From: Eukaryota sp. GEM-RC1 | Taxonomy: Eukaryota | Direction: 5' to 3' | Assembly (NCBI GenBank): GCA_040285855.1 | Contig: JAUFOQ010000010.1 | Span: 124,001 to 188,000 of the forward strand | DNA length: 64,000 bases | Shown: piece after piece, positions 1 to 64,000 of the stretch | Layout of the letters: each line of letters opens with the position of its first letter | Numbering within the stretch: position 1 is the first letter of the stretch | The notes under the pieces: generated by a model | Told to the model about the DNA's origin: nothing | The model's input: the letters and a program-made list of their open reading frames with translations, nothing else | Database searches by the model: none | Position numbers and translations under genes: made by a program

Positions 1-1286
1 CATACGGACAACATTGTGTTCAAAAAATGATATATCAACATCTGCAAGTGACTGTCCATTGAAAACATAGTTTCTCTCTATATATTGAATTTTTTCATCT
101 GAAACTGATTTACCAGTCAAAGTGGCAATCACATAGGGCTCAGCTTCAACTCCCGTACTACCACCAATATGAGGGTGTAACAAAGTGCGCAAAGCAAACA
201 GAAATAAATCGTCTTCTCTGTGAAAATATTCTTTCAACAAATCCAAATGTTTTGGAAACGTGAGTTCGTAGCCCATTTCAATTTGTACAATTAACGACTT
301 ATCTTGAAAATAAGCCATATCGTCTACAGACATGTTCATCATGTTAACTTTAAAACGTGAAAGCTTATAATTATCATTTGCAGCATAAAAGAACAAAGTG
401 CTTCAAACTTGGGGTTGTCCAAGGCCTTGAAAAGGCCACTTGGATCAAATTGACAGTTTGAAGAAATATAGTCAACAATGTTCTTAAAAACTCCTCCAGT
501 GCATTTAAAAGCTTCATCATAATTACTGATTCCGTGATTGGGAAAAACACTGTCACAATAGTTTTTAAACTCTGTTATATCTCGGATTGGTAACAATCTT
601 TGTGCTAGAAAAACTGTTTGATTAAGTGATCGAAAACCTTTTCTCCGCCAATAACTGTCTGCGGTATTAAAAGCACGATCGAAAAGCAAAGCTGTTGAAC
701 CAGTAAGAATAGAGTAAGTTGAAGGTTCTTTACCAAACAAGGCTAACTCACTGATAGTTCTAATTGCGGCATCTCTATTCAAGTGTTCGTAAACTAAATT
801 AATTTCATCAAGTAAAAGAACAATTGGTGAATAAGAAATTTTTTGGTTGGAAAGAAGATCATCAACTGTTTTGAGATTGTCTTCGGATTTTTCACAGTCG
901 TGAAGAATTGTCAAGTAATTAGGAAACATTAAACAACTGAAGAAAAAAACGGCACGCAGGAAAGTTGATTTTCCAACTCCAATAGGTCCTTGAAGACACA
1001 ATGAACCACTTCCACCACCACGTTCTTTTGACGGAAGATTGTACAAGCAGATCAGAGCACTAGAAAGAAGGGAATACCAGGAGGGTGTGCCATAGAAAAT
1101 AGGGAGTGATAGGTTAAAACTAGACTGTGGTCAAAGGAAAAAGGAACGTAATAATCTCCAGCAATTGGCGATCAATGAATTGAGATCGTGTCCATTGCTT
1201 AAAGCGGTCAAGATCTGATGTTTAACCTTTTGGAGATCATCGTTCTGTTCAAAAAGATGCACAATTGAAGTGGAATAGATGGTCAT
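1..1286 (-). CDS. P-loop NTPase, Crinkler/RHS-like, frameshifted and running off the window start
   Basis: ORF 339..1046 has Walker A (LQGPIGVGKST) and Walker B (LLLDEIN). Coding-like sequence continues on both sides in other frames. The Crinkler-like label is inference. Confidence 0.55.
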
Positions 1287-1889
1287 GATTTGTGAAAAAG
1301 TTCAAATTCCATCTCATTGCTCCTCAAGCCAATGATGGCCAATACTACATCTTCCTTATAAGATCGTCCTCTCCAGTCCAATTTTCACAACTCGTACTGT
1401 CAACACTCACTTACTCGACCTCATCTTTATGTCCTCTCTCGAAGAAGATCTTTGAGATTCCTGCCTCGTTTAACAAAGGAACTTCCTTCCTTCTTTGAAA
1501 AACTTGGTTACTTGAGTCCACCCGTTTGGAATTCAAAGCGGAAATGTCAAGGATTTGCTACTGTGACTTGCTTCTTTCTTCGGAGCAGACAATGTTCTTA
1601 AGAAGTTGTTTTCTTACACGTGGACTGCTGTTTCGACCCTGAAGCTATTCTGTCATGACGTGACGTGATTTCAGAAATATATTTGAATATTGAACTTGCT
1701 ACGGACTTCAACTTTTTGAGCTTTTCTTCTCCCTGTTTCTTCCACAACTTAAACTTAACGATCTCTTTGTGGTAGAAGCAAATGATTCTGATGCAGATTC
1801 TGATCACCAAATCATTAAATTATTGACTGAATCACTCCAGTTCTTTAATTAAAAATTTAAAATTTTAAGTTTTTAAAAAATTGAACTGG

Positions 1890-2340
1890 AGTGGTAACTA
1901 AGTAAACTTAAGTATTCTTACTGACATTAATCTCAGTAGAAACTTTATTTCTCCCTAAAAGATGCGGTAGCTTTAGGTTCGTGGTTAAGATTAAATACTA
2001 CGGTTATTAGAATTCATTTAGGTTCGAATTATATTCAAGCTGAAGGGACAATTGCATTGGTTGAAGCATTGAAAGTTTATTTTGCGATTGCTAAAATTAA
2101 TATTTGAAGTAATAATATTGGTTCTAAAGGTGGTGGTCTTTTAATAATTGATGCTTTAACAATGATCTTTACTAGATCTTTTCTCTCGATCAGAATTCTT
2201 TTGATGACGTGTCTATGATTGCACTTTCAGAAGTGTTAACAGATAATTCCACTCTTTTGATGTCATTTTTGACTGATATTGCTCTTCATTGTTGTACAGA
2301 AAGTAACTATATTTCACTTTTCACATCAAATCATCAGTCA
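1890..2340 (+). pseudogene. Degraded RI-type leucine-rich repeat gene fragment
   Basis: Manual translation gives LGSNYIQAEGTIALVEALKV (~2018-2077) and NNIGSKG (~2111), typical RI-like LRR units, interrupted by stops. Confidence 0.55.
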
Positions 2341-2410
2341 GAATAATGAATCTTCTTATCGATTTTGAACAAATACCTTAGACAAAATTTATTCCATGAT
2401 CTTCTGGTCT

Positions 2411-3118
2411 TAAGGGCTGTTAATTTACTTGACTTGAACCGACTTGGGGGCCTTCAAGTCGAGTTCAAGTGGACTCGACTCAGTCGTCAAGTCATTTAAC
2501 TCAAGTCGACTTGAGGTCGTATAGGATTTGGTGAAGTCGACTTAAACTCGACTCGAGTCGACAAAAATAGTGTAATTAATGGTCCATAAACTAAATGATT
2601 CACAGTAAGCAGAATCTATAATTTAGATACATCGTTTGAGTACTTCATGTTTACACTATATAATTGTGTTCAGTACTTCATCGATTGATGTCGAAATGTT
2701 TGTTCCATAAGGGAACAAGCACTTCCGCGTGTCTTAATGTGATCCGGAAAGCATGACAAGGACTTACCCAGTAGTCTCGAAGATTATAGTCCAACATATA
2801 GCGAATCAAGTAGTATCTAGTGTTAGTCCATCAAATAACGGACAGTAAATAGTGTGTGTAAAAACCTAGTGTTGATGTCGATAAGGATTTACTGGAATAA
2901 AACGGAATTTGAATTCGTGGACAACATCAAATGTTCAGTAGAATTTAAAAAGAAATAAATCTAATACATGTACTGTTCAAAAAATTGAAACTGACGGCCG
3001 TAACAGTATAATTTCCGAAATCGAGATTCATGTCAAGTCATTTAACTCAAGTCGACTTGAGGTCATATGAAAATTGATCAAGTCGACTCGACTCGACTTG
3101 AGTCATTTAACAGCTCTA
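2411..3118. mobile_element. Non-autonomous hAT-like element (MITE)
   Basis: Imperfect TIRs AGGGCTGTTAA...TTAACAGCTCTA. Subterminal AGTCGACT/GACTCGAC repeats at both ends. GTCTTAA is present at both flanks, a partial TSD. Confidence 0.65.
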
Positions 3119-3386
3119 GTCTTAATATGTTTGTATTAGTGTTTTATTGCATTTCAAGAACTTCTTTAAAGAACGCGTCAAGAAAAAGTAAATTTAAAGA
3201 AGGTCAGTGGTTGGCCGTTAGAAGCCGTATCACGTGATCTATTGCCTCTTCACAGCTGATCAGACCTTTAAGCTATCTTAGTCTGACATGAATTTAATAA
3301 GTCAATGCAACTGGTGTCCAGAAAGAAAAAGTGAAGAAACGCGGTTGTATAACCTATTATATTACTCAATTGAATAATAATTAAAT

Positions 3387-5522
3387 GGGATAACTACAAA
3401 ATCCACCTAAGTACAATAAGTTTAATCAAAATCCACCCCAATTGTTTTCACCTTTTTTTGCTTCCAAAAACCACCTTCTTGTAGTCTTCTTCTTCTTCAT
3501 GACAGTTGGTTTAAATCTTAATAAACTCAAGTCCAATGAAGTGATTTCCATCGAAGTGAATCAGACTTATGAATCACGGTGTCATATGCTTCAAATCCTC
3601 CATCAATATGCCATCCAAGAAAACAAAGACTTTGTTCTGGCGAACAACAACAACAAAACTCGCTTCAAAATTGGGTGTGTAGATCCTAACTGTCCCTTTT
3701 TACTGAAAGCGATTTCTTCTGCAGGAACAGAACCATGAGTAGTGACTTCCTTTAATGCACACAACTCTCCCTGTGAAGCTAAAATTAAGACCTCTGTTCC
3801 TCCTAAAGTAGCTGCCTTAATACTGAAGGAAGAATTTAGACACTCTGGAATAGTCTCTCCTACTAGAATGCAAAGAATGTCGGAAATGCCTGTGACCCAG
3901 AACGCGTGTTCTAGAATGATTAAAGAAGCTCAATTATTGCTATATGGTGATAAGCAACACTCTTACAGTCTCTTGCCAAGGTATTTCCGTCTTCTGAAGG
4001 ATAAGATGCCAGGTACGGTGACTGTCATCGAGTCCGGAGATGATGGTGAATTTAGTAGATGTTTTCTTGCTTTTGAAGCATCCATCCAAGGATTTCAGTA
4101 TTGTAAGCCTGTAATTGGTTTGGATGGATGTCACATCAAGAGCCAATATCTCGGTGTTATGCTTATTGCAGTTGCAATTGATGCGAATGGCCACACGTTT
4201 CCGCTTGCATTTTCTGTTGTGGACACCGAAAGCACAGATACATGGACCTGGTTTCTTGACAACTTAAGACAAGTGTATGATTTATCTGATGTAACTATCA
4301 TTTCTGATAGACAGAAAGGTTTGATCAACGCTACCCGAAATGTTCTATCAGATATTCCTCATGCATTTTGTGTGAAGCATTTAGCCGACAACGCTAATGG
4401 AAGAGGCTCGAAAACGGCTAGACCATTCATCTTTCGTTTGGCAAAAGCTAAAAATGTTGCACAGTATGAAAACATCATGACAGAAATGGCAACAGTGTCG
4501 CAATCAGCCGCTGATTACATCAATCGAACTGCCAATCCGGAAAATTGGGTAGAATTCATGTTCCCAGGAAACAGATGGGGCCATACCACAAGCAACGTGG
4601 TAGAATCAGTGAATGCTGCTATTAACGAAGCACGCCAACAACCGATTGTACAAATGTTCGAAACTATTCGTGCTATGCTTGCAAGATGGTTTGTTACAAG
4701 AAGAAAGGAAGCTCGAGAAATCGCATTCCCTCTAGTACCAAGAGCATCTAAGATCTTGGAAGAAAGATTGTTGCTTGTACGAAATCTGCGTCATGTCGAA
4801 GTAGATATCAATGAATATGAAGTTTATGATGAAGGAAGGGTATTCAACGTGAATGTGGAGGACAAAAGCTGTACGTGTTGTGATGCTAAGGAAGGAATCC
4901 CATGTTCGCATCTGCTATTGCTACTTTCTGCTACTGGTTCAAGAGGGATCGAGTACTGTGCTAATCAACACACCACGTTGTTTTATTTCCGAACGTATGA
5001 AGGGAGAATTCTCTCAGTTGATGATGTACAACTTCGTCATTACTTGCTTGATGATGATGTAGAAGGAATTGTGTCTGGTCCACCTATTGCAAAGCCAAGA
5101 GTTGGTAGACCGAAGATTGTACGGATGAAGAAAAAAGCCGAACCATCTGCTGGAAAACCTCGCAAAGATCACAGGTCTTCTGATGAGCCTCCACTAAAAC
5201 GAACATATACATGTGGTAAATGTGGAGGAAAAGGTCATAGCAAGAGATCTTGTACTAGTAACTAAATAAATGTACCTGTAGTTTATATTTCAATCTGTAA
5301 GAAACTAAAGGTATGTAAAAGAGGATACAACATGAAGTACTGTTGGGGAAGAAGAAACGGTGTATGAAATGGAATAAAGTGGAGCAATCACATCATACGT
5401 CATCAGCTCATTTGTGGTTTTTCAACATAGAGTTGAGATAATGTGGATTTTGAATTTTTTTTCTTGAATCTTGGTGGATTTTGATTAAAAATATAGAACT
5501 TGGTGGATTTTGGTGTTGTCCC
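3387..5522 (+). mobile_element. Full-length Mutator-like element (MULE)
   Basis: ~50-bp imperfect TIRs (GGGATAACTACAAAATCCACC... and ...GGTGGATTTTGGTGTTGTCCC). Perfect 9-bp TSD TAATTAAAT at 3378-3386 and 5523-5531. Confidence 0.93.
3499..5265 (+). CDS. MULE (MURA-like) transposase with one in-frame TGA at 3736-3738
   Basis: N-terminal C-x4-C DNA-binding motif, DDE core (GLDGCH, ISDRQKG, CVKH, SNVVESVN), SWIM finger (CTCC...CSH) and C-terminal CCHC knuckle (CGKCGGKGHSKRSC). ORFs 3442..3738 and 3742..5265 are in the same frame. Confidence 0.92.
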
Positions 5523-5582
5523 TAATTAAATTGAATAATGTGTTGATTCTTCCATTACCAATGAAACCTTTATGATCAAGAC

Positions 5583-6491
5583 CAGGGATCGAAAAAATAT
5601 ATCGCAATATATTTCTAGCATAAAAAATGTACAATAAATATATTGGAAAATGTGATCATTGCAATAAATATATTGGAAACTGAGATGATTGCAATAAATA
5701 ATTGCAATATATTGCAATATTTTGGGTAAAATTTGGTTCGTGAAAATGTCAGAAACTGAGACGTCCTGCTGAAATTTACTGACTGAAAATCAACCACTAC
5801 ATGTAGTAGACCGTCAGATCTTTTAGTCGGTTACCCTTTCAGATACATGCATAAGAACATTAATTATACTTCTTAACGTACTGTAAATCTTGACACCGCT
5901 TCTGATCATAATGTACGCTCAGACTTCACAACCCATCCTTCTACTTTGCTCTTCTGTTGGTATCAATACTTATTTACTTCAATGGTTCCTATGATGTGAT
6001 GTATATGCATGTTTCAACTTTTCAGCGATTCGTCACGTACATATACCACGTTCATTACAGTCCCACCTACTACATGATAAGACTTCCCGCTTCCTGGTAC
6101 AGACTCTGAGCAGGGATCGAAAAGAATAAATTGTATTGCTGGGAGCCACTATGATTGGAACGTGTCTTTATTGATACGTAAATTAACACATGTACCAGTT
6201 TCCACAAATCTCATTGCTTGAAGTATGTGTTGAGTGATGACAATAGAGATGTAGAAACCAACTGTAGGTCCCCTTTTAACATTTTTGGACTTGGAGTGGA
6301 CATACAGTGAAAGAAAGTGTTCTTATGAACAAGACTTGTTAGAGTTAGTCTGCATAAATCTCGTTGTGACATATTGCAATATATTGGAAATATATTGCAA
6401 TAAATATATTGCGCATCAAAAGACGTGCAATATTTATTGCAATAAAATTTATTTCAATATATTGCAATACAATTTATTTTTTCGATCCCTG
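5583..6491. mobile_element. Non-autonomous hAT-type MITE
   Basis: TIRs CAGGGATCGAAAAAAT...ATTTTTTCGATCCCTG. 8-bp TSD ATCAAGAC at 5575-5582 and 6492-6499. Subterminal (TATTGCAATA)n repeats. An extra internal TIR copy lies at ~6111. Confidence 0.9.
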
Positions 6492-6679
6492 ATCAAGACC
6501 AAAAATTTGAATTTTTTCCAAATGTGTATTGCTGCACGAGAAACTGTACTTTTCATAAAACAGTACAATCCCTAAGAGTTCAAAGTCAATTCAAGGATTT
6601 CTAAATGAGAATTTCTAATTATCTAAAAATCGAACTGTAAAATATGACATGTCAACCAAATAAAAATTAAGTTAAAATA

Positions 6680-7230
6680 CTTACTTGTTTGATGATACAG
6701 ATGTTGATGAATAGTTCGGAAATAGCCGAGGTGACGTCATATTTCCTGGTCGCGATGGTTCTTTCATTATTGCAGATGGTATGTCTATCGATGTTTGTAA
6801 TGATTCCAACAAGAAAGCTGCTAAATCTAATACCAAAACCCTTTGTTGATTGGTGAAAAATTTAAAATGCAAAAATATTGTGCTAAATTGAAATTATTGA
6901 ATTCGGCTTCACACTCGAATTACTTGTTGTACCCTTTTGTATTTTCACTGTACGGTTCTTTATGTGAATCTGCAACATCATTACTTGAATTCTTTGTGAA
7001 GATTGTAAATGAAAAGACATCTAAAACTTTTGATCTTAGATTTTGGAAAAATCGAATTGTGTTTGTGTTTGCTATCTTTAAAGGTATGGTTACTTCTGTA
7101 TCTAGCGCTTTATTATCTCTTGGCAGACATTAGGAGGATAAGGTAGGTGAAAATTTCCAGATAGGCAATATGGACTTTGAGGATAATGATTATTAGATGT
7201 AGTGTTGTTGTCAATAAAATAAAATATTTA
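6680..7230 (+). mobile_element. 3' fragment of a CRE-like non-LTR retrotransposon (restriction-like endonuclease domain), family B
   Basis: Near copy of 45430-45960. Contains RGD...IDVC...KY...YPFVFSLYG and ends in an A-rich tract. Confidence 0.75.
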
Positions 7231-7824
7231 AAAAAAATTAACACGAAGTTGTGGAAAAACTGTGGTACTGTTAACAGGCAAATATCTGTGTTTGTGTTTC
7301 AAAGGTTTTATTTTGACAATGGTGTTTGTCCCTTTCAGCTATAAACTCTAGTTTAGATCACGAGTCAGTAGAAACCGTTAAACAAATTTCATTCTTTGTT
7401 GGAGCATTCCAGAAACACTCTTCTAACGTGCAAATGTTGGAAGATAAAGAAACACTGAGCTTAAAAAATGACTGAATATAATTTAAATTCAGAACCTGGA
7501 AGAATAATTTATTGCAATTTTTTAAAATTAAAGCACTTGAATTCTCAGAACAACGGTTATGAAATACGCGTATTACTTCAGTGCATTGATATACATGGCT
7601 AAAAAATCTCAACAAAGGGCTGTCAATAAGTCCCTGAACATCACAAAACAAGAGAAAATTTAAAATCCACGCGATAATATTAAAACAGTTTTTGTACAAA
7701 TGTTCATAGGGCGGTATCGAGTCAGAAAAGTATAACATTCTGTATTATTAAAATAACCTACAATACTAGTTCTACAGAGTTCTAGTTGATAAACCAACGT
7801 CTCGTGTCAAGTAACCAACCTCCG

Positions 7825-9060
7825 TCAATTGAAAGCAAGGACCATCAAAAATATTGGAATTGAGATTATTGGATAAAAGAGCTCAACCTTCTTCTCAAAG
7901 GTTTCTAGAATATTTAATAATGTCCCAGAATCTGTATCACCAACATTATCCAGTTCACTTCGGATTAGGACTTTCAATTTGGAAATAAAGTCTACTCCAA
8001 AACTAACGCCTTGAACTGGTAAGTCTAAGAGCGTATCTAACTTTTTACTCAAATCATCGTAAGTTGAGCAATAATGAAACTTTTTTCCAAAATATTGAAA
8101 TAATTCAAAAATCAAGGAATGAAAGAACACGTAAAAATCTTCCATAATTGTGCAATCAGTAATTTTAGAATGCTTACCCATGCGTAACCTTGGTGGAACT
8201 TGAGAAGCCTTTGATAGTGACGGTACATCAAATAACTTATTACATTGTTCTGTTTTTGTCATTTCAAAGTCAATGAGAGAACTTAGCAATTTCCCATCAA
8301 CTGAATTAAAAACAAAATTCGGAAGTCGACAGTCTAAATGTATAGAACTTTCTTGCTTATGAAATTCTGTTAACGTAGAAACACATGAATAAATAACTTC
8401 CATCAAAGTGAAAGAACCAGAAGGACAAATCACAATGGGTTTTCCAATCTCATGTGAGTAGTAAAGAGCAGTGAACTTTGGAAATGTATTTGCCCAAAAG
8501 CACTGGTACTCATAGTTAATGAGTTGGAAAGATCCTTCCTGGGCTGGCATCAATGGATTGCGGAATATTTTAAAATATTTTCGACTACCATCGTTCTCCA
8601 CTTCTACTCCCGTAATGGCTGAGGAAGACGCTGAAACAATCTTGATTGATGATTTCAAAAAGTCAACTGGAATTGAGACAAAAGGGAAATTAGATAAATC
8701 TTTACGGCAAAAGTTAAGGGATCGGAATAAGAATTATCAACGACTTGCAAAGAAATGTGAGTTGACAAGTCATACAAGTGTTTAGCATAAAGATTAATAA
8801 GATGACATTTGGACTCTGCTGATGTTGATTTTATGACAGAGCAGTATTTAGCCCGTGGACAATTCAAGCCATTCAATGTCACCTTTACGAGAATTAAAGT
8901 ACCATCACATAACTTTTTTTTTGGAAAAACCTTTAACTTCAGGACCTGATTGCACTGATGTTTGAGTTCCAATTATCAGAGCATAAAAGGAATCATTCCA
9001 CTCAAATTGAAAAGCATTACTACACCAACAATTACCGAAATCTTACCCAAATCTATGAAA
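7825..9060 (-). CDS. Divergent protein kinase-like gene, frameshifted
   Basis: Catalytic-loop-like HLDCRLPNF and DFE motifs in ORF 7825..8658. ORF 8655..8972 is probably the upstream part. Confidence 0.5.
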
Positions 9061-9394
9061 CTATATACACTGTATATCCTGATCAATTAGTTGCAGTATA
9101 TGATCCTCAATGAGGATTTTTAAATCAGGGTACTGCTGAGGTTTATTACTTGCAGTAACAACTGTTACTAACTTCTCTTTGTCTTAAGTGACGTAAACGT
9201 GACGTAGACGAAGACGAAGGTAGACCTATTAGGACCCTAATTTTGTACTTCTAACAATCCGTTGAAAAAGGTTGTTTCAACTCCTTACTAGGTATATCTA
9301 AGAGTTATAGACAGTTTGTTTTTTCAGGAACGGCAGCTCTGCTGTGAGTATTTTTTAACGAAGAAAGTCACTTTTGGAATCTTCAGCTTTGTTC

Positions 9395-9790
9395 GTAATA
9401 AAAGAAATATTTTAAATATTTTAAATGTTCTTAAGAAAATTACATTGATCATTAACAATGCAAACTGAATAAAAGAGGAATCTAATATCTTACCAACACA
9501 AGATTTGGGACAAACATCTACTGTGAAACAATACAATTAATGATTGACTCGATTTAAGCCATGGAGTATGAAGATCCCCTCTTTTGATCTAAAAATAGAT
9601 TTTCTGAAAGATGATTCAAAACTGTTTCAACTTTAGAGAAAGCCATGTGCTTTAAACATGGAATAACAAGAATCACGTACACATGAATTACTGCACGTAG
9701 ATGAATAAAATAACGACAATTAATTAAACGACGAATAACACCATTAGCTCCACAAGAGCAAGATGAATAGTTTAATAAATTTGCAGACTA
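9395..9790 (-). mobile_element. Degraded CRE-like retrotransposon fragment, family A
   Basis: Clear similarity to 41700-42080 and 60235-60620. Followed by a hAT-type end ...GAATGCCCAGCTCTA at ~9790-9845. Confidence 0.7.
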
Positions 9791-10100
9791 AAAGCTTAGT
9801 CTAGTCCGTAGTCAGTAGACTAGTCTAGTCGAATGCCCAGCTCTAGTTCAAACTCCTTTATCAATTTATTTTGCAGTTAAATTCATTCGTATTGTATCAA
9901 TCTTGTCTTATGACTAATTCAAAACTGACTTGTATTTGAATTTATATTATTTCAATGTGAATTCTGTCTTATTTTATGAAGGTCAACATCAGAAAAATTA
10001 TCTACTAGTAAGTAAATTATAGCTTGTGTTACATCTTTGCATAGGTGACGTCATCATTCCGAATCGAAAATTATACTAAATTTTTGGAATTTTTAAAACT

Positions 10101-10610
10101 TCAAGGGTTACAAACTAAGTCTATTTCAATTTCATCCGAAGATTGATCACCTGATGCAAGACACGTTATCAAATCCAGAATGTACAGCTCATCTTCTGTT
10201 AAATCATGCTTCTTTCTCACTAACAGAAGTTTTAACCAAAGTAGCACTACTAAAAGAACAATTGAACCTCCTACAAGGTTAATTACGAAGGAAAACAAAT
10301 CACTGGAAGTCATGAACTGTAACTGAAAGGTTTCCTTAATGAGTGTTAGTACATCTATTCGGTCTGTTTGGTTTGTTGGATTATGGATATCTGAAGGTAG
10401 GAGTTGCGGAGGAGACGCGGAAATGACATGAGGCTCTTGTGTTCCCACTTCCAGTAAACATAGTTTCACGGCGTGTTTGTTGTGAGGAAGAGCATGATGA
10501 AGGGACAAACATCGCATTAAGGGACTCACGAGATCGTTCCTTATACGTGTAGCATTAAGTGGTTCGATGAGTATATATATGAGAACCGTTAAGAACAGAA
10601 GGTTCTGCAT
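10101..10610 (-). CDS. Hypothetical protein with signal peptide and one TM segment
   Basis: 169-aa ORF with a hydrophobic N-terminus and a second hydrophobic helix (LVGGSIVLLVVLLWL) followed by basic residues. Confidence 0.55.
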   Translation of the reverse strand: MQNLLFLTVLIYILIEPLNATRIRNDLVSPLMRCLSLHHALPHNKHAVKLCLLEVGTQEPHVISASPPQLLPSDIHNPTNQTDRIDVLTLIKETFQLQFMTSSDLFSFVINLVGGSIVLLVVLLWLKLLLVRKKHDLTEDELYILDLITCLASGDQSSDEIEIDLVCNP

Positions 10611-10637
10611 CTGTTGTTGCAGGTAAAATTCTGTTCA

Positions 10638-11183
10638 ATGTCTGAAGTCTATCAAACTCCAAAATCTCCTCCGGACGAATCTAGCTCCTTACATGAACAA
10701 CCTTCTGATACCACTCTTATCTCTTCTGTGCTTAAGATCCAAGCGTCTATTCGTGGATTCTTACTTCGTCGTCGTCTTCTAGCTTCTCTTTTACAGGGTA
10801 AGTCAGACAACATGTCTATCCTGGACTCAATGACTGCTCGAATCCCCCCTCAAACTGAGGTTCAAAAGTTTGCGTCTGTTCAATTCGGCCAAACTCAAAT
10901 ACCTCAACGTTTCTTCCTCTTTGGGCGGGGTACTATGGAAAGGATCAACAGCTTTCATTGTACTTGCATTACCACTGGCAATTGCTGTGAAAAAGGAACA
11001 GTTTGCTCTCGATTTCCTGGAGAATTCTCAATGATTGTGTTTTTCAACACTGTTTTACATCTTTTATTCTATACCTATGAAAATTTAAATACATCGTCAA
11101 ATAAATCATCATTCCCTCTATTTTTCTTCTTGGATTTTGTTTTTGTACTTCGGACTGAACTTGAAGTTCTCTTTGCTTTCTGA
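10638..11183 (+). CDS. IQ-motif protein; 3' end uncertain
   Basis: IQ motif VLKIQASIRGFLLRRR. The 3' end overlaps the convergent gene, so the true end is probably shorter. Confidence 0.5.
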   Translation: MSEVYQTPKSPPDESSSLHEQPSDTTLISSVLKIQASIRGFLLRRRLLASLLQGKSDNMSILDSMTARIPPQTEVQKFASVQFGQTQIPQRFFLFGRGTMERINSFHCTCITTGNCCEKGTVCSRFPGEFSMIVFFNTVLHLLFYTYENLNTSSNKSSFPLFFFLDFVFVLRTELEVLFAF

Positions 11184-13081
11184 ACAGGTGTTTTTAGCGG
11201 TGTTGTTTGAGAAAAGTCCTCTAATGCTGATGATAGCGATCTGCTTGGTTTTGCACTAAGATCTTTAACACTTTTTGGAGCTCTATCGTCTTTTGTTACC
11301 ATAGTGAAAGACGGAGTAGCTTCAATTGCGTTGATTCTCTCAGAAAACTCTTGGGAATCTAACTGTGGAGGTCGTCGTCTTCTAGTTGATGGTGATCTTA
11401 AATCAGTAACGATTGGTGAGCTTTGAGATGATGAAGATCTGATTTGTTTTGGAGTGCGTGATGTTTGATCAAGTTTCTCTTTGAGATTGGAAACTTCACT
11501 GTTTAGTTGGTTGATTTGAGCTTCCAAGGTGGTGTTGGTTTCTGTGAGCAATTGTTTCTCTTGAAGTAGTTCTGTTTTAGAGTTTTCAATCTGTTCTAAT
11601 TGTTCAGTCATATTATTCAACTTTTGATTGAGTGCCACTATTGATTCCTCAGAAGTAGTCTTGGAATTATCAAACTCGGATTTGAGATTACGGAACTTTT
11701 CAATCAGTTTTTGCGATTTTTCAGTCAATACATCATATTCTGATTGCAGGGCGGATGTTGATTTTCTGAACTTTTCTGTTTCTGCGGTAAGTTCTTCAAT
11801 AATAACAGCTTGATTGCCTGAATCAATCAACCATTCCTCTCTTTCCTGTTTAAGTGCGTTGAGTTGAGCTTGTAATTCTTGAATGGCAACTGTTGCAGAA
11901 GATTCCTTAGAGGCTTCACTGTTTAATTTCTGTTCAAATGATAAGCGTTGATTCTCTCTTTCAGTAATTTCCACAGATAGTTTACGTTTCAGCTCATCTC
12001 TCTCCTTAACCATGTCTTTCAAAGTGATTCGCGCAGTTTCCTTTGATTTTTGAGCTTCGTTTAAAGTTGATTGTAGAGTATCTTGTAATGCCTTCAGTTG
12101 TTGATCTTTTTCTTGTAGTTTCACTTCAGATTGATGAGCTAACTTCTTGACTTTAGAGGCAAATTGTTGATTCTCTGAAGTAAGTTTTGCATTGTCATTT
12201 CGCAATTGCTCGATTTCATTTGATTGTTCATTCAATAAGTCATTTTTACAGGCAAGTTGTTCTGTTAGGTTTTCAGTTTTCTTCTCAAGACTGTTGATTT
12301 CTTCAACTAGTGTCAGTATTTGCTCATTCAGTTGCTGCTTCTCAGTCTCGTGAGCACTGACAATACGTTGGTGATCAGTTACAAGGCACTGCTCAGTGGA
12401 ATACTGTTGTTCTTTCAATTCTGCAATACTGGCTTCACTTTGAGCCCAAATGGTTTCTTTTTCCTTAGCAAATTGTTCCGTTAACTCAGAGATTTTTAAT
12501 TGTTTGACCTGAATTTCATTTTTAAGTGTAGAAAGAGAGTCATTTGCTTTTTGGAGATCAGCAGACAACCTTTGAATTTTCTCGACATTTAATTCATTTT
12601 CAGATTGCCGTTCCTTTTGAAGCCTTGTCATTCTTTCCTGAATCTGAACTTCTTTCGCATGAACTTCTTTCGATGTTTCTTCAGCTTCAATCCGTTTTTC
12701 ATCAATAGAAACCAACTCCCGTTTTGTCTGATCGAGTTCAATTGTCAGTTTCTTGATCTTTTCTCTCAGTAGAGATAACAAATGGTCATATCGATGTAAT
12801 CGGTTGTTAGCAGTTGAGAATACTTCCTCGCCTTTAGATATTTGAACAGCCAATCCGGACAAATCGTCGCCCAACTTGTTGCACATTGTTTGAGTAGTAT
12901 CGATGGAGAGAAGTATACGCTCGGAAGATTCTTGTTCGGATTTCAGTTTAGCAGCCAATGTGGATTTTTCGCAAGCAAGAGTGTTGGCTACAGAAGACAG
13001 TTCCTTCAATTGAGAATCTTTCTGGGCTAGTTTGGATTTCTGGGATAAACGTGGAGATATTTCACACAGTTTGCTCAGCAT
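11075..13081 (-). CDS. Long coiled-coil protein
   Basis: 668-aa ORF rich in E/K/Q/L heptads, with a Ser/Lys-rich tail. The start may lie further upstream across a frameshift. Confidence 0.8.
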   Translation of the reverse strand: MLSKLCEISPRLSQKSKLAQKDSQLKELSSVANTLACEKSTLAAKLKSEQESSERILLSIDTTQTMCNKLGDDLSGLAVQISKGEEVFSTANNRLHRYDHLLSLLREKIKKLTIELDQTKRELVSIDEKRIEAEETSKEVHAKEVQIQERMTRLQKERQSENELNVEKIQRLSADLQKANDSLSTLKNEIQVKQLKISELTEQFAKEKETIWAQSEASIAELKEQQYSTEQCLVTDHQRIVSAHETEKQQLNEQILTLVEEINSLEKKTENLTEQLACKNDLLNEQSNEIEQLRNDNAKLTSENQQFASKVKKLAHQSEVKLQEKDQQLKALQDTLQSTLNEAQKSKETARITLKDMVKERDELKRKLSVEITERENQRLSFEQKLNSEASKESSATVAIQELQAQLNALKQEREEWLIDSGNQAVIIEELTAETEKFRKSTSALQSEYDVLTEKSQKLIEKFRNLKSEFDNSKTTSEESIVALNQKLNNMTEQLEQIENSKTELLQEKQLLTETNTTLEAQINQLNSEVSNLKEKLDQTSRTPKQIRSSSSQSSPIVTDLRSPSTRRRRPPQLDSQEFSERINAIEATPSFTMVTKDDRAPKSVKDLSAKPSRSLSSALEDFSQTTPLKTPVQKAKRTSSSVRSTKTKSKKKNRGNDDLFDDVFKFS

Positions 13082-13277
13082 GGATGCGCTGTTGGCTTTG
13101 TTGTTGAAGGACTTGTTCTATGTTCAGAAATGTAAAAGGACGCACCTGCTGACTTTCGCAGAGTAGAAGTATCAAGAGAGGAGTATTTAGCCTTTGTAGA
13201 GTTGCTGGGTTTGAAGAGAAACATGGACGAGGAGCCCATTGAAGTGCCGGGAAAAATTCACTCCACCAATTCAACCA

Positions 13278-14642
13278 ATGTCTTCCGAGACAAATAATTT
13301 ATTGGGGAAACCTTCATCCCCTGGCTTTTTCTCTACTCTTGGATGGGCTTCATTCTCCCTGGTTTGGAATCTTTGTAATTCCATCATTTATGCAACTCTT
13401 TTCCCGAAATTACTAGAAGATATTACTGACAAATGGGAGGAGATATACTCAGCGGCCTCTGGAACCACCACCCTCATTGCCTCCATAATGCTTCCCGTTC
13501 TTGGCGTTCTTGCCGATCAAACCAAATCCATCAAAACCTACCTCGTCATTGCCTCAGTCCTTGCAACTCTAATCAATCTCCTTCTTCCCTTTCTCTCGAT
13601 CTTTCCCTCCTCCTATGTCATTCCTGTCGCTCAATCTCTGTACATACTTGGAATGGGTCTTCTTCGTCTCGCAGTTATGTGTAACAACGCTCTTCTGGCG
13701 TGTTTTCCAGTGTCCAAACGTGTTTCTCTGTCTCTAATATCGAACTTTGTTGGTTTCACATGTGCTTTATTTGGCTTTACTTGGTTTGCTCTTGAGAAAA
13801 TATTCAAAAATTGCCAAGATCTCAAATATTTGTCCTTCCTATGTCGTACAGCCAATGCAAATCCTTCAACTTTAACCTTATACGTCTTAATCTTCACTTC
13901 ATCTCTTCTACCTCTACTACTGCTTACACCCTCTGAGAAGTCTTCAGAAGTCAAGAAAAATGACGTGTCGCTGAAGTCAGTTTTCAAGGGATTTTTATCG
14001 GCTTTCAAATCCTTGTTCTTTGAAGTCAAGAATACAATGTTAAAAAAGTTTTTAATCACCTATTTGTTTTACAGTACAGCTGGAACCGTTTGGTCAATCT
14101 TTTTACCATCTTTTATTAAGTCAATGTACAAACCAGATCTTTCCACTGTTTCCTTGGTAATGTTGTGGTTTATGACCGCATTTGTGATCGGAGTTTTGAT
14201 TGGTCTGCTGATTGGAAAGTTGACGTCATCATCACTCATGAAAGATTTTAAATTTTTACTATTTCAGAATTTTTGCTTTTTTATCGCGTTCTGTGCCATC
14301 ATTCTATTTTCATACAAATTTAAATCCTCACCAAACTCTCTATTTTACGTACAAATCACGTCGTCAGTTATTGGTCTTTTGTACTCTTGGAATGCTTCTC
14401 TAAGTCGAGCTGTAATGTCAAAGCTATCTCCAACTGATGACGTGGCATTCTACATGGGACTATTCAGTACTGCAACTTACTTAGGAATAGGGGTTTGTTC
14501 TTATTTAGTTTCGTTTTTAAAGAAAATTGGTTTTTCAATGGTTATTTTACCATGTTTATTAGTATTTACAACGTTTATCGGACAATTTTTATTATTTAAT
14601 TGTATAAGAATTCAAAAGAAGTCTAGTTTTCTTCTGAATTAG
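13278..14642 (+). CDS. MFS transporter (ATG22/UMF1-like)
   Basis: About 12 hydrophobic helices and the MFS loop motif LPVLGVLADQ. The subfamily assignment is inference. Confidence 0.8.
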   Translation: MSSETNNLLGKPSSPGFFSTLGWASFSLVWNLCNSIIYATLFPKLLEDITDKWEEIYSAASGTTTLIASIMLPVLGVLADQTKSIKTYLVIASVLATLINLLLPFLSIFPSSYVIPVAQSLYILGMGLLRLAVMCNNALLACFPVSKRVSLSLISNFVGFTCALFGFTWFALEKIFKNCQDLKYLSFLCRTANANPSTLTLYVLIFTSSLLPLLLLTPSEKSSEVKKNDVSLKSVFKGFLSAFKSLFFEVKNTMLKKFLITYLFYSTAGTVWSIFLPSFIKSMYKPDLSTVSLVMLWFMTAFVIGVLIGLLIGKLTSSSLMKDFKFLLFQNFCFFIAFCAIILFSYKFKSSPNSLFYVQITSSVIGLLYSWNASLSRAVMSKLSPTDDVAFYMGLFSTATYLGIGVCSYLVSFLKKIGFSMVILPCLLVFTTFIGQFLLFNCIRIQKKSSFLLN

Positions 14643-15137
14643 TATAAATTTATTACTCTGTTTGTGTCTTTCTTTTTCTTTCTTCAAAAATCTTGTAATG
14701 GATGTTCTGTTGCTGGACTATGTTACAATACACCGAATCCAAAATTCCTTTTAGTCAGAAAACTGGTAACAAAATGGGGATTAGGAATTTGGAATATTTG
14801 TAAATAAAGAAGATTTGTGAGGAAAAGGTCAAAACTCATTGAATTACTTGAATTATTTGGAAGTTGATTGATATGAGATCATTTTCTAAAATGTACCGGA
14901 CTAGGTACTGTACCTTTTTGTGAAATTTAGGGGAGAAGGTCAAAACTCATTGAGAAGTTGATTGATATGATACCAGTATCATATTCTCTAACCCGGTCTA
15001 CCGGACTATCGATAGTTACTTCCAGAGAATAAGAAATGACATCTTTGTTTAAGCAAGATTAGTCTTATCGATTACTTCTAGAACAAAAAACAGACATTTA
15101 AACCAATATTTTTTAAAAAGGACAATAAATTAAAATT

Positions 15138-16625
15138 CTAAAAAAGATTCGAAACCCAATCAATAAACTGTCTCCACAAGTCCACCAAACCTTCAGTTCC
15201 AACAACAGAATGACAAACATAAACGATATAAATTAATACAAACACCACCCCTAAACTTCTCCTCATCTTAAATCTAGCTACAGCCAAACCCAGGAAACCA
15301 ATTATACCAGAAGCAATTGTTAAAATAGAATGAAGGAAGATTCCTGGTTCATCCGCTATAACCGGTTGTCTGGGGTAGACACAGGTTTGAAGGAAAAACG
15401 GAACTCCAAGAGCAATCAAAATATCAAAAATCTAAAGTTATCAAAATTTCAAATACTTACATACATTACTTCCAAAGATATTCCCCGTCACAGCGTTTCC
15501 CATGCCCTGCCTACCAAGTAAAACTGAAGCAAAAGCTTCGGGGTAACTTGTCATGGGTGCTAGCATTGTTACTCCTGCTATTTGCGAAGAAACATCAATT
15601 AAAACAATAAGTTCTGATATCCATCGTACCACTACAAATTCAATTATAGCTAACCAAACAATTGACAAAACAAATGTTAAAATGTAGAAACGTTCTTTCT
15701 TTGGTGTTGAACAATCAGGAATTAAAAATTTTAAAAAAAGTCTAGATGGAAAGCTCATAATGAGAGCAAATCTCTTTCCTATTCCAGGGGGAAAGTAGCT
15801 CAAATCACGTGCAGCAGCATCACCATGATGATGTGCTTGTTTCTCAATTTTTGTTCTAAAATATCAATCTCATCATAATCAACATTAATATACCCAAACT
15901 GGTACATATCATCATCAGGTTTAGTTTTCTTCAACTTCTTTTTGATCCAAAGGATTAGAGTTCCTGAAACAGCGATGCAGGCAACGTAGAACACATAGGT
16001 AGATAGCAGGACGATGCTCTTAGTAGCAGTAACTTTCTTATCCAGAAAGACATAGAGTAAAAGAAACAGCAGAGATCAAGTAAAAGATGACGTCACGCAA
16101 AAGGTACTTCCACGACACTGGGGTGGGTTTGCTGACGAAGAGACACGTGGCACCGATTCCAATGAAAACGTTGAAGACACAACTTCCAACTTCAGCACCA
16201 ATACCCATGTCACTTTCTCCAATGAAGAGAGCAGCAACAGCAGAGAAAAGGTTGGGAGCACTGGAACCCATGGCAACGAGAGTAGCTCCCGCCACGTCAT
16301 CAGAGAGTTTGAAACGTTCAATGATGACGTTGATACTAGGGACGAAGTAGAGGTCGCAGAGTTTAGAGACAAGGATGATGCTGTAAAGCATGTAGGAGAG
16401 GAGGATGATGACACGAGTTTGATCATGTGAGAGAGATTTCTCCACCGGGAAGGAAGAGATTCCAGTGTCTGGCTGAGGTTGTATCTTAGAAGAAGGTAAG
16501 ATGAAGAAGGTCACCAGAGATAAGGACAGCAGTCCAATGGCTAATTGAACTTGAGGCTTGAGCATTGGAAATTTTTGGACAGTGGTTTTCACTTTGGTTA
16601 CACCCCCATTTGGTTGCATATTCAT
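15138..16625 (-). CDS. K-dependent Na/Ca exchanger (NCKX/CaCA family); one intron plus frameshifts
   Basis: Alpha-1 repeat VAGATLVAMGSSAPNLF...VGSCVFN. Alpha-2 repeat AGVTMLAPMTSYPEAFAS...GNIFGSN-IFDIL, restored by removing a 33-nt intron. Confidence 0.88.
15432..15464 (-). other. 33-nt spliceosomal intron
   Basis: GTATGTAAGTATTTGAAATTTTGATAACTTTAG. It contains an in-frame stop, and removing it restores GSN|IFDILIALG. Confidence 0.8.
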
Positions 16626-16694
16626 TTTGTTGGTGGTAAAATTTTTCTCACCAGCACATCTTTCACCAACCCAAATTTCCTTGGTTATCCATCA

Positions 16695-16844
16695 ATGGGA
16701 CTTACTTTTGAGATGCTATTACAAGGAGTTGACTTAAAACAACTCAGTCGACGTCCATCTGAAGATACGAAGACCAGGGCCGTCTACACTCACCTCATCT
16801 TAGGTGAAAGCCAAGATGCAGTTGCGAGATGCATAAAGGTCTGA
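16695..16844 (+). CDS. 49-aa helix-turn-helix-like mini-ORF
   Basis: PSEDTKTRAVYTHLILGESQDAVARC. Paralogous to the next mini-ORF and resembles the N-terminal HTH of IS630/Tc1 transposases. Confidence 0.4.
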   Translation: MGLTFEMLLQGVDLKQLSRRPSEDTKTRAVYTHLILGESQDAVARCIKV

Positions 16845-16936
16845 TCCGCATTTTAGATCTTCACATTTTAGACCTAACATCTTCCCTCATCTTCCTCGCC
16901 TTCTCTTCCGTTCTTGAAGACTTCTTTTACATCACA

Positions 16937-17080
16937 ATGTGTTTGACTTGGGATCTTCTTCATTCACACGAAGATTTTCGATCTCTTCCCCTAAAACCCT
17001 CAGAAGACTTAAAAGTACGTGCTGTATGGAGGTATTTGTTCTTAGGACTTAGTCAAGAAGATACTGCCAGGATCTTCTGA
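16937..17080 (+). CDS. 47-aa helix-turn-helix-like mini-ORF
   Basis: PSEDLKVRAVWRYLFLGLSQEDTARIF, a paralog of 16695..16844. Confidence 0.4.
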   Translation: MCLTWDLLHSHEDFRSLPLKPSEDLKVRAVWRYLFLGLSQEDTARIF

Positions 17081-17082
17081 AA

Positions 17083-17185
17083 TACAACATTTGTAATGAC
17101 AACATTTGTAATGACAACATTTGGTGATATAACATTTGTAATGACAACATTTGGTGATATAACATTTGTAATGACAACATTTGAA
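17083..17185. repeat. 15-bp tandem repeat (AACATTTGTAATGAC / AACATTTGGTGATAT)
   Basis: About 7 units seen directly. Confidence 0.9.
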
Positions 17186-17289
17186 ATGAAAGTGTCGTAT
17201 GTGTAATGAATTGTTGACATTGATATTTTTTCACCTTCGATCTTTTGAATTGTTGACTATTTTATATTTGAATCTACAAAACTACAAGT

Positions 17290-17450
17290 GCTTTTTGTAA
17301 CACAAAATGTGTTTCACAAGATTCGTAACACAAGATGTGTTTTACAAGATCTGTAACACAAGATGTGTAATACAAGATTTGTAACACAAGATGTGTTTTA
17401 CAACATTTGTAATACAAGATGTGTTTTACAAGATGTGTAATACAAGATGA
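17290..17450. repeat. 14-bp tandem repeat (ACAAGATGTGTAAT / ACAAGATGTGTTTT)
   Basis: About 11 degenerate units seen directly. Confidence 0.88.
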
Positions 17451-19058
17451 AACTATCAAAATTACCTATATTTACCAATCTTTTCAAAATTAAATATAAT
17501 TCAAATAAAACACACATACCAGTCTTTTCATCATTTTTCAAATACTCTTTCAAAACATGAAACAATTCCACAAGCACATCACTACAATAACGTTCATCAA
17601 CATTATCCCTACCAATCACATCGGTAATGTAACAGTTTCTTATTGTTTTCACTTCCATACTTGATGAAGAATCAGACCGAATACAATCTAGTACATTATC
17701 GACAATTGACTGAATTCCAATAGTTAAGTCCACTCTGAGTTGTTTTGAAGTAGCAACACGATCATACTCCAAAAGAGGCGACAATGATATTGTTTCATAA
17801 GTCACATTGTCAGTTTGTTGATATTCACATATGGAATCACATTTTTCATTTTCGAAGCTTTCAGTCTGAACTTCCTTGAGACAAAATCGTTTTTCATCAT
17901 CAATAAGAGGAAATACCTGGGAACTTTTTCTTTCTGTACCAGCACTGACATTCTTATTTAATAATAAATTCTTCGTTGGTAAAGGGGTTTTCTTCAAACG
18001 GGGAAGTGATGGTAGAGTAATGTTGCCGCGTGGTAATTGAGGAAGAAATTTATTGACACAAATCTCAGGAGAATTTTTGTTAAAAATTGAGTCACAATTA
18101 ATAAATTTGGGAGGAATATTAGTTTCATCTTCTTCAAGTATTACTCAATTGCCAGGGAGATTTATTTTTAATCTAAAAAGATCATGAATGGCTTGTTAAC
18201 ATGAGACTTCGTTTAGGTTTTTGGCCATTTGGTTTGTTACAGAACAGCACGTGTATCTGTAAAAACAAACATAAGGCTAGCTTTCATCATTTGGTCAATT
18301 GTTCAAAGTTCATATATTGTCGTTCAATTTTGCACAACAGTCTTCGAGATACATGTTTGGAAATGTTTAAGGCAAATGGTTTCCATGGCAAAGTCGAACC
18401 ATTACTTTCTCATCTTTCAGATCACCCTGATTCTACTCAGAAACGTGGTGATTTTATTGGCCCTTGGTTGTCATGCCAAGAAATTGTTGTTGATTTTACG
18501 ACCGTTGATCCTTGCAAAGCTTCAGCTATTGCCAACATTTTGAATCCCTCAAATGATCCGCTGAAAGACGCTGAGAACGCCAAAGTGTCTAAGTATGGAC
18601 ATCAAGTTGCTGCATTGAATTCACGAAGACACAATAATATCGTCTTTCAGCCTTTTGCAGTTTCATTGTACGGAAATTTCGGTTCTTCTACCAAGGAGTT
18701 TTTAAGTTTATTTGAAAATTTGTGTTCAGAACTTGGCAAGAAGTTTAACAGATCGTACTGGAAGAGTAAATTTGCTTTTTCGATTTTTAGGTCTATGTAT
18801 AGATATGTTGATTCCATTTTGTCCAAGTTGTTTGGAGGCAACTACTTTTCGGAATTAGGTAGTTCGTTTGATAATTTGTTTTAATAGTGTTTATCTATTT
18901 GTACTTAACTTATTATGTGTTTTTCTCCGCACATAAATCCGTTTTTCTTCTTCAAGTTCATCATTTACAACAATGACACCTTCCAAAGTTCTTAAGAAAG
19001 AACAACATGAAATGGTTATCAGCTGCATGTAGATATCGCCATCAGTGTCAGAGTTCAT
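17398..19058 (-). pseudogene. Hypothetical host gene interrupted by a retrotransposon insertion
   Basis: Removing 18140-18957 gives a continuous frame from ATG 19058 (MNSDTDGDIYMQ...VNDELEEDETNIPPKF...) into ORF 17398..17997. Confidence 0.6.
18140..18945 (+). mobile_element. 5'-truncated CRE-like non-LTR retrotransposon, family C, with 12-bp TSD
   Basis: Cys/His knuckle-like region plus REL endonuclease (CICK...HHLVNC...HNSLRD...RGD...VDFTTVDP...KY). TCTTCTTCAAGT occurs at 18128-18139 and 18946-18957. A homologous copy lies at 57370-57990. Confidence 0.85.
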
Positions 19059-19072
19059 TATCAATTAACAAG

Positions 19073-19720
19073 CAGTGTTGCGCCATAACCGAAAATAAAT
19101 TTCCCATACGCGTATGGGCGTATGGACGTATGGGAAAATGGCAGAATGGCTGACAATGACCATCAATGCATATCTAACAGAATCTTTCCAACATCTCTTT
19201 GCTTCATAATGTATAAGTACCATCTCCTACACTCTCTATGTGTAGTTTCTCAGCCAGGTAAACCTCGTGCTTAAACAATTTGCCATCAAATTAGTATCAC
19301 AAGTATGCTCTGTAAGAGTGTGTGAAAGAGTTTGAGTACCCGCTCATTTATTCATAACAAACGAATAAACACACTTCTTTGTAGTTTTTTCCCTTTATAG
19401 ACCAGAAATAGTGAGACAAGACAAAAAAAGACACTTAAATTGGATCGTGCTAAGAAAACTGGTTTCTATACACTTCAATGGAACCCATGTCAAAAACACC
19501 CAGCAATGGCAGCAGAGACGGTATCCTGATAGTGAATATTTTTAAGAGGTGAAGTGGAGGTTTAGTTAAGTTTATTAATCCATATACTTATTAACATGTC
19601 ATAGAGTGCACGTGTCGAAGAAGTTCAAAAACAGATACATGTAGTCAACGTGCCATACGCGTATGGGTGTATGGACGTATGGCAGTCCATACGTGTATGG
19701 CAAACAATGGCGCAACACTG
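19073..19720 (+). mobile_element. Non-autonomous hAT element
   Basis: 14-bp TIRs CAGTGTTGCGCCAT / ATGGCGCAACACTG. 8-bp TSD TTAACAAG at 19065-19072 and 19721-19728. Subterminal CGTATGG repeats and remnant dimerisation-domain codons (LVSQVCSVRVCER, LDRAKKLVSIHFN). Confidence 0.92.
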
Positions 19721-19803
19721 TTAACAAGAAGTTGGCACAAAAAGTCAACTGTAGTCAGTTTACAGATATTCCTCTCTCAATATCAACTACGATTCTCTCA
19801 TCC

Positions 19804-22800
19804 ATGTCTCGCTGGATAAGCCACTCTTGTTGTTATTCCTCCACGTCCTTTCCAACCATACTTCACTGTATAAGTTGTGGTAGATTGGCTTGGGGTTTGA
19901 CTCTCGCTTTGGATGCTTCCCCCGCTTCAACGTACTCCACGTCCTTTCCAACCTTACTTCACTGTATGAGTTGTGGTAGATTGGCTTGGGGTTTGACTCT
20001 CGCTTTGGATGCTTCTCCCGCTTCAACGTACTCCACGTCCTTTCCAACCATACTTCACTGTATAAGTTGTGGTAGATTGGCTTGGGGTTTGACTCTCGCT
20101 TTGGATGCTTCCCCCGCTTCAACGTACTCCACGTCCTTTCCAACCTTACTTCACTGTATGAGTTGTGGTAGATTGGCTTGGGGTTTGACTCTCGCTTTGG
20201 ATGCTTCCCCCGCTTCAACGTACTCCACGTCCTTTCCAACCATACTTCACTGTATAAGTTGTGGTAGATTGGCTTGGGGTTTGACTCTCGCTTTGGATGC
20301 TTCCCCCGCTTCAACGTACTCCACGTCCTTTCCAACCATACTTCACTGTATAAGTTGTGGTAGATTGGCTTGGGGTTATCCCTCGACTCCGTCTCGGTAT
20401 ATTCCGTTCCTGACCGCAATTATAGTTTCCTTTGCTCAGATGATCCTTTCTGTTGTTTCATCATCTTTTTCTGCTTTGTGTCTCATATTACGTATAGTTT
20501 TCTCCTCCCGTCATCCATTCAAAGAAGACCTCACCGCCGACGGTGACATTGGAGTCCAATCCAGGACCGATTTCCGAATCAGCCTTACAGACTTTGTTGC
20601 CTGATGAGTGGATCGATGATGAAGTTATTGATCAGTATTGTCTGTATCTCTTAAACTTACATAATTATCCTGTTGAATGCTTTATTTCTCCGATTCTAAT
20701 GTTGCACAATGCTGTAGATACAACCACTCAACAATTTGATGTTGTTCTACTCACGAAGTTTATCATACAACAATTGACAAATAATGGTCATTGCCGATAT
20801 TTCATTGCTCCTGTTATTAATAATACAGGTACCAAAGGTTATCACTGGGGGTTGTTGATTATCGACTGTCAACACACAAAGTGGTTGTTCATTGATCCAA
20901 ATTACGACACTAATGATTTTTATCTAGATGAAGAAAACGTAGAATGTCCATCTGGTAGCTTCAATGTGTTCTTATCAACAGTGCATTCAGCACTTAGTGT
21001 GCTTGAGTATAGGCCTATCATTGTACCGGTTACCCAGAAACAAACACCTAATGACTGTGGAGTCTATGTTCTTGAGTATATCAGAATATTTGTACATGCT
21101 TTGAACTTTCGCAATATAGATAACGTTTCAGCTGTAATAGATGAATTACAGAATGCTAACAAATACATTGATGCTGGTTCAGTTCGAGAGACCATTATTA
21201 ATTTTTTTGTACAATCAACGGTAACGACTGTTGATCATCCTGAGTCACGTAAGTCCAAACCAAGAGAGCCATCTGGTGCTACTCCTGCAAAACGAAAATC
21301 AAAAATCAGTCCAGCCAGTCCATTACCACCTACAGTATTAAAACCCGTTCCTGTCACACCTATCCGTGTCTCCAAAAAAATCAGGACCACAGATCCACTC
21401 AGTCAATCAGGTCTTACTCCTCAAACACGAAAACAAAGAATTGTTTCTGAAAGTAAACAGACAATGCCATCTCAGTCACCTCCGTCAATACCTGAAGTGC
21501 AGCCAGAACAAGAACCCAATCAATCACAAAAGTTCTGTCTAATTGAGATAAAAAGTGTGATCTCAGATCCTGAACGCTTGAATCTTAAAGTCGTTCGAGT
21601 TAAACAGGAGCCAGAAGTAGACGAAGAGATTGAATCAACTTCAGAAGGTATTCCACAAATTCAGGATACTACTTTTGAAATTCAGCGTGATCCAGATTTA
21701 GATCCAATTGTGTCAATCTCTCTTCAGTTTACCCATGATAAATTTGCAAATGAAACTCACCTATTCACCCATAATGTTTCAGAAATTTCACTTCCTAATT
21801 GCGTAGTTCACACGTTTACAACTGAAAAATCAATGTTAACAAATTTCATTACATTTTTAAATCTTAACAAGCCCAGTTTGTTAATAAGTTATGATTGGCA
21901 TTTAGATACTTTTCCGTTTTTTGTATCACGATGTAAAAAATTAGAAATTGACATTGATTATACAATTGATGATTACATTTCTTCTCTTCCATCTTGGTTC
22001 CATAGATGGTGCAAACCAACGGAAATTGGTCCTTTTTATTCCCTTGACTTGAATTCAGTATTGAAGAAGTTGTATGTCTTTAGAAGAGGTCGGTTTTTGG
22101 AAAACGTGACAACAATTATGATGGACATGAATAATCATTCAAGAACATTTGAAAGTTTTGACAAGGAAAATATCTTCCTTAAGAGAATATTTCATTCTTT
22201 AGACAATCCTCTAGTGTCAGATGAAGAAATGAAGGTTAAAACCGAAGAACGTCAAAAAAAAGCGCCATCTGTGAAACTAAAACCCAAGGCTGTTATGGAG
22301 ATTCGATTGTTAGCAGAATTAACAAAACTTAATGAACTTTGGGAATCTAAAACTTCGAGAACCACTTCGAGAGCCACTTTGTTATCGAACTCAATCAATA
22401 AGTTGTTTCTAATACAATACATTCTCTTTGATCTTCTCGATGAAAAAAAGCAAAAATTAAGAGAACGACCACCAATGAAGGCGGTGAAAAACGATTAGAT
22501 AATGTTGTATCAAAGACTAAAGCGAATTGGATGGAATCTTGTGCTAAGAGAGCTCATCAAGTCAGAGTTCGTGGTACACATATGTTGAAACATTTTTTCG
22601 TTACTAAGTTTCACAACTCTCTAATTTTCGACAAGGTCAAAGAGATACTACCTCCCACTGTTAAAGAAGAAATTGAAACAGACACTGAAGTTTCAGACAC
22701 TGAACAAACAGAAATTTTAAGTGAAGAGTTTGTGCCTCAACAATTAGAAGAAGAAACTGAATTGCCTGTGACTTCGGACCCTGATTTTGGTTTGGATCGT

Positions 22801-25722
22801 AAAATTGAATCCGAAATTTCAGAAGAAGACAGCCAAATTTTAGAAGAAGGCAGTATTGAAAATGAAACTGGTGAACCTGAACTTGACCTTTTTACTAAAA
22901 TTCAAACTACCAAATTTGAATTACCAGACTGGGGAGCTTACTTTAAGTTGGGTCCAATGGGACAACTGTTGGCCATGATGTGGATTCCAAATCACCAATT
23001 TTTCAACAGTACTGATCATATTAAAACTGTGGAAAACTCGTTAAAAAACATCATTTCTAATGTTAAAACAACAACTACAAAGAAGGAGTTCGCCCAACAC
23101 TTCCTATCAAACTACATCCCTCTGTTAGAAACTGCTGGTGAAATGGTTGGTAAAGATAGGATCGTGTTTCCAAGTGGACTATATTTGGCTAATCCTCTCG
23201 GTTACGTTGCAACCGAAATTATTACTAATTATAAGAACAACATGAGCCAACACTTTCATGAGTATGTTTTTCAAGTCTTTAACTTGGTTACTCAAAAGAA
23301 AGAGAGAATGGAAGCTCTTACTGACAAAACCCAAAAACAAGAACTCTGTCAAAGGATTAATGAAGTTAGAGAACTGATCGTTAATGGGGAAATTTCCAAA
23401 ATTAATTTTGATGACAAGCAAGTTTTTACCAATCCGGAATCTCACTTGAGTATATTATTCTTCAATTATTTGTTTAATTATTTTGAAGGGAAGATGGAGA
23501 AAACGATCTACTATGCCGAAAAGAGTGATCCGTTATACTTTTTAAGTCATGCACTGTATTTGAACCGTCTCATTGAAGACTATTGTCCTGGTGTAAGAGC
23601 AAACAATCCTTTCCCATTGTCTAAATCTTTAATTCCAAATCATATCAGATTTGATACACAATGGTTTCATTTAATATTTAGGAAGGATATTCCCCATGCT
23701 GTTAACTATAATGATGTACGGAAAAATATTTGGGAATCCATTTTAAAACCAGGGGGGTATTCCAGAGTCATTATCCTATGACTTTAAATACACTTCAATT
23801 TCGTCAGACGGTTTAAGTTGTAGTTTATTAATGATGCGGAAAGATTTACTTGATGAAAATGGAAATACTCGTGAAAACGTAATAGCAATCGATCTTGCTT
23901 CAAATGAGCGTTATATTGATTCCTTAGGTATGACGGAAATTGAAGAACTGAATTTAAAATCTAAGAGAATTGTTGCTGTTGACCCCAACCAACATGATCT
24001 AATGTATTGTGCAAGTTTAAAAACTGATGAGGAAGAGAAGTGTGAGAAATTTGAAGTTGATGAAACAGAAAAATTGATAGAAAATGCAATGGTCAATGCT
24101 TGTGAAAATGTTACAGGAGTTGATCCAGATTCCTCAGGTGAGAAGGAAATTGAGCCCAAGCCAGTTACCCTAGTTAGAAAAAGAAAGATTGCTCCATTGT
24201 CTTCTAAAAAAAGAGGAAGTTTGAAAAAATGAAAAAACAATTAAATGATTGGAAGCAAGACACTAACCCACAACCTGTAAAGTGGAAAAATCGTGACAAA
24301 TGGAAGGTGTTCCGATACACTGCTGGGGAGAGAAAGGCAGATATTAACAAATCTAGATGGAAACCAAGAAAAAATCAGCCATCACAGTTCCAAAAAAATT
24401 GACAAAGAAACAAAAAAAGAAAAAAAGCTAAAAGGAACGAAAGAAAAAAAGAAATTTTGAAAAAAGTGAAAGGAAACGTGGCAACAGAGGAATTGTCAAA
24501 TTGACCGAAAGCGAACGATTACAGAGGTACTCAACTGAGTTTGAAAAGAGTGTGTGGAATGGTCAAAAAGTACTGGATTCCTACAGTTCTGATACTCCAA
24601 GAAGAAAATCATGCAAATTGGAAGAATTTTCAAGGTACATGGTTAACAATGAAGTTTTCTGTGCATTAATGAGATCAACCACAACTGGAAAAGCAACTGC
24701 TGAAGGATTACCTAAAAAGAAAGGACCATCTAAGAATCTATCTAAGAAAGGACCATCTAAGAATCTATCTAAGAAAGGACCATCAAAGAAACTACCTAAG
24801 ACAGGACCAACTCAACAAATACCTGCTGCAGCTGAAGGTCTTTATGAAGAGAAATTTTTTAGACGTAGACGCCTTACCCAATATTCAAGAAAAGAACGAA
24901 GTGAGCAAAACTTGGTCCACAGATTAGCTCTCCAATATGGTGATCCAGATGAAGTCGTTGTTGGTTTTGGGGATTGGAATGACGCTCTATTCCGAAGAAG
25001 AAGGGGTAAGGCAAGTACAGTAAAGGGTGCTACTCTTCGAAACTTACTAAGAAAATTTGGATTTAAAGTTTTCTTAGTTGATGAACTTATGACCGGCAAA
25101 TGTTGCTCTGCTTGTGCTGATGAAAACCAGGAAGGTATATGTTCTAGTCCTGACTTTGTCAAAGTCATTGATCCTCTATGGAAGAAGAAGTTACAGAAGG
25201 AGGAGAAGAAATTGAAAAAAGAAATTATGGAACACAATCAATTAGACCATGTTGTGAAACGTAATTTTGATGATGAATGGACCAAACAGTTGCCATTCAT
25301 GAAGGAAAGATTGAAGAGCAAAAAAGTCTCACCATGGGGCTTAGTTCAGTGTGCTAAATGTCATGTCCTCTGGAATAGAGACTTCAACTCTGCTTTTAAC
25401 ATTTATAACATTGTAAATGGAATTATCCAAGGTCAAGGTAGACCTACTGTCCTCGAGAGACCAAAATCTCAAACAATAACTATCGAGGATGGTGGGATTA
25501 CAGATCAGGTTCCCAAGAAGAAGAGTGTGAGTAAGTGTCAGTTTTGTCATATGGAAGGCCATACAACGGCAAAGTGTCCTCAAAGACCTGTGCCTCCTAA
25601 AAGTCCCTCGCAAATGTAGTGAATGTAGGCAACCAGGACATGATAGAAGAAATTGTCCAAATAAGGCCCAGAAAGATGTACCCAAAGACTCACAAGTAGA
25701 GAATGAAGAACCGGAATCCTGA
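19804..25722 (+). CDS. Frameshifted polyprotein: repeats, 2A, Ulp1/SENP protease, degenerate PolB exonuclease, Fanzor1-like RuvC nuclease, two CCHC knuckles
   Basis: Protease: HWGLLIID, FIDP, QKQTPNDCGVYV. Exonuclease-like: DPIVSIS...FTTEKSML...KPSLLISYD. Fanzor: ISSDGLSCSLL, RuvC-I IVAVDPN (D 23981), FRYT, FGDW, FLVDELMTGKCCSAC (E 25083), CAKC..LWNRDFNSAFNI (D 25380). Knuckles: CQFCHMEGHTTAKC and CSECRQPGHDRRNC. Frames join at 20551, ~22490, ~23755, ~24210, ~24370-24460 and ~25600. Confidence 0.85.
19840..20377 (+). repeat. 96-bp tandem repeat, ~5.6 copies, in frame as a 32-aa unit
   Basis: Units start at 19840, 19936, 20032, 20128, 20224 and 20320 and encode STSFPT(I/L)LHC(I/M)SCGRLAWGLTLALDASPASTY. 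Confidence 0.97.
20480..20569 (+). other. 2A/StopGo-like ribosomal skipping motif, split by one extra G at 20551
   Basis: GAC CTC ACC GCC GAC GGT GAC ATT [G] GAG TCC AAT CCA GGA CCG reads DLTADGDI-ESNPGP, matching the D(V/I)ExNPGP consensus. Confidence 0.8.
24713..24810 (+). repeat. 27-bp coding tandem repeat (KKGPSKNLS) inside the Fanzor region
   Basis: AAGAAAGGACCATCTAAGAATCTATCT repeated about 3.5 times. Confidence 0.85.
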
Positions 25723-25920
25723 ATCTTATAAGTTAGCTCGTCCTAAAAGGCTTGCAAATGAGTGGCACAATGTGTCAAACTGTGGTGATAGTGCATATAG
25801 GTGCATTTGAAATGAAATCCACAGGAGTGAAAGGCACTTTCCTTGTTCACTTTGTGTCTTGGCAAACTGCTTTGAATTCTGTCATCTTGTTTAGACTTCA
25901 ACTATATCTGGCGTTTTATT
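25723..25920 (+). ncRNA. Candidate Fanzor omegaRNA scaffold
   Basis: Lies directly 3' of the nuclease stop. Stems: TGGCAC/GTGTCA, CTGTGG (25780)/CCACAG (25819) enclosing GTGCAT-ATAG-GTGCAT, and AGTGAA-AGG...CCTT-G-TTCACT. Boundaries are uncertain. Confidence 0.45.
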
Positions 25921-26177
25921 GAAATCACAGTTCTCAGTTCTTGAGATTTACTTCTATGATTAGTTTAATCTGCGACATTGCGTAGAAAAGAAATTAAGAG
26001 ACATGCCTAAAATTGGGAGGGGACATGCGTAATAATTCTCATGATTAATTGAAAAAGTCTTTCCTTTTCTAAAATAGTAAATACATATTTTGTTTTTAAA
26101 TTGTTGCTAACTCGCAGTTTTCTCTCTTTAAAGAAATTCCCCAACATTAGTTAATTCTTCTTTCCGTTCTATTTCCA

Positions 26178-26324
26178 ATGCCCTGCACTAAATCTATCAA
26201 AGAACATACCAGACTCATTGAAGAATCAGCAGCCACAATCATACAAGCAGCAGCAAGAGGACATGAAACCAGACGAAAGTTCAAACAAACAACAAGTAGT
26301 TCATTCAAAGAACAACGACAATAA
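26178..26324 (+). CDS. 48-aa IQ-motif micropeptide
   Basis: MPCTKSIKEHTRLIEESAATIIQAAARGHETRRKFKQTTSSSFKEQRQ*, containing a canonical IQxxxRGxxxR. Too short to appear in the ORF track. Confidence 0.6.
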   Translation: MPCTKSIKEHTRLIEESAATIIQAAARGHETRRKFKQTTSSSFKEQRQ

Positions 26325-26349
26325 CATTTTTTATGGATATACAGATAAA

Positions 26350-26901
26350 TTATCTACTTACAGCATGTTTGACCAACCAATGTAGTACATTGTCAATTCG
26401 AGTCATATTTTTACAAGATATATCATAGCAGTCCACTTGTCTATCTGTTATGCTGTCCAAACCAAGAACTTCTACCAACTGAGTTGCAGACAATGCATTT
26501 GGAAGATCGTTCTTGTTACCTAGAACTAATACTGGGATGTTGGCCAGGGAAGCTTTGGAGAGCAAGCTGTGGAGGGCCTCTTTGGAGTCAGCATGGGTAT
26601 CGTGAGCAGCAGAGTCCACCATGTACACAATAGCATTGGTTCCTCTGCAATAACGTTCCCATTGACTTCGGAACCTCGATTGGCCACCAACGTCCCACAG
26701 CTTGATACTGACGTTACCACGTTGGACACGTTGTACTTGAAAGCCGACTGTGGGTATTGTATTGACAGAAAACTCACCAGTAGCACAGACGTTGACGAAA
26801 GTTGTTTTTCCGGAATTGGCAAGACCAACAAGACTAAGTTCCAGTTCCTGTTTCCAGAAGAGTGTTTTAAGCCATTCAAGGAGGCGTGCAAAGAGGTTCA
26901 T
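26350..26901 (-). CDS. ARL8: ADP-ribosylation factor-like GTPase Arl8
   Basis: [50 protein letters not shown] and LGNKND are characteristic of Arl8. Confidence 0.95.
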
Positions 26902-28414
26902 AAGGAACAGGAAGTTGGCTTCAGAAAAAGTAAATGAACTTTCGGTCTGGTGCATTTGTATATTGTTCCTGTGTACTGACTTTTACACACTTCTAAATAC
27001 GGATGCCCGTAGTAACGGTTTGATGATACTTATTCACATTGTTTCTAAGCGTTTTTGGCTACTGTTCTAGTGTTGCTTGAGTTTTCAGTGACATTAAAAC
27101 AAAACAAAACAAATAAATACCAAATTAACAAGTGAACACAAATCCAATTCGTTGTCAATTATGACCATACAATCTGCCTAATGATGTCCAGTGAAACAAA
27201 TATTTCACTGAATGTTTCATCGTTTACTGAGTTGTAACCATTACATTACTATAAGTATTTGTTCTTCTAATTAGCATACTAATTCAGGACTTTGAACATG
27301 TCTAGAATTATCTTCTATCTGTCATGAAACCTAACCAGGTTACTACTAGAAAGGTTCACTTCCTTTTCAGTAGGAACCTTCCTAGTAGTACACTGAAAGC
27401 TACTGAAACAGTCCCGTTGAATCGACTTCACAACAAGGATGTTCCTGTTCAGCACTGTGATTTAATCCACTCATTATTCACAATTAAATATTAAAATTGG
27501 TACTTTTTTTGAGACACATATACCAAAAACCAAACGGCAGAGAAATTCAAATTTTTGAAAGCATCATTTTGTTCTTAAATGCCCGATCTACCACAATTAT
27601 CCGCAACTGCTCTGCAGATACGTCAGAATCTTGAAAGACTTTTTCTCTGCCTGTGCTGGAAGCACCCTAGATCAAAAGATATCTTCATCCAATGCCCCAG
27701 ACGGAGATAAACCGAAATACCATGAAATACGACAGTGGACTAACAAAATCATTCACAACTCAGCAACCGATCTTCGGAAAGAAAGAGGAAAAGCTAAGGA
27801 ATATCAAGACTTCTTGAAGTATAAGAGGAGTTTCAAGTAATCTGATCTCTCCCCTTTCTATCCTCGAAGAAATCAGTGAACAGTCTTTGCACAGTCCTCA
27901 GTTTCTTCTTTGTACATCACTTCTACTTAATAAATTGCCTTGTCCTTGGTGAAAAGGTCTGTTTTTCAAGACACTTTACATTTCTTCACCTCTTTCAAGG
28001 ATTAGTGAAGTATCTAGATACATGTATCAAGAACTTCACATCAAATAGGTTTTATATCAAACAAGACAAAACGGGAGAGCCAGAAGGAACAACAAAAAGC
28101 TTTCTCACTGATAAACAATGAACAAAAATGAGATAATAATTAATAATTGATTGTATAAAACGTTTTTTGATTTTTTGGAACTGATTTCAATGAAATTACA
28201 GTTACATGTACACGTAGGTTGTTATCTTTCCATTCAGGTCATTAATTCAGTTCTAACTTCTAGTTATGTTATTATTGAGAAGTCTAATATGATGAAATTT
28301 GCGAAAAATGTTCATCCAAACAAGCCCTTTGAAAACCGTTTCCACAGAACAGTATTTGTTTGACACTGTTTAAAATTGAAAAATTTCAACTTACAAAGAA
28401 CTACTAGTGCTTCA

Positions 28415-30650
28415 ATGACTCACATCGATTTCCCAGACAGCTTCTTATGTCCAATACACATGGGTTTACTTCTTGATCCCGTTGTTTTGACTTGTGGCCA
28501 TTCATTTTGTAAGGAATGTGTTCAACAGTGGATGATCCACAAGCAGACTTGTCCTACATGTAGAAAACCAACTCAGGGTCGACATCTTGCAAAGAACTAT
28601 CAACTTAGAGATCTCATTCGTGATGTACTTCAACATAATGTGATACGACCAACAGATCTCAAAAAAGTGTCTCAAATGATTCGTACACCACGCGCTACTG
28701 TTGATGTTGGTATTTACAATAGACGTGAAATCATCTGGAAGAGGCCATTCTATTCTGAAGCAGACATTGAAAAAGTCAAGGAAGCCGTTTCCAGTATCCA
28801 CCGTACCTTCAAAGCTCTAAACTCTCCTAGTAATGTTGTGAATGTATTAGGTATAACTCTTGATCCTCCTGGTATTGTACAAGAACGTCTGAGTTGTTCT
28901 CTTCAAGATTTCTTCAACTCAAAGACGCTCATCAGTGAAGACAAAGCCAATATCATCATAGAAGACATAACTTCCGCTCTCCTATCTTTTCATACTGCTT
29001 CTTTTGTCCATCGAGACATTTCTGCTGGAAATGTATTGCTACAAGTACGTAACCATGACATCATACTTGCTAAACTTGGAGATTATGACGATTCCCGTGC
29101 ATCCGATGCCACCCTAACTCAATCTACACTCGGAACAGTCGCTTACATGGCCCCAGAAGTACTGTTGGGGAAATGTCTCAAAGCCAGTACCGAAGCAGAC
29201 ATCTTCTCTCTTGGAGTTTTGTTCTGGGGAGTCTTAACTAACAAAGATCCTTCTAAAGTCGTTTCCATATCCGCCCGCCTTCAAGCTGATAGAATCACCA
29301 GACAGGGTTCCGCTCTAATTGACTTAGACTTACTGTCAAGAAAATGGAAAGTATTGGTCAGATCGATGGTTAGCATTGAACCCAAGGAAAGACCAAAAAT
29401 AGACACCGTACTTGAGAATGTCAAACGATTGCTTAATGACGTGACGATAGGACAAAGTAATACTTCAGCTGAAGAATTGTACAGTCGTGGTCAAAGATAC
29501 TATAACAATGGAAAATATGCTCTGGCTATACATTGGTTTACAAAAGCTTCTGCTTTAGATCACGCAGAAGCCATGTATAAACTAGGTTTTTGCTATTATA
29601 CCGGAAAAGGGACAGACGAAGACCCAAAACAGGCAGTTATTTGGTTTCAAAAATCATCTTTTTTGGTAATTCTCGTGCTATGAATGCCTTAGCTGAGTGT
29701 TTTAAAACTGGGAAGGGATTCAAGGAAAAGACAATGACCAAGCTGTTTTTTGGTATGAACGGTCGGCTTCCCTAGGCAATACTAAGGCTATGTTTACTCT
29801 GGGGCTGTGGCTTAGTTCAGGGATAAGAGTTTTAAAGGATTTGAACAAGGCTTTTCAATGGTTTCCAAAAGGCTGCTGATTTGGGTCACGCGTATTCAAT
29901 GTATAATTTAGGGTCTTGTTATTACAATGGACATGGAGTTGCAAGGAATTATCAACAAGCAGTTCATTGGTATACAAAAGCTTCTGATAATGGCAATGCT
30001 GAAGCTATGTTTTCATTAGGAAAATGTTATTTATTTGGTCAAGGAGTATCCAAGAATTTTGGACAAGCCGTTCATTTGTTTAGAAAAGCTTCTGATAATG
30101 GTAATGCTGAAGCCATGTTTTCATTAGGTGATTGTTATCAATTTGGTATTGGAATTTCAAAAGATTCAATTATGGCTATTCATTGGTATAAAAGAAGTGC
30201 AGATGCCGGCAATTCTACTTCAATGAATAGTCTTGGAAATTGTTATTATAATGGTGTTGGAGTTTCAAAGGATTATAAGCATGCAGTTTATTGGTTTCCA
30301 AAAAGTCCTCTAGGCTAGGTAATGCTGAATCAAAATCTAATTTAGGCAAGTGTTATTATAGTGGTAATGGAGTTTCCCAGGATTTCAAAAAAGCATTTGA
30401 TCTGTTTAAACAATCTGCAGACCTTGGGTATTCTGATGCAATGTACTTTGTGGGTTACTGCTATTATAATGGAAAAGGAGTGGCAAAAGAGTTTGAAAAG
30501 GCCATTCTGTGGTTTGCAAAGGCTGCAAAATTAGGTAATTCTTATGCTCGCGGTATACTTCAAAACTATTACACTTTAAAAGGTGGACAAAATTTAATAT
30601 TTTGGATACTAATCTTTTCGCCACTGTTTTTGTTAAGGATGTTTCTATGA
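28415..30650 (+). CDS. RING finger, protein kinase and Sel1-repeat protein, frameshifted in the Sel1 region
   Basis: RING (CPIH...CGHSFCKEC...CPTC), kinase (HRDISAGN, DYD, GTVAYMAPE), multiple Sel1 repeats (LG.CYY.G.GV..D...A..W) and a hydrophobic C-terminus. Confidence 0.88.
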
Positions 30651-30849
30651 GTAATTTGATGACTATGACTTTAATGTTAATGCATTAGTTCTGCTTTTTA
30701 ATTTAGTTGAATTTATTTAATACTAGTATATGTTTTCATAACTTTTATTTTGATATGTATTTATTTCTCAAAACTTTGACTTTGTACTGTGACATCAAAT
30801 TGATCCTTCAAAATTTAGTAAGATACAATAATTTTATTCTCAAAATTTT

Positions 30850-31017
30850 AGTGACAACAACATTATAGTGTTCATACTTCTAATAATCTATGTCCTCAAA
30901 GTCCAGATTGCCTATCTCGAAATTCTCACCTACCTTATCCTCATAATGTCTGCCAAGAGATAATAAAGCGCTAGATACAGAAGTCACCATACCTTTAAAG
31001 ATAGCAAACACAATTCC
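30850..31017 (-). mobile_element. 3' end fragment of CRE-like family B
   Basis: Reverse complement of ~45795-45955. Confidence 0.75.
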
Positions 31018-31809
31018 TAATTTTGCGGTGCCTTATACTGTAATTTTGGTTGGTGAACTAAGTATTTTCAAAAACTGTGCTCAAAATTTTGGAAGAAGTT
31101 CAACTGTTCGAGAATAGTACGAGTAGATTTGCTTTCTCACTCTTGAGCATAGCGGAGCATCCCACTGCCGTGACACCAACAACCACACTGCCATTACATA
31201 ATTTCACCCACAGTTGGAAAATAGACGTAGGTTTAACAGAATACATAAACTGTTGAATACAGTCATAATCCAAAGCAATTGGTCATTCACTTCTCTTTTT
31301 TAAAGGTCATCACTTTTGACTTAATTTGTTTTCAACAACGTCAAAAACTATCTTCTTGGCCGATTTAAAGATGTTACTATTGTCATGACGTCATGACAAG
31401 CTATGCTTTTGGAGTCAATATGTTGGTTCTATTTTGGCAAGTTGTTTAGTAACAACTACAAGTACTTGTCAGAAATGGTTAGTTTGAGTGTTTTTGTGTT
31501 GGAGAAGGGTACCCCTGAAGAAAAGTTCTATAAAAAGTGTACAACTTTTGAAATTTCACGTGGGCTCTTTTACATTCTTTCTTAGCCTAAAGAAATTTAC
31601 TATTTTCAATTTTTGAGGACTCTAGAATGTTTGCGGGGGGTTTCAATGTCTAATTCTTTTCAATGACGGTCTTGCACGTTATCTAGTAAGTTGATGTGTT
31701 TTTAACATTATGACTTTGAGATTCCGTATAATCCAAGGTTTAACTCTTTCTTTTCTTTGAAAGAAAGACAGTTTACATATGTTTTTTCAGTTCAAGTTCA
31801 ACTTTTAGC

Positions 31810-31976
31810 TCAAGTACAACCGTTTTCTGAAGTTGTTGGAGTCCGCATCAACAAGACCTCCTCCCGTTTCAGATAAATACTTATTTCTGGATTTGGAAAT
31901 GACTGGTCTTTATCCTGAACGCCATACAATTGTTGAATGGACACTCATTGTTACTGATAAACAATTCAACTTTTAG
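31810..31976 (+). pseudogene. Oligoribonuclease (Orn/REXO2-like) N-terminal fragment
   Basis: YLFLDLEMTGLYPERHTIVEWTLIVTDKQFN matches the Orn DLEMTGL...IIE...VTD motif, then stops. Confidence 0.6.
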
Positions 31977-32329
31977 CTAAAAGTGAGGTCCAACAATGTA
32001 AATACCGATGGTAGTCTTTTAACAAGAAATTTAAAATAAGTTAAAACATATTTTTTTGAATATATTCTGAATGAAGGTTCTGCTTTTTGACGTGAAGATT
32101 CCCACAAGGGACTGTAGTTTAAGTCAATGACGTCAGAATAACAGAATTTTTAAAATTCAGTAAATATTCCAGAATCATCAGCATAGGCGAACTATAATAT
32201 TACCTAGAACACAATAGGTTTAAAAAAACTAAATTTTTGGAAAAAAACTATAAAACTACATCCTGCAAGATTCAAAAGCAGAAAAGATTCAAAAAAACAA
32301 GAATAATCAAGTTAAAAGAATCACAAAAA

Positions 32330-33413
32330 TTACACACTTTTAAATTTTCTTTTCAATTTCAATTGCCTCAAATATTCCGCGTGTTCTGCCATTTGTTTAA
32401 AATTTAAAAATCTTTGCACTCTTTTAATATTTCTAAAAAGAAACGGACGAGACATCCTACTCAATTGTTTCACGTGATCTGCTTTTGAATCATCAATTTG
32501 TTTCCAAATCACACAAAAAATTCAATGGATTTGGCAAGAAGTCAAAGTAAGGATCACTTACTTCAATTTTTTTAAATAAAGTTTTCCTACAATTATGACT
32601 CCCACAAAAACAATTAACTTTAACATAAGTCTCTGTAAACTTGTAATCAAAAGTAATCTCTTCCCCTGCTTTGATTGCTCTTTTACTTACTATTAGAGCT
32701 CTTAAAAGTCCATCTACTGTCCACACTTCCACTTCACAGTTAGGGTCACACGAGTGATTGATGAACCTTGCAAAAGACCCTCGATGTTTAGCATCAATAA
32801 CTAGCCCATGTCCAAGAGAAAGTAAGTAACAAGGGGAAGACTTTGCTACTAACTTGGCTAGTCTTCGTTGTGCCAAATCATTGGATATTACCTCGCCAAT
32901 ATACTCCATAATAAAGGTATTGGGTTTAATGAAAACTTTAGAAGTTAATCCAAAGCCCTTGTCTTTGAACTTCTCCACAGCAAAACATCTCTTATGGGAG
33001 TCGAGTTGAGACTTAATGGTAGAGCTGTAAGAGTTTCTGCAAGACGATCCAGCAGGGCAGTGAGATGGACAAGTAGTTTTGACAAGGAAGTTGAGGCAAG
33101 AGGTGTTGAAACAAGAACTTCCTTTAGGGCATTCACATGTCGGATTCGGGAAGGAATCGGGCTTAGATTCTATATAGTAATTCTGGCGGATGGTTTGGAA
33201 TTTAGGAAACTTAGAAGATGTCAGATCGGAAGAAGTAGCTGAAGTTTGAGGTGGTTGAAGAATACGACGACGACAAGGGAAATTGTAGTCTGATGAAGAG
33301 ACTCCAGAAGTAGGAGGTGTTGAACAGGTATCGTAGGTATAATCATACACTATATCGTACTCATACTGTGTTCCAGTACTTGCTGATGAAGTACCGGAAT
33401 TAGGACGAGACAT
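32330..33413 (-). CDS. AWS-SET-postSET histone lysine methyltransferase (Set2/Ash1-like)
   Basis: Cys-rich AWS, KGFGL, EYIGEVI, ARFINHSCDPNC, GEEITFDY and CFCGSHNCR. The C-terminus probably continues in ORF 32330..32512. Confidence 0.92.
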
Positions 33414-33564
33414 TCTTGATGGGAGGTTTCTGAATTTCTTTAATCGAGGACATTAATACAATTGGAGATTCATACATCATTGTTTTTTCTCATAAATGTG
33501 TATTCTATATTAAGCCATCAGTGTTAAAAAGACATCAATTTTTTATCGTTACCATACAACGCAA

Positions 33565-33925
33565 ATTTATTCGGTACCCAATAAGGTAACCTTCCTACAA
33601 AACTATGAAATTGCAAAAACAAAGAAATAATACTAAGATTAAATCCAAACGACTTCATCACCACCCGGTAAAAGATTACGTTTATCAACATTAACCGTCA
33701 CCCCAAACATGTACAATATCTCAATTTATCGAGAGAAATAGAAAGGCATATTCCGATATGTGGAAAACACTAAACGGATTTTCCATTCAGCCATACTAAA
33801 CTTACGCTTCTTTTCTTTACACAGTTCTTCGATATCCTTGAAAAATTGATCACCAGCAGGACTAATATGTCCAAAAAAAGAAGCAGCAAAAGGCTGTAAT
33901 ACAAATTTGGAATATGAGTCATTAC
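33565..33925 (-). mobile_element. 3' end of CRE-like family A
   Basis: QPFAASFFG...W codons followed by the family 3' UTR ...GTAGGAAGGTTACCTTATTGGGTACCGAATAAA. Confidence 0.8.
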
Positions 33926-34375
33926 CATTGTATTCAAACAAATAATTACGTAACAACAACTTTGAAAATCCCTTTAAAGCTGGAACTTGGAAATGGTCTA
34001 CAGTAGTATAACTAATTCTACTAATAACTCTAATTCTCAATAATGCGAATAGTGTTTAGTAAAACCCAAGAGATAGTAATGTGTGAGACCAATCTTAGAT
34101 CACAAAATCTAAATTCTAGATATAATTTCCGTTCTGTACAAAGTTTTCTTAAAGAAAAACGTTTCACTAATGATTCACCGTAAAAACAGTAAGTTTCATT
34201 CGAACTTACTTTTTATAAGAAAGTTTGTGTTGCAAACTACTACAAATTGTTGCAATAGGATTGTTGCATTCTCGGTCTTTGATCTTCACATTTAAATTTT
34301 GAAACATTTGAAAAAGTGTCCTATTTTGGCGAGTTTCAAAAGAATACACAAGAGATAACAAACAATTTATAATAT

Positions 34376-35653
34376 CAGTTACAAAAATTGTAGCGGTGTT
34401 TGCAAGATTGAAAACCTAAAAAAGTAATTAGTGTTTTTATTTGTTAAAAAATCTATCTTAGTTTTTAAACTGTCAACTTGGGTTGGTGTGCAAGCCAAAG
34501 GTGTTAAAAAACTCCTTCATAAACACACCGTTCCAGTTCTACAACATTTAAAAATTGAGTTTGAAACGAACATTTTAAATTTACTTTCAGTGACCTTTTG
34601 GACCATTCCAACAGCGATCACCATCTTTAAAATGCCAAAAATTCAATAAATCGGAAAAATTTTCGTCAAAATTTCCTAGAAAAACTTTGCTTCTACCTTC
34701 GGCTTGATATGCTTTCGAGAACAACGAAACTTCATAAGTATAATCTTGACTCACCGAGAAAGATTCTCCTAATAATACTAAAAATGCTTCATCATTTGAA
34801 AATTTGAAAAACTTGAGCACTTTACTATACCGTTCAATGTCATTTTCCAAGTCCGAAATTAGTTCTTCTAAATTACTATTGAAATTAGAATTTTCAAAAT
34901 TTGAAAAAGATGGGATATTTGAAGATTTCTTAAACAAATTTAAATTACTCAATTTTTGAAATAAGGAGGTTAAAAAGCTTCCCTTAGTTTCTTGCAAACT
35001 TTTAGCTTTCTTTAATTCCATCGACAAATTTTCGAATTTTTCAACTAAATCAGAGTCAATTTTGGGAAAGTTTTCAAATATTCCAGAATCCAATATTTCA
35101 GAATCCAATTTTTCTTCATCAATTTCTTGATCCTGTTTTTCCTTGAGAGACATTGAAAGAACATCTTTAGCGCTGAGTAGAATATTTGAATATTCATCAA
35201 ATTTTAATTGGGCTTCCCTCAACAGTTCTTTTCCATCATCTTTCATTTTATGTCTTTCTTTAAGTCCCATTTCAATTACATCTAGTTCCTCTTGCAGGTC
35301 AAGAGCAGTAGTTTTAGCTTCCTCATAGCACGTGTTGATGCAATCAGAATCGATTGACGACGACTCGTCTGAGCAATCACAACAATCTTTATGACCATCA
35401 TTGACCTTGGAAAAGAAATGTATTTACCTTGAAGAGGTTTAGAGGGACAAAAGAAGCCTGGAAGAGCATCAGAAGCGATGCCAGCGCAAGCATCTGTCTG
35501 AAGTTCATCAGATCCATCAGGACAATCGCAGAAGTGGTCATTGACAGAAGAAGTGGGAATGACTCTTGATCCATCAAAGCAGGAAAACTCACCACTGGCC
35601 AGAGAAATCGCTATCAGATGGAGAAATATTAGTAGTAGATGTGTTTGTGCCAT
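34376..35653 (-). CDS. Glucosidase II beta subunit (PRKCSH-like), frameshifted
   Basis: Signal peptide, CFDGS...VNDHFCDCPDGSDE...AC, a coiled coil and an MRH domain with GDRCWNGP. The 3' end is approximate. Confidence 0.85.
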
Positions 35654-35694
35654 TGGGAGACTTCTAAAAAATTCAACCAACCCCACCAACTTTT

Positions 35695-36942
35695 ATGGGC
35701 TCACATCTTGAACTTCGAGATGCTTGGGTTATCTATATAAATCTACGTGTTACTAAGACTCATAGTTCCAGAGATGCTTACAACGCTTCGCTTCAAACCG
35801 TGGGAGAATTCTCTACCATTGATGGCTTTTGGAAATACATCAACTCTATTGATGTATTGTCTCTTCCCAGAAATACCAACATACGTTTCTTTAAAAAGGG
35901 CATAACCCCTGAGTACGAAACTGATTCCAACAAATACGGAGGACGTATCTGCTTCAATATTCCTCAAGAGCAAATACTAGTCACCTATTGGGAGTCCATT
36001 CTGACGGAAATCTGTGGTTCTCTATGGAGGTACTATTCTCAGATTAACGGTGCTTGTCTATGTGTTAGAGAACAACGGTGCTCGTTTCAGCTCTGGGTCA
36101 GGTCCTCAGATCCAAAGATAATAACCTCACTATCAGAGAATCTCGTATCCTCTTCCCCCCAAGGATTTGTTCCAGATGTCTCCTTCTTTAAGTTCTTTAA
36201 AGAAGAAGAAGTAGGGACAAGTGCTCCTGTAGAACAACAACCTAGTGTGGAGCCTCTGCCCCCTACTCCAGTGACTGCTGCTGACTCATCAGTGGTGACG
36301 TCTCCTATCACGTCAACAGAACCTCCCATGTCCACAGAATCTAATACCTCAGCGGATCCTGTCGTGTCACCGGAAACTGTCACGTCACCAGAGCCTGTCA
36401 CGTCAACAATTTCTGAAGAAAGTGAGCCCATGATATCCCGTTCTTCTTCATCGTCTTCCTTAACATCGTCCACGTCATCAATGACGTCATCAGGTTCAGT
36501 TACTAAAGCTACAATTTCTTCTTTTGGAGAAAGCAAACATTCTCAAAAGAAACCATCAAAAAAGTCTAAAAAAGTCAAAAGTTCTAAATTTCAACGAAAT
36601 GTAAATATTGAAAAATCTGATAAATCTGAAGTCCAGCAAAGAGTGGCTTCCACTAATTCATTTTCTACCCTAATGTCTCCAAAGCAAAGTCCAAAAAGTA
36701 AACCTGGTGAATCTAAACCTGGTTTAGAAACAACAGTGACGGAAAAACCAATCGTTAGCGACAGCTCGAGCAATTCTAAAAAGTTTAAAACTAAATCGAA
36801 ATCTAAAAGCAAGAAATCGAAATCTGATCGAAATTCACAAGCGAATCTGTATTATGTGTTTCCATCATTTTTAAAATTTTTAATTATGATCTGTTCATGT
36901 GTTTTAACTGTTGTCTTTTGTATTAAATTATTAAGAGTCTGA
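35695..36942 (+). CDS. eIF4E-family protein with long S/T/K-rich extension and hydrophobic C-terminal tail
   Basis: HLELRDAW, FSTIDGFW, FFKKGITPEYE...NKYGGR, INGACLCVR and QLW. Confidence 0.88.
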   Translation: MGSHLELRDAWVIYINLRVTKTHSSRDAYNASLQTVGEFSTIDGFWKYINSIDVLSLPRNTNIRFFKKGITPEYETDSNKYGGRICFNIPQEQILVTYWESILTEICGSLWRYYSQINGACLCVREQRCSFQLWVRSSDPKIITSLSENLVSSSPQGFVPDVSFFKFFKEEEVGTSAPVEQQPSVEPLPPTPVTAADSSVVTSPITSTEPPMSTESNTSADPVVSPETVTSPEPVTSTISEESEPMISRSSSSSSLTSSTSSMTSSGSVTKATISSFGESKHSQKKPSKKSKKVKSSKFQRNVNIEKSDKSEVQQRVASTNSFSTLMSPKQSPKSKPGESKPGLETTVTEKPIVSDSSSNSKKFKTKSKSKSKKSKSDRNSQANLYYVFPSFLKFLIMICSCVLTVVFCIKLLRV

Positions 36943-37175
36943 GTTGTAAATAATTGCAATTTTCTGTTTGTATATTTGTGTATTCTTTATTTTGGGATTG
37001 ATATAAATTTGTGTTACAGTATTTTCAGCGATTTGAAGCAAACATTAAGTACTTGCAGTAGTTGTGTTGTTTAAAAGGAAAGGTTTCCTTGATTCCAATC
37101 GGATTTGTTTCCAATTGGTCTTTTTCCATTCAGTAACATTAGTTTCTTGTCTCATTTGTTCCTTCGTCCTCTTCT

Positions 37176-40100
37176 ATGGACCTCTATACTTATACCAAAG
37201 ACCTACAATGCAAACATCCTTTTCATACAATTAAATATAAACGATCGCCAATATCGCTCCGCTTTAAAGACAGCAGTCTCGAAAAGCGCTTCCGAGGTCA
37301 TCTCTCCTCCACCAGAGGTTCCCACACTCGCATCACCACTGCTCTCCTGGGTTTCATGTTCATCGTTATACAGCTCTTTGCCCAGTTCCATTTCTCCTTC
37401 ACAGATCCTTTTGTCTACTTCCTCATCGGATTGGAACTTTGGATCTTCACCATGCTCTGTACTTACAAGTCCTGCTCCCCCCTCTACTTTTTCGCTGTTT
37501 TCACTGTCGTGTCATCACTAGCTGTCACCACCTTCTACATTTCCCCTTACCACGGTCTATTCACTCTTCTTCTTCCTGTCATACTTCTCTTCACTTCCGA
37601 TACTCTAGCTTGGTTCCGAGGGTTCCTCTTTATTACAGTCATCACTATCATCAACGTAATCCACGTAATTACTTACAAAACTTCTTTCCAATTCAAAGCT
37701 ACTGTCACCACGAGTCTGGTGGCTTTTGTTTTACTTAATTTGTTGTTACATAGATTTGCGGAAGTCCAAGTGAGAAAGTTTTGGACAGAGATAATTGAAT
37801 TAGGAAAACTCAGGAAAAGATCTTCCACTTTGTTGAAGATGATCATGCCAATTAAGGCTTGGAATAAAGATCTTTCAGCCTTCCAATGTGATAACTCCTG
37901 TGTTATTTTTGTTGAAGTCGTCGGAATTCCAGATGTTGACGTGTTCAAAGCCCCTTCAGAATATATTCTAATTTTGAATAGAATTTTTAATTTAATAGAA
38001 GATTTGGCTAAGGAATATGGAGTATCCAAGCTCAAAACTGTCCAACACGTGTTTATTGGGACAACAGGAGTTGATGAAAATTTAAATTCTCCGAAACAGT
38101 CTAAAAATTCAAAAGTCAAAAAAGTCATGATTACCAATTCCGAGCTCTCTCGTTCTCGATTGCTTTAAGATACGTGATGTCTAACCTAAATAGCTCTGCA
38201 CTTTCCGTTTCGGGAGAACCAATCAATCAGTTAGGGGTCAAGGTCGGAATCTCTTTTGGGCAAGTTGCTGCTGGGGTGATTGGAAGTGATAAAGTACTTT
38301 TGACATTCTCGGAAATACTGTAAATTATGCATCTCGACTCTCTAAATTTTCAAATTTTAATGAAATATTTGTTTCACAATCGTTTTATCTCACTTTTAAA
38401 CAAATTTCTGATTCAAAAACTTCTAGTGTCTGTTATTTCGAAAGATCTAAAGCGCCCGTTCCAATCAAAGGTATTGGGGCAGTTACCGTGTACAGGGTGG
38501 TGGTTAAAAACTCAATTAAAGGGGCAATCATGAAGCATTGTCGTCTTTTACCAAATTCTTTTTGGATTGATTTTAGATTTTCAAAACTGGCACAATTCAG
38601 CAATTATTTAAAAAATTCAGACAGAAGAGCTGCTTACTCTCCGGTTCGAAGTCGTCGACACTCACTTCCAAATATTGAAATCTTTAATGATGACGTATTT
38701 GATAGTCTAGAAGGAATTCCAAAATCTCAAAGTTCCTCCAATTTTTCAAATCTTTCCAGTGAATTATCTACTGGATCTAATTGTGGTTCAAAATTTCGCC
38801 TTAATAATTTTGAAAAATCACATAGTTTTATAAATATTGAGAAAGCTGTCGAAAGGGCTCATCATCGATTATCAGTCAGTCAAAATTTGGCTGAAGAAAT
38901 TCATGTAGATGCACCTCCGCAAAAAGCGAAATATATTTACAATTTTAAAAATATTCGTTCCTTGGCCCTTAATGATTCCTTTTCCCACGCTGACAGTGAT
39001 AATTCCTTAGATTTATCATTTAGAAATTTTGATTTTGAACGATTTCAAAATGCTTTTCTTGTTTCAAAAATCTCGGATCTTGATACCATGGAGAAAAAGC
39101 ATCTGGTAAAAAAGTCAACGCATTACTTCTTGGAAAATATTCTTGTCATTGCTTAATGGCAATTTTGGATTTTTATCCAGATTTTTAGCAAATTTGACTG
39201 GTAGTTCGTTGCAGAATTCTTCACTTTCTGAGTTGAATTTTGAAAATTTTGTTAATTCCAACAAGTTTTCAATTTGGTACAGGATTTGGCTTTTCGTTGC
39301 ACTTTTCTTTCCTTTTTTACTTGCAGAATACCAGTTTTTTTGGGACGTTGGATTTTCCACTGTTAAATACTTTGTATTTGGTTCTTCTTTATTCTTTCCT
39401 TTATCATTTGTCTTTCTCTGGATTCCCTTATCTTTTAAATATTGCGGCAATTTTTCAAAAATGTTGGAACTCAAAATTTTCAAGTACAATATGACCTTAA
39501 TTCATTATTCTTTAATCATTTCACCGTTGATTTCTCTTATTGCTGTTGATTATCTTTCTGATGCGAGAAGCAAAATGGTTTTTTCTTGTTTTGCTGTAGT
39601 ATCTTCTATATCATTTGGAACTTTCTTCGGTGCATTAGGAATCCACGAGACTTGGTTCAAGAGACACGTCATGATTACGTTGATTGCAATCATTTTTGAT
39701 CTATTTACATATGGATTTTCGTTCAAACTGAAGTTTCCTTCTCATTTTGATCTCTTTGCCAGCATGATTTTGGTTTTTGGTCTGATTCTAGGTGCTTTCA
39801 AGCTGTGTTTACTTTCACTTAGACGTCAGCCCACAATTGTAACCACAAAGCTATTAACTCATTCATTTGAAAGATATCAAATTCTATTATCAAGTATTTT
39901 GCCAAAACCTTTGTTAAATCAAATCACAAATCATTCAAAAGTTTCCAATATTTCCATTTTTTCATCTCTTCGACCTATTTTATCTCCATCTTTTAGCAAT
40001 TGTACTATTATTTTCATTGATGTTGCATCTTTTACTTCCTATTGTGCTTCAAAAAGTCCCAAACATGTGTTTTCAATGCTCAACGAGTATTTCAATCATT

Positions 40101-40586
40101 TTGATCAATATATTGCTGAATCTCACTATGTTTCCAAAACTTCGAACTATTGGTGATGCCTATGTGGCAGTGGCTGGACTTGATGGTAGTTCGCTTGAAA
40201 CTCATATAACCGACGTAGTTAAGTTCTGTGTATTGGCAATCAAATCAGTAATTGAGCTCAGTTTCCTTAGAGCAGAAGCTCTTCAGGTCAGAATTGGAGT
40301 CGATTACGGTCCTGTTTTGGCAGGTTTCCTTGGAAGTCATTTGATTTCTTATGATCTCTTTGGTCCGGTAGTTTCTAGAGTTTTTGAGCTTCAGGAAGAA
40401 TGTGATTTAAATCACGTATTATTTTCCGAACGTGTTGCAGAAGTGGCTGAAAGCTCAAAAAGTGACTATCAAGTAACGTTCAGTTCTAAAAATAGAAACG
40501 GTCGGCAATTGAAAAGTGTCACGGATTTTGATGGTACTTTAACCATGTTGTGTGGAAATTCGTGTTCTTGTCATTCAAATATTTAA
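37176..40586 (+). CDS. Membrane-bound class III nucleotidyl cyclase (TM-cyclase-TM-cyclase), frameshifted
   Basis: Two TM blocks. C1 has CVIFVEVVG...KLKTVQHVFIG...VKVGISFG..AAGVIGS (degenerate). C2 has TIIFIDVASFT...LRTIGDAY...VRIGVDYGPVLAGFLG..YDLFGP. Confidence 0.85.
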
Positions 40587-40714
40587 AAATGAATATTTTG
40601 GTCGTGCTCAAATAATGTTATTTGAAACCATAGTGTTTTCTAGTTTGTATTGTATCCATAAATTGGAGTTTTCCAAAAAGATAGATTTTTCGAAATGAAA
40701 TATGTCAGCAACAA

Positions 40715-43700
40715 CTAAATTCGGTACCCAAAATGGTAGCCTCCTAAAAACAAACAGTAATACTGAGAATAATTCCAAGCGACTTCATCATTATCCGGAA
40801 AAAGATTACACTGTACCAACCTTGTACAGTTTCTAAACTAATTGAGGGAAATAGAAAGGGATATTCTGATAAACGGAAATTTATTTTTGTTTGTTTCCTG
40901 CTGAATTACTGGACAATTCTGAATGTGTATGTAGTCATCGTCGCAATGCAACTTTTAGACATGTAATTAATTGCCCAAAATTTATTCACTTTCGTTCTGT
41001 TCTGCGTAATGAAATATTTGAAGTCTTTATTCGGCACCAATAAGGTAACCTTCCTACAAACTATGAAAAAAGGCGTAATGATGTCAGAAATGTTACATTA
41101 GAAATGTTTAAGGCCCATGGATTTCATGGCAAAGTTGAAGATTAATTTAGTAAGTTGGGTCTTGATATAATTAATAATTCTCGTCGAGGTGACTTACATG
41201 GTCCTTTTGTTGATTCTAGTCAAATTATCCTTGATGTTACAACAGTTGATCCATGTGGTTAAACGGATGTTAACGGCTTAAATTCAAAAGGTTTAATCAC
41301 CTAAAAACACCCGAAAACAACAATATATCTTTATTCGGCACCCAATAAGGTACTAGTAACCTTCCAACAAACTATGAAATTTTGAAAACAAACAAATAAT
41401 ACTAAAATTATATCCAAACGACTTCATCACCTCCTGGTAAAAGATTACGTTTATCAACATTAACCTTCACACCAAACTTGTACAATTTCTTAATTAATCT
41501 AGAGAAATCGAAAGGCATATTCCGAAATATGGAAAACACAAAACGGTTTTTCCATTCAGCCATTCTAAACTTACGCTTCTTTTCTTTACACAATTCTTCG
41601 AAATCCTGGAAAAATTGATCACCAGCAGGACTAATAGATCCAAAAAAAGAAGCAGCAAAAGGTTGAAACATAAATTTGGAATATGAGTTTCTATTTAATT
41701 CTTCTACTTGAGAGTCATACTTGGAGTGTTTGAGCTTTTCAGCAGCCGTTAACGGACTATAAGACGAATCTAATATCATACTAACACAAGATTTGTTACA
41801 AACATCTACTGTAGTAAAATCCATTAATGATTGACTCGATTTGAGCCACGGAGTATGGAGATCCCCTCTTTTTGATCAGCAAATTCATTTTCTGAAAGAT
41901 GAATCAAAACTGGTTCAACTTTAGAGTGAAAACCATGTGCTTTAAACATGGAATAACAAGAATCACTCACACCATCATGAATTACTGCACGTAGATGAAT
42001 AAAAGAACGACAATTAATTAAATGATGAAAAACACCATTAGCTCCACAAGAGCAAGTTGAATAGTTTAATAAATTTGCAGGCCAAATAGCCAAACGAAGA
42101 CGCATATTAATCATCCAAGCTTCATCAGATAGATGTAATCCAAACACCTTTGGAATTTAAGAAATAGATCCAGAAGGTCCACTATTACAAAGATCAATTA
42201 AAAAAGCAGCGAACTCGGGACTATTAGTTTTAGCCAAACTAATACGATTATTAAAGTCCAAGAGTTCAAACTCCTTTGTCAATTTATTTTGCAGTTTACA
42301 TACAGCAGGTGGTAGAGATGAAATATTTTTTGAAGGACTCCTTCAAATGAGCAGGGAACAAAGATTTCCCCATTTCAGGAGACAAAGATAATGTAAAATA
42401 CAAAAAAATGTTTTGTCTCTTAAAGATACATAACGTCTAAAGACGTAAACAAAATTTAACAATACTATTCCATGACTTGGTCTTGAACCCCAAAGAGTTT
42501 CTTCAAAATTCCGTCGAAGTACTGAAAGATTGAACGAAATACGAGTTTCGTAAATAAAACGAGACGATCCTTCCAAAAACTAATGATAAACTTCTTGCCA
42601 AATTCGCAACACAATTGGTTAAAAGATGACAAGAACGTTTGAGCTGCAGAACCTTAATCCGTTAATGGTTGAAACACCAAAGCATTATGTCTTTGTGAAT
42701 TCTAGTGTCACGAGAAACGAGAAACGACTAGTAACTTTATTTGAAGACACCAACTTACCACGTACAATGTACAATAACCAAAACTAGAAGACACTAGTTA
42801 AAGTATCTGAACTAAACTCCAACTGACTAGAATCAAACAATTTAGCTAAATTAGAATTTATTAACTAAGCATCAACCGAAACAAAGCAAAAGTCAATCTT
42901 GATAGCCAAAATCCCGCATTGAACACCTTTCCATTCTCTGAACACAATTTCCTAAAAGAGACTAAAAACTGTTGTTTTGAAGGACCAATACTACCATAAA
43001 GTGTGACACAGCAAAGGGCTGAAAAAAGACAATTATATCTATCAGCATTTAGCCTAATAAATGAGTTCCCATATTTTGTGGATCTATTAGTTCTGCAGGT
43101 GATCAATTTTTCAAGGAAGAACTTTGGTGGAGAAAAGAAGCGTATGGCTAAAACTCTAAATTTAGAATGTTACAATCGTCTTGTGCAAACTGTTTAGAGA
43201 TGAAGGGGGCAAAAACATATCAAAACAAAAGCTTTGGAAACACTTGACAGAGAACATCCCTGGTCAACTGTACTTACCTATAACTTCTGTAGAAGCTTTA
43301 ACAAAATTCGTACTGACTTTCTTGCATTTTTGTTATCAGTGGATCCTACTGCATTGAACAATCACATCTTCTCAGATCCTCCTCTTGCTGGTATTGGTTT
43401 CACTTCGTCTAAATGGTGGACCAAATCTGCTTTCATTGGTGGTGGTAAGAATTTTGTCTTTGAGTTCTGTAGACGGTACCCAAGTCAAGAAAATCTTCTT
43501 GTTTCGACAAATAGTTTTTTCTTGGTAAATTTGAGATCAGAATTGTATGATGATAATTTCATTTTTAATCTTGATTTCAAAAATGCCTTTAATTCAGTGA
43601 GTCGTAAATCTGTTTTAAAGTGCATTCAAGGATGCTAAAAATGAAGTTTCTCCACTGAATTCTTCAGAACATTACAAGAGAAACAAATATGATGAACCAT

Positions 43701-44040
43701 TGACTGCTCTTAAGCATATAGGACATGTTGAGGACAAATTATGTCATTTTGCAATTTCAATTTATGGTCGACTTGGTAGAGATGCTCTTTGTTTTCTCTC
43801 TGATTTTGAGAAAGTGGTCAAAAAAGAATGAACAAGAAATTTGATTTCAAATTTTGGTTGAATCGTATTGTTTTTACAATATTTAAAACAATTCCTATCA
43901 TGATTTCAAAAGCTCTATTAGCTCTTAGTGTTTTTTATGAAGAAAAGGCTGATGTGAGTTTTAATGGCAATGACTGTTGCTTTAATGATATTGAGTTCTA
44001 GTATTTGTGTTTATTTTAGTGTTTTTGTTCTATAAAAGAT
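40715..44040. mobile_element. Mosaic of CRE-like retrotransposon fragments on both strands
   Basis: Family A at 41330-42345 on the minus strand, with 41330-42185 closely matching 60135-60985. Repeated 3' UTR motifs at ~40720, ~41030 and ~41335. LDFKNAFNS at ~43550 and further REL-domain ends. Confidence 0.8.
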
Positions 44041-44049
44041 TCTTTAAAA

Positions 44050-45960
44050 AAAATAAATCTGTTTTTGCTGCTTTTGAAAAAGACTTTCCTGAGTTGACGT
44101 CCTACTTTTATTTATTTTATGGAAAACCAAGCGATTTAATTTATGATTCATATTCATTGAAATCTATGTCTGGTGTTAAACAAGGAGATCCTCTTGATCC
44201 TCTTTTTCTTTTGTTTGGCTATTCATGATTCGCTTTTGTGTATTTTAAAAAAATACCCAGACCTTAAGATAGTTGGCTATATGGATGATACGTCTATTTT
44301 TGGTCCCCTTGAATTGTTAAAAAAAGTCGCTGTGGAAGTCGCTGATATTTATGAAACATTGGGTTTATCTCTGAACCCAGACAAATGTTTATTAATTGGT
44401 AGATCTGCACAAGAATTATTTATTAATGGAGTTCAGATTCCATTTATCAATTATGTTGAAGACGCTTTTCGTTCTCTAGGATGTTGGCTTGGGAATGTTC
44501 CTAAAAATACTCAAGAATCATCTAATTGTTTGGACAAAATTGGTTCAGAACTCAACACAATTTCTTCATATGATATTGAAAAACATATCAAGTTTTTTAT
44601 TTTAAACATTTGCTACTACGGAAAAATCACACATTTTTTGAAATCTACTGCTCCTTCAATCGCTCTGAACTTTTGTAGATCATTTAACGAGTTGAGGATT
44701 CATTTTTTTGCTTCATTGTTAGAAGTTGATTCAACGTTACTCAGAAGTCATTTGTTTACTTCTGCTCATTTTGGTGGTATTGGTTTTACCAAATCATCAA
44801 TTCTTTGCAAATCTGCTGTTCAGGCGGTGGAAAAAATTTCATCTTTGAATTTGTTAATCGATTTCCTAATGATATTTCCCTTATTAACCCCAATTCATGT
44901 AAATATATATTTGACTTAAACGAAGCGTTAATCAAATTACCTTTTGACGTTTGGTCTCAGTGTTTCCCAGGATCTGTGTCTGAAATACCTGACAGATCTT
45001 TGACTAATTTTCAGTTCTGTCTGAAAAAATTACAACAGAAACTCACAAATATTTTTGAAAGCTTGGATTATAACGTTCGACTTGGCATGGCCAAGGAAAT
45101 ACATCCCGTTTTTGCAAAATTTTTAATGGATGTTTCTAATAGCTCTGCTTCATGTCTGATTACTTAAATCCCTCAAGTTTACGGTCTTCTTCTTGATGAT
45201 AACTCTTGGTCATTAAACATGCGTTTACGGTCATATATTTGGCCTGATAACCTTCCACATAATTTGAAATGCCAATGTGGGCAATCGGTAATACACATTT
45301 ATTGAATTGTAACCGTTTTATTTCTTTTAGAAGTAAGGTTCATGATTCAGTAAGGGATCAATTATATTGTATGTGTAAATCTTATGGAATAGTTTCCTTT
45401 TTAGAACCAGTTCTGGCTGGTTTGTTTGATGATACAGATGTTCACAAATCGTTTGGAAATAGCCGTGGTGATTTCATATTTCCTGGTCTTGATGGATCTT
45501 TCATTATTGCTGATGTTATGTCTATCGATGTTTGTAATGATTCCACCAAGAAACTTGCTAAATCTACTGCTAAAAACCCCTTGTTGATTGGTGAAAAATT
45601 GAAAAAAAGAAGAATATTGTGCTAAATTGAAATTATTGAATTCGGCTTCACACTCGAATTACTTGTTGTACCCTTTTGTATTTTCACTGTACGGTTCTTT
45701 AGGTGAATCTGCAACATCATTACTTGAAATCTTTGTGAAGATTGTAAAAGAAAAAACATCTAGGATTTTTGTTCTTAGATTTTGGAAAAGTCGAATTGTG
45801 TTTGCTATCTTTAAAGGTATGGTGACTTCTGTATCTAGCGCTTTATTATCTCTTGGCAGACATTATGAGGATAAGGTAGGTGAGAATTTCCAGTTAGGCA
45901 ATCTGGACTTTGAGGATGTTGGTTATTGGATATATGTACACTGTAGTGTTGTTGTCTATT
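44050..45960 (+). mobile_element. Longest CRE-like non-LTR retrotransposon copy (RT core to REL endonuclease), family B, frameshifted and 5'-truncated
   Basis: SGVKQGDPL, GYMDD, GLSLNPDKC, GGIGF, C..HLLNC...HDSVRD and RGD..ADVMSIDVC. Confidence 0.88.
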
Positions 45961-46284
45961 ACCTTTAGAATGGATTGTCGCTAATTTCACCTGACCTCTT
46001 CCAAACTTGTTTTCCAGCAGATATTTGTGAAATCCAGAACGATGTGTCACCTCGTAAAAATTTGCTCTTACGAAACTCCAAAAACACCTTTTAGAACATT
46101 TTGAATGTCTGGATTTTAAAATTCGACGTGACTCCCAATGAAAAAATCAAGCGTTCGCAAATTTTTTAATCGATTTGAAGGACAGTTCTTCAGTTGCTTT
46201 GATTAACCAAATTCCTCAGATTTATGGTTTGTTGTTGAATGATCATCAATGGACGACAACATTCAGACTTCGACTTTCAGGTTT

Positions 46285-47209
46285 CTTGACTCGACTGAAC
46301 TCAGCCGAGTCAAGTGGCACTTGACTCCACGCTAAGGTCACTGGTCCTTAGACTCGACTCGACTTCCAAAAGTGGAGTCGAGTGAACTAAGAGACATAGT
46401 CGAGTCGAGTGGGCATTAGTCCGAACTAACATTGAGCTAATTTATTTGATGAAATCAATCATTAATTTCATACCTTTACTCAAAAGGTGTCTGTGGTATG
46501 ATTATATACTCGCCTAGGAATTACCAACTTATGTAATCAGTAGAAATGATCTTTCTTCTTTATAAAAGAAGACTCATGAAAGGATTTGAATGACAAGTGT
46601 AAGATGTGTTTGTCTTCACTTCATGAATTAAAGTAGTAACTGCAACACGATGATGTCATGTTTTCGTGTTCTGGAAACAATGATACAAAAACTACAGAAA
46701 AGAAACGAACAATGTCATAGACGATGCCTACGTAATGAAAGTGACAAATTGGAGGTAAAAATTGAAAATACTAAGAAGTGAGAAATCGTACTGTCAGCAA
46801 TCACAGTAAAACATTACACACAAGCAACCACATGTACTATCGTTCACTTTTTTGAGAGGATGTGCGGTCATGAGGCAATGAAGAAGTAAGAAGTTTTGTG
46901 ATTTCTTATACACTTTGCTTGTATAAAAAGTACCGGACTAGTAGTTATTTATTTATTTGAATTGAATTCGTGTAAACATGAGTAGGAATGAGTATGTAGA
47001 GCTGACGTTGACAACAACTTCAACAAAATAAATTAGTGCGCACTCGAACAGACTAGACTAGACTAGGGGAAGTTGGAGCTGACTCGACTCCACACTTGAG
47101 TTCACAGACCACGAGACTCGATTTGACTACTCAAAGTGGAGTCGACTAAACGGATTAGTCGAATCGAGTCCGATTCTAGTCGACTAGTCGAGTGGATTGC
47201 CCATCGCTA
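46285..47209. mobile_element. hAT-like MITE with one recognisable end
   Basis: GACTCGAC/AGTCGAGT subterminal arrays at both ends. Right end is ...GATTGCCCATCGCTA; the left TIR and TSD were not found. Confidence 0.6.
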
Positions 47210-50200
47210 GCTGCTTCTATTGACTTCAACCAAAGAGACTAGGAAAAAGTGCTTTTATTTTACAAAGTTTGACTGAAGTACAATTTAAAGTGTTCGTATT
47301 AATAATATTAGGTGATGAACTAACTCTGTGAGAGATTTTTGATCTATTTGTACCAAATATTCATAACCGTCAAGCAAATTTTGAATTTTTGATCGTTCAA
47401 AAATCTATCAATATCACAAGAATAATCAGAGGTCTTCTCAGGATTTAAATCAAATAAGCAGTTGATAAAGGGCTTAATAACAGTTGACCATGGATGAAGA
47501 TGATCTAAGCTAAAATCAATCGAATTTGATTGGCTTTCAGCAGACAAAATGAAGAGACCAAAAATTGGATGTTGTTGATTAGAATTGAACTTAAAATTCA
47601 AAATATCATGATATTTGACATTAGATAGGACAATCCAGACAGGTAATTTTGAAATATTAGTAATTAACCGGGTCAAAAAGGAGTGATCGATAGACATGCA
47701 ATCCAAAAAGAAAACTTTGCATCCAAAAAGAAATGACAGAGACTTGAAAATTTTAAATATTTGTGAAGGAATTACACGATCTGAGGTCAAATAAATATTA
47801 ACTATAGATTCTGCTGCCCACTCATTAACTAAATTATCAAGAAATTGATCATCAACAAGTAAATGAGGAGGAACTAACAACTCATTAGAATAATTGAACG
47901 AAAATTTAAAATTTTGTGTTGCATGTCCAATGGAGAAACCATGAGACTGATGATCAAATTTCAAAAGCAAACGTGAATCAGCACCAATAAGCTTAGTACA
48001 AAGATTATCAGAAGTATCGATAACTTTTTGGGAATCTCTCAAGAACTGAATAGCTTCTGAGTTCATTAATATTAATGAACATAATAGATCAGACTTATTT
48101 TCTCTGAAAAGTAATACTAATTCATTGATATTAATCAATAAACCACTAATCGTATCATTGATTACGTGAGGGTCATAAAGACACGTGCTGATCACGTGTG
48201 ATACTTTCTTGGAAATATTCAACATTTCAACAACAAAAATACAATAGAAATTTGACTTTTTAATCCACTTTGGCCGAGATTCTTCAGAATAATCTTCAAA
48301 AGTCTTGAGTAGATTTGATCGGAAAGTTGAAGTCACCAATGAATCAAGAGTAGAGATCAAATCGGAAGCAGAATCGGCAACAACTACTGAGGTGGAAAAA
48401 TCCCAATCCGAGAACCCTAAAATTTCAAATATTTCGAAGGATTCAGGGTCCGTACTAATTTCGGAAAAATTGGAAAATTTGAAATCGACACTTGGAAACA
48501 GAACCGATAGAAGATTATTCAAATCTTTAAACTTTTTGGAAAAGTTCATTGCCATGAGGTCAACATTGGAAATCATCGATAAAAGCGGGCATTCTAAAAC
48601 ATATTGTTCCAAAAATTCAAATATTTTCGAAAAATAAAGTGATATATGTTCAGAAATCTGCTCTACTTGATGTTGAACATCTGCAGCAGCTTTAGATCCA
48701 GAATCGTAAAACACAGAAATAAAGTCTGGATTTAAAAACTTAGACCTCATCAGACTATCCCAATCACTGAGATTAAAATTGGAAATTTTTGAAATTTTGT
48801 AGACGTGTTTAAAGTTTTGAGACACCTCTGCAAAGAGTCGAAGATCCTTTTGACAATTAACAACTGTTGCAACAAGACTGTGAAGTTGTTTCAAAAACTT
48901 TTGAAAACTGTGGGCATTTTTTAAATTATTTTGATCATCCCTAGAAATGAGAGACTCTGTCTGAGCTAGATGATCATTGATAACAGACAACAATTCACTT
49001 TTAAGAGTGATTGGCTTTGAGGTGACGTCAAGTGCAGAAACATTATGCCAATAATTGAAAATTTCATCAAATTGCTGTTCTAGCTTATATTCATTTTGAG
49101 CTCTCAAACAAGTTGATTTTAGGACACCGAAATTGACCTCATCAAAAAATTGGCAGATTTCAAAAATTTAAATCAATTGACTTCAATTTTGAAAATTTTT
49201 GTTCCAAATTCTGAAACATCTCGATCCAATGGTGATCTTTTAAATTAGAATCGAGAAGAAGCTTAATTTTAGGTAAAAGTAATTTAAACTTGGAAATTTT
49301 GTCATTAAAATGAGGTAAAATTGGCTCAGTTTTTAGTGTTTTTTCAACAGAGTGAATTGTTTTTGAAACTTCAGAAAGTTTTGTTTCTATCTTATTGAAG
49401 TCCAAGTTACCAAAAGACTTAGAAGAGATATCTACTTCAAAATTGTTCCAATCATCAAGGGATTTCCACAAAATCAATCGACTATCGACAACTTTCCTTA
49501 ACGAAATCAAATTGGGAAAGTCAGTGACAGACGCCTTTCCCAATCGGTCTTCATACTGATTGCAGATAGTGATTGTGCCCGCAACTTTATTTAATTTTTC
49601 AGTGACAGCGAAAAGTTTCTCAAGCACTACAGCAGGATCAATAAGAGTTTGGGAAAAGAAAGGAGCGTATACTTCTGTTAGAATTTCTAATAAATGATCA
49701 TCAATTTGTTTAGTTAATATTGACAATTCAGATCTCATATCAGGTAGCTTCAAATCAACAGCTGATTGAGTGGATTCAATCATATTTAAAAAAAGATTGA
49801 GCACACTCTTCAAAGAAGAATATTTTGAAGTTTCGTTAACACTTATACCAATTTTAAATTTGTTCAAAATATTGAAGAAATCATCAATTGAACTAATCTG
49901 ACTGTCTATTTCAGGCTGAACTGAAGATTTCAGATCGTTGAATCCCTGCAAAAACTTTGAAAATTCTGGTAATTCCGACGGTACATGGGAATAAGTTCTG
50001 GTTAAATCTCTAATTCGATCTGAGACTGAAAGACAACGTGATGAAAAGGCTTTCTTCGAAGAGTCTTTTAATAATTGTAAATATTTGGCGGGAACTTTGT
50101 GAATTCTGTCGATCAACTGTTTCCGGTTAACACTTAAAAGTCCATAAACAAGGGGTTTTTTAGGAGCTTCATCAATAATTTGGCGCCAAGACAAAAGTAA

Positions 50201-52043
50201 GTTAAACTCGGAAACGATTTGCTTATTGTCCCAGGACAAAACCAGATCATCGAATTTTTCAAATTTGTCAGCAGAATCATATTTAAAAATTTCAACCCAA
50301 GGTTTTGAATATTCTAAAGCATGATTGTGAGCTCTAGAGAAACAATTTGAAATTTTAGAGAATATTTCAATCCTAGTATTTTTAAGGTCTAAATTCCCTG
50401 TCAACAGCTCAGAAATTGAAAAAAGATTAATATTTTCAAAATTTCGATTGTAGGATAGAACTGGAGCTAAATAAAGCGGTTGATGAGCAGAAATAATACT
50501 TGAATCAATATTTTCAAATATCTCAGAAAATTTGGATATCAGGTCATCTTCACTGGGAGAAAATTCCACAAGATCATTTAAGTGATTTTCAGAATTGTTG
50601 AAATTTAAAACCGTGGTAAAAATTCCACTAGTTTTCGAAGAATGTCGGTGTTCTAGAGATTCAATAGTATTCAACATATTTAAAAATTTAAGGGAATCAC
50701 ACAAAACCCTCTTTACGACGGTACACTTTAACATTTCTTCAATCAAAATAATGAATCGGTGAAAGCGACTTTCATCACGTTTACTTTCCTTCATAATCTG
50801 ACGTTTCAGTAACTGATTTTTCTTTGCCTCCACGATTGCGATGCTCTTAAATACATCAATGTCGGAATCTGAATCGTCATCATTTTGATTTCTAACCCCC
50901 GTGATTGATTGCTTGTGAAGACTTTCCTGAATGAAATTAATCGTAGAAGAAACTTCAGTCTGAGTATTTTGAAATAATTCGAGAAAGCTACTTCTCTGTG
51001 AATTGACAAGTTCGACCATGTCTTGCACATCAGTAAAATTATTATTTTCAGAAATTACAAAAATTGGAGAGGATTGTAGAGAATAAATGAATTTCTTCAA
51101 AATTAAAAATTCCTTAACGAAGGCAGGACGCAAACACAGAAGATTATTACTCAATCGTTTTAAATTTCTCTTAAATTTTAATTTTTTGATCCAAGCCAAC
51201 CAACCAAAGAAGAATCTAAAAATCAAATTATGCTTGAAGAAATTTAAACATCGCAACAAAGTATAAATTCCACTTTCTTTTATCCACTGGGATAGATGAA
51301 TAAATTCCATTTGAGAATAAATCTTTTTGGAGTAGTTGACATTAACAAACTTTACCACACCATTTGGAAGAAAGTGTGTAGTAAACCGGAAAACTTGACT
51401 TTTGTAGACTTTCATAATCAATGACGTTTAAATGATAGGGATTCCAATCAAAATCCTGAGGTTGACTTCCATCTACTAAAAATAGAAACAATGATGACGA
51501 TTGAGGGTTCTCCAGAAAGAATTTGATTGCATCTTGACTATTCTGAACGTGATTCATGACGTCATTGGGATTTGAAGAAAGAACACTCGAAGAATGAAAA
51601 GCTGATTGGTGACGTGATGATTGAGAGGAAAGTGGGGGAAGGAGATTGGAATGAGATAAATCACGGAAGAGTGACTGAGATGGGGTCCTGGTTTCGTCCC
51701 TTTTTGAAGTAGTAGTTGAAGGAAGAGGAGGGAAGGTGAATGACTTTGGACTGGATAGAAACTTCGAGAGTATGACGTGTTCAGTGAACAGCGCTGAAAG
51801 AGAATCGATGAAGCTGTCTAGGACCGAGGAGAATGAGGGGGAGCGAACTAGAAACTTGAATGATTTCTCGAGATAGGGAATGAGCTTAGTTGAGAGAGGA
51901 ACTGATATGAAGCAATCACGCGGAAAAGAATCTATGAAAGAGACAACTTCAAACCAATACGATTCATCTCTAAAGCGTTGACGTTCTGAAAGCAGTTCAA
52001 CAAGAGTACGCTCAAACTGCTTGTACAACAAGACATTCTTCAT
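47210..52043 (-). CDS. Divergent dynein heavy chain-like protein (tail/linker region and degenerate AAA1), frameshifted and truncated
   Basis: NPYHLNVI...YYTLS..G, LSQWIKE, LWKSLDDW, LKDHHW and AQNEYKLEQQFDEIFNYW match axonemal DHC N-terminal and linker motifs. Built from ORFs 51342..52079, 49160..51421 and 47344..49107. Confidence 0.75.
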
Positions 52044-52118
52044 TGTCAGAAGAAAAGATGGTTTAGTAGGAGGGTTCAAGCAAATTTTGCAAGACGAAAC
52101 TTGAACACTGTGGTCTCC

Positions 52119-53900
52119 ATGGCCCCTTCCTTCCCCTCTCGTTCTTTCGGTTCTCGAGACAGAGGTGCGTTTCAGAGACTTTCATCTGTGTCTTTATCGA
52201 CTACTTCCCCAATTGACGAAGCAGTTGACAATGAATCTTCCTCATCTGATGAATGTCCCTTTGAATTCTCTACATCTATTGCTTCCAATCCGCCCAACGC
52301 TGCAATATCTTCCAGAAAACTAATAGGAAGTTCTATGCTTCAGTCTACTGGGGGTATGTCCTCTGCTCTTAGTGAAATTCAGTTCTTGTTTTTCCCTCGG
52401 TTTAAGAAATCTGAGCTTCCTCAATCCTTAAACAGTCTCAACCACAAACTCTTGTCCTTTCCTCGTTTGGCTTCTGTTCTTTATAGTAAGGGTTGGATTC
52501 GACATCTTATAAATGCTGCTGTCCATGGTCTTGGTTCTACTATTAATAGTAGTATTGTCCCATCAGTCGTATTCTTCGTCCTTTTGAAGACTAATCTGCC
52601 TTCATTTGCTGTATTACTGTCACCTGCTGAGTCTCTTGGAATTACGACATTTGTTGATTCCTTTATGAATCATGACGTTAACCTCACGTCATGTGACCAA
52701 AAATTAATTAAGCCCTTCTTAAGTTTAATATTTAAAAAGTTACATTGTTCGCATTTAGAGTTTACAAATTATCGGTTTATTTCTTTTATATTATTACTCT
52801 CAGTAATTCAGTCTTCATCTGTTTTATTAACCTTGACTGAACAACAACATATTTCCTCCAAGATTTATCAAATTTTAAATAATTTAAACTATCTGGAACA
52901 CCATGATCTCCATCTCTTTTTAGAATTATTTCATGATGTTTCTTTTTGAAGCCAGAAATCAACACAAAACGCCGTGTTTGTCAAGTTAAAGTTTTAAATA
53001 TTCTAGAAAAATTCTTCGCCTTGAGGACGAAATCTGGTTTCAATACTTGTGATCAATGTCGTGAACTTTTTTTAAATCTGACGATTAACTTAAGTGCAAA
53101 TTTAAGTTTGAATTCCGACCACAATTTAACTGTTTCAAATTTTAAAATTTGGAATGGACTGTTTTTCAAATTATTTGATGAGTTTCGCTTATATTCTGAA
53201 GAAAGTTTTCTCATTTCCAATCAGTCTGATATTTGTCTCAAATACATTGTAGCGCTTTCAAACTTTTTAAATGTCTCCTATTTTCAAAATTATTTCGATG
53301 ATACTACTTTTTTGGAAATTGAATCTGTTCAACAATGCTTATCTTTCTGTTCTAGCCTTCTTGACCGGTTAATTAGCCTGTTTAGTACCACTTTTGATGA
53401 TTCTTTGGAGTTCTCAATAATTTCTGGACATTTGGCGTTTTTCATTGCTGGACTGTGTGTAAATTTCTTTAAAACTGTTGAAATTTCATCCCAAAACCTA
53501 CATTTATTAGACTTATTGAAGCAGACGAATTTAATTCCTGCTATAATTTTAAAATATTTGGACAATTTTATCGTTCTCATCGAAAGTTCCAGTTTTCTTA
53601 CTAATGTTGATACTCAAATTGAAATTTCTCAAATTATAGAAAATTTTAAAATGACTTTACATTCTTCGTGAATTTGACTTTTTAGGTTAACTTCGACTAC
53701 TTCACTCGTGATTTTTTTTGATGACGTGATTGATGACGCGTCAGTAATTCTATTGGTGCATAGAACTACATTACTACATGTATATTTTAAAAAAGGAAAT
53801 TCAATGACCCAGTTAAAGATTATTCAAAGAAATCAAATTTTTCTTTCTTTCAATTTTTAACTATTTTTATACACCTTTTCTTTGTAATATTCAACAACTT
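52119..53900 (+). CDS. Hypothetical helical protein, frameshifted
   Basis: Consecutive ORFs 52101..52949 and 52946..53671. No motif recognised and the end is approximate. Confidence 0.5.
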
Positions 53901-54419
53901 CAATTCAGTAATTTCAACTAATAATAATCCATGTCAAATTGGTTAAGAATGGATATGGAAAGAAACTTGCAACCCCGAACTATGATGCAAAAGACAGCAG
54001 TATGTCTCCAAATAATAATTTATCAGTTCAGTAATAAAGGAGAATAGTTCCTTTTGAATTTTGAAAATCCTAAACGATATATTCTGTCATAATGGATGAT
54101 TAAACATTCCAGTTTCGTTGCTAAGCACATACTTTTTTTTGATTGATATTGTGTTGAGATTATTTAAGATTTAAGATTGTTCTAAGCAGCCAATATTTCC
54201 AATTAAAGAATTAGAAACACGGGTTTCGCAAATGAACTCAATACTGTGCCTCCTTACTAATGCTTCTATAAATAGACCATTTTGTTACTCTAATGGAATG
54301 AATTGTTATATGAGCCCCCTCAGGATTTTATGCAGGCTATATAACTAAGATTGCTGACTCTGAATGAGAACACTGGTGACTTTCTTAAAAGAAATGATTA
54401 TGAAGAAGAAGAAAAAAAA

Positions 54420-57400
54420 GACAGTTTATTGATGGGGAGTACAAAAATACATATCATAATAAAAGCTATGAAACACTAGACACCGAAAATTCCTGGTCAA
54501 CAGTACCACAGTTTTTATACAAGTTTTTGAAAATTGATTTAAACAACTTAGGCGTCGAACAGAACAAAGAAAAAATCAAACGGTTATGCCAAATTGATAA
54601 GTTAAATCTCTTATTCTGAGACTTACACATAGATCCAAAATCAGTTATAAACTTAGAAGCCATTTCACCAATACTACCAAAAATAGAAATAGCAAATGGA
54701 ACAAATACACTGTATAAATTTTGAATATAAATTTTGATTTTTCGTTTATTTTTTTATTATAAATGTAATAGATCAAACAACTAGAATTTGATATCATTAA
54801 AACAACACCCGTCGCTATCAAACCTTACAACAGCTTTGTCCTCATAAAACGAACTCACTGCTAATAAAGCTTTGGAGATGATTAGGGGAACTGTTTTAAA
54901 AACATTAAAATCGATCCGAATTTTGATTGAGTTTAGCAACATCTTTGGAATACAAATCAATTTTACGTTTTTCAGCTGTTTCTAGGTGATTAAAACCTTT
55001 TGAATTCAAGCCATTGACATAAGTTTGAGCACATGGATCAACTGTTGTAACATCAAGGATAATTTGACTAGAAAGAAAGAAGAAGTTGTAATATTGAGGT
55101 ACTCATTTACTGAAATTAAGTTATTCTCCTTGTTTTTTATTGAGTTTCTGGAATAAAAATACTCTGTAGTTTGAGTTTTTTTGGACGAGTAGTTTGAGTT
55201 GAAAACAGATATGAGGATTAACATGAACTGTCATGTGATATCAGTGTCATGACAATTCTCAAAAGCGTGTAATGTCCAAGTATAAAGAGCGAACATATTT
55301 CGATTAACCCTTACAGCACTATTGACATTAGTACAGCATAAAAGACTAAAATCACTGACACAATTCAAACCTGCTGGACCAATATTACCAAAAATTGGAA
55401 TCGCAAATGCAACAATTGAAAACTTATAATATAAGCATCATTGTTCAAATATAAACCAAAAGGTTATCGTTGTTGAGTGATAAAGCTAGAACATTGTGTT
55501 GAATGCCACATTAAAAAGCTACACTAACGGCATTGTCAATCTTAGTCACACTAAGTCTTTTACTAAAATCCAAGTCTTCCAACCCAAGTAATGTAGCATT
55601 CTGTAACTTAACTACAGCAAGAGGTAGAAATTCAATTGACCGAACGGAAATAGAGGAAACACTTTTCGAGAATCTTTTGTTTCAAACTTCAATACACAAA
55701 CCTTGAACTAACACCTCCAAAAAGTTTTTCAATAAAGCATAAGAGCCGTCTACAACTGAATCGAAAATATTTTCGAACCGACGCATACTCTCAAAAAGAA
55801 AGTTGATCATACCACCAACAAAAGCACTTTTATATAAATGCTCGGCTCTTGAAAAACCAACACCACCAAATATTGAACTGAATTGGCATGATAAGGAATA
55901 TTGGAACTATTGATTTCAACCATAGTTCGAAATGCGTACGACACGTTCGGTAACGTACTTCATACGCGCACGTGCGGAGTACGTGCGGCTTCTTTACCGT
56001 ATTCCAACATATTCTTCTTTTTGATCTTCTTTTCTGTTAACCAGCACCTATTATATATTATACAATACTGTTGATGAAACAAATACTACAACTCTTCATT
56101 CAGGTAGGGATTTACAACAATACGGTATTCTGGTTCATCTTTAAGAAAGTCATGGTCCTTATCAATACATTCAGCAATACACTCATCAATTACCCAGGGG
56201 ATCACAAGATCTTTTTCTGCTATTTTAATATTCTGGTGTTTCCGTCTTTGATTGGCGTAAAGAAATACAAAATCATGCAGGAGTGAAGCTTTCATCCTAT
56301 TGCCTTTCTTGGTTTTAATGATGGAGTGCACAATCCAATTTCTCTCGACAGCTGATTGACTTACAATTTTGATTGGTACTGAACGTAGAATACCATCTCG
56401 TGAGCCATTTTTTTCCCACAAAGATTTGGGTGAACATTTCTCCATTTCTTGCCATGATGGTTGTTTTTTGAAAAAGCTACGTTTGTTCTCGTAATCATAA
56501 AACTCACTTAAAGCATCAGTGTAATGTTCTAATCTAATGAACTATATGATAAAAGAAATGCAACACGTGTTTATGTAAGAATACGGTATTCTCGCACGTG
56601 TTCTGCCGGACTCCATACGCGCACGTGCGGAATACGTGCGGCAACTGAATAACACGTTCGCATTTCGAACTATGATTTCAACCAAATTCCCTAAAAATTG
56701 AGTTCTCAAAGGGTTGAACTCACGAGCAAAACCAAGAGAAAGCTCAGGTGGTAAAGATCTAAGAAGATGATTGATTTTCGATCCAAAGCAGACCGAAAGT
56801 ACTGAAAAAGCCGAGTGGTTTTCGATCTTCAGATCTTGTATAGTCTGCAATTGAACTTTGATTTTCTGAAGATAATTCTTGAGCACTCTCAATCTGCAAA
56901 GGAGCCCCAAAAGACGGACTGCTTCAGTGTTGTAGTCCACAAACTGGATTGATTGCTCACCATACATAAGTTCCGCAAACCGCTTACCAATAAGAAAACA
57001 TTTAGGTAGTTTTTTTAGGTAGTTTGATTTCTAAACCAATTGATTGAGATAAACTTACAAAATGTTAAACCATCCTTAAGAGAAGTTAAAGGACCAATAA
57101 GAGAAGAATCATCAGCGTAAGCACACAAATGCATATCAGGAAATCTGTCTTTAAACTTAACTAAAATGAATTGAAGAGCCAAACAAAAGAAATAGGGTCC
57201 TAGAGGATCCCCTTGTTTAACTCCTCTTGTTGAAGAAATTACTTTAGAATGAAAAACAAGATCAGATGGAGATCCATACATCAATTTAAAATATGGTAAA
57301 GGGGGTGGAAAGTGTTGTTCCAATTTAGAGAAAATACTTGAGCGAAGGATTGAATTGAAGGCATTCTTATAATTCCAGTACGATCTGTTAAACTTCTTGC

Positions 57401-60100
57401 CAAATTCTGAACACAAATTTTCAAATAAATTGAATAACTCCATAGTAGATGAGCCGAAATTTCCGTACAAAGAAACCGCAAAACGCTGAAATACGTTATT
57501 GTGTCTTCATGAATTGAATGCAGCAACTTGATGTACGTACGTTGACACTTGAGCGTTCTCAGCGTCTTTCAGCGGATCATTTGAAGTATTCAAAATGTTG
57601 GCAATAGCTGAAACTTTGCAAGGATCAACGGTCGTAAAATCAACAACAATTTCTTGGCATGACAACCAAGGGCCAATAAAATCACTACGTTTCTGAGTAG
57701 AATCAGGGTGATCTGAAAGATGAGAAAGTAATGGTTCGGCTTTGACATGGAAACCACCCGCCTTAAACGTTTCCAAACGTGTATCTCGAAGACTGTTGTG
57801 CAAAATTGAACGATATATATGAACTTTGAACAATTGACCAAATGATGAAAGCTAGCCTTATGTTTGTTTTTACAGATACACGTGCTGTTCTGTAACATAC
57901 CAAGTGGCCAAAAACCTAAACGAAGTCTCATGCTGACAAGCCATTCATGATCTTGTAAACCAAAATTAAATATCCCTGACAATTGAGTAATGAGAGTAGA
58001 TGCTGAATCACTAAAAATGCACAGAAAGAGGAACTTTTAACTTTAGCCAAGCTAATGCAGTTAGTATAGTCCAAGCTCTCATGTAAAGATACAAATTTCT
58101 TCTGCAATTTTCTAACACCAAGAGGAAGGGAGAAAAGCGTAAGGTGTTTCATTAGTATTATTTGTTTGTTTTTACAATTTCATAGTTTTGTAGGAAGGTT
58201 ACCTTATTGGGTGCCGAATAAAGTATTCTGATTTACCAAAGGAAGTTAAAAAACATTGTGCAGTCGGTCCAATATTACTGTATATCGACATCGCAAAAGG
58301 TTGAAACACAAAAGAATTGCACCTGTCAACATTCAATTGGTTAATTAAGTGACAGTACTTTGCATTTTTTCCTTTTTCTGCCACTTCAAGAGCACAAAAA
58401 TCATCATCAAATATTTTGGAAATTGATCTCGAATTACAAGGATCAACAGTCGTGAAATCCATGATAATTTCCTAACAAGATAACCATGGACCAATCAAAT
58501 CACCACGACTTCTATCAACTTTTGGCTGATCAGAAAGATTAACAAGTAAAGTTTCAATTTTTCCATGAATACCATTAGCCTTAAACATATCCAAACACGT
58601 ATACCGGATACTGTTGAGAATCATTGATCTATAATGAATAAATTGATGACAGTTAACTAAATGAAGAGACGGGGTTTATGATCAGTCAGTGAAATAACTA
58701 AATGAGGAAAATTTGAAGCCATTGAACGACCACAAAGACATGGAGAATGCTTCAAAAGACCTGAAGGCCATAAACCTAACCTAAGTCTCATGTTTATAAG
58801 CCATTCATGATCCTTAAGATTAAAACAAAATTTTCTTGGCAAACGAGAAACAAATGAAGACGCAGAGCTTGAAGAAATGACATTCAAAAAAGCACAAAAA
58901 GCGGGACTCTTAGTCATAGCCAAGCTAATACGGTTTTTAAAGTCCAAGCTTTCGTGAAACAAAACAAACTTCTTCTGTAACGGCAAAGGCAAAGAGAAAA
59001 TGCTTCTCTGCTGAATTTCTGTCACCCCAACAGGAAATAAATCTGACCACAAAGTGGAGCCACGATTATCAATTAAATTTTGAAGCTTAATTAACCATGC
59101 ACAAGGTGAGTGAAGTAAAAAATCTTTCGTTTTCCATAACACAGGATAACGATTCTGAAATTCAAACAAAAAATTCTTTAAAGACCCCAAAAAGGCACCA
59201 TCACGCATGTAAATCAATACCACCAAAAGAAGTAGAAATGAAACAATGGGAAGGAAGTGAAGAGTCTTTGTTACCAACCAGATAACTAACAAAATTTGTG
59301 CGCAATGAATTAAAATTACGCGATAATTCGAGAGTTAGTTCAGACGGTAAACCACATAAAAAGTGAATAATTTTACCACCAAAACAAACTTGCAGCATAG
59401 CAAAAGAAATTTTTTTACCTACATCGAGATCAACAATTTGGTTAAGCTGCCTGAAAGATACAATTATTCTTATATGATAAAGTCTCCTTAATTTTGTCAT
59501 CATCACCAATATAATTGCCCAAAAACTTGACACATTCATCTGAATAATTGACAAACGGAATGAAGATTCCCCAAAATTCAAATCAACTAAAGAACGTCCA
59601 ATGACAAGACACTTTTGAAAATTAATTGACAAACCAATACTTGAAGAAGACAATTCAACAAAACGAGGAAAACTCGATTTAATGACTTCCAAAGGGCCAA
59701 CCAAAGAGGTATCATCAGCATACGAGTTCAGCCTTAATCCTGGGAATTCGCTTGAGAACTTGCGAAGAATTCTTTGCAACGGCAAACAGAAAAGAAAAAG
59801 GGCCAAAAGGATCACATTGTTTGACACCACGAGTGGATGAAATCGTAAAAAATTCAAATGACCGTACATAATTTCAAAATAAGACAGTGATGTCAGTCAT
59901 CAAACTAGCACTTATTGTACCATCTACAATTCCAATACAATACTGAAAAGGTCTGAAATATTCCACAGCCTTACTTTTCACCCTTTCAAAACAAATAGGA
60001 GAAAATACATTACTCACACATTCGCCAATTGCAATTGGTCGAACACCATTACACGGTTTAGATAAAGCTACTAAACGACTTTTTTTTCAACAGAAGGAAC
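54420..60100 (-). mobile_element. Head-to-tail stack of CRE-like retrotransposon fragments
   Basis: KNAFNS...GVKQGDPLGP...AYADD (57015-57370), SYADD (~59715), RLVALSKPCNGVRPIAIGE (~60020-60080) and several zinc-knuckle/REL ends. Confidence 0.85.
55921..56674 (-). mobile_element. Non-autonomous hAT element inserted into a retrotransposon RT
   Basis: 16-bp TIRs CATAGTTCGAAATGCG / CGCATTTCGAACTATG. 8-bp TSD ATTTCAAC at 55913-55920 and 56675-56682. Dimerisation-domain remnant SQSAVERNW...KKGNRM. Confidence 0.92.
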
Positions 60101-60134
60101 AAAAACTTTTTCGTTTTAAATGTACCTTTGTATA

Positions 60135-60985
60135 TAGTGGACCTTCTGGATCTATTTCTTAAATTCCAAAGGTGTTTGGATTACATCTATCTGATGAAGC
60201 TTGGATGATTAATATGCGTCTTCGTTTGGCTATTTGGCCTGCAAATTTATTAAACTATTCAACTTGCTCTTGTGGAGCTAATGGTGTTTTTCATCATTTA
60301 ATTAATTGTCGTTCTTTTATTCATCTACGTGCAGTAATTCATGATGGTGTGAGTGATTCTTGTTATTCCATGTTTAAAGCACATGGTTTTCACTCTAAAG
60401 TTGAACCAGTTTTGATTCATCTTTCAGAAAATGAATTTGCTGATCAAAAAGAGGGGATCTCCATACTCCGTGGCTCAAATCGAGTCAATCATTAATGGAT
60501 TTTACTACAGTAGATGTTTGTAACAAATCTTGTGTTAGTATGATATTAGATTCGTCTTATAGTCCGTTAACGGCTGCTGAAAAGCTCAAACACTCCAAGT
60601 ATGACTCTCAAATAGAAGAATTAAATCGAAACTCATATTCCAAATTGTGTTTCAACCTTTTGCTGTTTCTCTTTTTGGATCTATTAGTCCTGCTGGTGAT
60701 CAATTTTTCAAGGATTTCGAAGAATTGTGTAACGAAAAGAAGCGTATGTTTAGAATGGCTGAATGGAAAAACCGTATAGTGTTTTCCATACATCGGAATA
60801 TGCCTTTCTATTTCTCTCGATTATTTGAGAAATTGTACAAGTTTGATGTGAAGGTTAATGTTGAAAAAAGTAATCATTTACCGGGTGGTGGTGAAGCCGT
60901 TTGGATCTGATCATAGTATTATTTGTTTGTTCTTACAATTTCATAGTTTTGTAGGAAGGTTATCTTGTCGGGTACCGAATAAAGA
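60135..60985 (+). mobile_element. 3' portion of CRE-like family A
   Basis: ORF 60172..60495 is identical in protein sequence to 41824..42147. Ends in the family 3' UTR with AATAAAG. Confidence 0.85.
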
Positions 60986-61033
60986 TTGTCCATTCAAGGT
61001 TTTTCAACTTGCTTTGGTAAATTGTGTTCTGAG

Positions 61034-63359
61034 TAGAGCTGTCAACGGCTTGAGCCGAATGGTTTGGCTTGTAAAATTCCAAACTGGTTCGGCTTTGGCT
61101 TGAGCCATTTGAGTAAGCCGAACCAAAGTGACAAGTCGACTTGAAGCCGAGCCAAACCGATATTTTTTCGGCTCGAATACAAAAATCCATTTTAATAATT
61201 GTTTTTATTGTAGAAACTCATCAAAAACTACTGTTCTTATAGTGCAAAGGTTGATGAGCACCTTTAGGTCTTATGAATCTAAAGAAGGAGCATATTCATC
61301 GTTTTCGTCATCACTACAATCAACTAATTCATAGCCGTCATTAAGCCAATCCTTTAGGAGCATTAACGAAGTTCGAGATTCGTCTGCAAGTTATGATCTC
61401 TTTTTGCTCTTGATGTGACCAGTAACAGAAACAACCCTTTCGCATGGAATTGAAGTAGCAGGAATGATAAGGAAATCTCTAGCCATACCTGCGAAAGTAG
61501 GATACTCCTTATTGTGACATGATTTAATTTCTAGGAATGTTAAATAGTTCAGTTCAGTTCAGTTCAGTTCAAAAAAGTGTGAACTGAACTGAACTAGTTC
61601 ATTGACTACCATGAACTGAACTGAACTAGTTCATGAACTGAACTGAACTATATGAACTGGAGCAAATATACCATTGTTTCCACAATAATGTGCCTAAGAT
61701 CAAATCAACAGGTCATCAACAAGTAAACGTAGTACTCAATAGTTGCAAAATTTAGTAAAACTTTTTGAAAAGCATATTCTAATTAGTGATGGTCTTATGT
61801 ACCATGATGTGAATATAAGTGAATTTATAAATGATACAAATGAGGCTAATACGCCATTACACTAACATTAGACATCAGTAATTAACCACGAGTGCAAGTA
61901 AACACGCGATTGAACTGAATCATCACTTAACCGGGGTCTTTTTTACATTCAATCAGTCCTGCAAGTGAAAACAAACGCTCATACGCAACACTACTGGCTT
62001 GAATTGTTTCGTCTCTCCCAATGAGTGTTAACAATCTAGGGTAGGTGTTGTGATTTAGGGTCCAATAGTGTAAAGAACTGGATGAAACGTCACAAGTAGC
62101 TTCTGTGATATACTTGTTAAACTCCGCAAACACTTGCTTTCGACGACGTTCTTCTTCCGCTTCTTCTTCCGCTTTCGGTTCTTTGCTGTAAATTTACCAT
62201 TAAGAGAGATAAATTTACCTAAGAAAAAGGTAAATTTTATCTTTAAACACTTGCCTTCTTACGAGGCTTTAAGTTGGACATTTCATAACACTGATGGGAT
62301 ACTTCATTCTGCGTTCCTTATATGTGGTGGAAAAGTACATTTTTGTGGTAATAAAAATGGAATATAATGTAAGTTCATTTAGTTCAGTTCAGTTCATGCA
62401 GGTGTGAACTGAACTGAACTAGTTCACAGAGATGAGTGAACTGAACTGAACTAGTTCACGGCTGAACTGAACTGAACTAATTAACATTCCTATTAATTTC
62501 GATTGGATATAAACTCTTGTATCTTTCCAATTCATCTTCTTCCTCCATAACCTCATGACTTTGAAGAGATTCTAAAAACATTTCCTCATCGGAATCATCG
62601 TCGTCAAAGACAGCATCAACATTACCCTCGTCTTCAACAATGACATCGTTATCAACAGCACCGTCATCGTCAATGCTATTGTTCTGTACGTTAGACCCAG
62701 CGTTTAGATGCTCTTCCCTCTTTAAATGGTACATTGCTTTAAATGTCGCAAAGTATGATTCAGTTCTCATAGCTGCTACCATATTCATCCATGCAAAACG
62801 TGGATCAAGGAACATTGATATGAAAGTTGTCATATCATACACAAAAGGATGATACTTGTTAACCAAAGGACATGTTACGTTACAAGCATTTTTCAGCCAT
62901 TCAGGTGATGACGCAGAAGGGGTGAGTATCTTTGATGTGCATTTGTCCCAGAGACTAGTGATCATCGCATATTGTAAGTATCGGGCAATAAACAAGCAAA
63001 TTCCAGACACCATATTTGCACCATTATCGGTGTTTATCGCAATGACTTTTTTCTGCTCAAATTTACGTATGATTTCCATCAACACGTTGGCTACATCGAC
63101 ACCCCGATGCGAGGAAAGTAATGATCACAATTATGAGTGCGCTACATTTGCAGCGGTATTTCTATAACTTTTTGTATTTGTTTGTACGTCTTGTGAATCG
63201 ATGTGTGTAATGAACTTGGTCAACTTGTTCATTTGCTTTTTATATTGTTCGAAGTAAGTTCAAGCCGCGGCTGAGCCGAATGGTTTGGCTTGGAGAAATC
63301 CAAACTGGTTCGGCTTTGGCTTGAGCCATTTGAGTAAGCCGAACCGTTTGACAGCTCTA
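61034..63359 (-). mobile_element. Internally deleted hAT transposon
   Basis: TIRs TAGAGCTGTCAA / TTGACAGCTCTA. 8-bp TSD GTTCTGAG at 61026-61033 and 63360-63367. Transposase remnants TDNGANM, FLDPRF and YPTFAGMARDFLIIPATSIPCER. Confidence 0.92.
61532..62492 (-). mobile_element. Second hAT element nested in the first
   Basis: TIRs TAGGAATGTTAA / TTAACATTCCTA. 8-bp TSD TTAATTTC at 61524-61531 and 62493-62500. (GAACT)n subterminal arrays and remnant YPRL...ASSVAYERLFSLAG. Confidence 0.92.
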
Positions 63360-63479
63360 GTTCTGAGTACGGTAAATGCTTCAATGAAAATTTTTTGGTT
63401 GAGTAGGTTAACGTTTGCGTTAATTCAATATTATATAAGTTGATGGACAAAAGGATCATAGTTCCTTTTTTTTTATTGA

Positions 63480-63677
63480 CAAGTTTTATTGACAGCAACA
63501 CTACAGTGTACATACGTCTAATAATCAATATCCTCAAAGTCCAGATTGCCCAACTGGAAATTTTCACCTACCTTATCCTCATAATGTCTGCCAAGAGATA
63601 ATAAAGCGCTAGATACAGAAGTCACCATACCTTTAAAGATAGCAAACACGATTCGATTATTCCAAAATCTAAGATCT
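63480..63677 (-). mobile_element. 3' end fragment of CRE-like family B
   Basis: Reverse complement of ~45775-45955. Confidence 0.75.
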
Positions 63678-64000
63678 GCTGTGGCATTAATTAATCAAAT
63701 TCTTCTGTACTTGTTTGTCAAAGAAAAACTTCCAAACAGGAATCATATCCCATTTCCCTGATTTCCAAAGAGATTGTGAAGGAACGGAAAGCAACGGAAA
63801 AAGGAATAGACGCTTTTGGACTAAGTTGATTTGGAATTTTGATAGGAGGTCTAAGAGAATCAAGCGATGCACATTCAAGACATAAAAAGGTAGTACCTTC
63901 AGACAGACAGGATTCCACAAGTTTTACTACACAGTTTGCAGATTTTTTGAAAAACACCAGGAAAAACGTCGGGGGGCAAAGGTTGAGAGTTATCTTCACA

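Follow-up and report, generated by a model that had tools for sequence, protein, structure and literature searches.

We consider it fairly probable that the Fanzor1-coding sequence in the window (the whole 64-kb stretch of DNA that was analysed) is one of many copies of a likely selfish DNA element, in which one long frame, with breaks that are likely assembly errors, encodes a probable 2A signal, an Ulp1-type protease, a dead polymerase-type exonuclease, and a predicted RNA-guided Fanzor1.

Reading frame and domain organization

The open reading frame (ORF) of the window copy extends on the + strand from the ATG at 19804 to a stop codon ending at 25722 (1,973 raw codons), in agreement with the single frame of ~1950 codons described in an earlier sequence-only reading of this DNA. 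That reading erred in placing the end at 25920. The stop codon is located at 25720-25722, the same place as the C-termini of sister proteins; the frame at 25737-25922 was rejected as coding sequence because the sisters terminate at the earlier stop, and 25723-25920 is likely non-coding for the same reason. The domain order is repeat leader, 2A, Ulp1/C48, linker, PolB-type exonuclease, Fanzor1, and CCHC knuckles, and the features of the locus are as follows.

19073..19720, no strand assigned: miniature inverted-repeat element (MITE) of 648 bp, inserted just upstream, with perfect terminal inverted repeats of 14 bp that start with CAGTGTT
19804..20526, + strand: pre-2A leader, containing a hydrophobic tract and a 96-bp unit repeated 5.6 times in tandem (19839-20377)
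20527..20569, + strand: 2A (StopGo)-like motif GD[IV]ExNPGP, with a single base at ~20551 separating DLTADGDI (20527-20550) from ESNPGP (20552-20569)
20570..21210, + strand: Ulp1/SENP/NEDP1-type (C48) cysteine protease domain (Pfam, structure model)
21211..21530, + strand: Ser/Pro/Lys-rich linker, predicted to be disordered
21531..22476, + strand: family-B DNA polymerase 3'-5' exonuclease-like domain (Pfam, profile, alignment)
22477..25470, + strand: Fanzor1 (WED, REC, RuvC, TNB zinc finger), which has long insertions and is interrupted by four frame shifts and an in-frame TAA
GG ~20551, A5 22487-22491, G6 23752-23757, A6 24224-24229, A6 24369-24374, A4 25599-25602, + strand: frame shifts
24429-24431, + strand: in-frame TAA, sitting among A-runs
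25536-25577 and 25615-25656, + strand: two CCHC zinc knuckles, with the A4 shift at 25599-25602 between them
25720..25722, + strand: stop codon, aligned with the C-terminus of sister proteins
25723..26040, + strand: non-coding 3' region, the expected site of the omegaRNA and the right end

The MITE is flanked by an 8-bp duplication (TTAACAAG at 19065-19072 and 19721-19728) and is an insertion separate from the Fanzor element. It was rejected as the left end of that element, since both ends and the duplication belong to the MITE itself. By its features, we take it to be hAT-like.

The repeat unit of the leader varies from one sister copy to another. The 2A motif pointed out in the earlier reading is present, with residues that follow the consensus GD[IV]ExNPGP given in the relevant part of PMC3708506, according to which the motif alone is insufficient for skipping. 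Motifs of the 2A type are present in 18 collected proteins, and the one in the window copy is likely a ribosome-skipping signal.

The proposed Ulp1-type protease and PolB-exonuclease-like domain were both recovered by Pfam, i.e., the piece 20498-22495 matches Peptidase_C48 at 1.4e-6 and DNA_pol_B_exo1 at 2.6e-6, above the Pfam cut-offs. All of the protease catalytic residues are present (His at 20843, Asp at 20894, Gln, and Cys at 21056), forming the His-Asp-Cys set and the oxyanion Gln of a clan CE fold. The protease model has pLDDT values mostly of 75-90 across residues 11-220, and its best fold match is NEDP1 (4.8e-8), followed by Ulp1. The enzyme is predicted to be of the SUMO/NEDD8 type, with SUMO, NEDD8, or ubiquitin as candidate substrates. 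The domain is optional across the family, with 0, 1, or 2 Ulp1 domains per protein.

The best profile match of the exonuclease is Pol delta (2.9e-8). As in the proofreading exonuclease of family-B polymerases such as Pol delta, the ExoI (D-x-E), ExoII (N-x3-D), and ExoIII (Y-x3-D) residues are kept in six aligned relatives, whereas all four of these acids are lost in the window copy and two aligned sisters. Judged by these residues, the exonuclease is dead in the window subfamily, and the catalytic site is intact in the relatives. Unlike in family-B polymerases, no polymerase domain follows; the exonuclease runs right up to the first WED strand of Fanzor, and this junction is collinear in both families, which are 28-29% identical. 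The pLDDT of the exonuclease region is below 50 in two predictions (a window piece and a relative). At the other end of the protein, the two CCHC knuckles of the earlier reading are present, and the collected sister proteins have one each.

The Fanzor1 part and the 3' region

The Fanzor identity proposed from the sequence is supported by profile and structure matches, with the Fanzor1 fold seen in a relative's model and in pieces of the window copy rather than in its full Fanzor part. SpuFz1 is the top PDB match for each of two non-overlapping pieces (8.1e-6 and 9.1e-8), and the former, 22444-23778, matches only three structures, all of which are Fanzor1. The relative's model gives seven structure matches at E<=0.001, all to Fanzor1 (3e-23 to 9e-17), compared with 0.022 for Fanzor2; its TM (target) against SpuFz1 is 0.76-0.78.

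Every motif quoted in the earlier reading was found on the + strand where it had been placed: ISSDGLSCSLL (23798-23830), IVAVDPN (23969-23989), FRYT (24310-24321), YGDPDEVVVGFGDW (24936-24977), FLVDELMTGKCCSAC (25071-25115), CAKC (25350-25361), and WNRDFNSAFNI (25371-25403). The catalytic residues are Asp (23981-23983), the alternative Glu (25083-25085), and Asp (25380-25382). The Glu is moved as had been claimed: it is aligned to that of SpuFz1 and lies six residues before the C4 finger (CSAC...CAKC), which is followed by WNRD. The RuvC-I fingerprint, defined as D-P-G in the corresponding section of PMC10711439, is DPN here, as in SpuFz1, and was counted as equivalent; among the collected proteins, DPN occurs in 70 and DPG in 38.

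One motif had been misjudged. ELMTG was described as typical of Fanzor, but TS is found at this position in 161 of the 165 collected motif-bearing proteins and TG in none, a count that excludes metagenome and viral loci because those were selected with a pattern that includes the motif, which would make the count circular. The residues beside the catalytic Glu are LMTG in the window copy and FKTS in the sisters, so that the [TS][TS] motif of Bao and Jurka before the zinc finger is present in the family and absent from the window copy. The Fanzor1 part is predicted to be an RNA-guided DNA cutter, and the window copy may be a weakened nuclease.

In the 3' region, three adjacent stem-loops at ~25763-25850 are a candidate omegaRNA (best z of -2.15 among 46 windows); the region as a whole folds no better than shuffles (z 0.41), and its three Rfam matches are all far below the gathering score. 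For the window copy alone, the number of terminal inverted repeats did not exceed chance (11 matches versus a control mean of 11.1), and no target duplication was found around the Fanzor element. As stated earlier, the window copy has no transposase of its own, i.e., none is encoded in the interval from the MITE end (19720) to the host gene (26178).

Frame breaks and the family of copies

The window copy contains seven frame breaks, i.e., six frame shifts and one in-frame TAA. The single-base joins at homopolymers described earlier hold, with six of the seven breaks in homopolymers of at least 4 bases, including A5 at 22487-22491. The six joins tested are read through in 7, 8, 8, 4, 4, and 16 related proteins, respectively, which are annotated in Skoliomonas (metamonad) genomes; for the split in the 2A motif at ~20551, these are 7 sister proteins. 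A short intron behind the 22487 break was rejected, since the sisters read through there. The breaks are likely assembly errors because the host genes in the window are broken alike (at least 10 similar breaks in ~11-12 kb, read by eye), the dynein heavy chain among them.

It is unlikely, in our view, that the breaks are genuine, in which case the window copy would be a decayed relic, or the A6-TGA at 24224-24232 would be a programmed ribosomal frameshift holding down the amount of nuclease made. No sister of the same subfamily reads through the join at 24224-24229, and four of them stop at the same residue as the window copy; this join and the next are bridged solely by another subfamily. However, the sites of recurrent premature ends common to sisters are read through in other copies, and other premature ends shared by sisters are open in the window copy. 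Although the LMTG motif is aberrant and the MITE is inserted ~60 bp ahead of where similarity to a sister protein starts, the Ulp1 residues and the RuvC D-E-D are intact. The homopolymer setting and the like breaks in host genes also argue against this alternative, as do the assemblies of the named relatives, which are described in the methods-related text of PMC11316075 as Nanopore corrected with Illumina.

The search for copies returned 26 + 5 + 3 + 1 C-terminal sequences and 26 N-terminal sequences in 9 clusters, and every name listed was Eukaryota sp. GEM-RC1. By comparison of these sequences, the window copy belongs to a family of tens of copies and is no single domesticated gene. The near-identical copies differ mainly in the WED segment, the TAM reader in solved Fanzor1. 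Five complete ORFs of 1,394-1,491 aa, from 10 proteins named Eukaryota sp. TZLM3-RCL, encode 2A, exonuclease, and Fanzor1 with all four exonuclease acids; on alignment, the window subfamily has lost these acids and gained Ulp1. The search with the RuvC piece found a 1,473-aa relative. The family tree is a quick one that covers 77 of 122 rows with SH-aLRT support only.

The sequence-only reading had offered a selfish element and a domesticated effector as options. The former is favored and the latter disfavored because there are tens of dispersed, near-identical copies. That the protein is a domesticated host effector with a part in programmed genome rearrangement or the editing of chromatin is very unlikely: the fusion is old, with the Fanzor part kept across three named genomes, and carries a chromatin-type protease, but its many copies are dispersed and 86-96% identical where they align, and they have exchanged leaders and differ in their domains.

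Outside these genomes, alignment-based scans yielded 80 metagenome and 52 viral loci with best-segment identities of 25-41% and no close relative, and neither 2A nor exonuclease was found in any of the 131 Fanzor ORFs from these loci. A viral scan with one sister protein as the query gave no match. An Atlas search with a relative returned Fanzor-like clusters only (618-804 aa, scores of 0.75-0.76), which serve as a lead only.

Known systems, spread, and meaning

No published description of a Fanzor with 2A, Ulp1, or exonuclease was found in full-text literature searches or in the Fanzor papers and supplements searched (figures, Repbase, and most subscription journals lay outside this scope), in keeping with the earlier remark that the architecture is undescribed. 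Fanzor is unmentioned in the main text of the Skoliomonas genome paper (PMC11316075), and "Metamonada" is absent from the searched supplements of Saito 2023 (PMC10432273). The family resembles Fanzor1 (SpuFz1, GtFz1, and PpFz1, as presented in sections of PMC10432273 and PMC11423790) in the WED-REC-RuvC-TNB order, the DPN shared with SpuFz1, the Glu position, and the RD of RuvC-III, and it resembles Spu-1 in having many copies and no internal transposase. Most Fanzor1 proteins are 600-700 aa long (median of 659 aa for 112 closed ORFs), in contrast to 1,400-1,500 aa for the relatives and ~1,970 codons here. Unlike known Fanzor1, the family adds 2A, exonuclease, optional Ulp1, large insertions, and CCHC knuckles, and 30-nt inverted repeats were not found at the window copy. 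The unclassified Fanzor1 elements MCi-2, MCi-5, and CRe-1/2/3 share the conserved Fanzor-coding 3' part, exchangeable 5' parts, and lack of clear TIRs but have no reported 2A, protease, or exonuclease fusion in the passages of PMC3627910 that describe them; duplications and Helitron-type ends are features of those elements.

In the reading that we favor, the ribosome would pass the variable repeat leader and skip at the 2A, releasing the enzyme. Fanzor would load an omegaRNA from the 3' end with a guide running into the flanking DNA and cut element-free chromosomes at that site, and repair would copy the element back (restorative or allelic homing); the homing model and Fanzor-only elements are described in parts of PMC13565253 and PMC10432273. 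The fused 3'-5' exonuclease of the ancestral form may have trimmed cut ends or flaps, hindering simple re-joining; in the window subfamily, it may be a scaffold or DNA-binding relic. The protease may strip SUMO or NEDD8 off chromatin or repair proteins. A transposase acting in trans would be required for new insertions, as in other Fanzor-only elements.

Alternatively, the element could be self-sufficient, with the RNA-guided break by Fanzor, end preparation by the fused exonuclease, and host repair copying the element to new, partly matching sites with no transposase. Pfam found no transposase or reverse transcriptase (RT) domain in any scanned family member, inverted repeats do not exceed chance, and the copies number in the tens; one family keeps intact exonuclease residues, and near-identical copies vary in a clustered fashion at the TAM-reading WED segment. 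We nevertheless doubt this alternative, since the subfamily with the largest number of observed copies has a dead exonuclease, break repair requires homology that is absent at new sites, and known Fanzor-only elements are regarded as non-autonomous in the pertinent text of PMC3627910.

An RNA route, in which a non-LTR retrotransposon moves the element in trans and the 5' tandem repeats, 2A, Ulp1, and CCHC are retrotransposon-derived modules, appears slightly less likely still. Non-LTR ORFs such as those of L1Tc, Ingi, CR1, and L2 carry 2A near the N-terminus behind a leader (parts of PMC3708506 and PMC13405545), and N-terminal Ulp1 occurs in NeSL and Utopia (an excerpt of PMC4640811); however, Helitron-like DNA transposons also carry Ulp1 as an accessory domain (in the portion seen of bioRxiv 10.1101/2024.02.08.579435). 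Unlike these elements, the family has no RT, APE, RLE, or RepHel, and the enzyme downstream is Fanzor; no RT or endonuclease Pfam match was found in the window copy or the scanned family members, so that it does not qualify as non-LTR. Leaders vary among copies and RT fragments are present in the 64-kb window, but the window retroelements and the element have no DNA similarity, translation of the window in six frames reveals no further 2A, and the ORF is not followed by a poly(A) tail. The N-terminal piece has 10 homologues in a length-limited search, every one of them from this Fanzor family, and a 2026 review sees no evidence of retrotransposon-encoded Fanzor.

Returning to the selfish-element reading, a bolder version, which we put forward as improbable yet a little less so than the routes above, is that skoliomonad Fanzors are transposase-free RNA-guided selfish elements: the 2A-released enzyme would cut via omegaRNA, the captured Pol-delta-type exonuclease would trim the ends, and the protease would clear SUMO/NEDD8, driving the copying of the element, while copies would diversify the TAM-reading WED to reach new sites. 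If this is true, the intact family is a natural eukaryotic endonuclease-exonuclease editor. With lengths of ~1,400 aa, roughly double that of a typical Fanzor1, its intact members (e.g., KAL0224747.1 and KAL0211645.1) are candidate natural RNA-guided endonucleases that carry their own 3'-5' exonuclease, a combination that is currently an engineering goal. The engineered exoCasMINI (T5 exonuclease-Cas12f; section of PMC12337685) likewise joins an RNA-guided RuvC nuclease to an exonuclease, and T5 exonuclease has been tried on SpuFz1 (section of PMC13434818); unlike these man-made fusions with a 5' exonuclease, the family occurs naturally, and its exonuclease belongs to the 3'-5' DEDDy type.

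The family extends the range of Fanzor1 to metamonads and bears on the role of Fanzor in hosts and on the spread of Fanzor-only elements. It is young and multi-copy, in culturable free-living protists with public genomes, and it offers a natural experiment, as its members differ in whether the exonuclease is intact or dead and in whether they have zero, one, or two protease domains, so that one can directly test what end processing and the removal of SUMO or NEDD8 contribute to Fanzor homing.

Extent and domain composition of the frame

The Fanzor1 frame and its immediate neighbors in the window are as follows.

19073-19720: 648-bp MITE flanked by an 8-bp duplication; its TIRs (14 bp) are perfect, and it has internal palindromic subterminal repeats
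19804-25722, + strand: Fanzor1 frame, in the order leader, 2A, Ulp1, linker, exonuclease, Fanzor1, CCHC
26178-26324, + strand: small ORF at the right-hand boundary of the element, presumably with an IQ-like motif
26350-26982, - strand: Arf-family GTPase gene (Pfam), also at the right-hand boundary, which we take to be Arl8-like

From the ATG at 19804 to the stop at 25722 there are 1,973 raw codons, interrupted by six frame shifts and one in-frame TAA (24429-24431), and all motifs quoted in the sequence-only reading lie where it had placed them. The three proposed components are each matched, namely Fanzor1 in the PDB and Peptidase_C48 and DNA_pol_B_exo1 in Pfam: piece 20498-22495 scores above the cut-offs of both Pfam families, and SpuFz1, covered in order, is the top PDB match of each of pieces 22444-23778 and 24510-25469. 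A Cas12f1-like_TNB match in piece 24432-25616 falls slightly below the Pfam cut-off. The protease domain gives a good predicted model, the fold of which matches NEDP1 and Ulp1. The span had been claimed to reach 25920; the protein ends at 25722, and the last 200 bases are likely to be non-coding, because the sister proteins (copies of the family) terminate at the residue equivalent to the stop at 25720-25722. A 27-bp tandem repeat (24717-24824) encodes a Lys-rich insertion within RuvC that is absent from the fetched sisters.

Continuity of the frame

Continuity was judged from related proteins by running patterns over 217 fetched sequences. The 2A join is read through in 7 sisters, the exonuclease-Fanzor and G6 joins in 8 each, and the join into the last knuckle in 16 proteins, while the fourth join (24224-24229) and the A-rich fifth are each crossed in 4 proteins, all of a second subfamily that is ~45-57% identical there. 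The proposal of one joined frame is thus borne out at six joins in related proteins, although the fourth and fifth are bridged only by the other subfamily. At the A6-TGA site (24224-24232), four sisters from the same subfamily terminate at the very residue at which the window copy does, which would fit systematic error or a programmed frameshift, a real break also being possible. Other early ends are shared among sisters (by 4, 2 and 2 of them) at sites that remain open in the window and in further copies, and systematic homopolymer error is therefore the simpler reading of the breaks. Four host genes, with junctions selected at ORF overlaps and inspected visually, carry at least 10 single-base shifts in ~11-12 kb, compared with 7 breaks in 5.9 kb of the element; real decay or programmed frameshifting appears an unlikely account of the breaks. 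The host genes with single-base homopolymer shifts are:

28364-30650: RING-kinase-Sel1
34500-35692: glucosidase II beta
37143-40586: adenylate/guanylate cyclase
47344-52181: dynein heavy chain

Relatives and the exonuclease fusion

The nearest named relatives of the window protein belong to Eukaryota sp. GEM-RC1, TZLM3-RCL and TZLM1-RC. A quick tree built from 77 of 122 rows has a branch (SH-aLRT 92) that separates the window protein and nine Skoliomonas-named proteins from the rest. All three names denote Skoliomonas, anaerobic free-living metamonads (PMC11603281, PMC11316075), whose assemblies combine Nanopore reads with Illumina correction (PMC11316075). The window itself has eukaryotic content (Arf-family GTPase, dynein heavy chain, eIF4E, MULE transposase and RT fragments by Pfam).

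A search of 1.84 billion representatives returned 829 matches, one of them a protein of 1,473 aa; its two clusters comprise 10 proteins, all under the name TZLM3-RCL. Among these relatives, five have complete ORFs (1,394-1,491 aa) and one more, of 1,494 aa, ends shortly after RuvC-III; their order is leader, 2A, Ser/Pro linker, exonuclease and Fanzor1, without Ulp1. The exonuclease acids (ExoI D-x-E, ExoII N-x3-D, ExoIII Y-x3-D) are kept in 6/6 aligned relatives, and all four are lost in the window copy and two aligned sisters. Pol delta is the top solved-structure match of this domain. In the predicted model of one relative, the Fanzor part is confident, with Fanzor1 structures as the only matches at E<=0.001, and the exonuclease part is of low confidence. 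Since both families align collinearly (28-29% identity) across the junction of the exonuclease with the first Fanzor strand, the fusion is likely to be old and of single origin.

Fanzor1 proteins are mostly 600-700 aa (Xu 2024, PMC11423790). The 112 closed Fanzor ORFs from metagenome and viral loci have a median of 659 aa and a maximum of 1,050 aa, the latter (L013:717-4013, a metagenome contig) without an additional Pfam domain. Only one of the 150 best library matches exceeds 913 aa, and it is the single one of 38 Pfam-scanned proteins with an exonuclease domain. Among 132 metagenome and viral loci, NPGP was found in 0 of 131 Fanzor ORFs and an exonuclease match at 0 of 132 loci.

Clustering groups the C-terminal pieces into sets of 26, 5, 3 and 1 sequences and places the 26 N-terminal ones in 9 clusters, with GEM-RC1 as every name listed (15 of the 26 in the largest C-terminal cluster); pieces of one copy may count twice, and we give the family size as tens of copies. 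Domestication is accordingly scored as very improbable. The pre-2A leaders carry tandem repeats that differ from copy to copy, and in some copies (P0179, P0180, P0187, P0189) Ulp1 occurs twice in tandem, Ser replacing the catalytic Cys in the second domain.

State and possible spread of the element

The window copy retains RuvC D-E-D and the zinc finger. After the catalytic Glu it reads LMTG, versus FKTS in sisters; of the 165 fetched proteins having the motif, 161 have TS and none TG. Because of this motif, and because the MITE lies ~60 bases ahead of where similarity to a sister protein begins, the copy may be weakened. No second copy of the MITE ends was found elsewhere within the 64-kb window. 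Changes between near-identical (~90-95%) copies, seen by eye, are concentrated in the part of WED that follows IRFDT and, to a lesser extent, in a REC helix:

23662-23750 (WED) and about 23190-23205: variable segments, in copies P0182-P0198, P0005, P0171-P0173 and P0202-P0207

These segments align to TAM-contacting regions of SpuFz1, and target-motif diversification among copies is possible.

In the window DNA of this single copy, no inverted repeats above chance and no target duplication were found, and the 3' region offers a candidate omegaRNA. We consider it probable that this is a non-autonomous DNA element in which 2A skipping would release Fanzor1, which with omegaRNA would cut empty alleles, repair then restoring or spreading the element; a homing role of Fanzor is reviewed in PMC13565253. 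The exonuclease would ancestrally have processed cut ends, and the protease may counter SUMO- or NEDD8-based control; like the homing steps, these roles are inferred. Spread without a transposase seems unlikely. A MULE transposase with a SWIM finger (3739-5265, Pfam) lies 14 kb from the element, an observation of position only.

Fragments belonging to a non-LTR retrotransposon family, with RT (Pfam), occur at 18177-18884, 41673-42185, 44161-44916, 57018-58980 and 60134-60983, with identity between copies up to 100%; their C-terminus is, by motifs, presumably of the restriction-like endonuclease type. Short tandem arrays of 14-15-bp units and TGAAC-rich repeats are present at 17067-17477 and 61534-62486, near an integrase-like ORF (62477-63124). 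The accessory parts of the family are each known from other mobile elements: 2A from non-LTR retrotransposons (PMC3708506, PMC13405545), Ulp1 from NeSL/Utopia (PMC4640811) and Helitron-like elements (bioRxiv 10.1101/2024.02.08.579435), and DEDDh nucleases from P and piggyBac (PMC3627910). Mobility via RNA is rated slightly lower again than spread without a transposase.

Full-text literature and supplement searches (figures, Repbase and most subscription journals being outside their scope) returned no Fanzor with 2A, Ulp1 or exonuclease. The family represents a real and apparently undescribed Fanzor1 lineage in which an exonuclease is naturally fused to the Fanzor, and its intact relatives are better experimental subjects than the window copy.

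Follow-up and report, generated by a model that had tools for sequence, protein, structure and literature searches.

A conserved 2A/StopGo motif in a multi-copy Fanzor1 family probably separates a variable leader from a protease-exonuclease-Fanzor protein

The DNA analysed here, referred to throughout as the window, is a stretch of 64,000 nucleotides of Eukaryota sp. GEM-RC1 (contig JAUFOQ010000010.1, positions 124,001 to 188,000). A predicted 2A/StopGo element lies in it between a repetitive leader and a series of protease, exonuclease and nuclease domains, and the features of this region are listed below in window positions.

19073..19720, no strand: hAT-like MITE of 648 nt with inverted ends and an 8-bp target-site duplication (TSD), a separate element upstream of the leader
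19780..20550, plus strand: open leader frame of 257 codons, the start of which aligns with the leader starts of the sister gene models P0003 and P0004
19839..20377, plus strand: 5.6 copies of a 96-nt tandem repeat, which the leader frame reads through without a stop as 32-aa units
20440..20517, plus strand: ATG 42 codons before the skip site, with a hydrophobic stretch that is signal-like in sequence
20518..20569, plus strand: predicted 2A/StopGo element of the DLTxDG class, F-K-E-D-L-T-A-D-G-D-I-E-S-N-P-G/P, with the predicted skip between 20566 and 20567
20551..20552, plus strand: GG where the sister proteins imply one G, a copy-specific +1 break
20567..21229, plus strand: protease of the Ulp1/C48 type that most resembles SENP8/NEDP1; triad at His 20843, Asp 20894 and Cys 21056
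21230..21535, plus strand: Pro/Ser/Lys-rich linker with basic stretches, from its sequence
21536..21949, plus strand: PolB-type 3'-5' exonuclease domain with an altered ExoI acidic pair (Pfam PF03104, E 2.6e-06)
22492..25619, plus strand: Fanzor1 nuclease, with a REC match at 23167-23688 and RuvC residues D 23981, E 25083 and D 25380

The MITE is bounded by the TSD TTAACAAG, with copies at 19065-19072 and 19721-19728, and we presume it to be hAT-like from the 8-bp TSD rule. Its inverted ends measure 13 bp, and palindromes occur in its subterminal regions at 19104 and 19653. When the MITE was removed, the longest terminal inverted repeat of the Fanzor element was 9 nt, with shuffles giving 8-12 nt; no transposase was found between 18.9 and 26.3 kb of the window, and no reverse transcriptase, APE or RLE endonuclease was detected by Pfam in the ORFs of the element. 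A search for an omegaRNA at the Fanzor 3' end, conducted on the window sequence alone, gave a fold z of +0.53 and no Rfam match. That the element is mobile is suggested by the 44 gene models of its family, described below, which lie on many contigs.

The other domains found in the window (Arf-family GTPase, eIF4E, SET and dynein) are eukaryotic. It also holds an uninterrupted 508-codon MULE transposase with a SWIM finger at 3739-5265, and many repeat fragments that are 85-95% identical (18119-18884, 41327-42203, 57373-58014, 60114-60986 and others), which we take to resemble the C-terminal part of an RLE-type non-LTR retrotransposon; the fragment at 18177-18884 had no Pfam match. Pairs of short-repeat clusters lie about 0.6-0.8 kb apart (61534-61657 with 62359-62486, and 2419-2542 with 3032-3088) and are possibly the ends of further small DNA elements.

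The original prediction had proposed that a 2A/StopGo motif, split between two reading frames by an extra G, lies immediately before the protease, and the split motif was confirmed both in the window and by the intact peptide in P0003 and P0004. The DNA at 20527-20569 reads GAC CTC ACC GCC GAC GGT GAC ATT G GAG TCC AAT CCA GGA CCG; the leader frame ends in ...RHPFKEDLTADGDI and the adjacent frame gives ESNPGPISESALQ. One surplus G at 20551-20552, where either G of the GG could be the additional base, separates FKEDLTADGDI from ESNPGP, so that the core D(V/I)ExNPG/P is in frame only once one base is discounted. NPGP occurs once in the six-frame translation of the window, and about 0.001 matches to D[VI]ExNPGP would be expected there by chance with one indel allowed anywhere in the motif. 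The upstream context is an open frame in which an ATG precedes the skip site by 42 codons, and it is predicted to be translated and thus to supply at least about 30 aa. A minus-strand ESNPKP within the 96-nt repeat was ruled out as a 2A, since K replaces G and D[VI] is absent. The ORF starts given in the original prediction did not stand: the ATG at 19663 sits inside the separate MITE and hence is not the start of the element, and the one at 20543 is a GTG, a codon not accepted as a translation start in this eukaryote. The in-frame ATGs outside the MITE are at 19804, 19966, 20158 and 20440.

Sister copies were sought among protein sequences. A word search of 836 candidates returned three matches, namely the window's own protein, P0001 and P0003, and a cluster look-up added P0004; a search of 1.84 billion representatives returned 22 matches, and cluster look-ups brought the total to 52 proteins. 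Eight of these were set aside, being the window's own protein and seven generic Ulp1 proteins, none of which contains NPGP. The remaining 44 family gene models carry one and the same label, Eukaryota sp. GEM-RC1, which is placed among the skoliomonad metamonads (PMC11316075), and all of the family evidence therefore consists of gene models of one labelled organism. P0003 and P0004, which are 93-96% identical downstream, carry RHPFKEDLTADGDIESNPGPISESALQ unbroken in a single frame and are colinear with the window, leaving no room for a model intron at the motif. In the comparison of paralogues at 20551, the sisters carry a single G by protein sequence and an unbroken peptide.

NPGP is present in 23 of the 44 family models, which are annotated proteins, so that broken 2A copies are under-counted; 22 have the canonical octamer, and one further model, P0046, has NLGP. 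The models that lack the motif mostly begin downstream of its expected position. A protease start could be found by pattern in 26 models, with NPGP no more than 22 aa away in 22 of them and NLGP in one; the other three protease starts come after a linker, that of P0006 belonging to a second protease domain. The canonical form accounts for 22 of 24 visible motifs, the degenerate versions being DTE in P0001 and NLGP in P0046. The DLTxDG motif upstream was found in 17 of 21 models, the rest comprising two that begin inside it, one with DTE and one with HLT. Across ten pairs with protease domains 22-43% identical, the 15 residues at the skip site were 80-100% identical; among representatives the protease domains have 20-43% identity, and the region 21-44 residues upstream of the skip site was 8-25% identical where comparable. 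In a protease tree of 22 rows, from which P0018 and P0020 were left out as too short, the 2A is present in all six deep protease lineages, and the deepest (PFVTE/PDLIE) keeps the motif despite a different upstream context. Those positions of the motif that vary (A/M/T/I and I/V) are the ones tolerated by the viral class too. Judged from these sequences, the 2A motif appears to be under selection or constraint in the family; recombination between copies, rather than selection alone, may lie behind part of its identity.

Searches beyond the family were negative within their scope. Two size-filtered searches found no long relatives at 1,135-3,240 aa or 693-2,000 aa, which is weak evidence, and two protein scans of viral contigs found no relatives. 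Among 62 loci with a 2A motif in viral and metagenome contigs, none encoded a relative of the protease, exonuclease or Fanzor (E < 0.01), and a second organism with the 2A-protease-exonuclease-Fanzor architecture was accordingly absent from them. One metagenome contig of 1,527 nt (L044) carries two 2A motifs 218 codons apart in a Pro-rich PPLTxDG context and is unrelated to the Fanzor family by tblastn.

The window copy of the element has six frame breaks and no stops in the 1,940 codons read between them. The five other than the GG are all in Fanzor, at about 22490 (A5), at 23752-57 (G6), at about 24205 and twice within 24360-24431, and they fall in or beside runs of at least five identical bases. 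The test on zero stops is of moderate strength, with P(0) = 0.04-0.34 under assumed indel:substitution ratios of 0.1-0.3. The neighbouring RING-kinase-Sel1 repeat gene (28364-30520) has four frame changes in about 700 nt (29633-30315), and a membrane cyclase gene with two cyclase domains (37143-40586) is divided among several ORFs, with a +1 break at about 40135 inside a Pfam match; indels are thus common in the window outside the element too. A gap between two Na/Ca-exchanger ORFs was discounted as an error, being a GT-AG intron. The assembly from which the named sisters derive was made with MinION and Canu (PMC11316075). A test of the TCCAA/TTGGA error context found the word in 5 of 12 break windows, with an enrichment of 1.02 in the window, and in none of the 29 gaps that separate repeat copies; at several sites more than one base could be the extra one. 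The change from G to GG makes a short run, atypical of a long-homopolymer error. The window also has ATA at the position of the sisters' first Met, with the MITE just upstream, which would fit a truly dead copy. Taking these observations together, we regard the extra G as a likely assembly error, with a real inactivating mutation as the possible alternative.

The original prediction had also allowed for a regulated frameshift at 20551, and programmed ribosomal frameshifting as a control on access to the 2A and protease now appears highly improbable. It has in its favour the single point that the break falls inside the motif in the window copy, against which all 23 NPGP-bearing sister models are in frame (as annotated proteins, with the under-counting of broken copies mentioned above), no X XXY YYZ slippery heptamer occurs in 20480-20600, the downstream sequence forms no stable structure (fold z = -0.62) and five further breaks lie in the same element.

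The leaders that precede the 2A in different family members are unrelated tandem repeats, with periods of 26/27, 27, 32, 33, 38 or 42 aa, or have no repeats at all. Pfam matches to the repeat leader of the window were dismissed as artefacts of repetition, as no stretch of it passes alone. Each of the leader types A, B and C is found with two or more protease lineages, the starred branches of the tree forcing 2, 3 and 2 changes, respectively, and the window-type exonuclease is found with two protease types; leaders and exonucleases paired with several protease types indicate that modules have been exchanged, with breakpoints near the 2A. In 15 of the 19 models whose leader could be used, a Met stands 28-61 codons ahead of the skip site. 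Leaders of types A and B end in a hydrophobic segment that lies 21-26 aa ahead of the skip site and has a 19-residue hydropathy of 1.4-2.4, most of them with a Met 42-47 codons upstream, and the ATG at 20440 with its hydrophobic stretch is common to the window, P0003, P0004, P0008 and P0018. The leaders of type C, P0011 and P0020 are not hydrophobic (0.56-0.97). Since the same leader types turn up in gene models that differ in accession and contig size, the leaders travel with the element, and the 2A of the window lies at least 750 nt inside its own leader frame. The suggestion in the original prediction that skipping could free the protein from a host ORF at the landing site was therefore not supported, and rescue from host ORFs was rejected as the main role.

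Directly after the skip site lies the protease, which matches Pfam PF02902 (E 1.4e-06) and has the His-Asp-Cys triad of clan CE. An AlphaFold model built from the Pro had a mean pLDDT of 82.5 and was ordered from its first residue (pLDDT about 89), with the 2A directly preceding the first helix, which upholds the original placement of the motif at the protease boundary. The model aligns over its full length with NEDP1/SENP8 as best match, followed by Ulp1; Foldseek matched NEDP1 2bkq with E 2e-09 and TM 0.59, and an atlas comparison also favoured NEDP1/SENP8, so the resemblance to SENP8/NEDP1 is that of the best atlas and Foldseek matches, at 17% identity. Tandem protease domains occur in P0007, P0009, P0026, P0034 and P0006, and the second, where visible, has no preceding 2A. 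Viral clan CE proteases process themselves at Gly-Gly, and no candidate site for such self-processing was seen at the domain borders. The basic stretches of the linker at 21230..21535 are, by sequence, a possible nuclear localisation signal. Proofreading exonucleases of the PolB type have a D-x-E acidic pair as their ExoI consensus, which is not preserved here (FCLIEIKS in the window, FCLIHVQS in P0039), and the exonuclease domain is thus likely inactive as far as its sequence indicates.

The downstream ORFs of the window match the structures of SpuFz1 (8gkh), GtFz1 (9cer) and PpFz1 (9cf0), the SpuFz1 matches having E values of 1.6e-07 and 8.1e-06 with homology in REC and RuvC; the RuvC-I ORF searched alone had no PDB match. 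All three catalytic residues (D-E-D) are kept, and the Fanzor1 also carries a C4 zinc finger and a C-terminal zinc knuckle (25530-25600, after RuvC-III). Its E lies six residues before the zinc finger, the location described for Fanzors (PMC13565253). A 27-nt repeat insertion is present between RuvC motifs at 24717-24809. That protease, exonuclease and Fanzor form one reading frame was borne out by sister copies that run without a break to the Fanzor start: P0039 and P0026 have leader, 2A, protease or proteases, exonuclease and Fanzor start in one frame, the alignment of P0039 with the window Fanzor ORF reaches residue 170 (38% identity), and the exonuclease-Fanzor junction is crossed in frame by nine models. 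From that point the next ORF of the window continues into the region matching the solved Fanzor1 structures. None of the sister models is full length, the longest having 1,098 aa, and their end points are scattered. As no model extends to RuvC, we infer the full protein of about 1,680 aa from sequence, by assembling the fusion from P0039 and the window. Just past the junction (equivalent to about 22600), six of the eight models that reach LKHF (P0025, P0026, P0028, P0033, P0034 and P0035) exit the frame at one place, the frame being kept in P0039, P0040 and the window; a T-run error that recurs systematically or a lesion common to these models could account for this, as could, with less likelihood, genuine frameshifting that gates Fanzor.

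The motif belongs to StopGo motif 4, which is defined by DLTxDG with D at p12 and S at p15, and a tested viral example of which was nearly 100% efficient in reticulocyte lysate (PMC12846837). In 39 distinct contexts from viral and metagenome contigs, 11-14 of 17 positions match the family 2A. Sixteen residues before the skip site Phe is found in 15 of 16 family contexts, while outside the family the same aromatic position is Phe in 4 and Trp in 20 of the 39 contexts. Related class B peptides in which W was changed to F had lowered activity, still detectable in 5 of 7 (PMC12338488), and by this analogy the Phe in place of the class-preferred Trp may lower the efficiency of skipping. The 14-mer of the family has one listing in the supplement of PMC12338488, as untested and unclassified; no GEM-RC1 entries were found in the supplements of PMC12338488 or PMC13405545.

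We consider it likely that this conserved 2A of a multi-copy Fanzor1 family drops a variable leader and leaves one protease-exonuclease-Fanzor protein that starts with Pro, and release of the protein from its leader is the best reading of the 2A from the sequences at hand. Translation would start upstream in the leader, often 28-61 codons before the skip site, and the skip between Gly and Pro would yield a leader that is discarded and is often hydrophobic, together with an enzyme of about 1,680 aa with an N-terminus independent of the leader. The 5' part would in this way be free to gain repeats and to be swapped between copies with the enzyme unharmed. By analogy with known families, the protease would remove NEDD8 or SUMO, and the Fanzor would cut guide-matched DNA in a homing-like manner and help the element to persist; removal of NEDD8/SUMO-type modifiers has been proposed for the Ulp1 domains of transposons (PMC2836005). 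Drop-off or ER sorting may add control of dose (PMC4981915; PMC13405545).

Two other explanations of the motif were weighed against leader release. The 2A might act mainly as a dose limiter or sorter, where drop-off keeps a toxic nuclease-protease scarce or the hydrophobic leader sends unskipped product to the ER. Type A and B leaders, with their hydrophobic end 21-26 aa before the skip site and mostly an upstream Met, would suit this role, and there are precedents in the 2A signal sequences of sea-urchin NLRs (PMC4981915) and in a 'reduction' class (PMC13405545); however, the leaders of type C, P0011 and P0020 are not hydrophobic, and the motif falls in the virus-like DLTxDG class rather than the Leu-rich one, so that we hold it unlikely as the main function. 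Dose limitation or sorting is compatible with leader release as a second effect. More doubtful still is that the motif is a relic which does not skip on host ribosomes and is kept uniform through recombination between copies. The shuffling of modules near the 2A, the degenerate versions in P0001 (DTE) and P0046 (NLGP) and the replacement of W by F would all agree with a relic, but the motif is canonical in 22 of 24 visible cases, varies only where the viral class also tolerates variation (A/M/T/I and I/V), and is retained by the deepest lineage (PFVTE/PDLIE) in a different upstream context.

Under leader release, the gene models of the family overstate the N-terminus, and the break in the window copy is not to be taken as regulation. 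A more far-reaching proposal, which we put forward tentatively and judge a shade short of even, is that a Fanzor1 element has adopted an RNA-virus-type StopGo as a universal joint, in front of which any leader may stand and behind which several NEDD8/SUMO protease modules may follow, with the active enzyme always delivered. If true, this would be the first RNA-guided nuclease produced in the manner of a viral polyprotein that brings along a ubiquitin-like protease of its own, and StopGo would be seen to operate in metamonads. In addition, the family offers a natural experiment on what N-terminal 2As contribute to mobile elements: its nearly fixed 2A is combined with at least six unrelated repeat leaders on one side and six protease lineages on the other, which allows the skip rate, drop-off and targeting to be compared directly.

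No 2A in a Fanzor element was found in full-text literature searches, in the main texts of the Fanzor papers or in the 2A surveys, and no protease-exonuclease-Fanzor fusion was found by term searches of the main texts of PMC3627910, PMC10711439, PMC10432273, PMC10530073 and PMC13565253. The natural 2As in the surveys (including bioRxiv 10.64898/2026.09.24.754024) come from viruses, reverse-transcribing elements and some cellular genes. A 2A in retrotransposons is thus already known, and one in a Fanzor element was not found reported; the virus-class 2A predicted here would add elements with an RNA-guided nuclease to those that use translational recoding.

Compared with known systems, the family 2A has the hexapeptide class, the octamer, p12 = D and p15 = S in common with viral StopGo motif 4 (PMC12846837). 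Limnipivirus B1 2A1 also reads PFK.DLT.DGD.ESNPGP, with F as in the family, and picornavirus examples match the family 2A at 11-14 of 17 positions (PMC11512398). In contrast to viral motif 4, which lies between capsid and replicase domains, the family 2A is in a nuclear DNA element of a protist and is placed near the N-terminus, before the protease and nuclease. Among mobile elements, 2A-like sequences are known in the non-LTR retrotransposons L1Tc, Ingi, CR1, L2, Crack and Rex1, about 40-80 aa from the N-terminus (PMC3708506), a distance close to the 28-61 codons between Met and skip site in the family, and Dualen/RandI and Symbiodinium ORF2p combine a 2A with N-terminal Josephin or OTU deubiquitinase domains (PMC13405545). 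These 2As, like that of the family, lie near the N-terminus of the one long protein of a mobile element, sometimes with a ubiquitin-like protease domain; the family, however, has no reverse transcriptase or APE, carries C48 protease, exonuclease fold and Fanzor1 as its cargo, and has interchangeable tandem repeats for leaders. Solved Fanzor1s have REC and RuvC homology, the D-E-D triad, the spacing of E and zinc finger and the RD motif in common with the window nuclease, and lack the 2A and the roughly 650 aa that the family adds at the N-terminus (a protease, in some copies two, and the exonuclease fold). The fusion ties Fanzor to the repeated acquisition of ubiquitin-like proteases by DNA transposons: Ulp1 is carried by Ginger1 and Mutator, and OTU by some Helitrons, so that in these, as in the family, a ubiquitin-like protease domain is fused to the protein of a DNA transposon (PMC2836005). 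In Ginger1 and Mutator, however, Ulp1 is joined to a transposase (C-terminally in Ginger1), whereas in the family the protease, nearest to NEDP1/SENP8, stands N-terminal to Fanzor and after a 2A.
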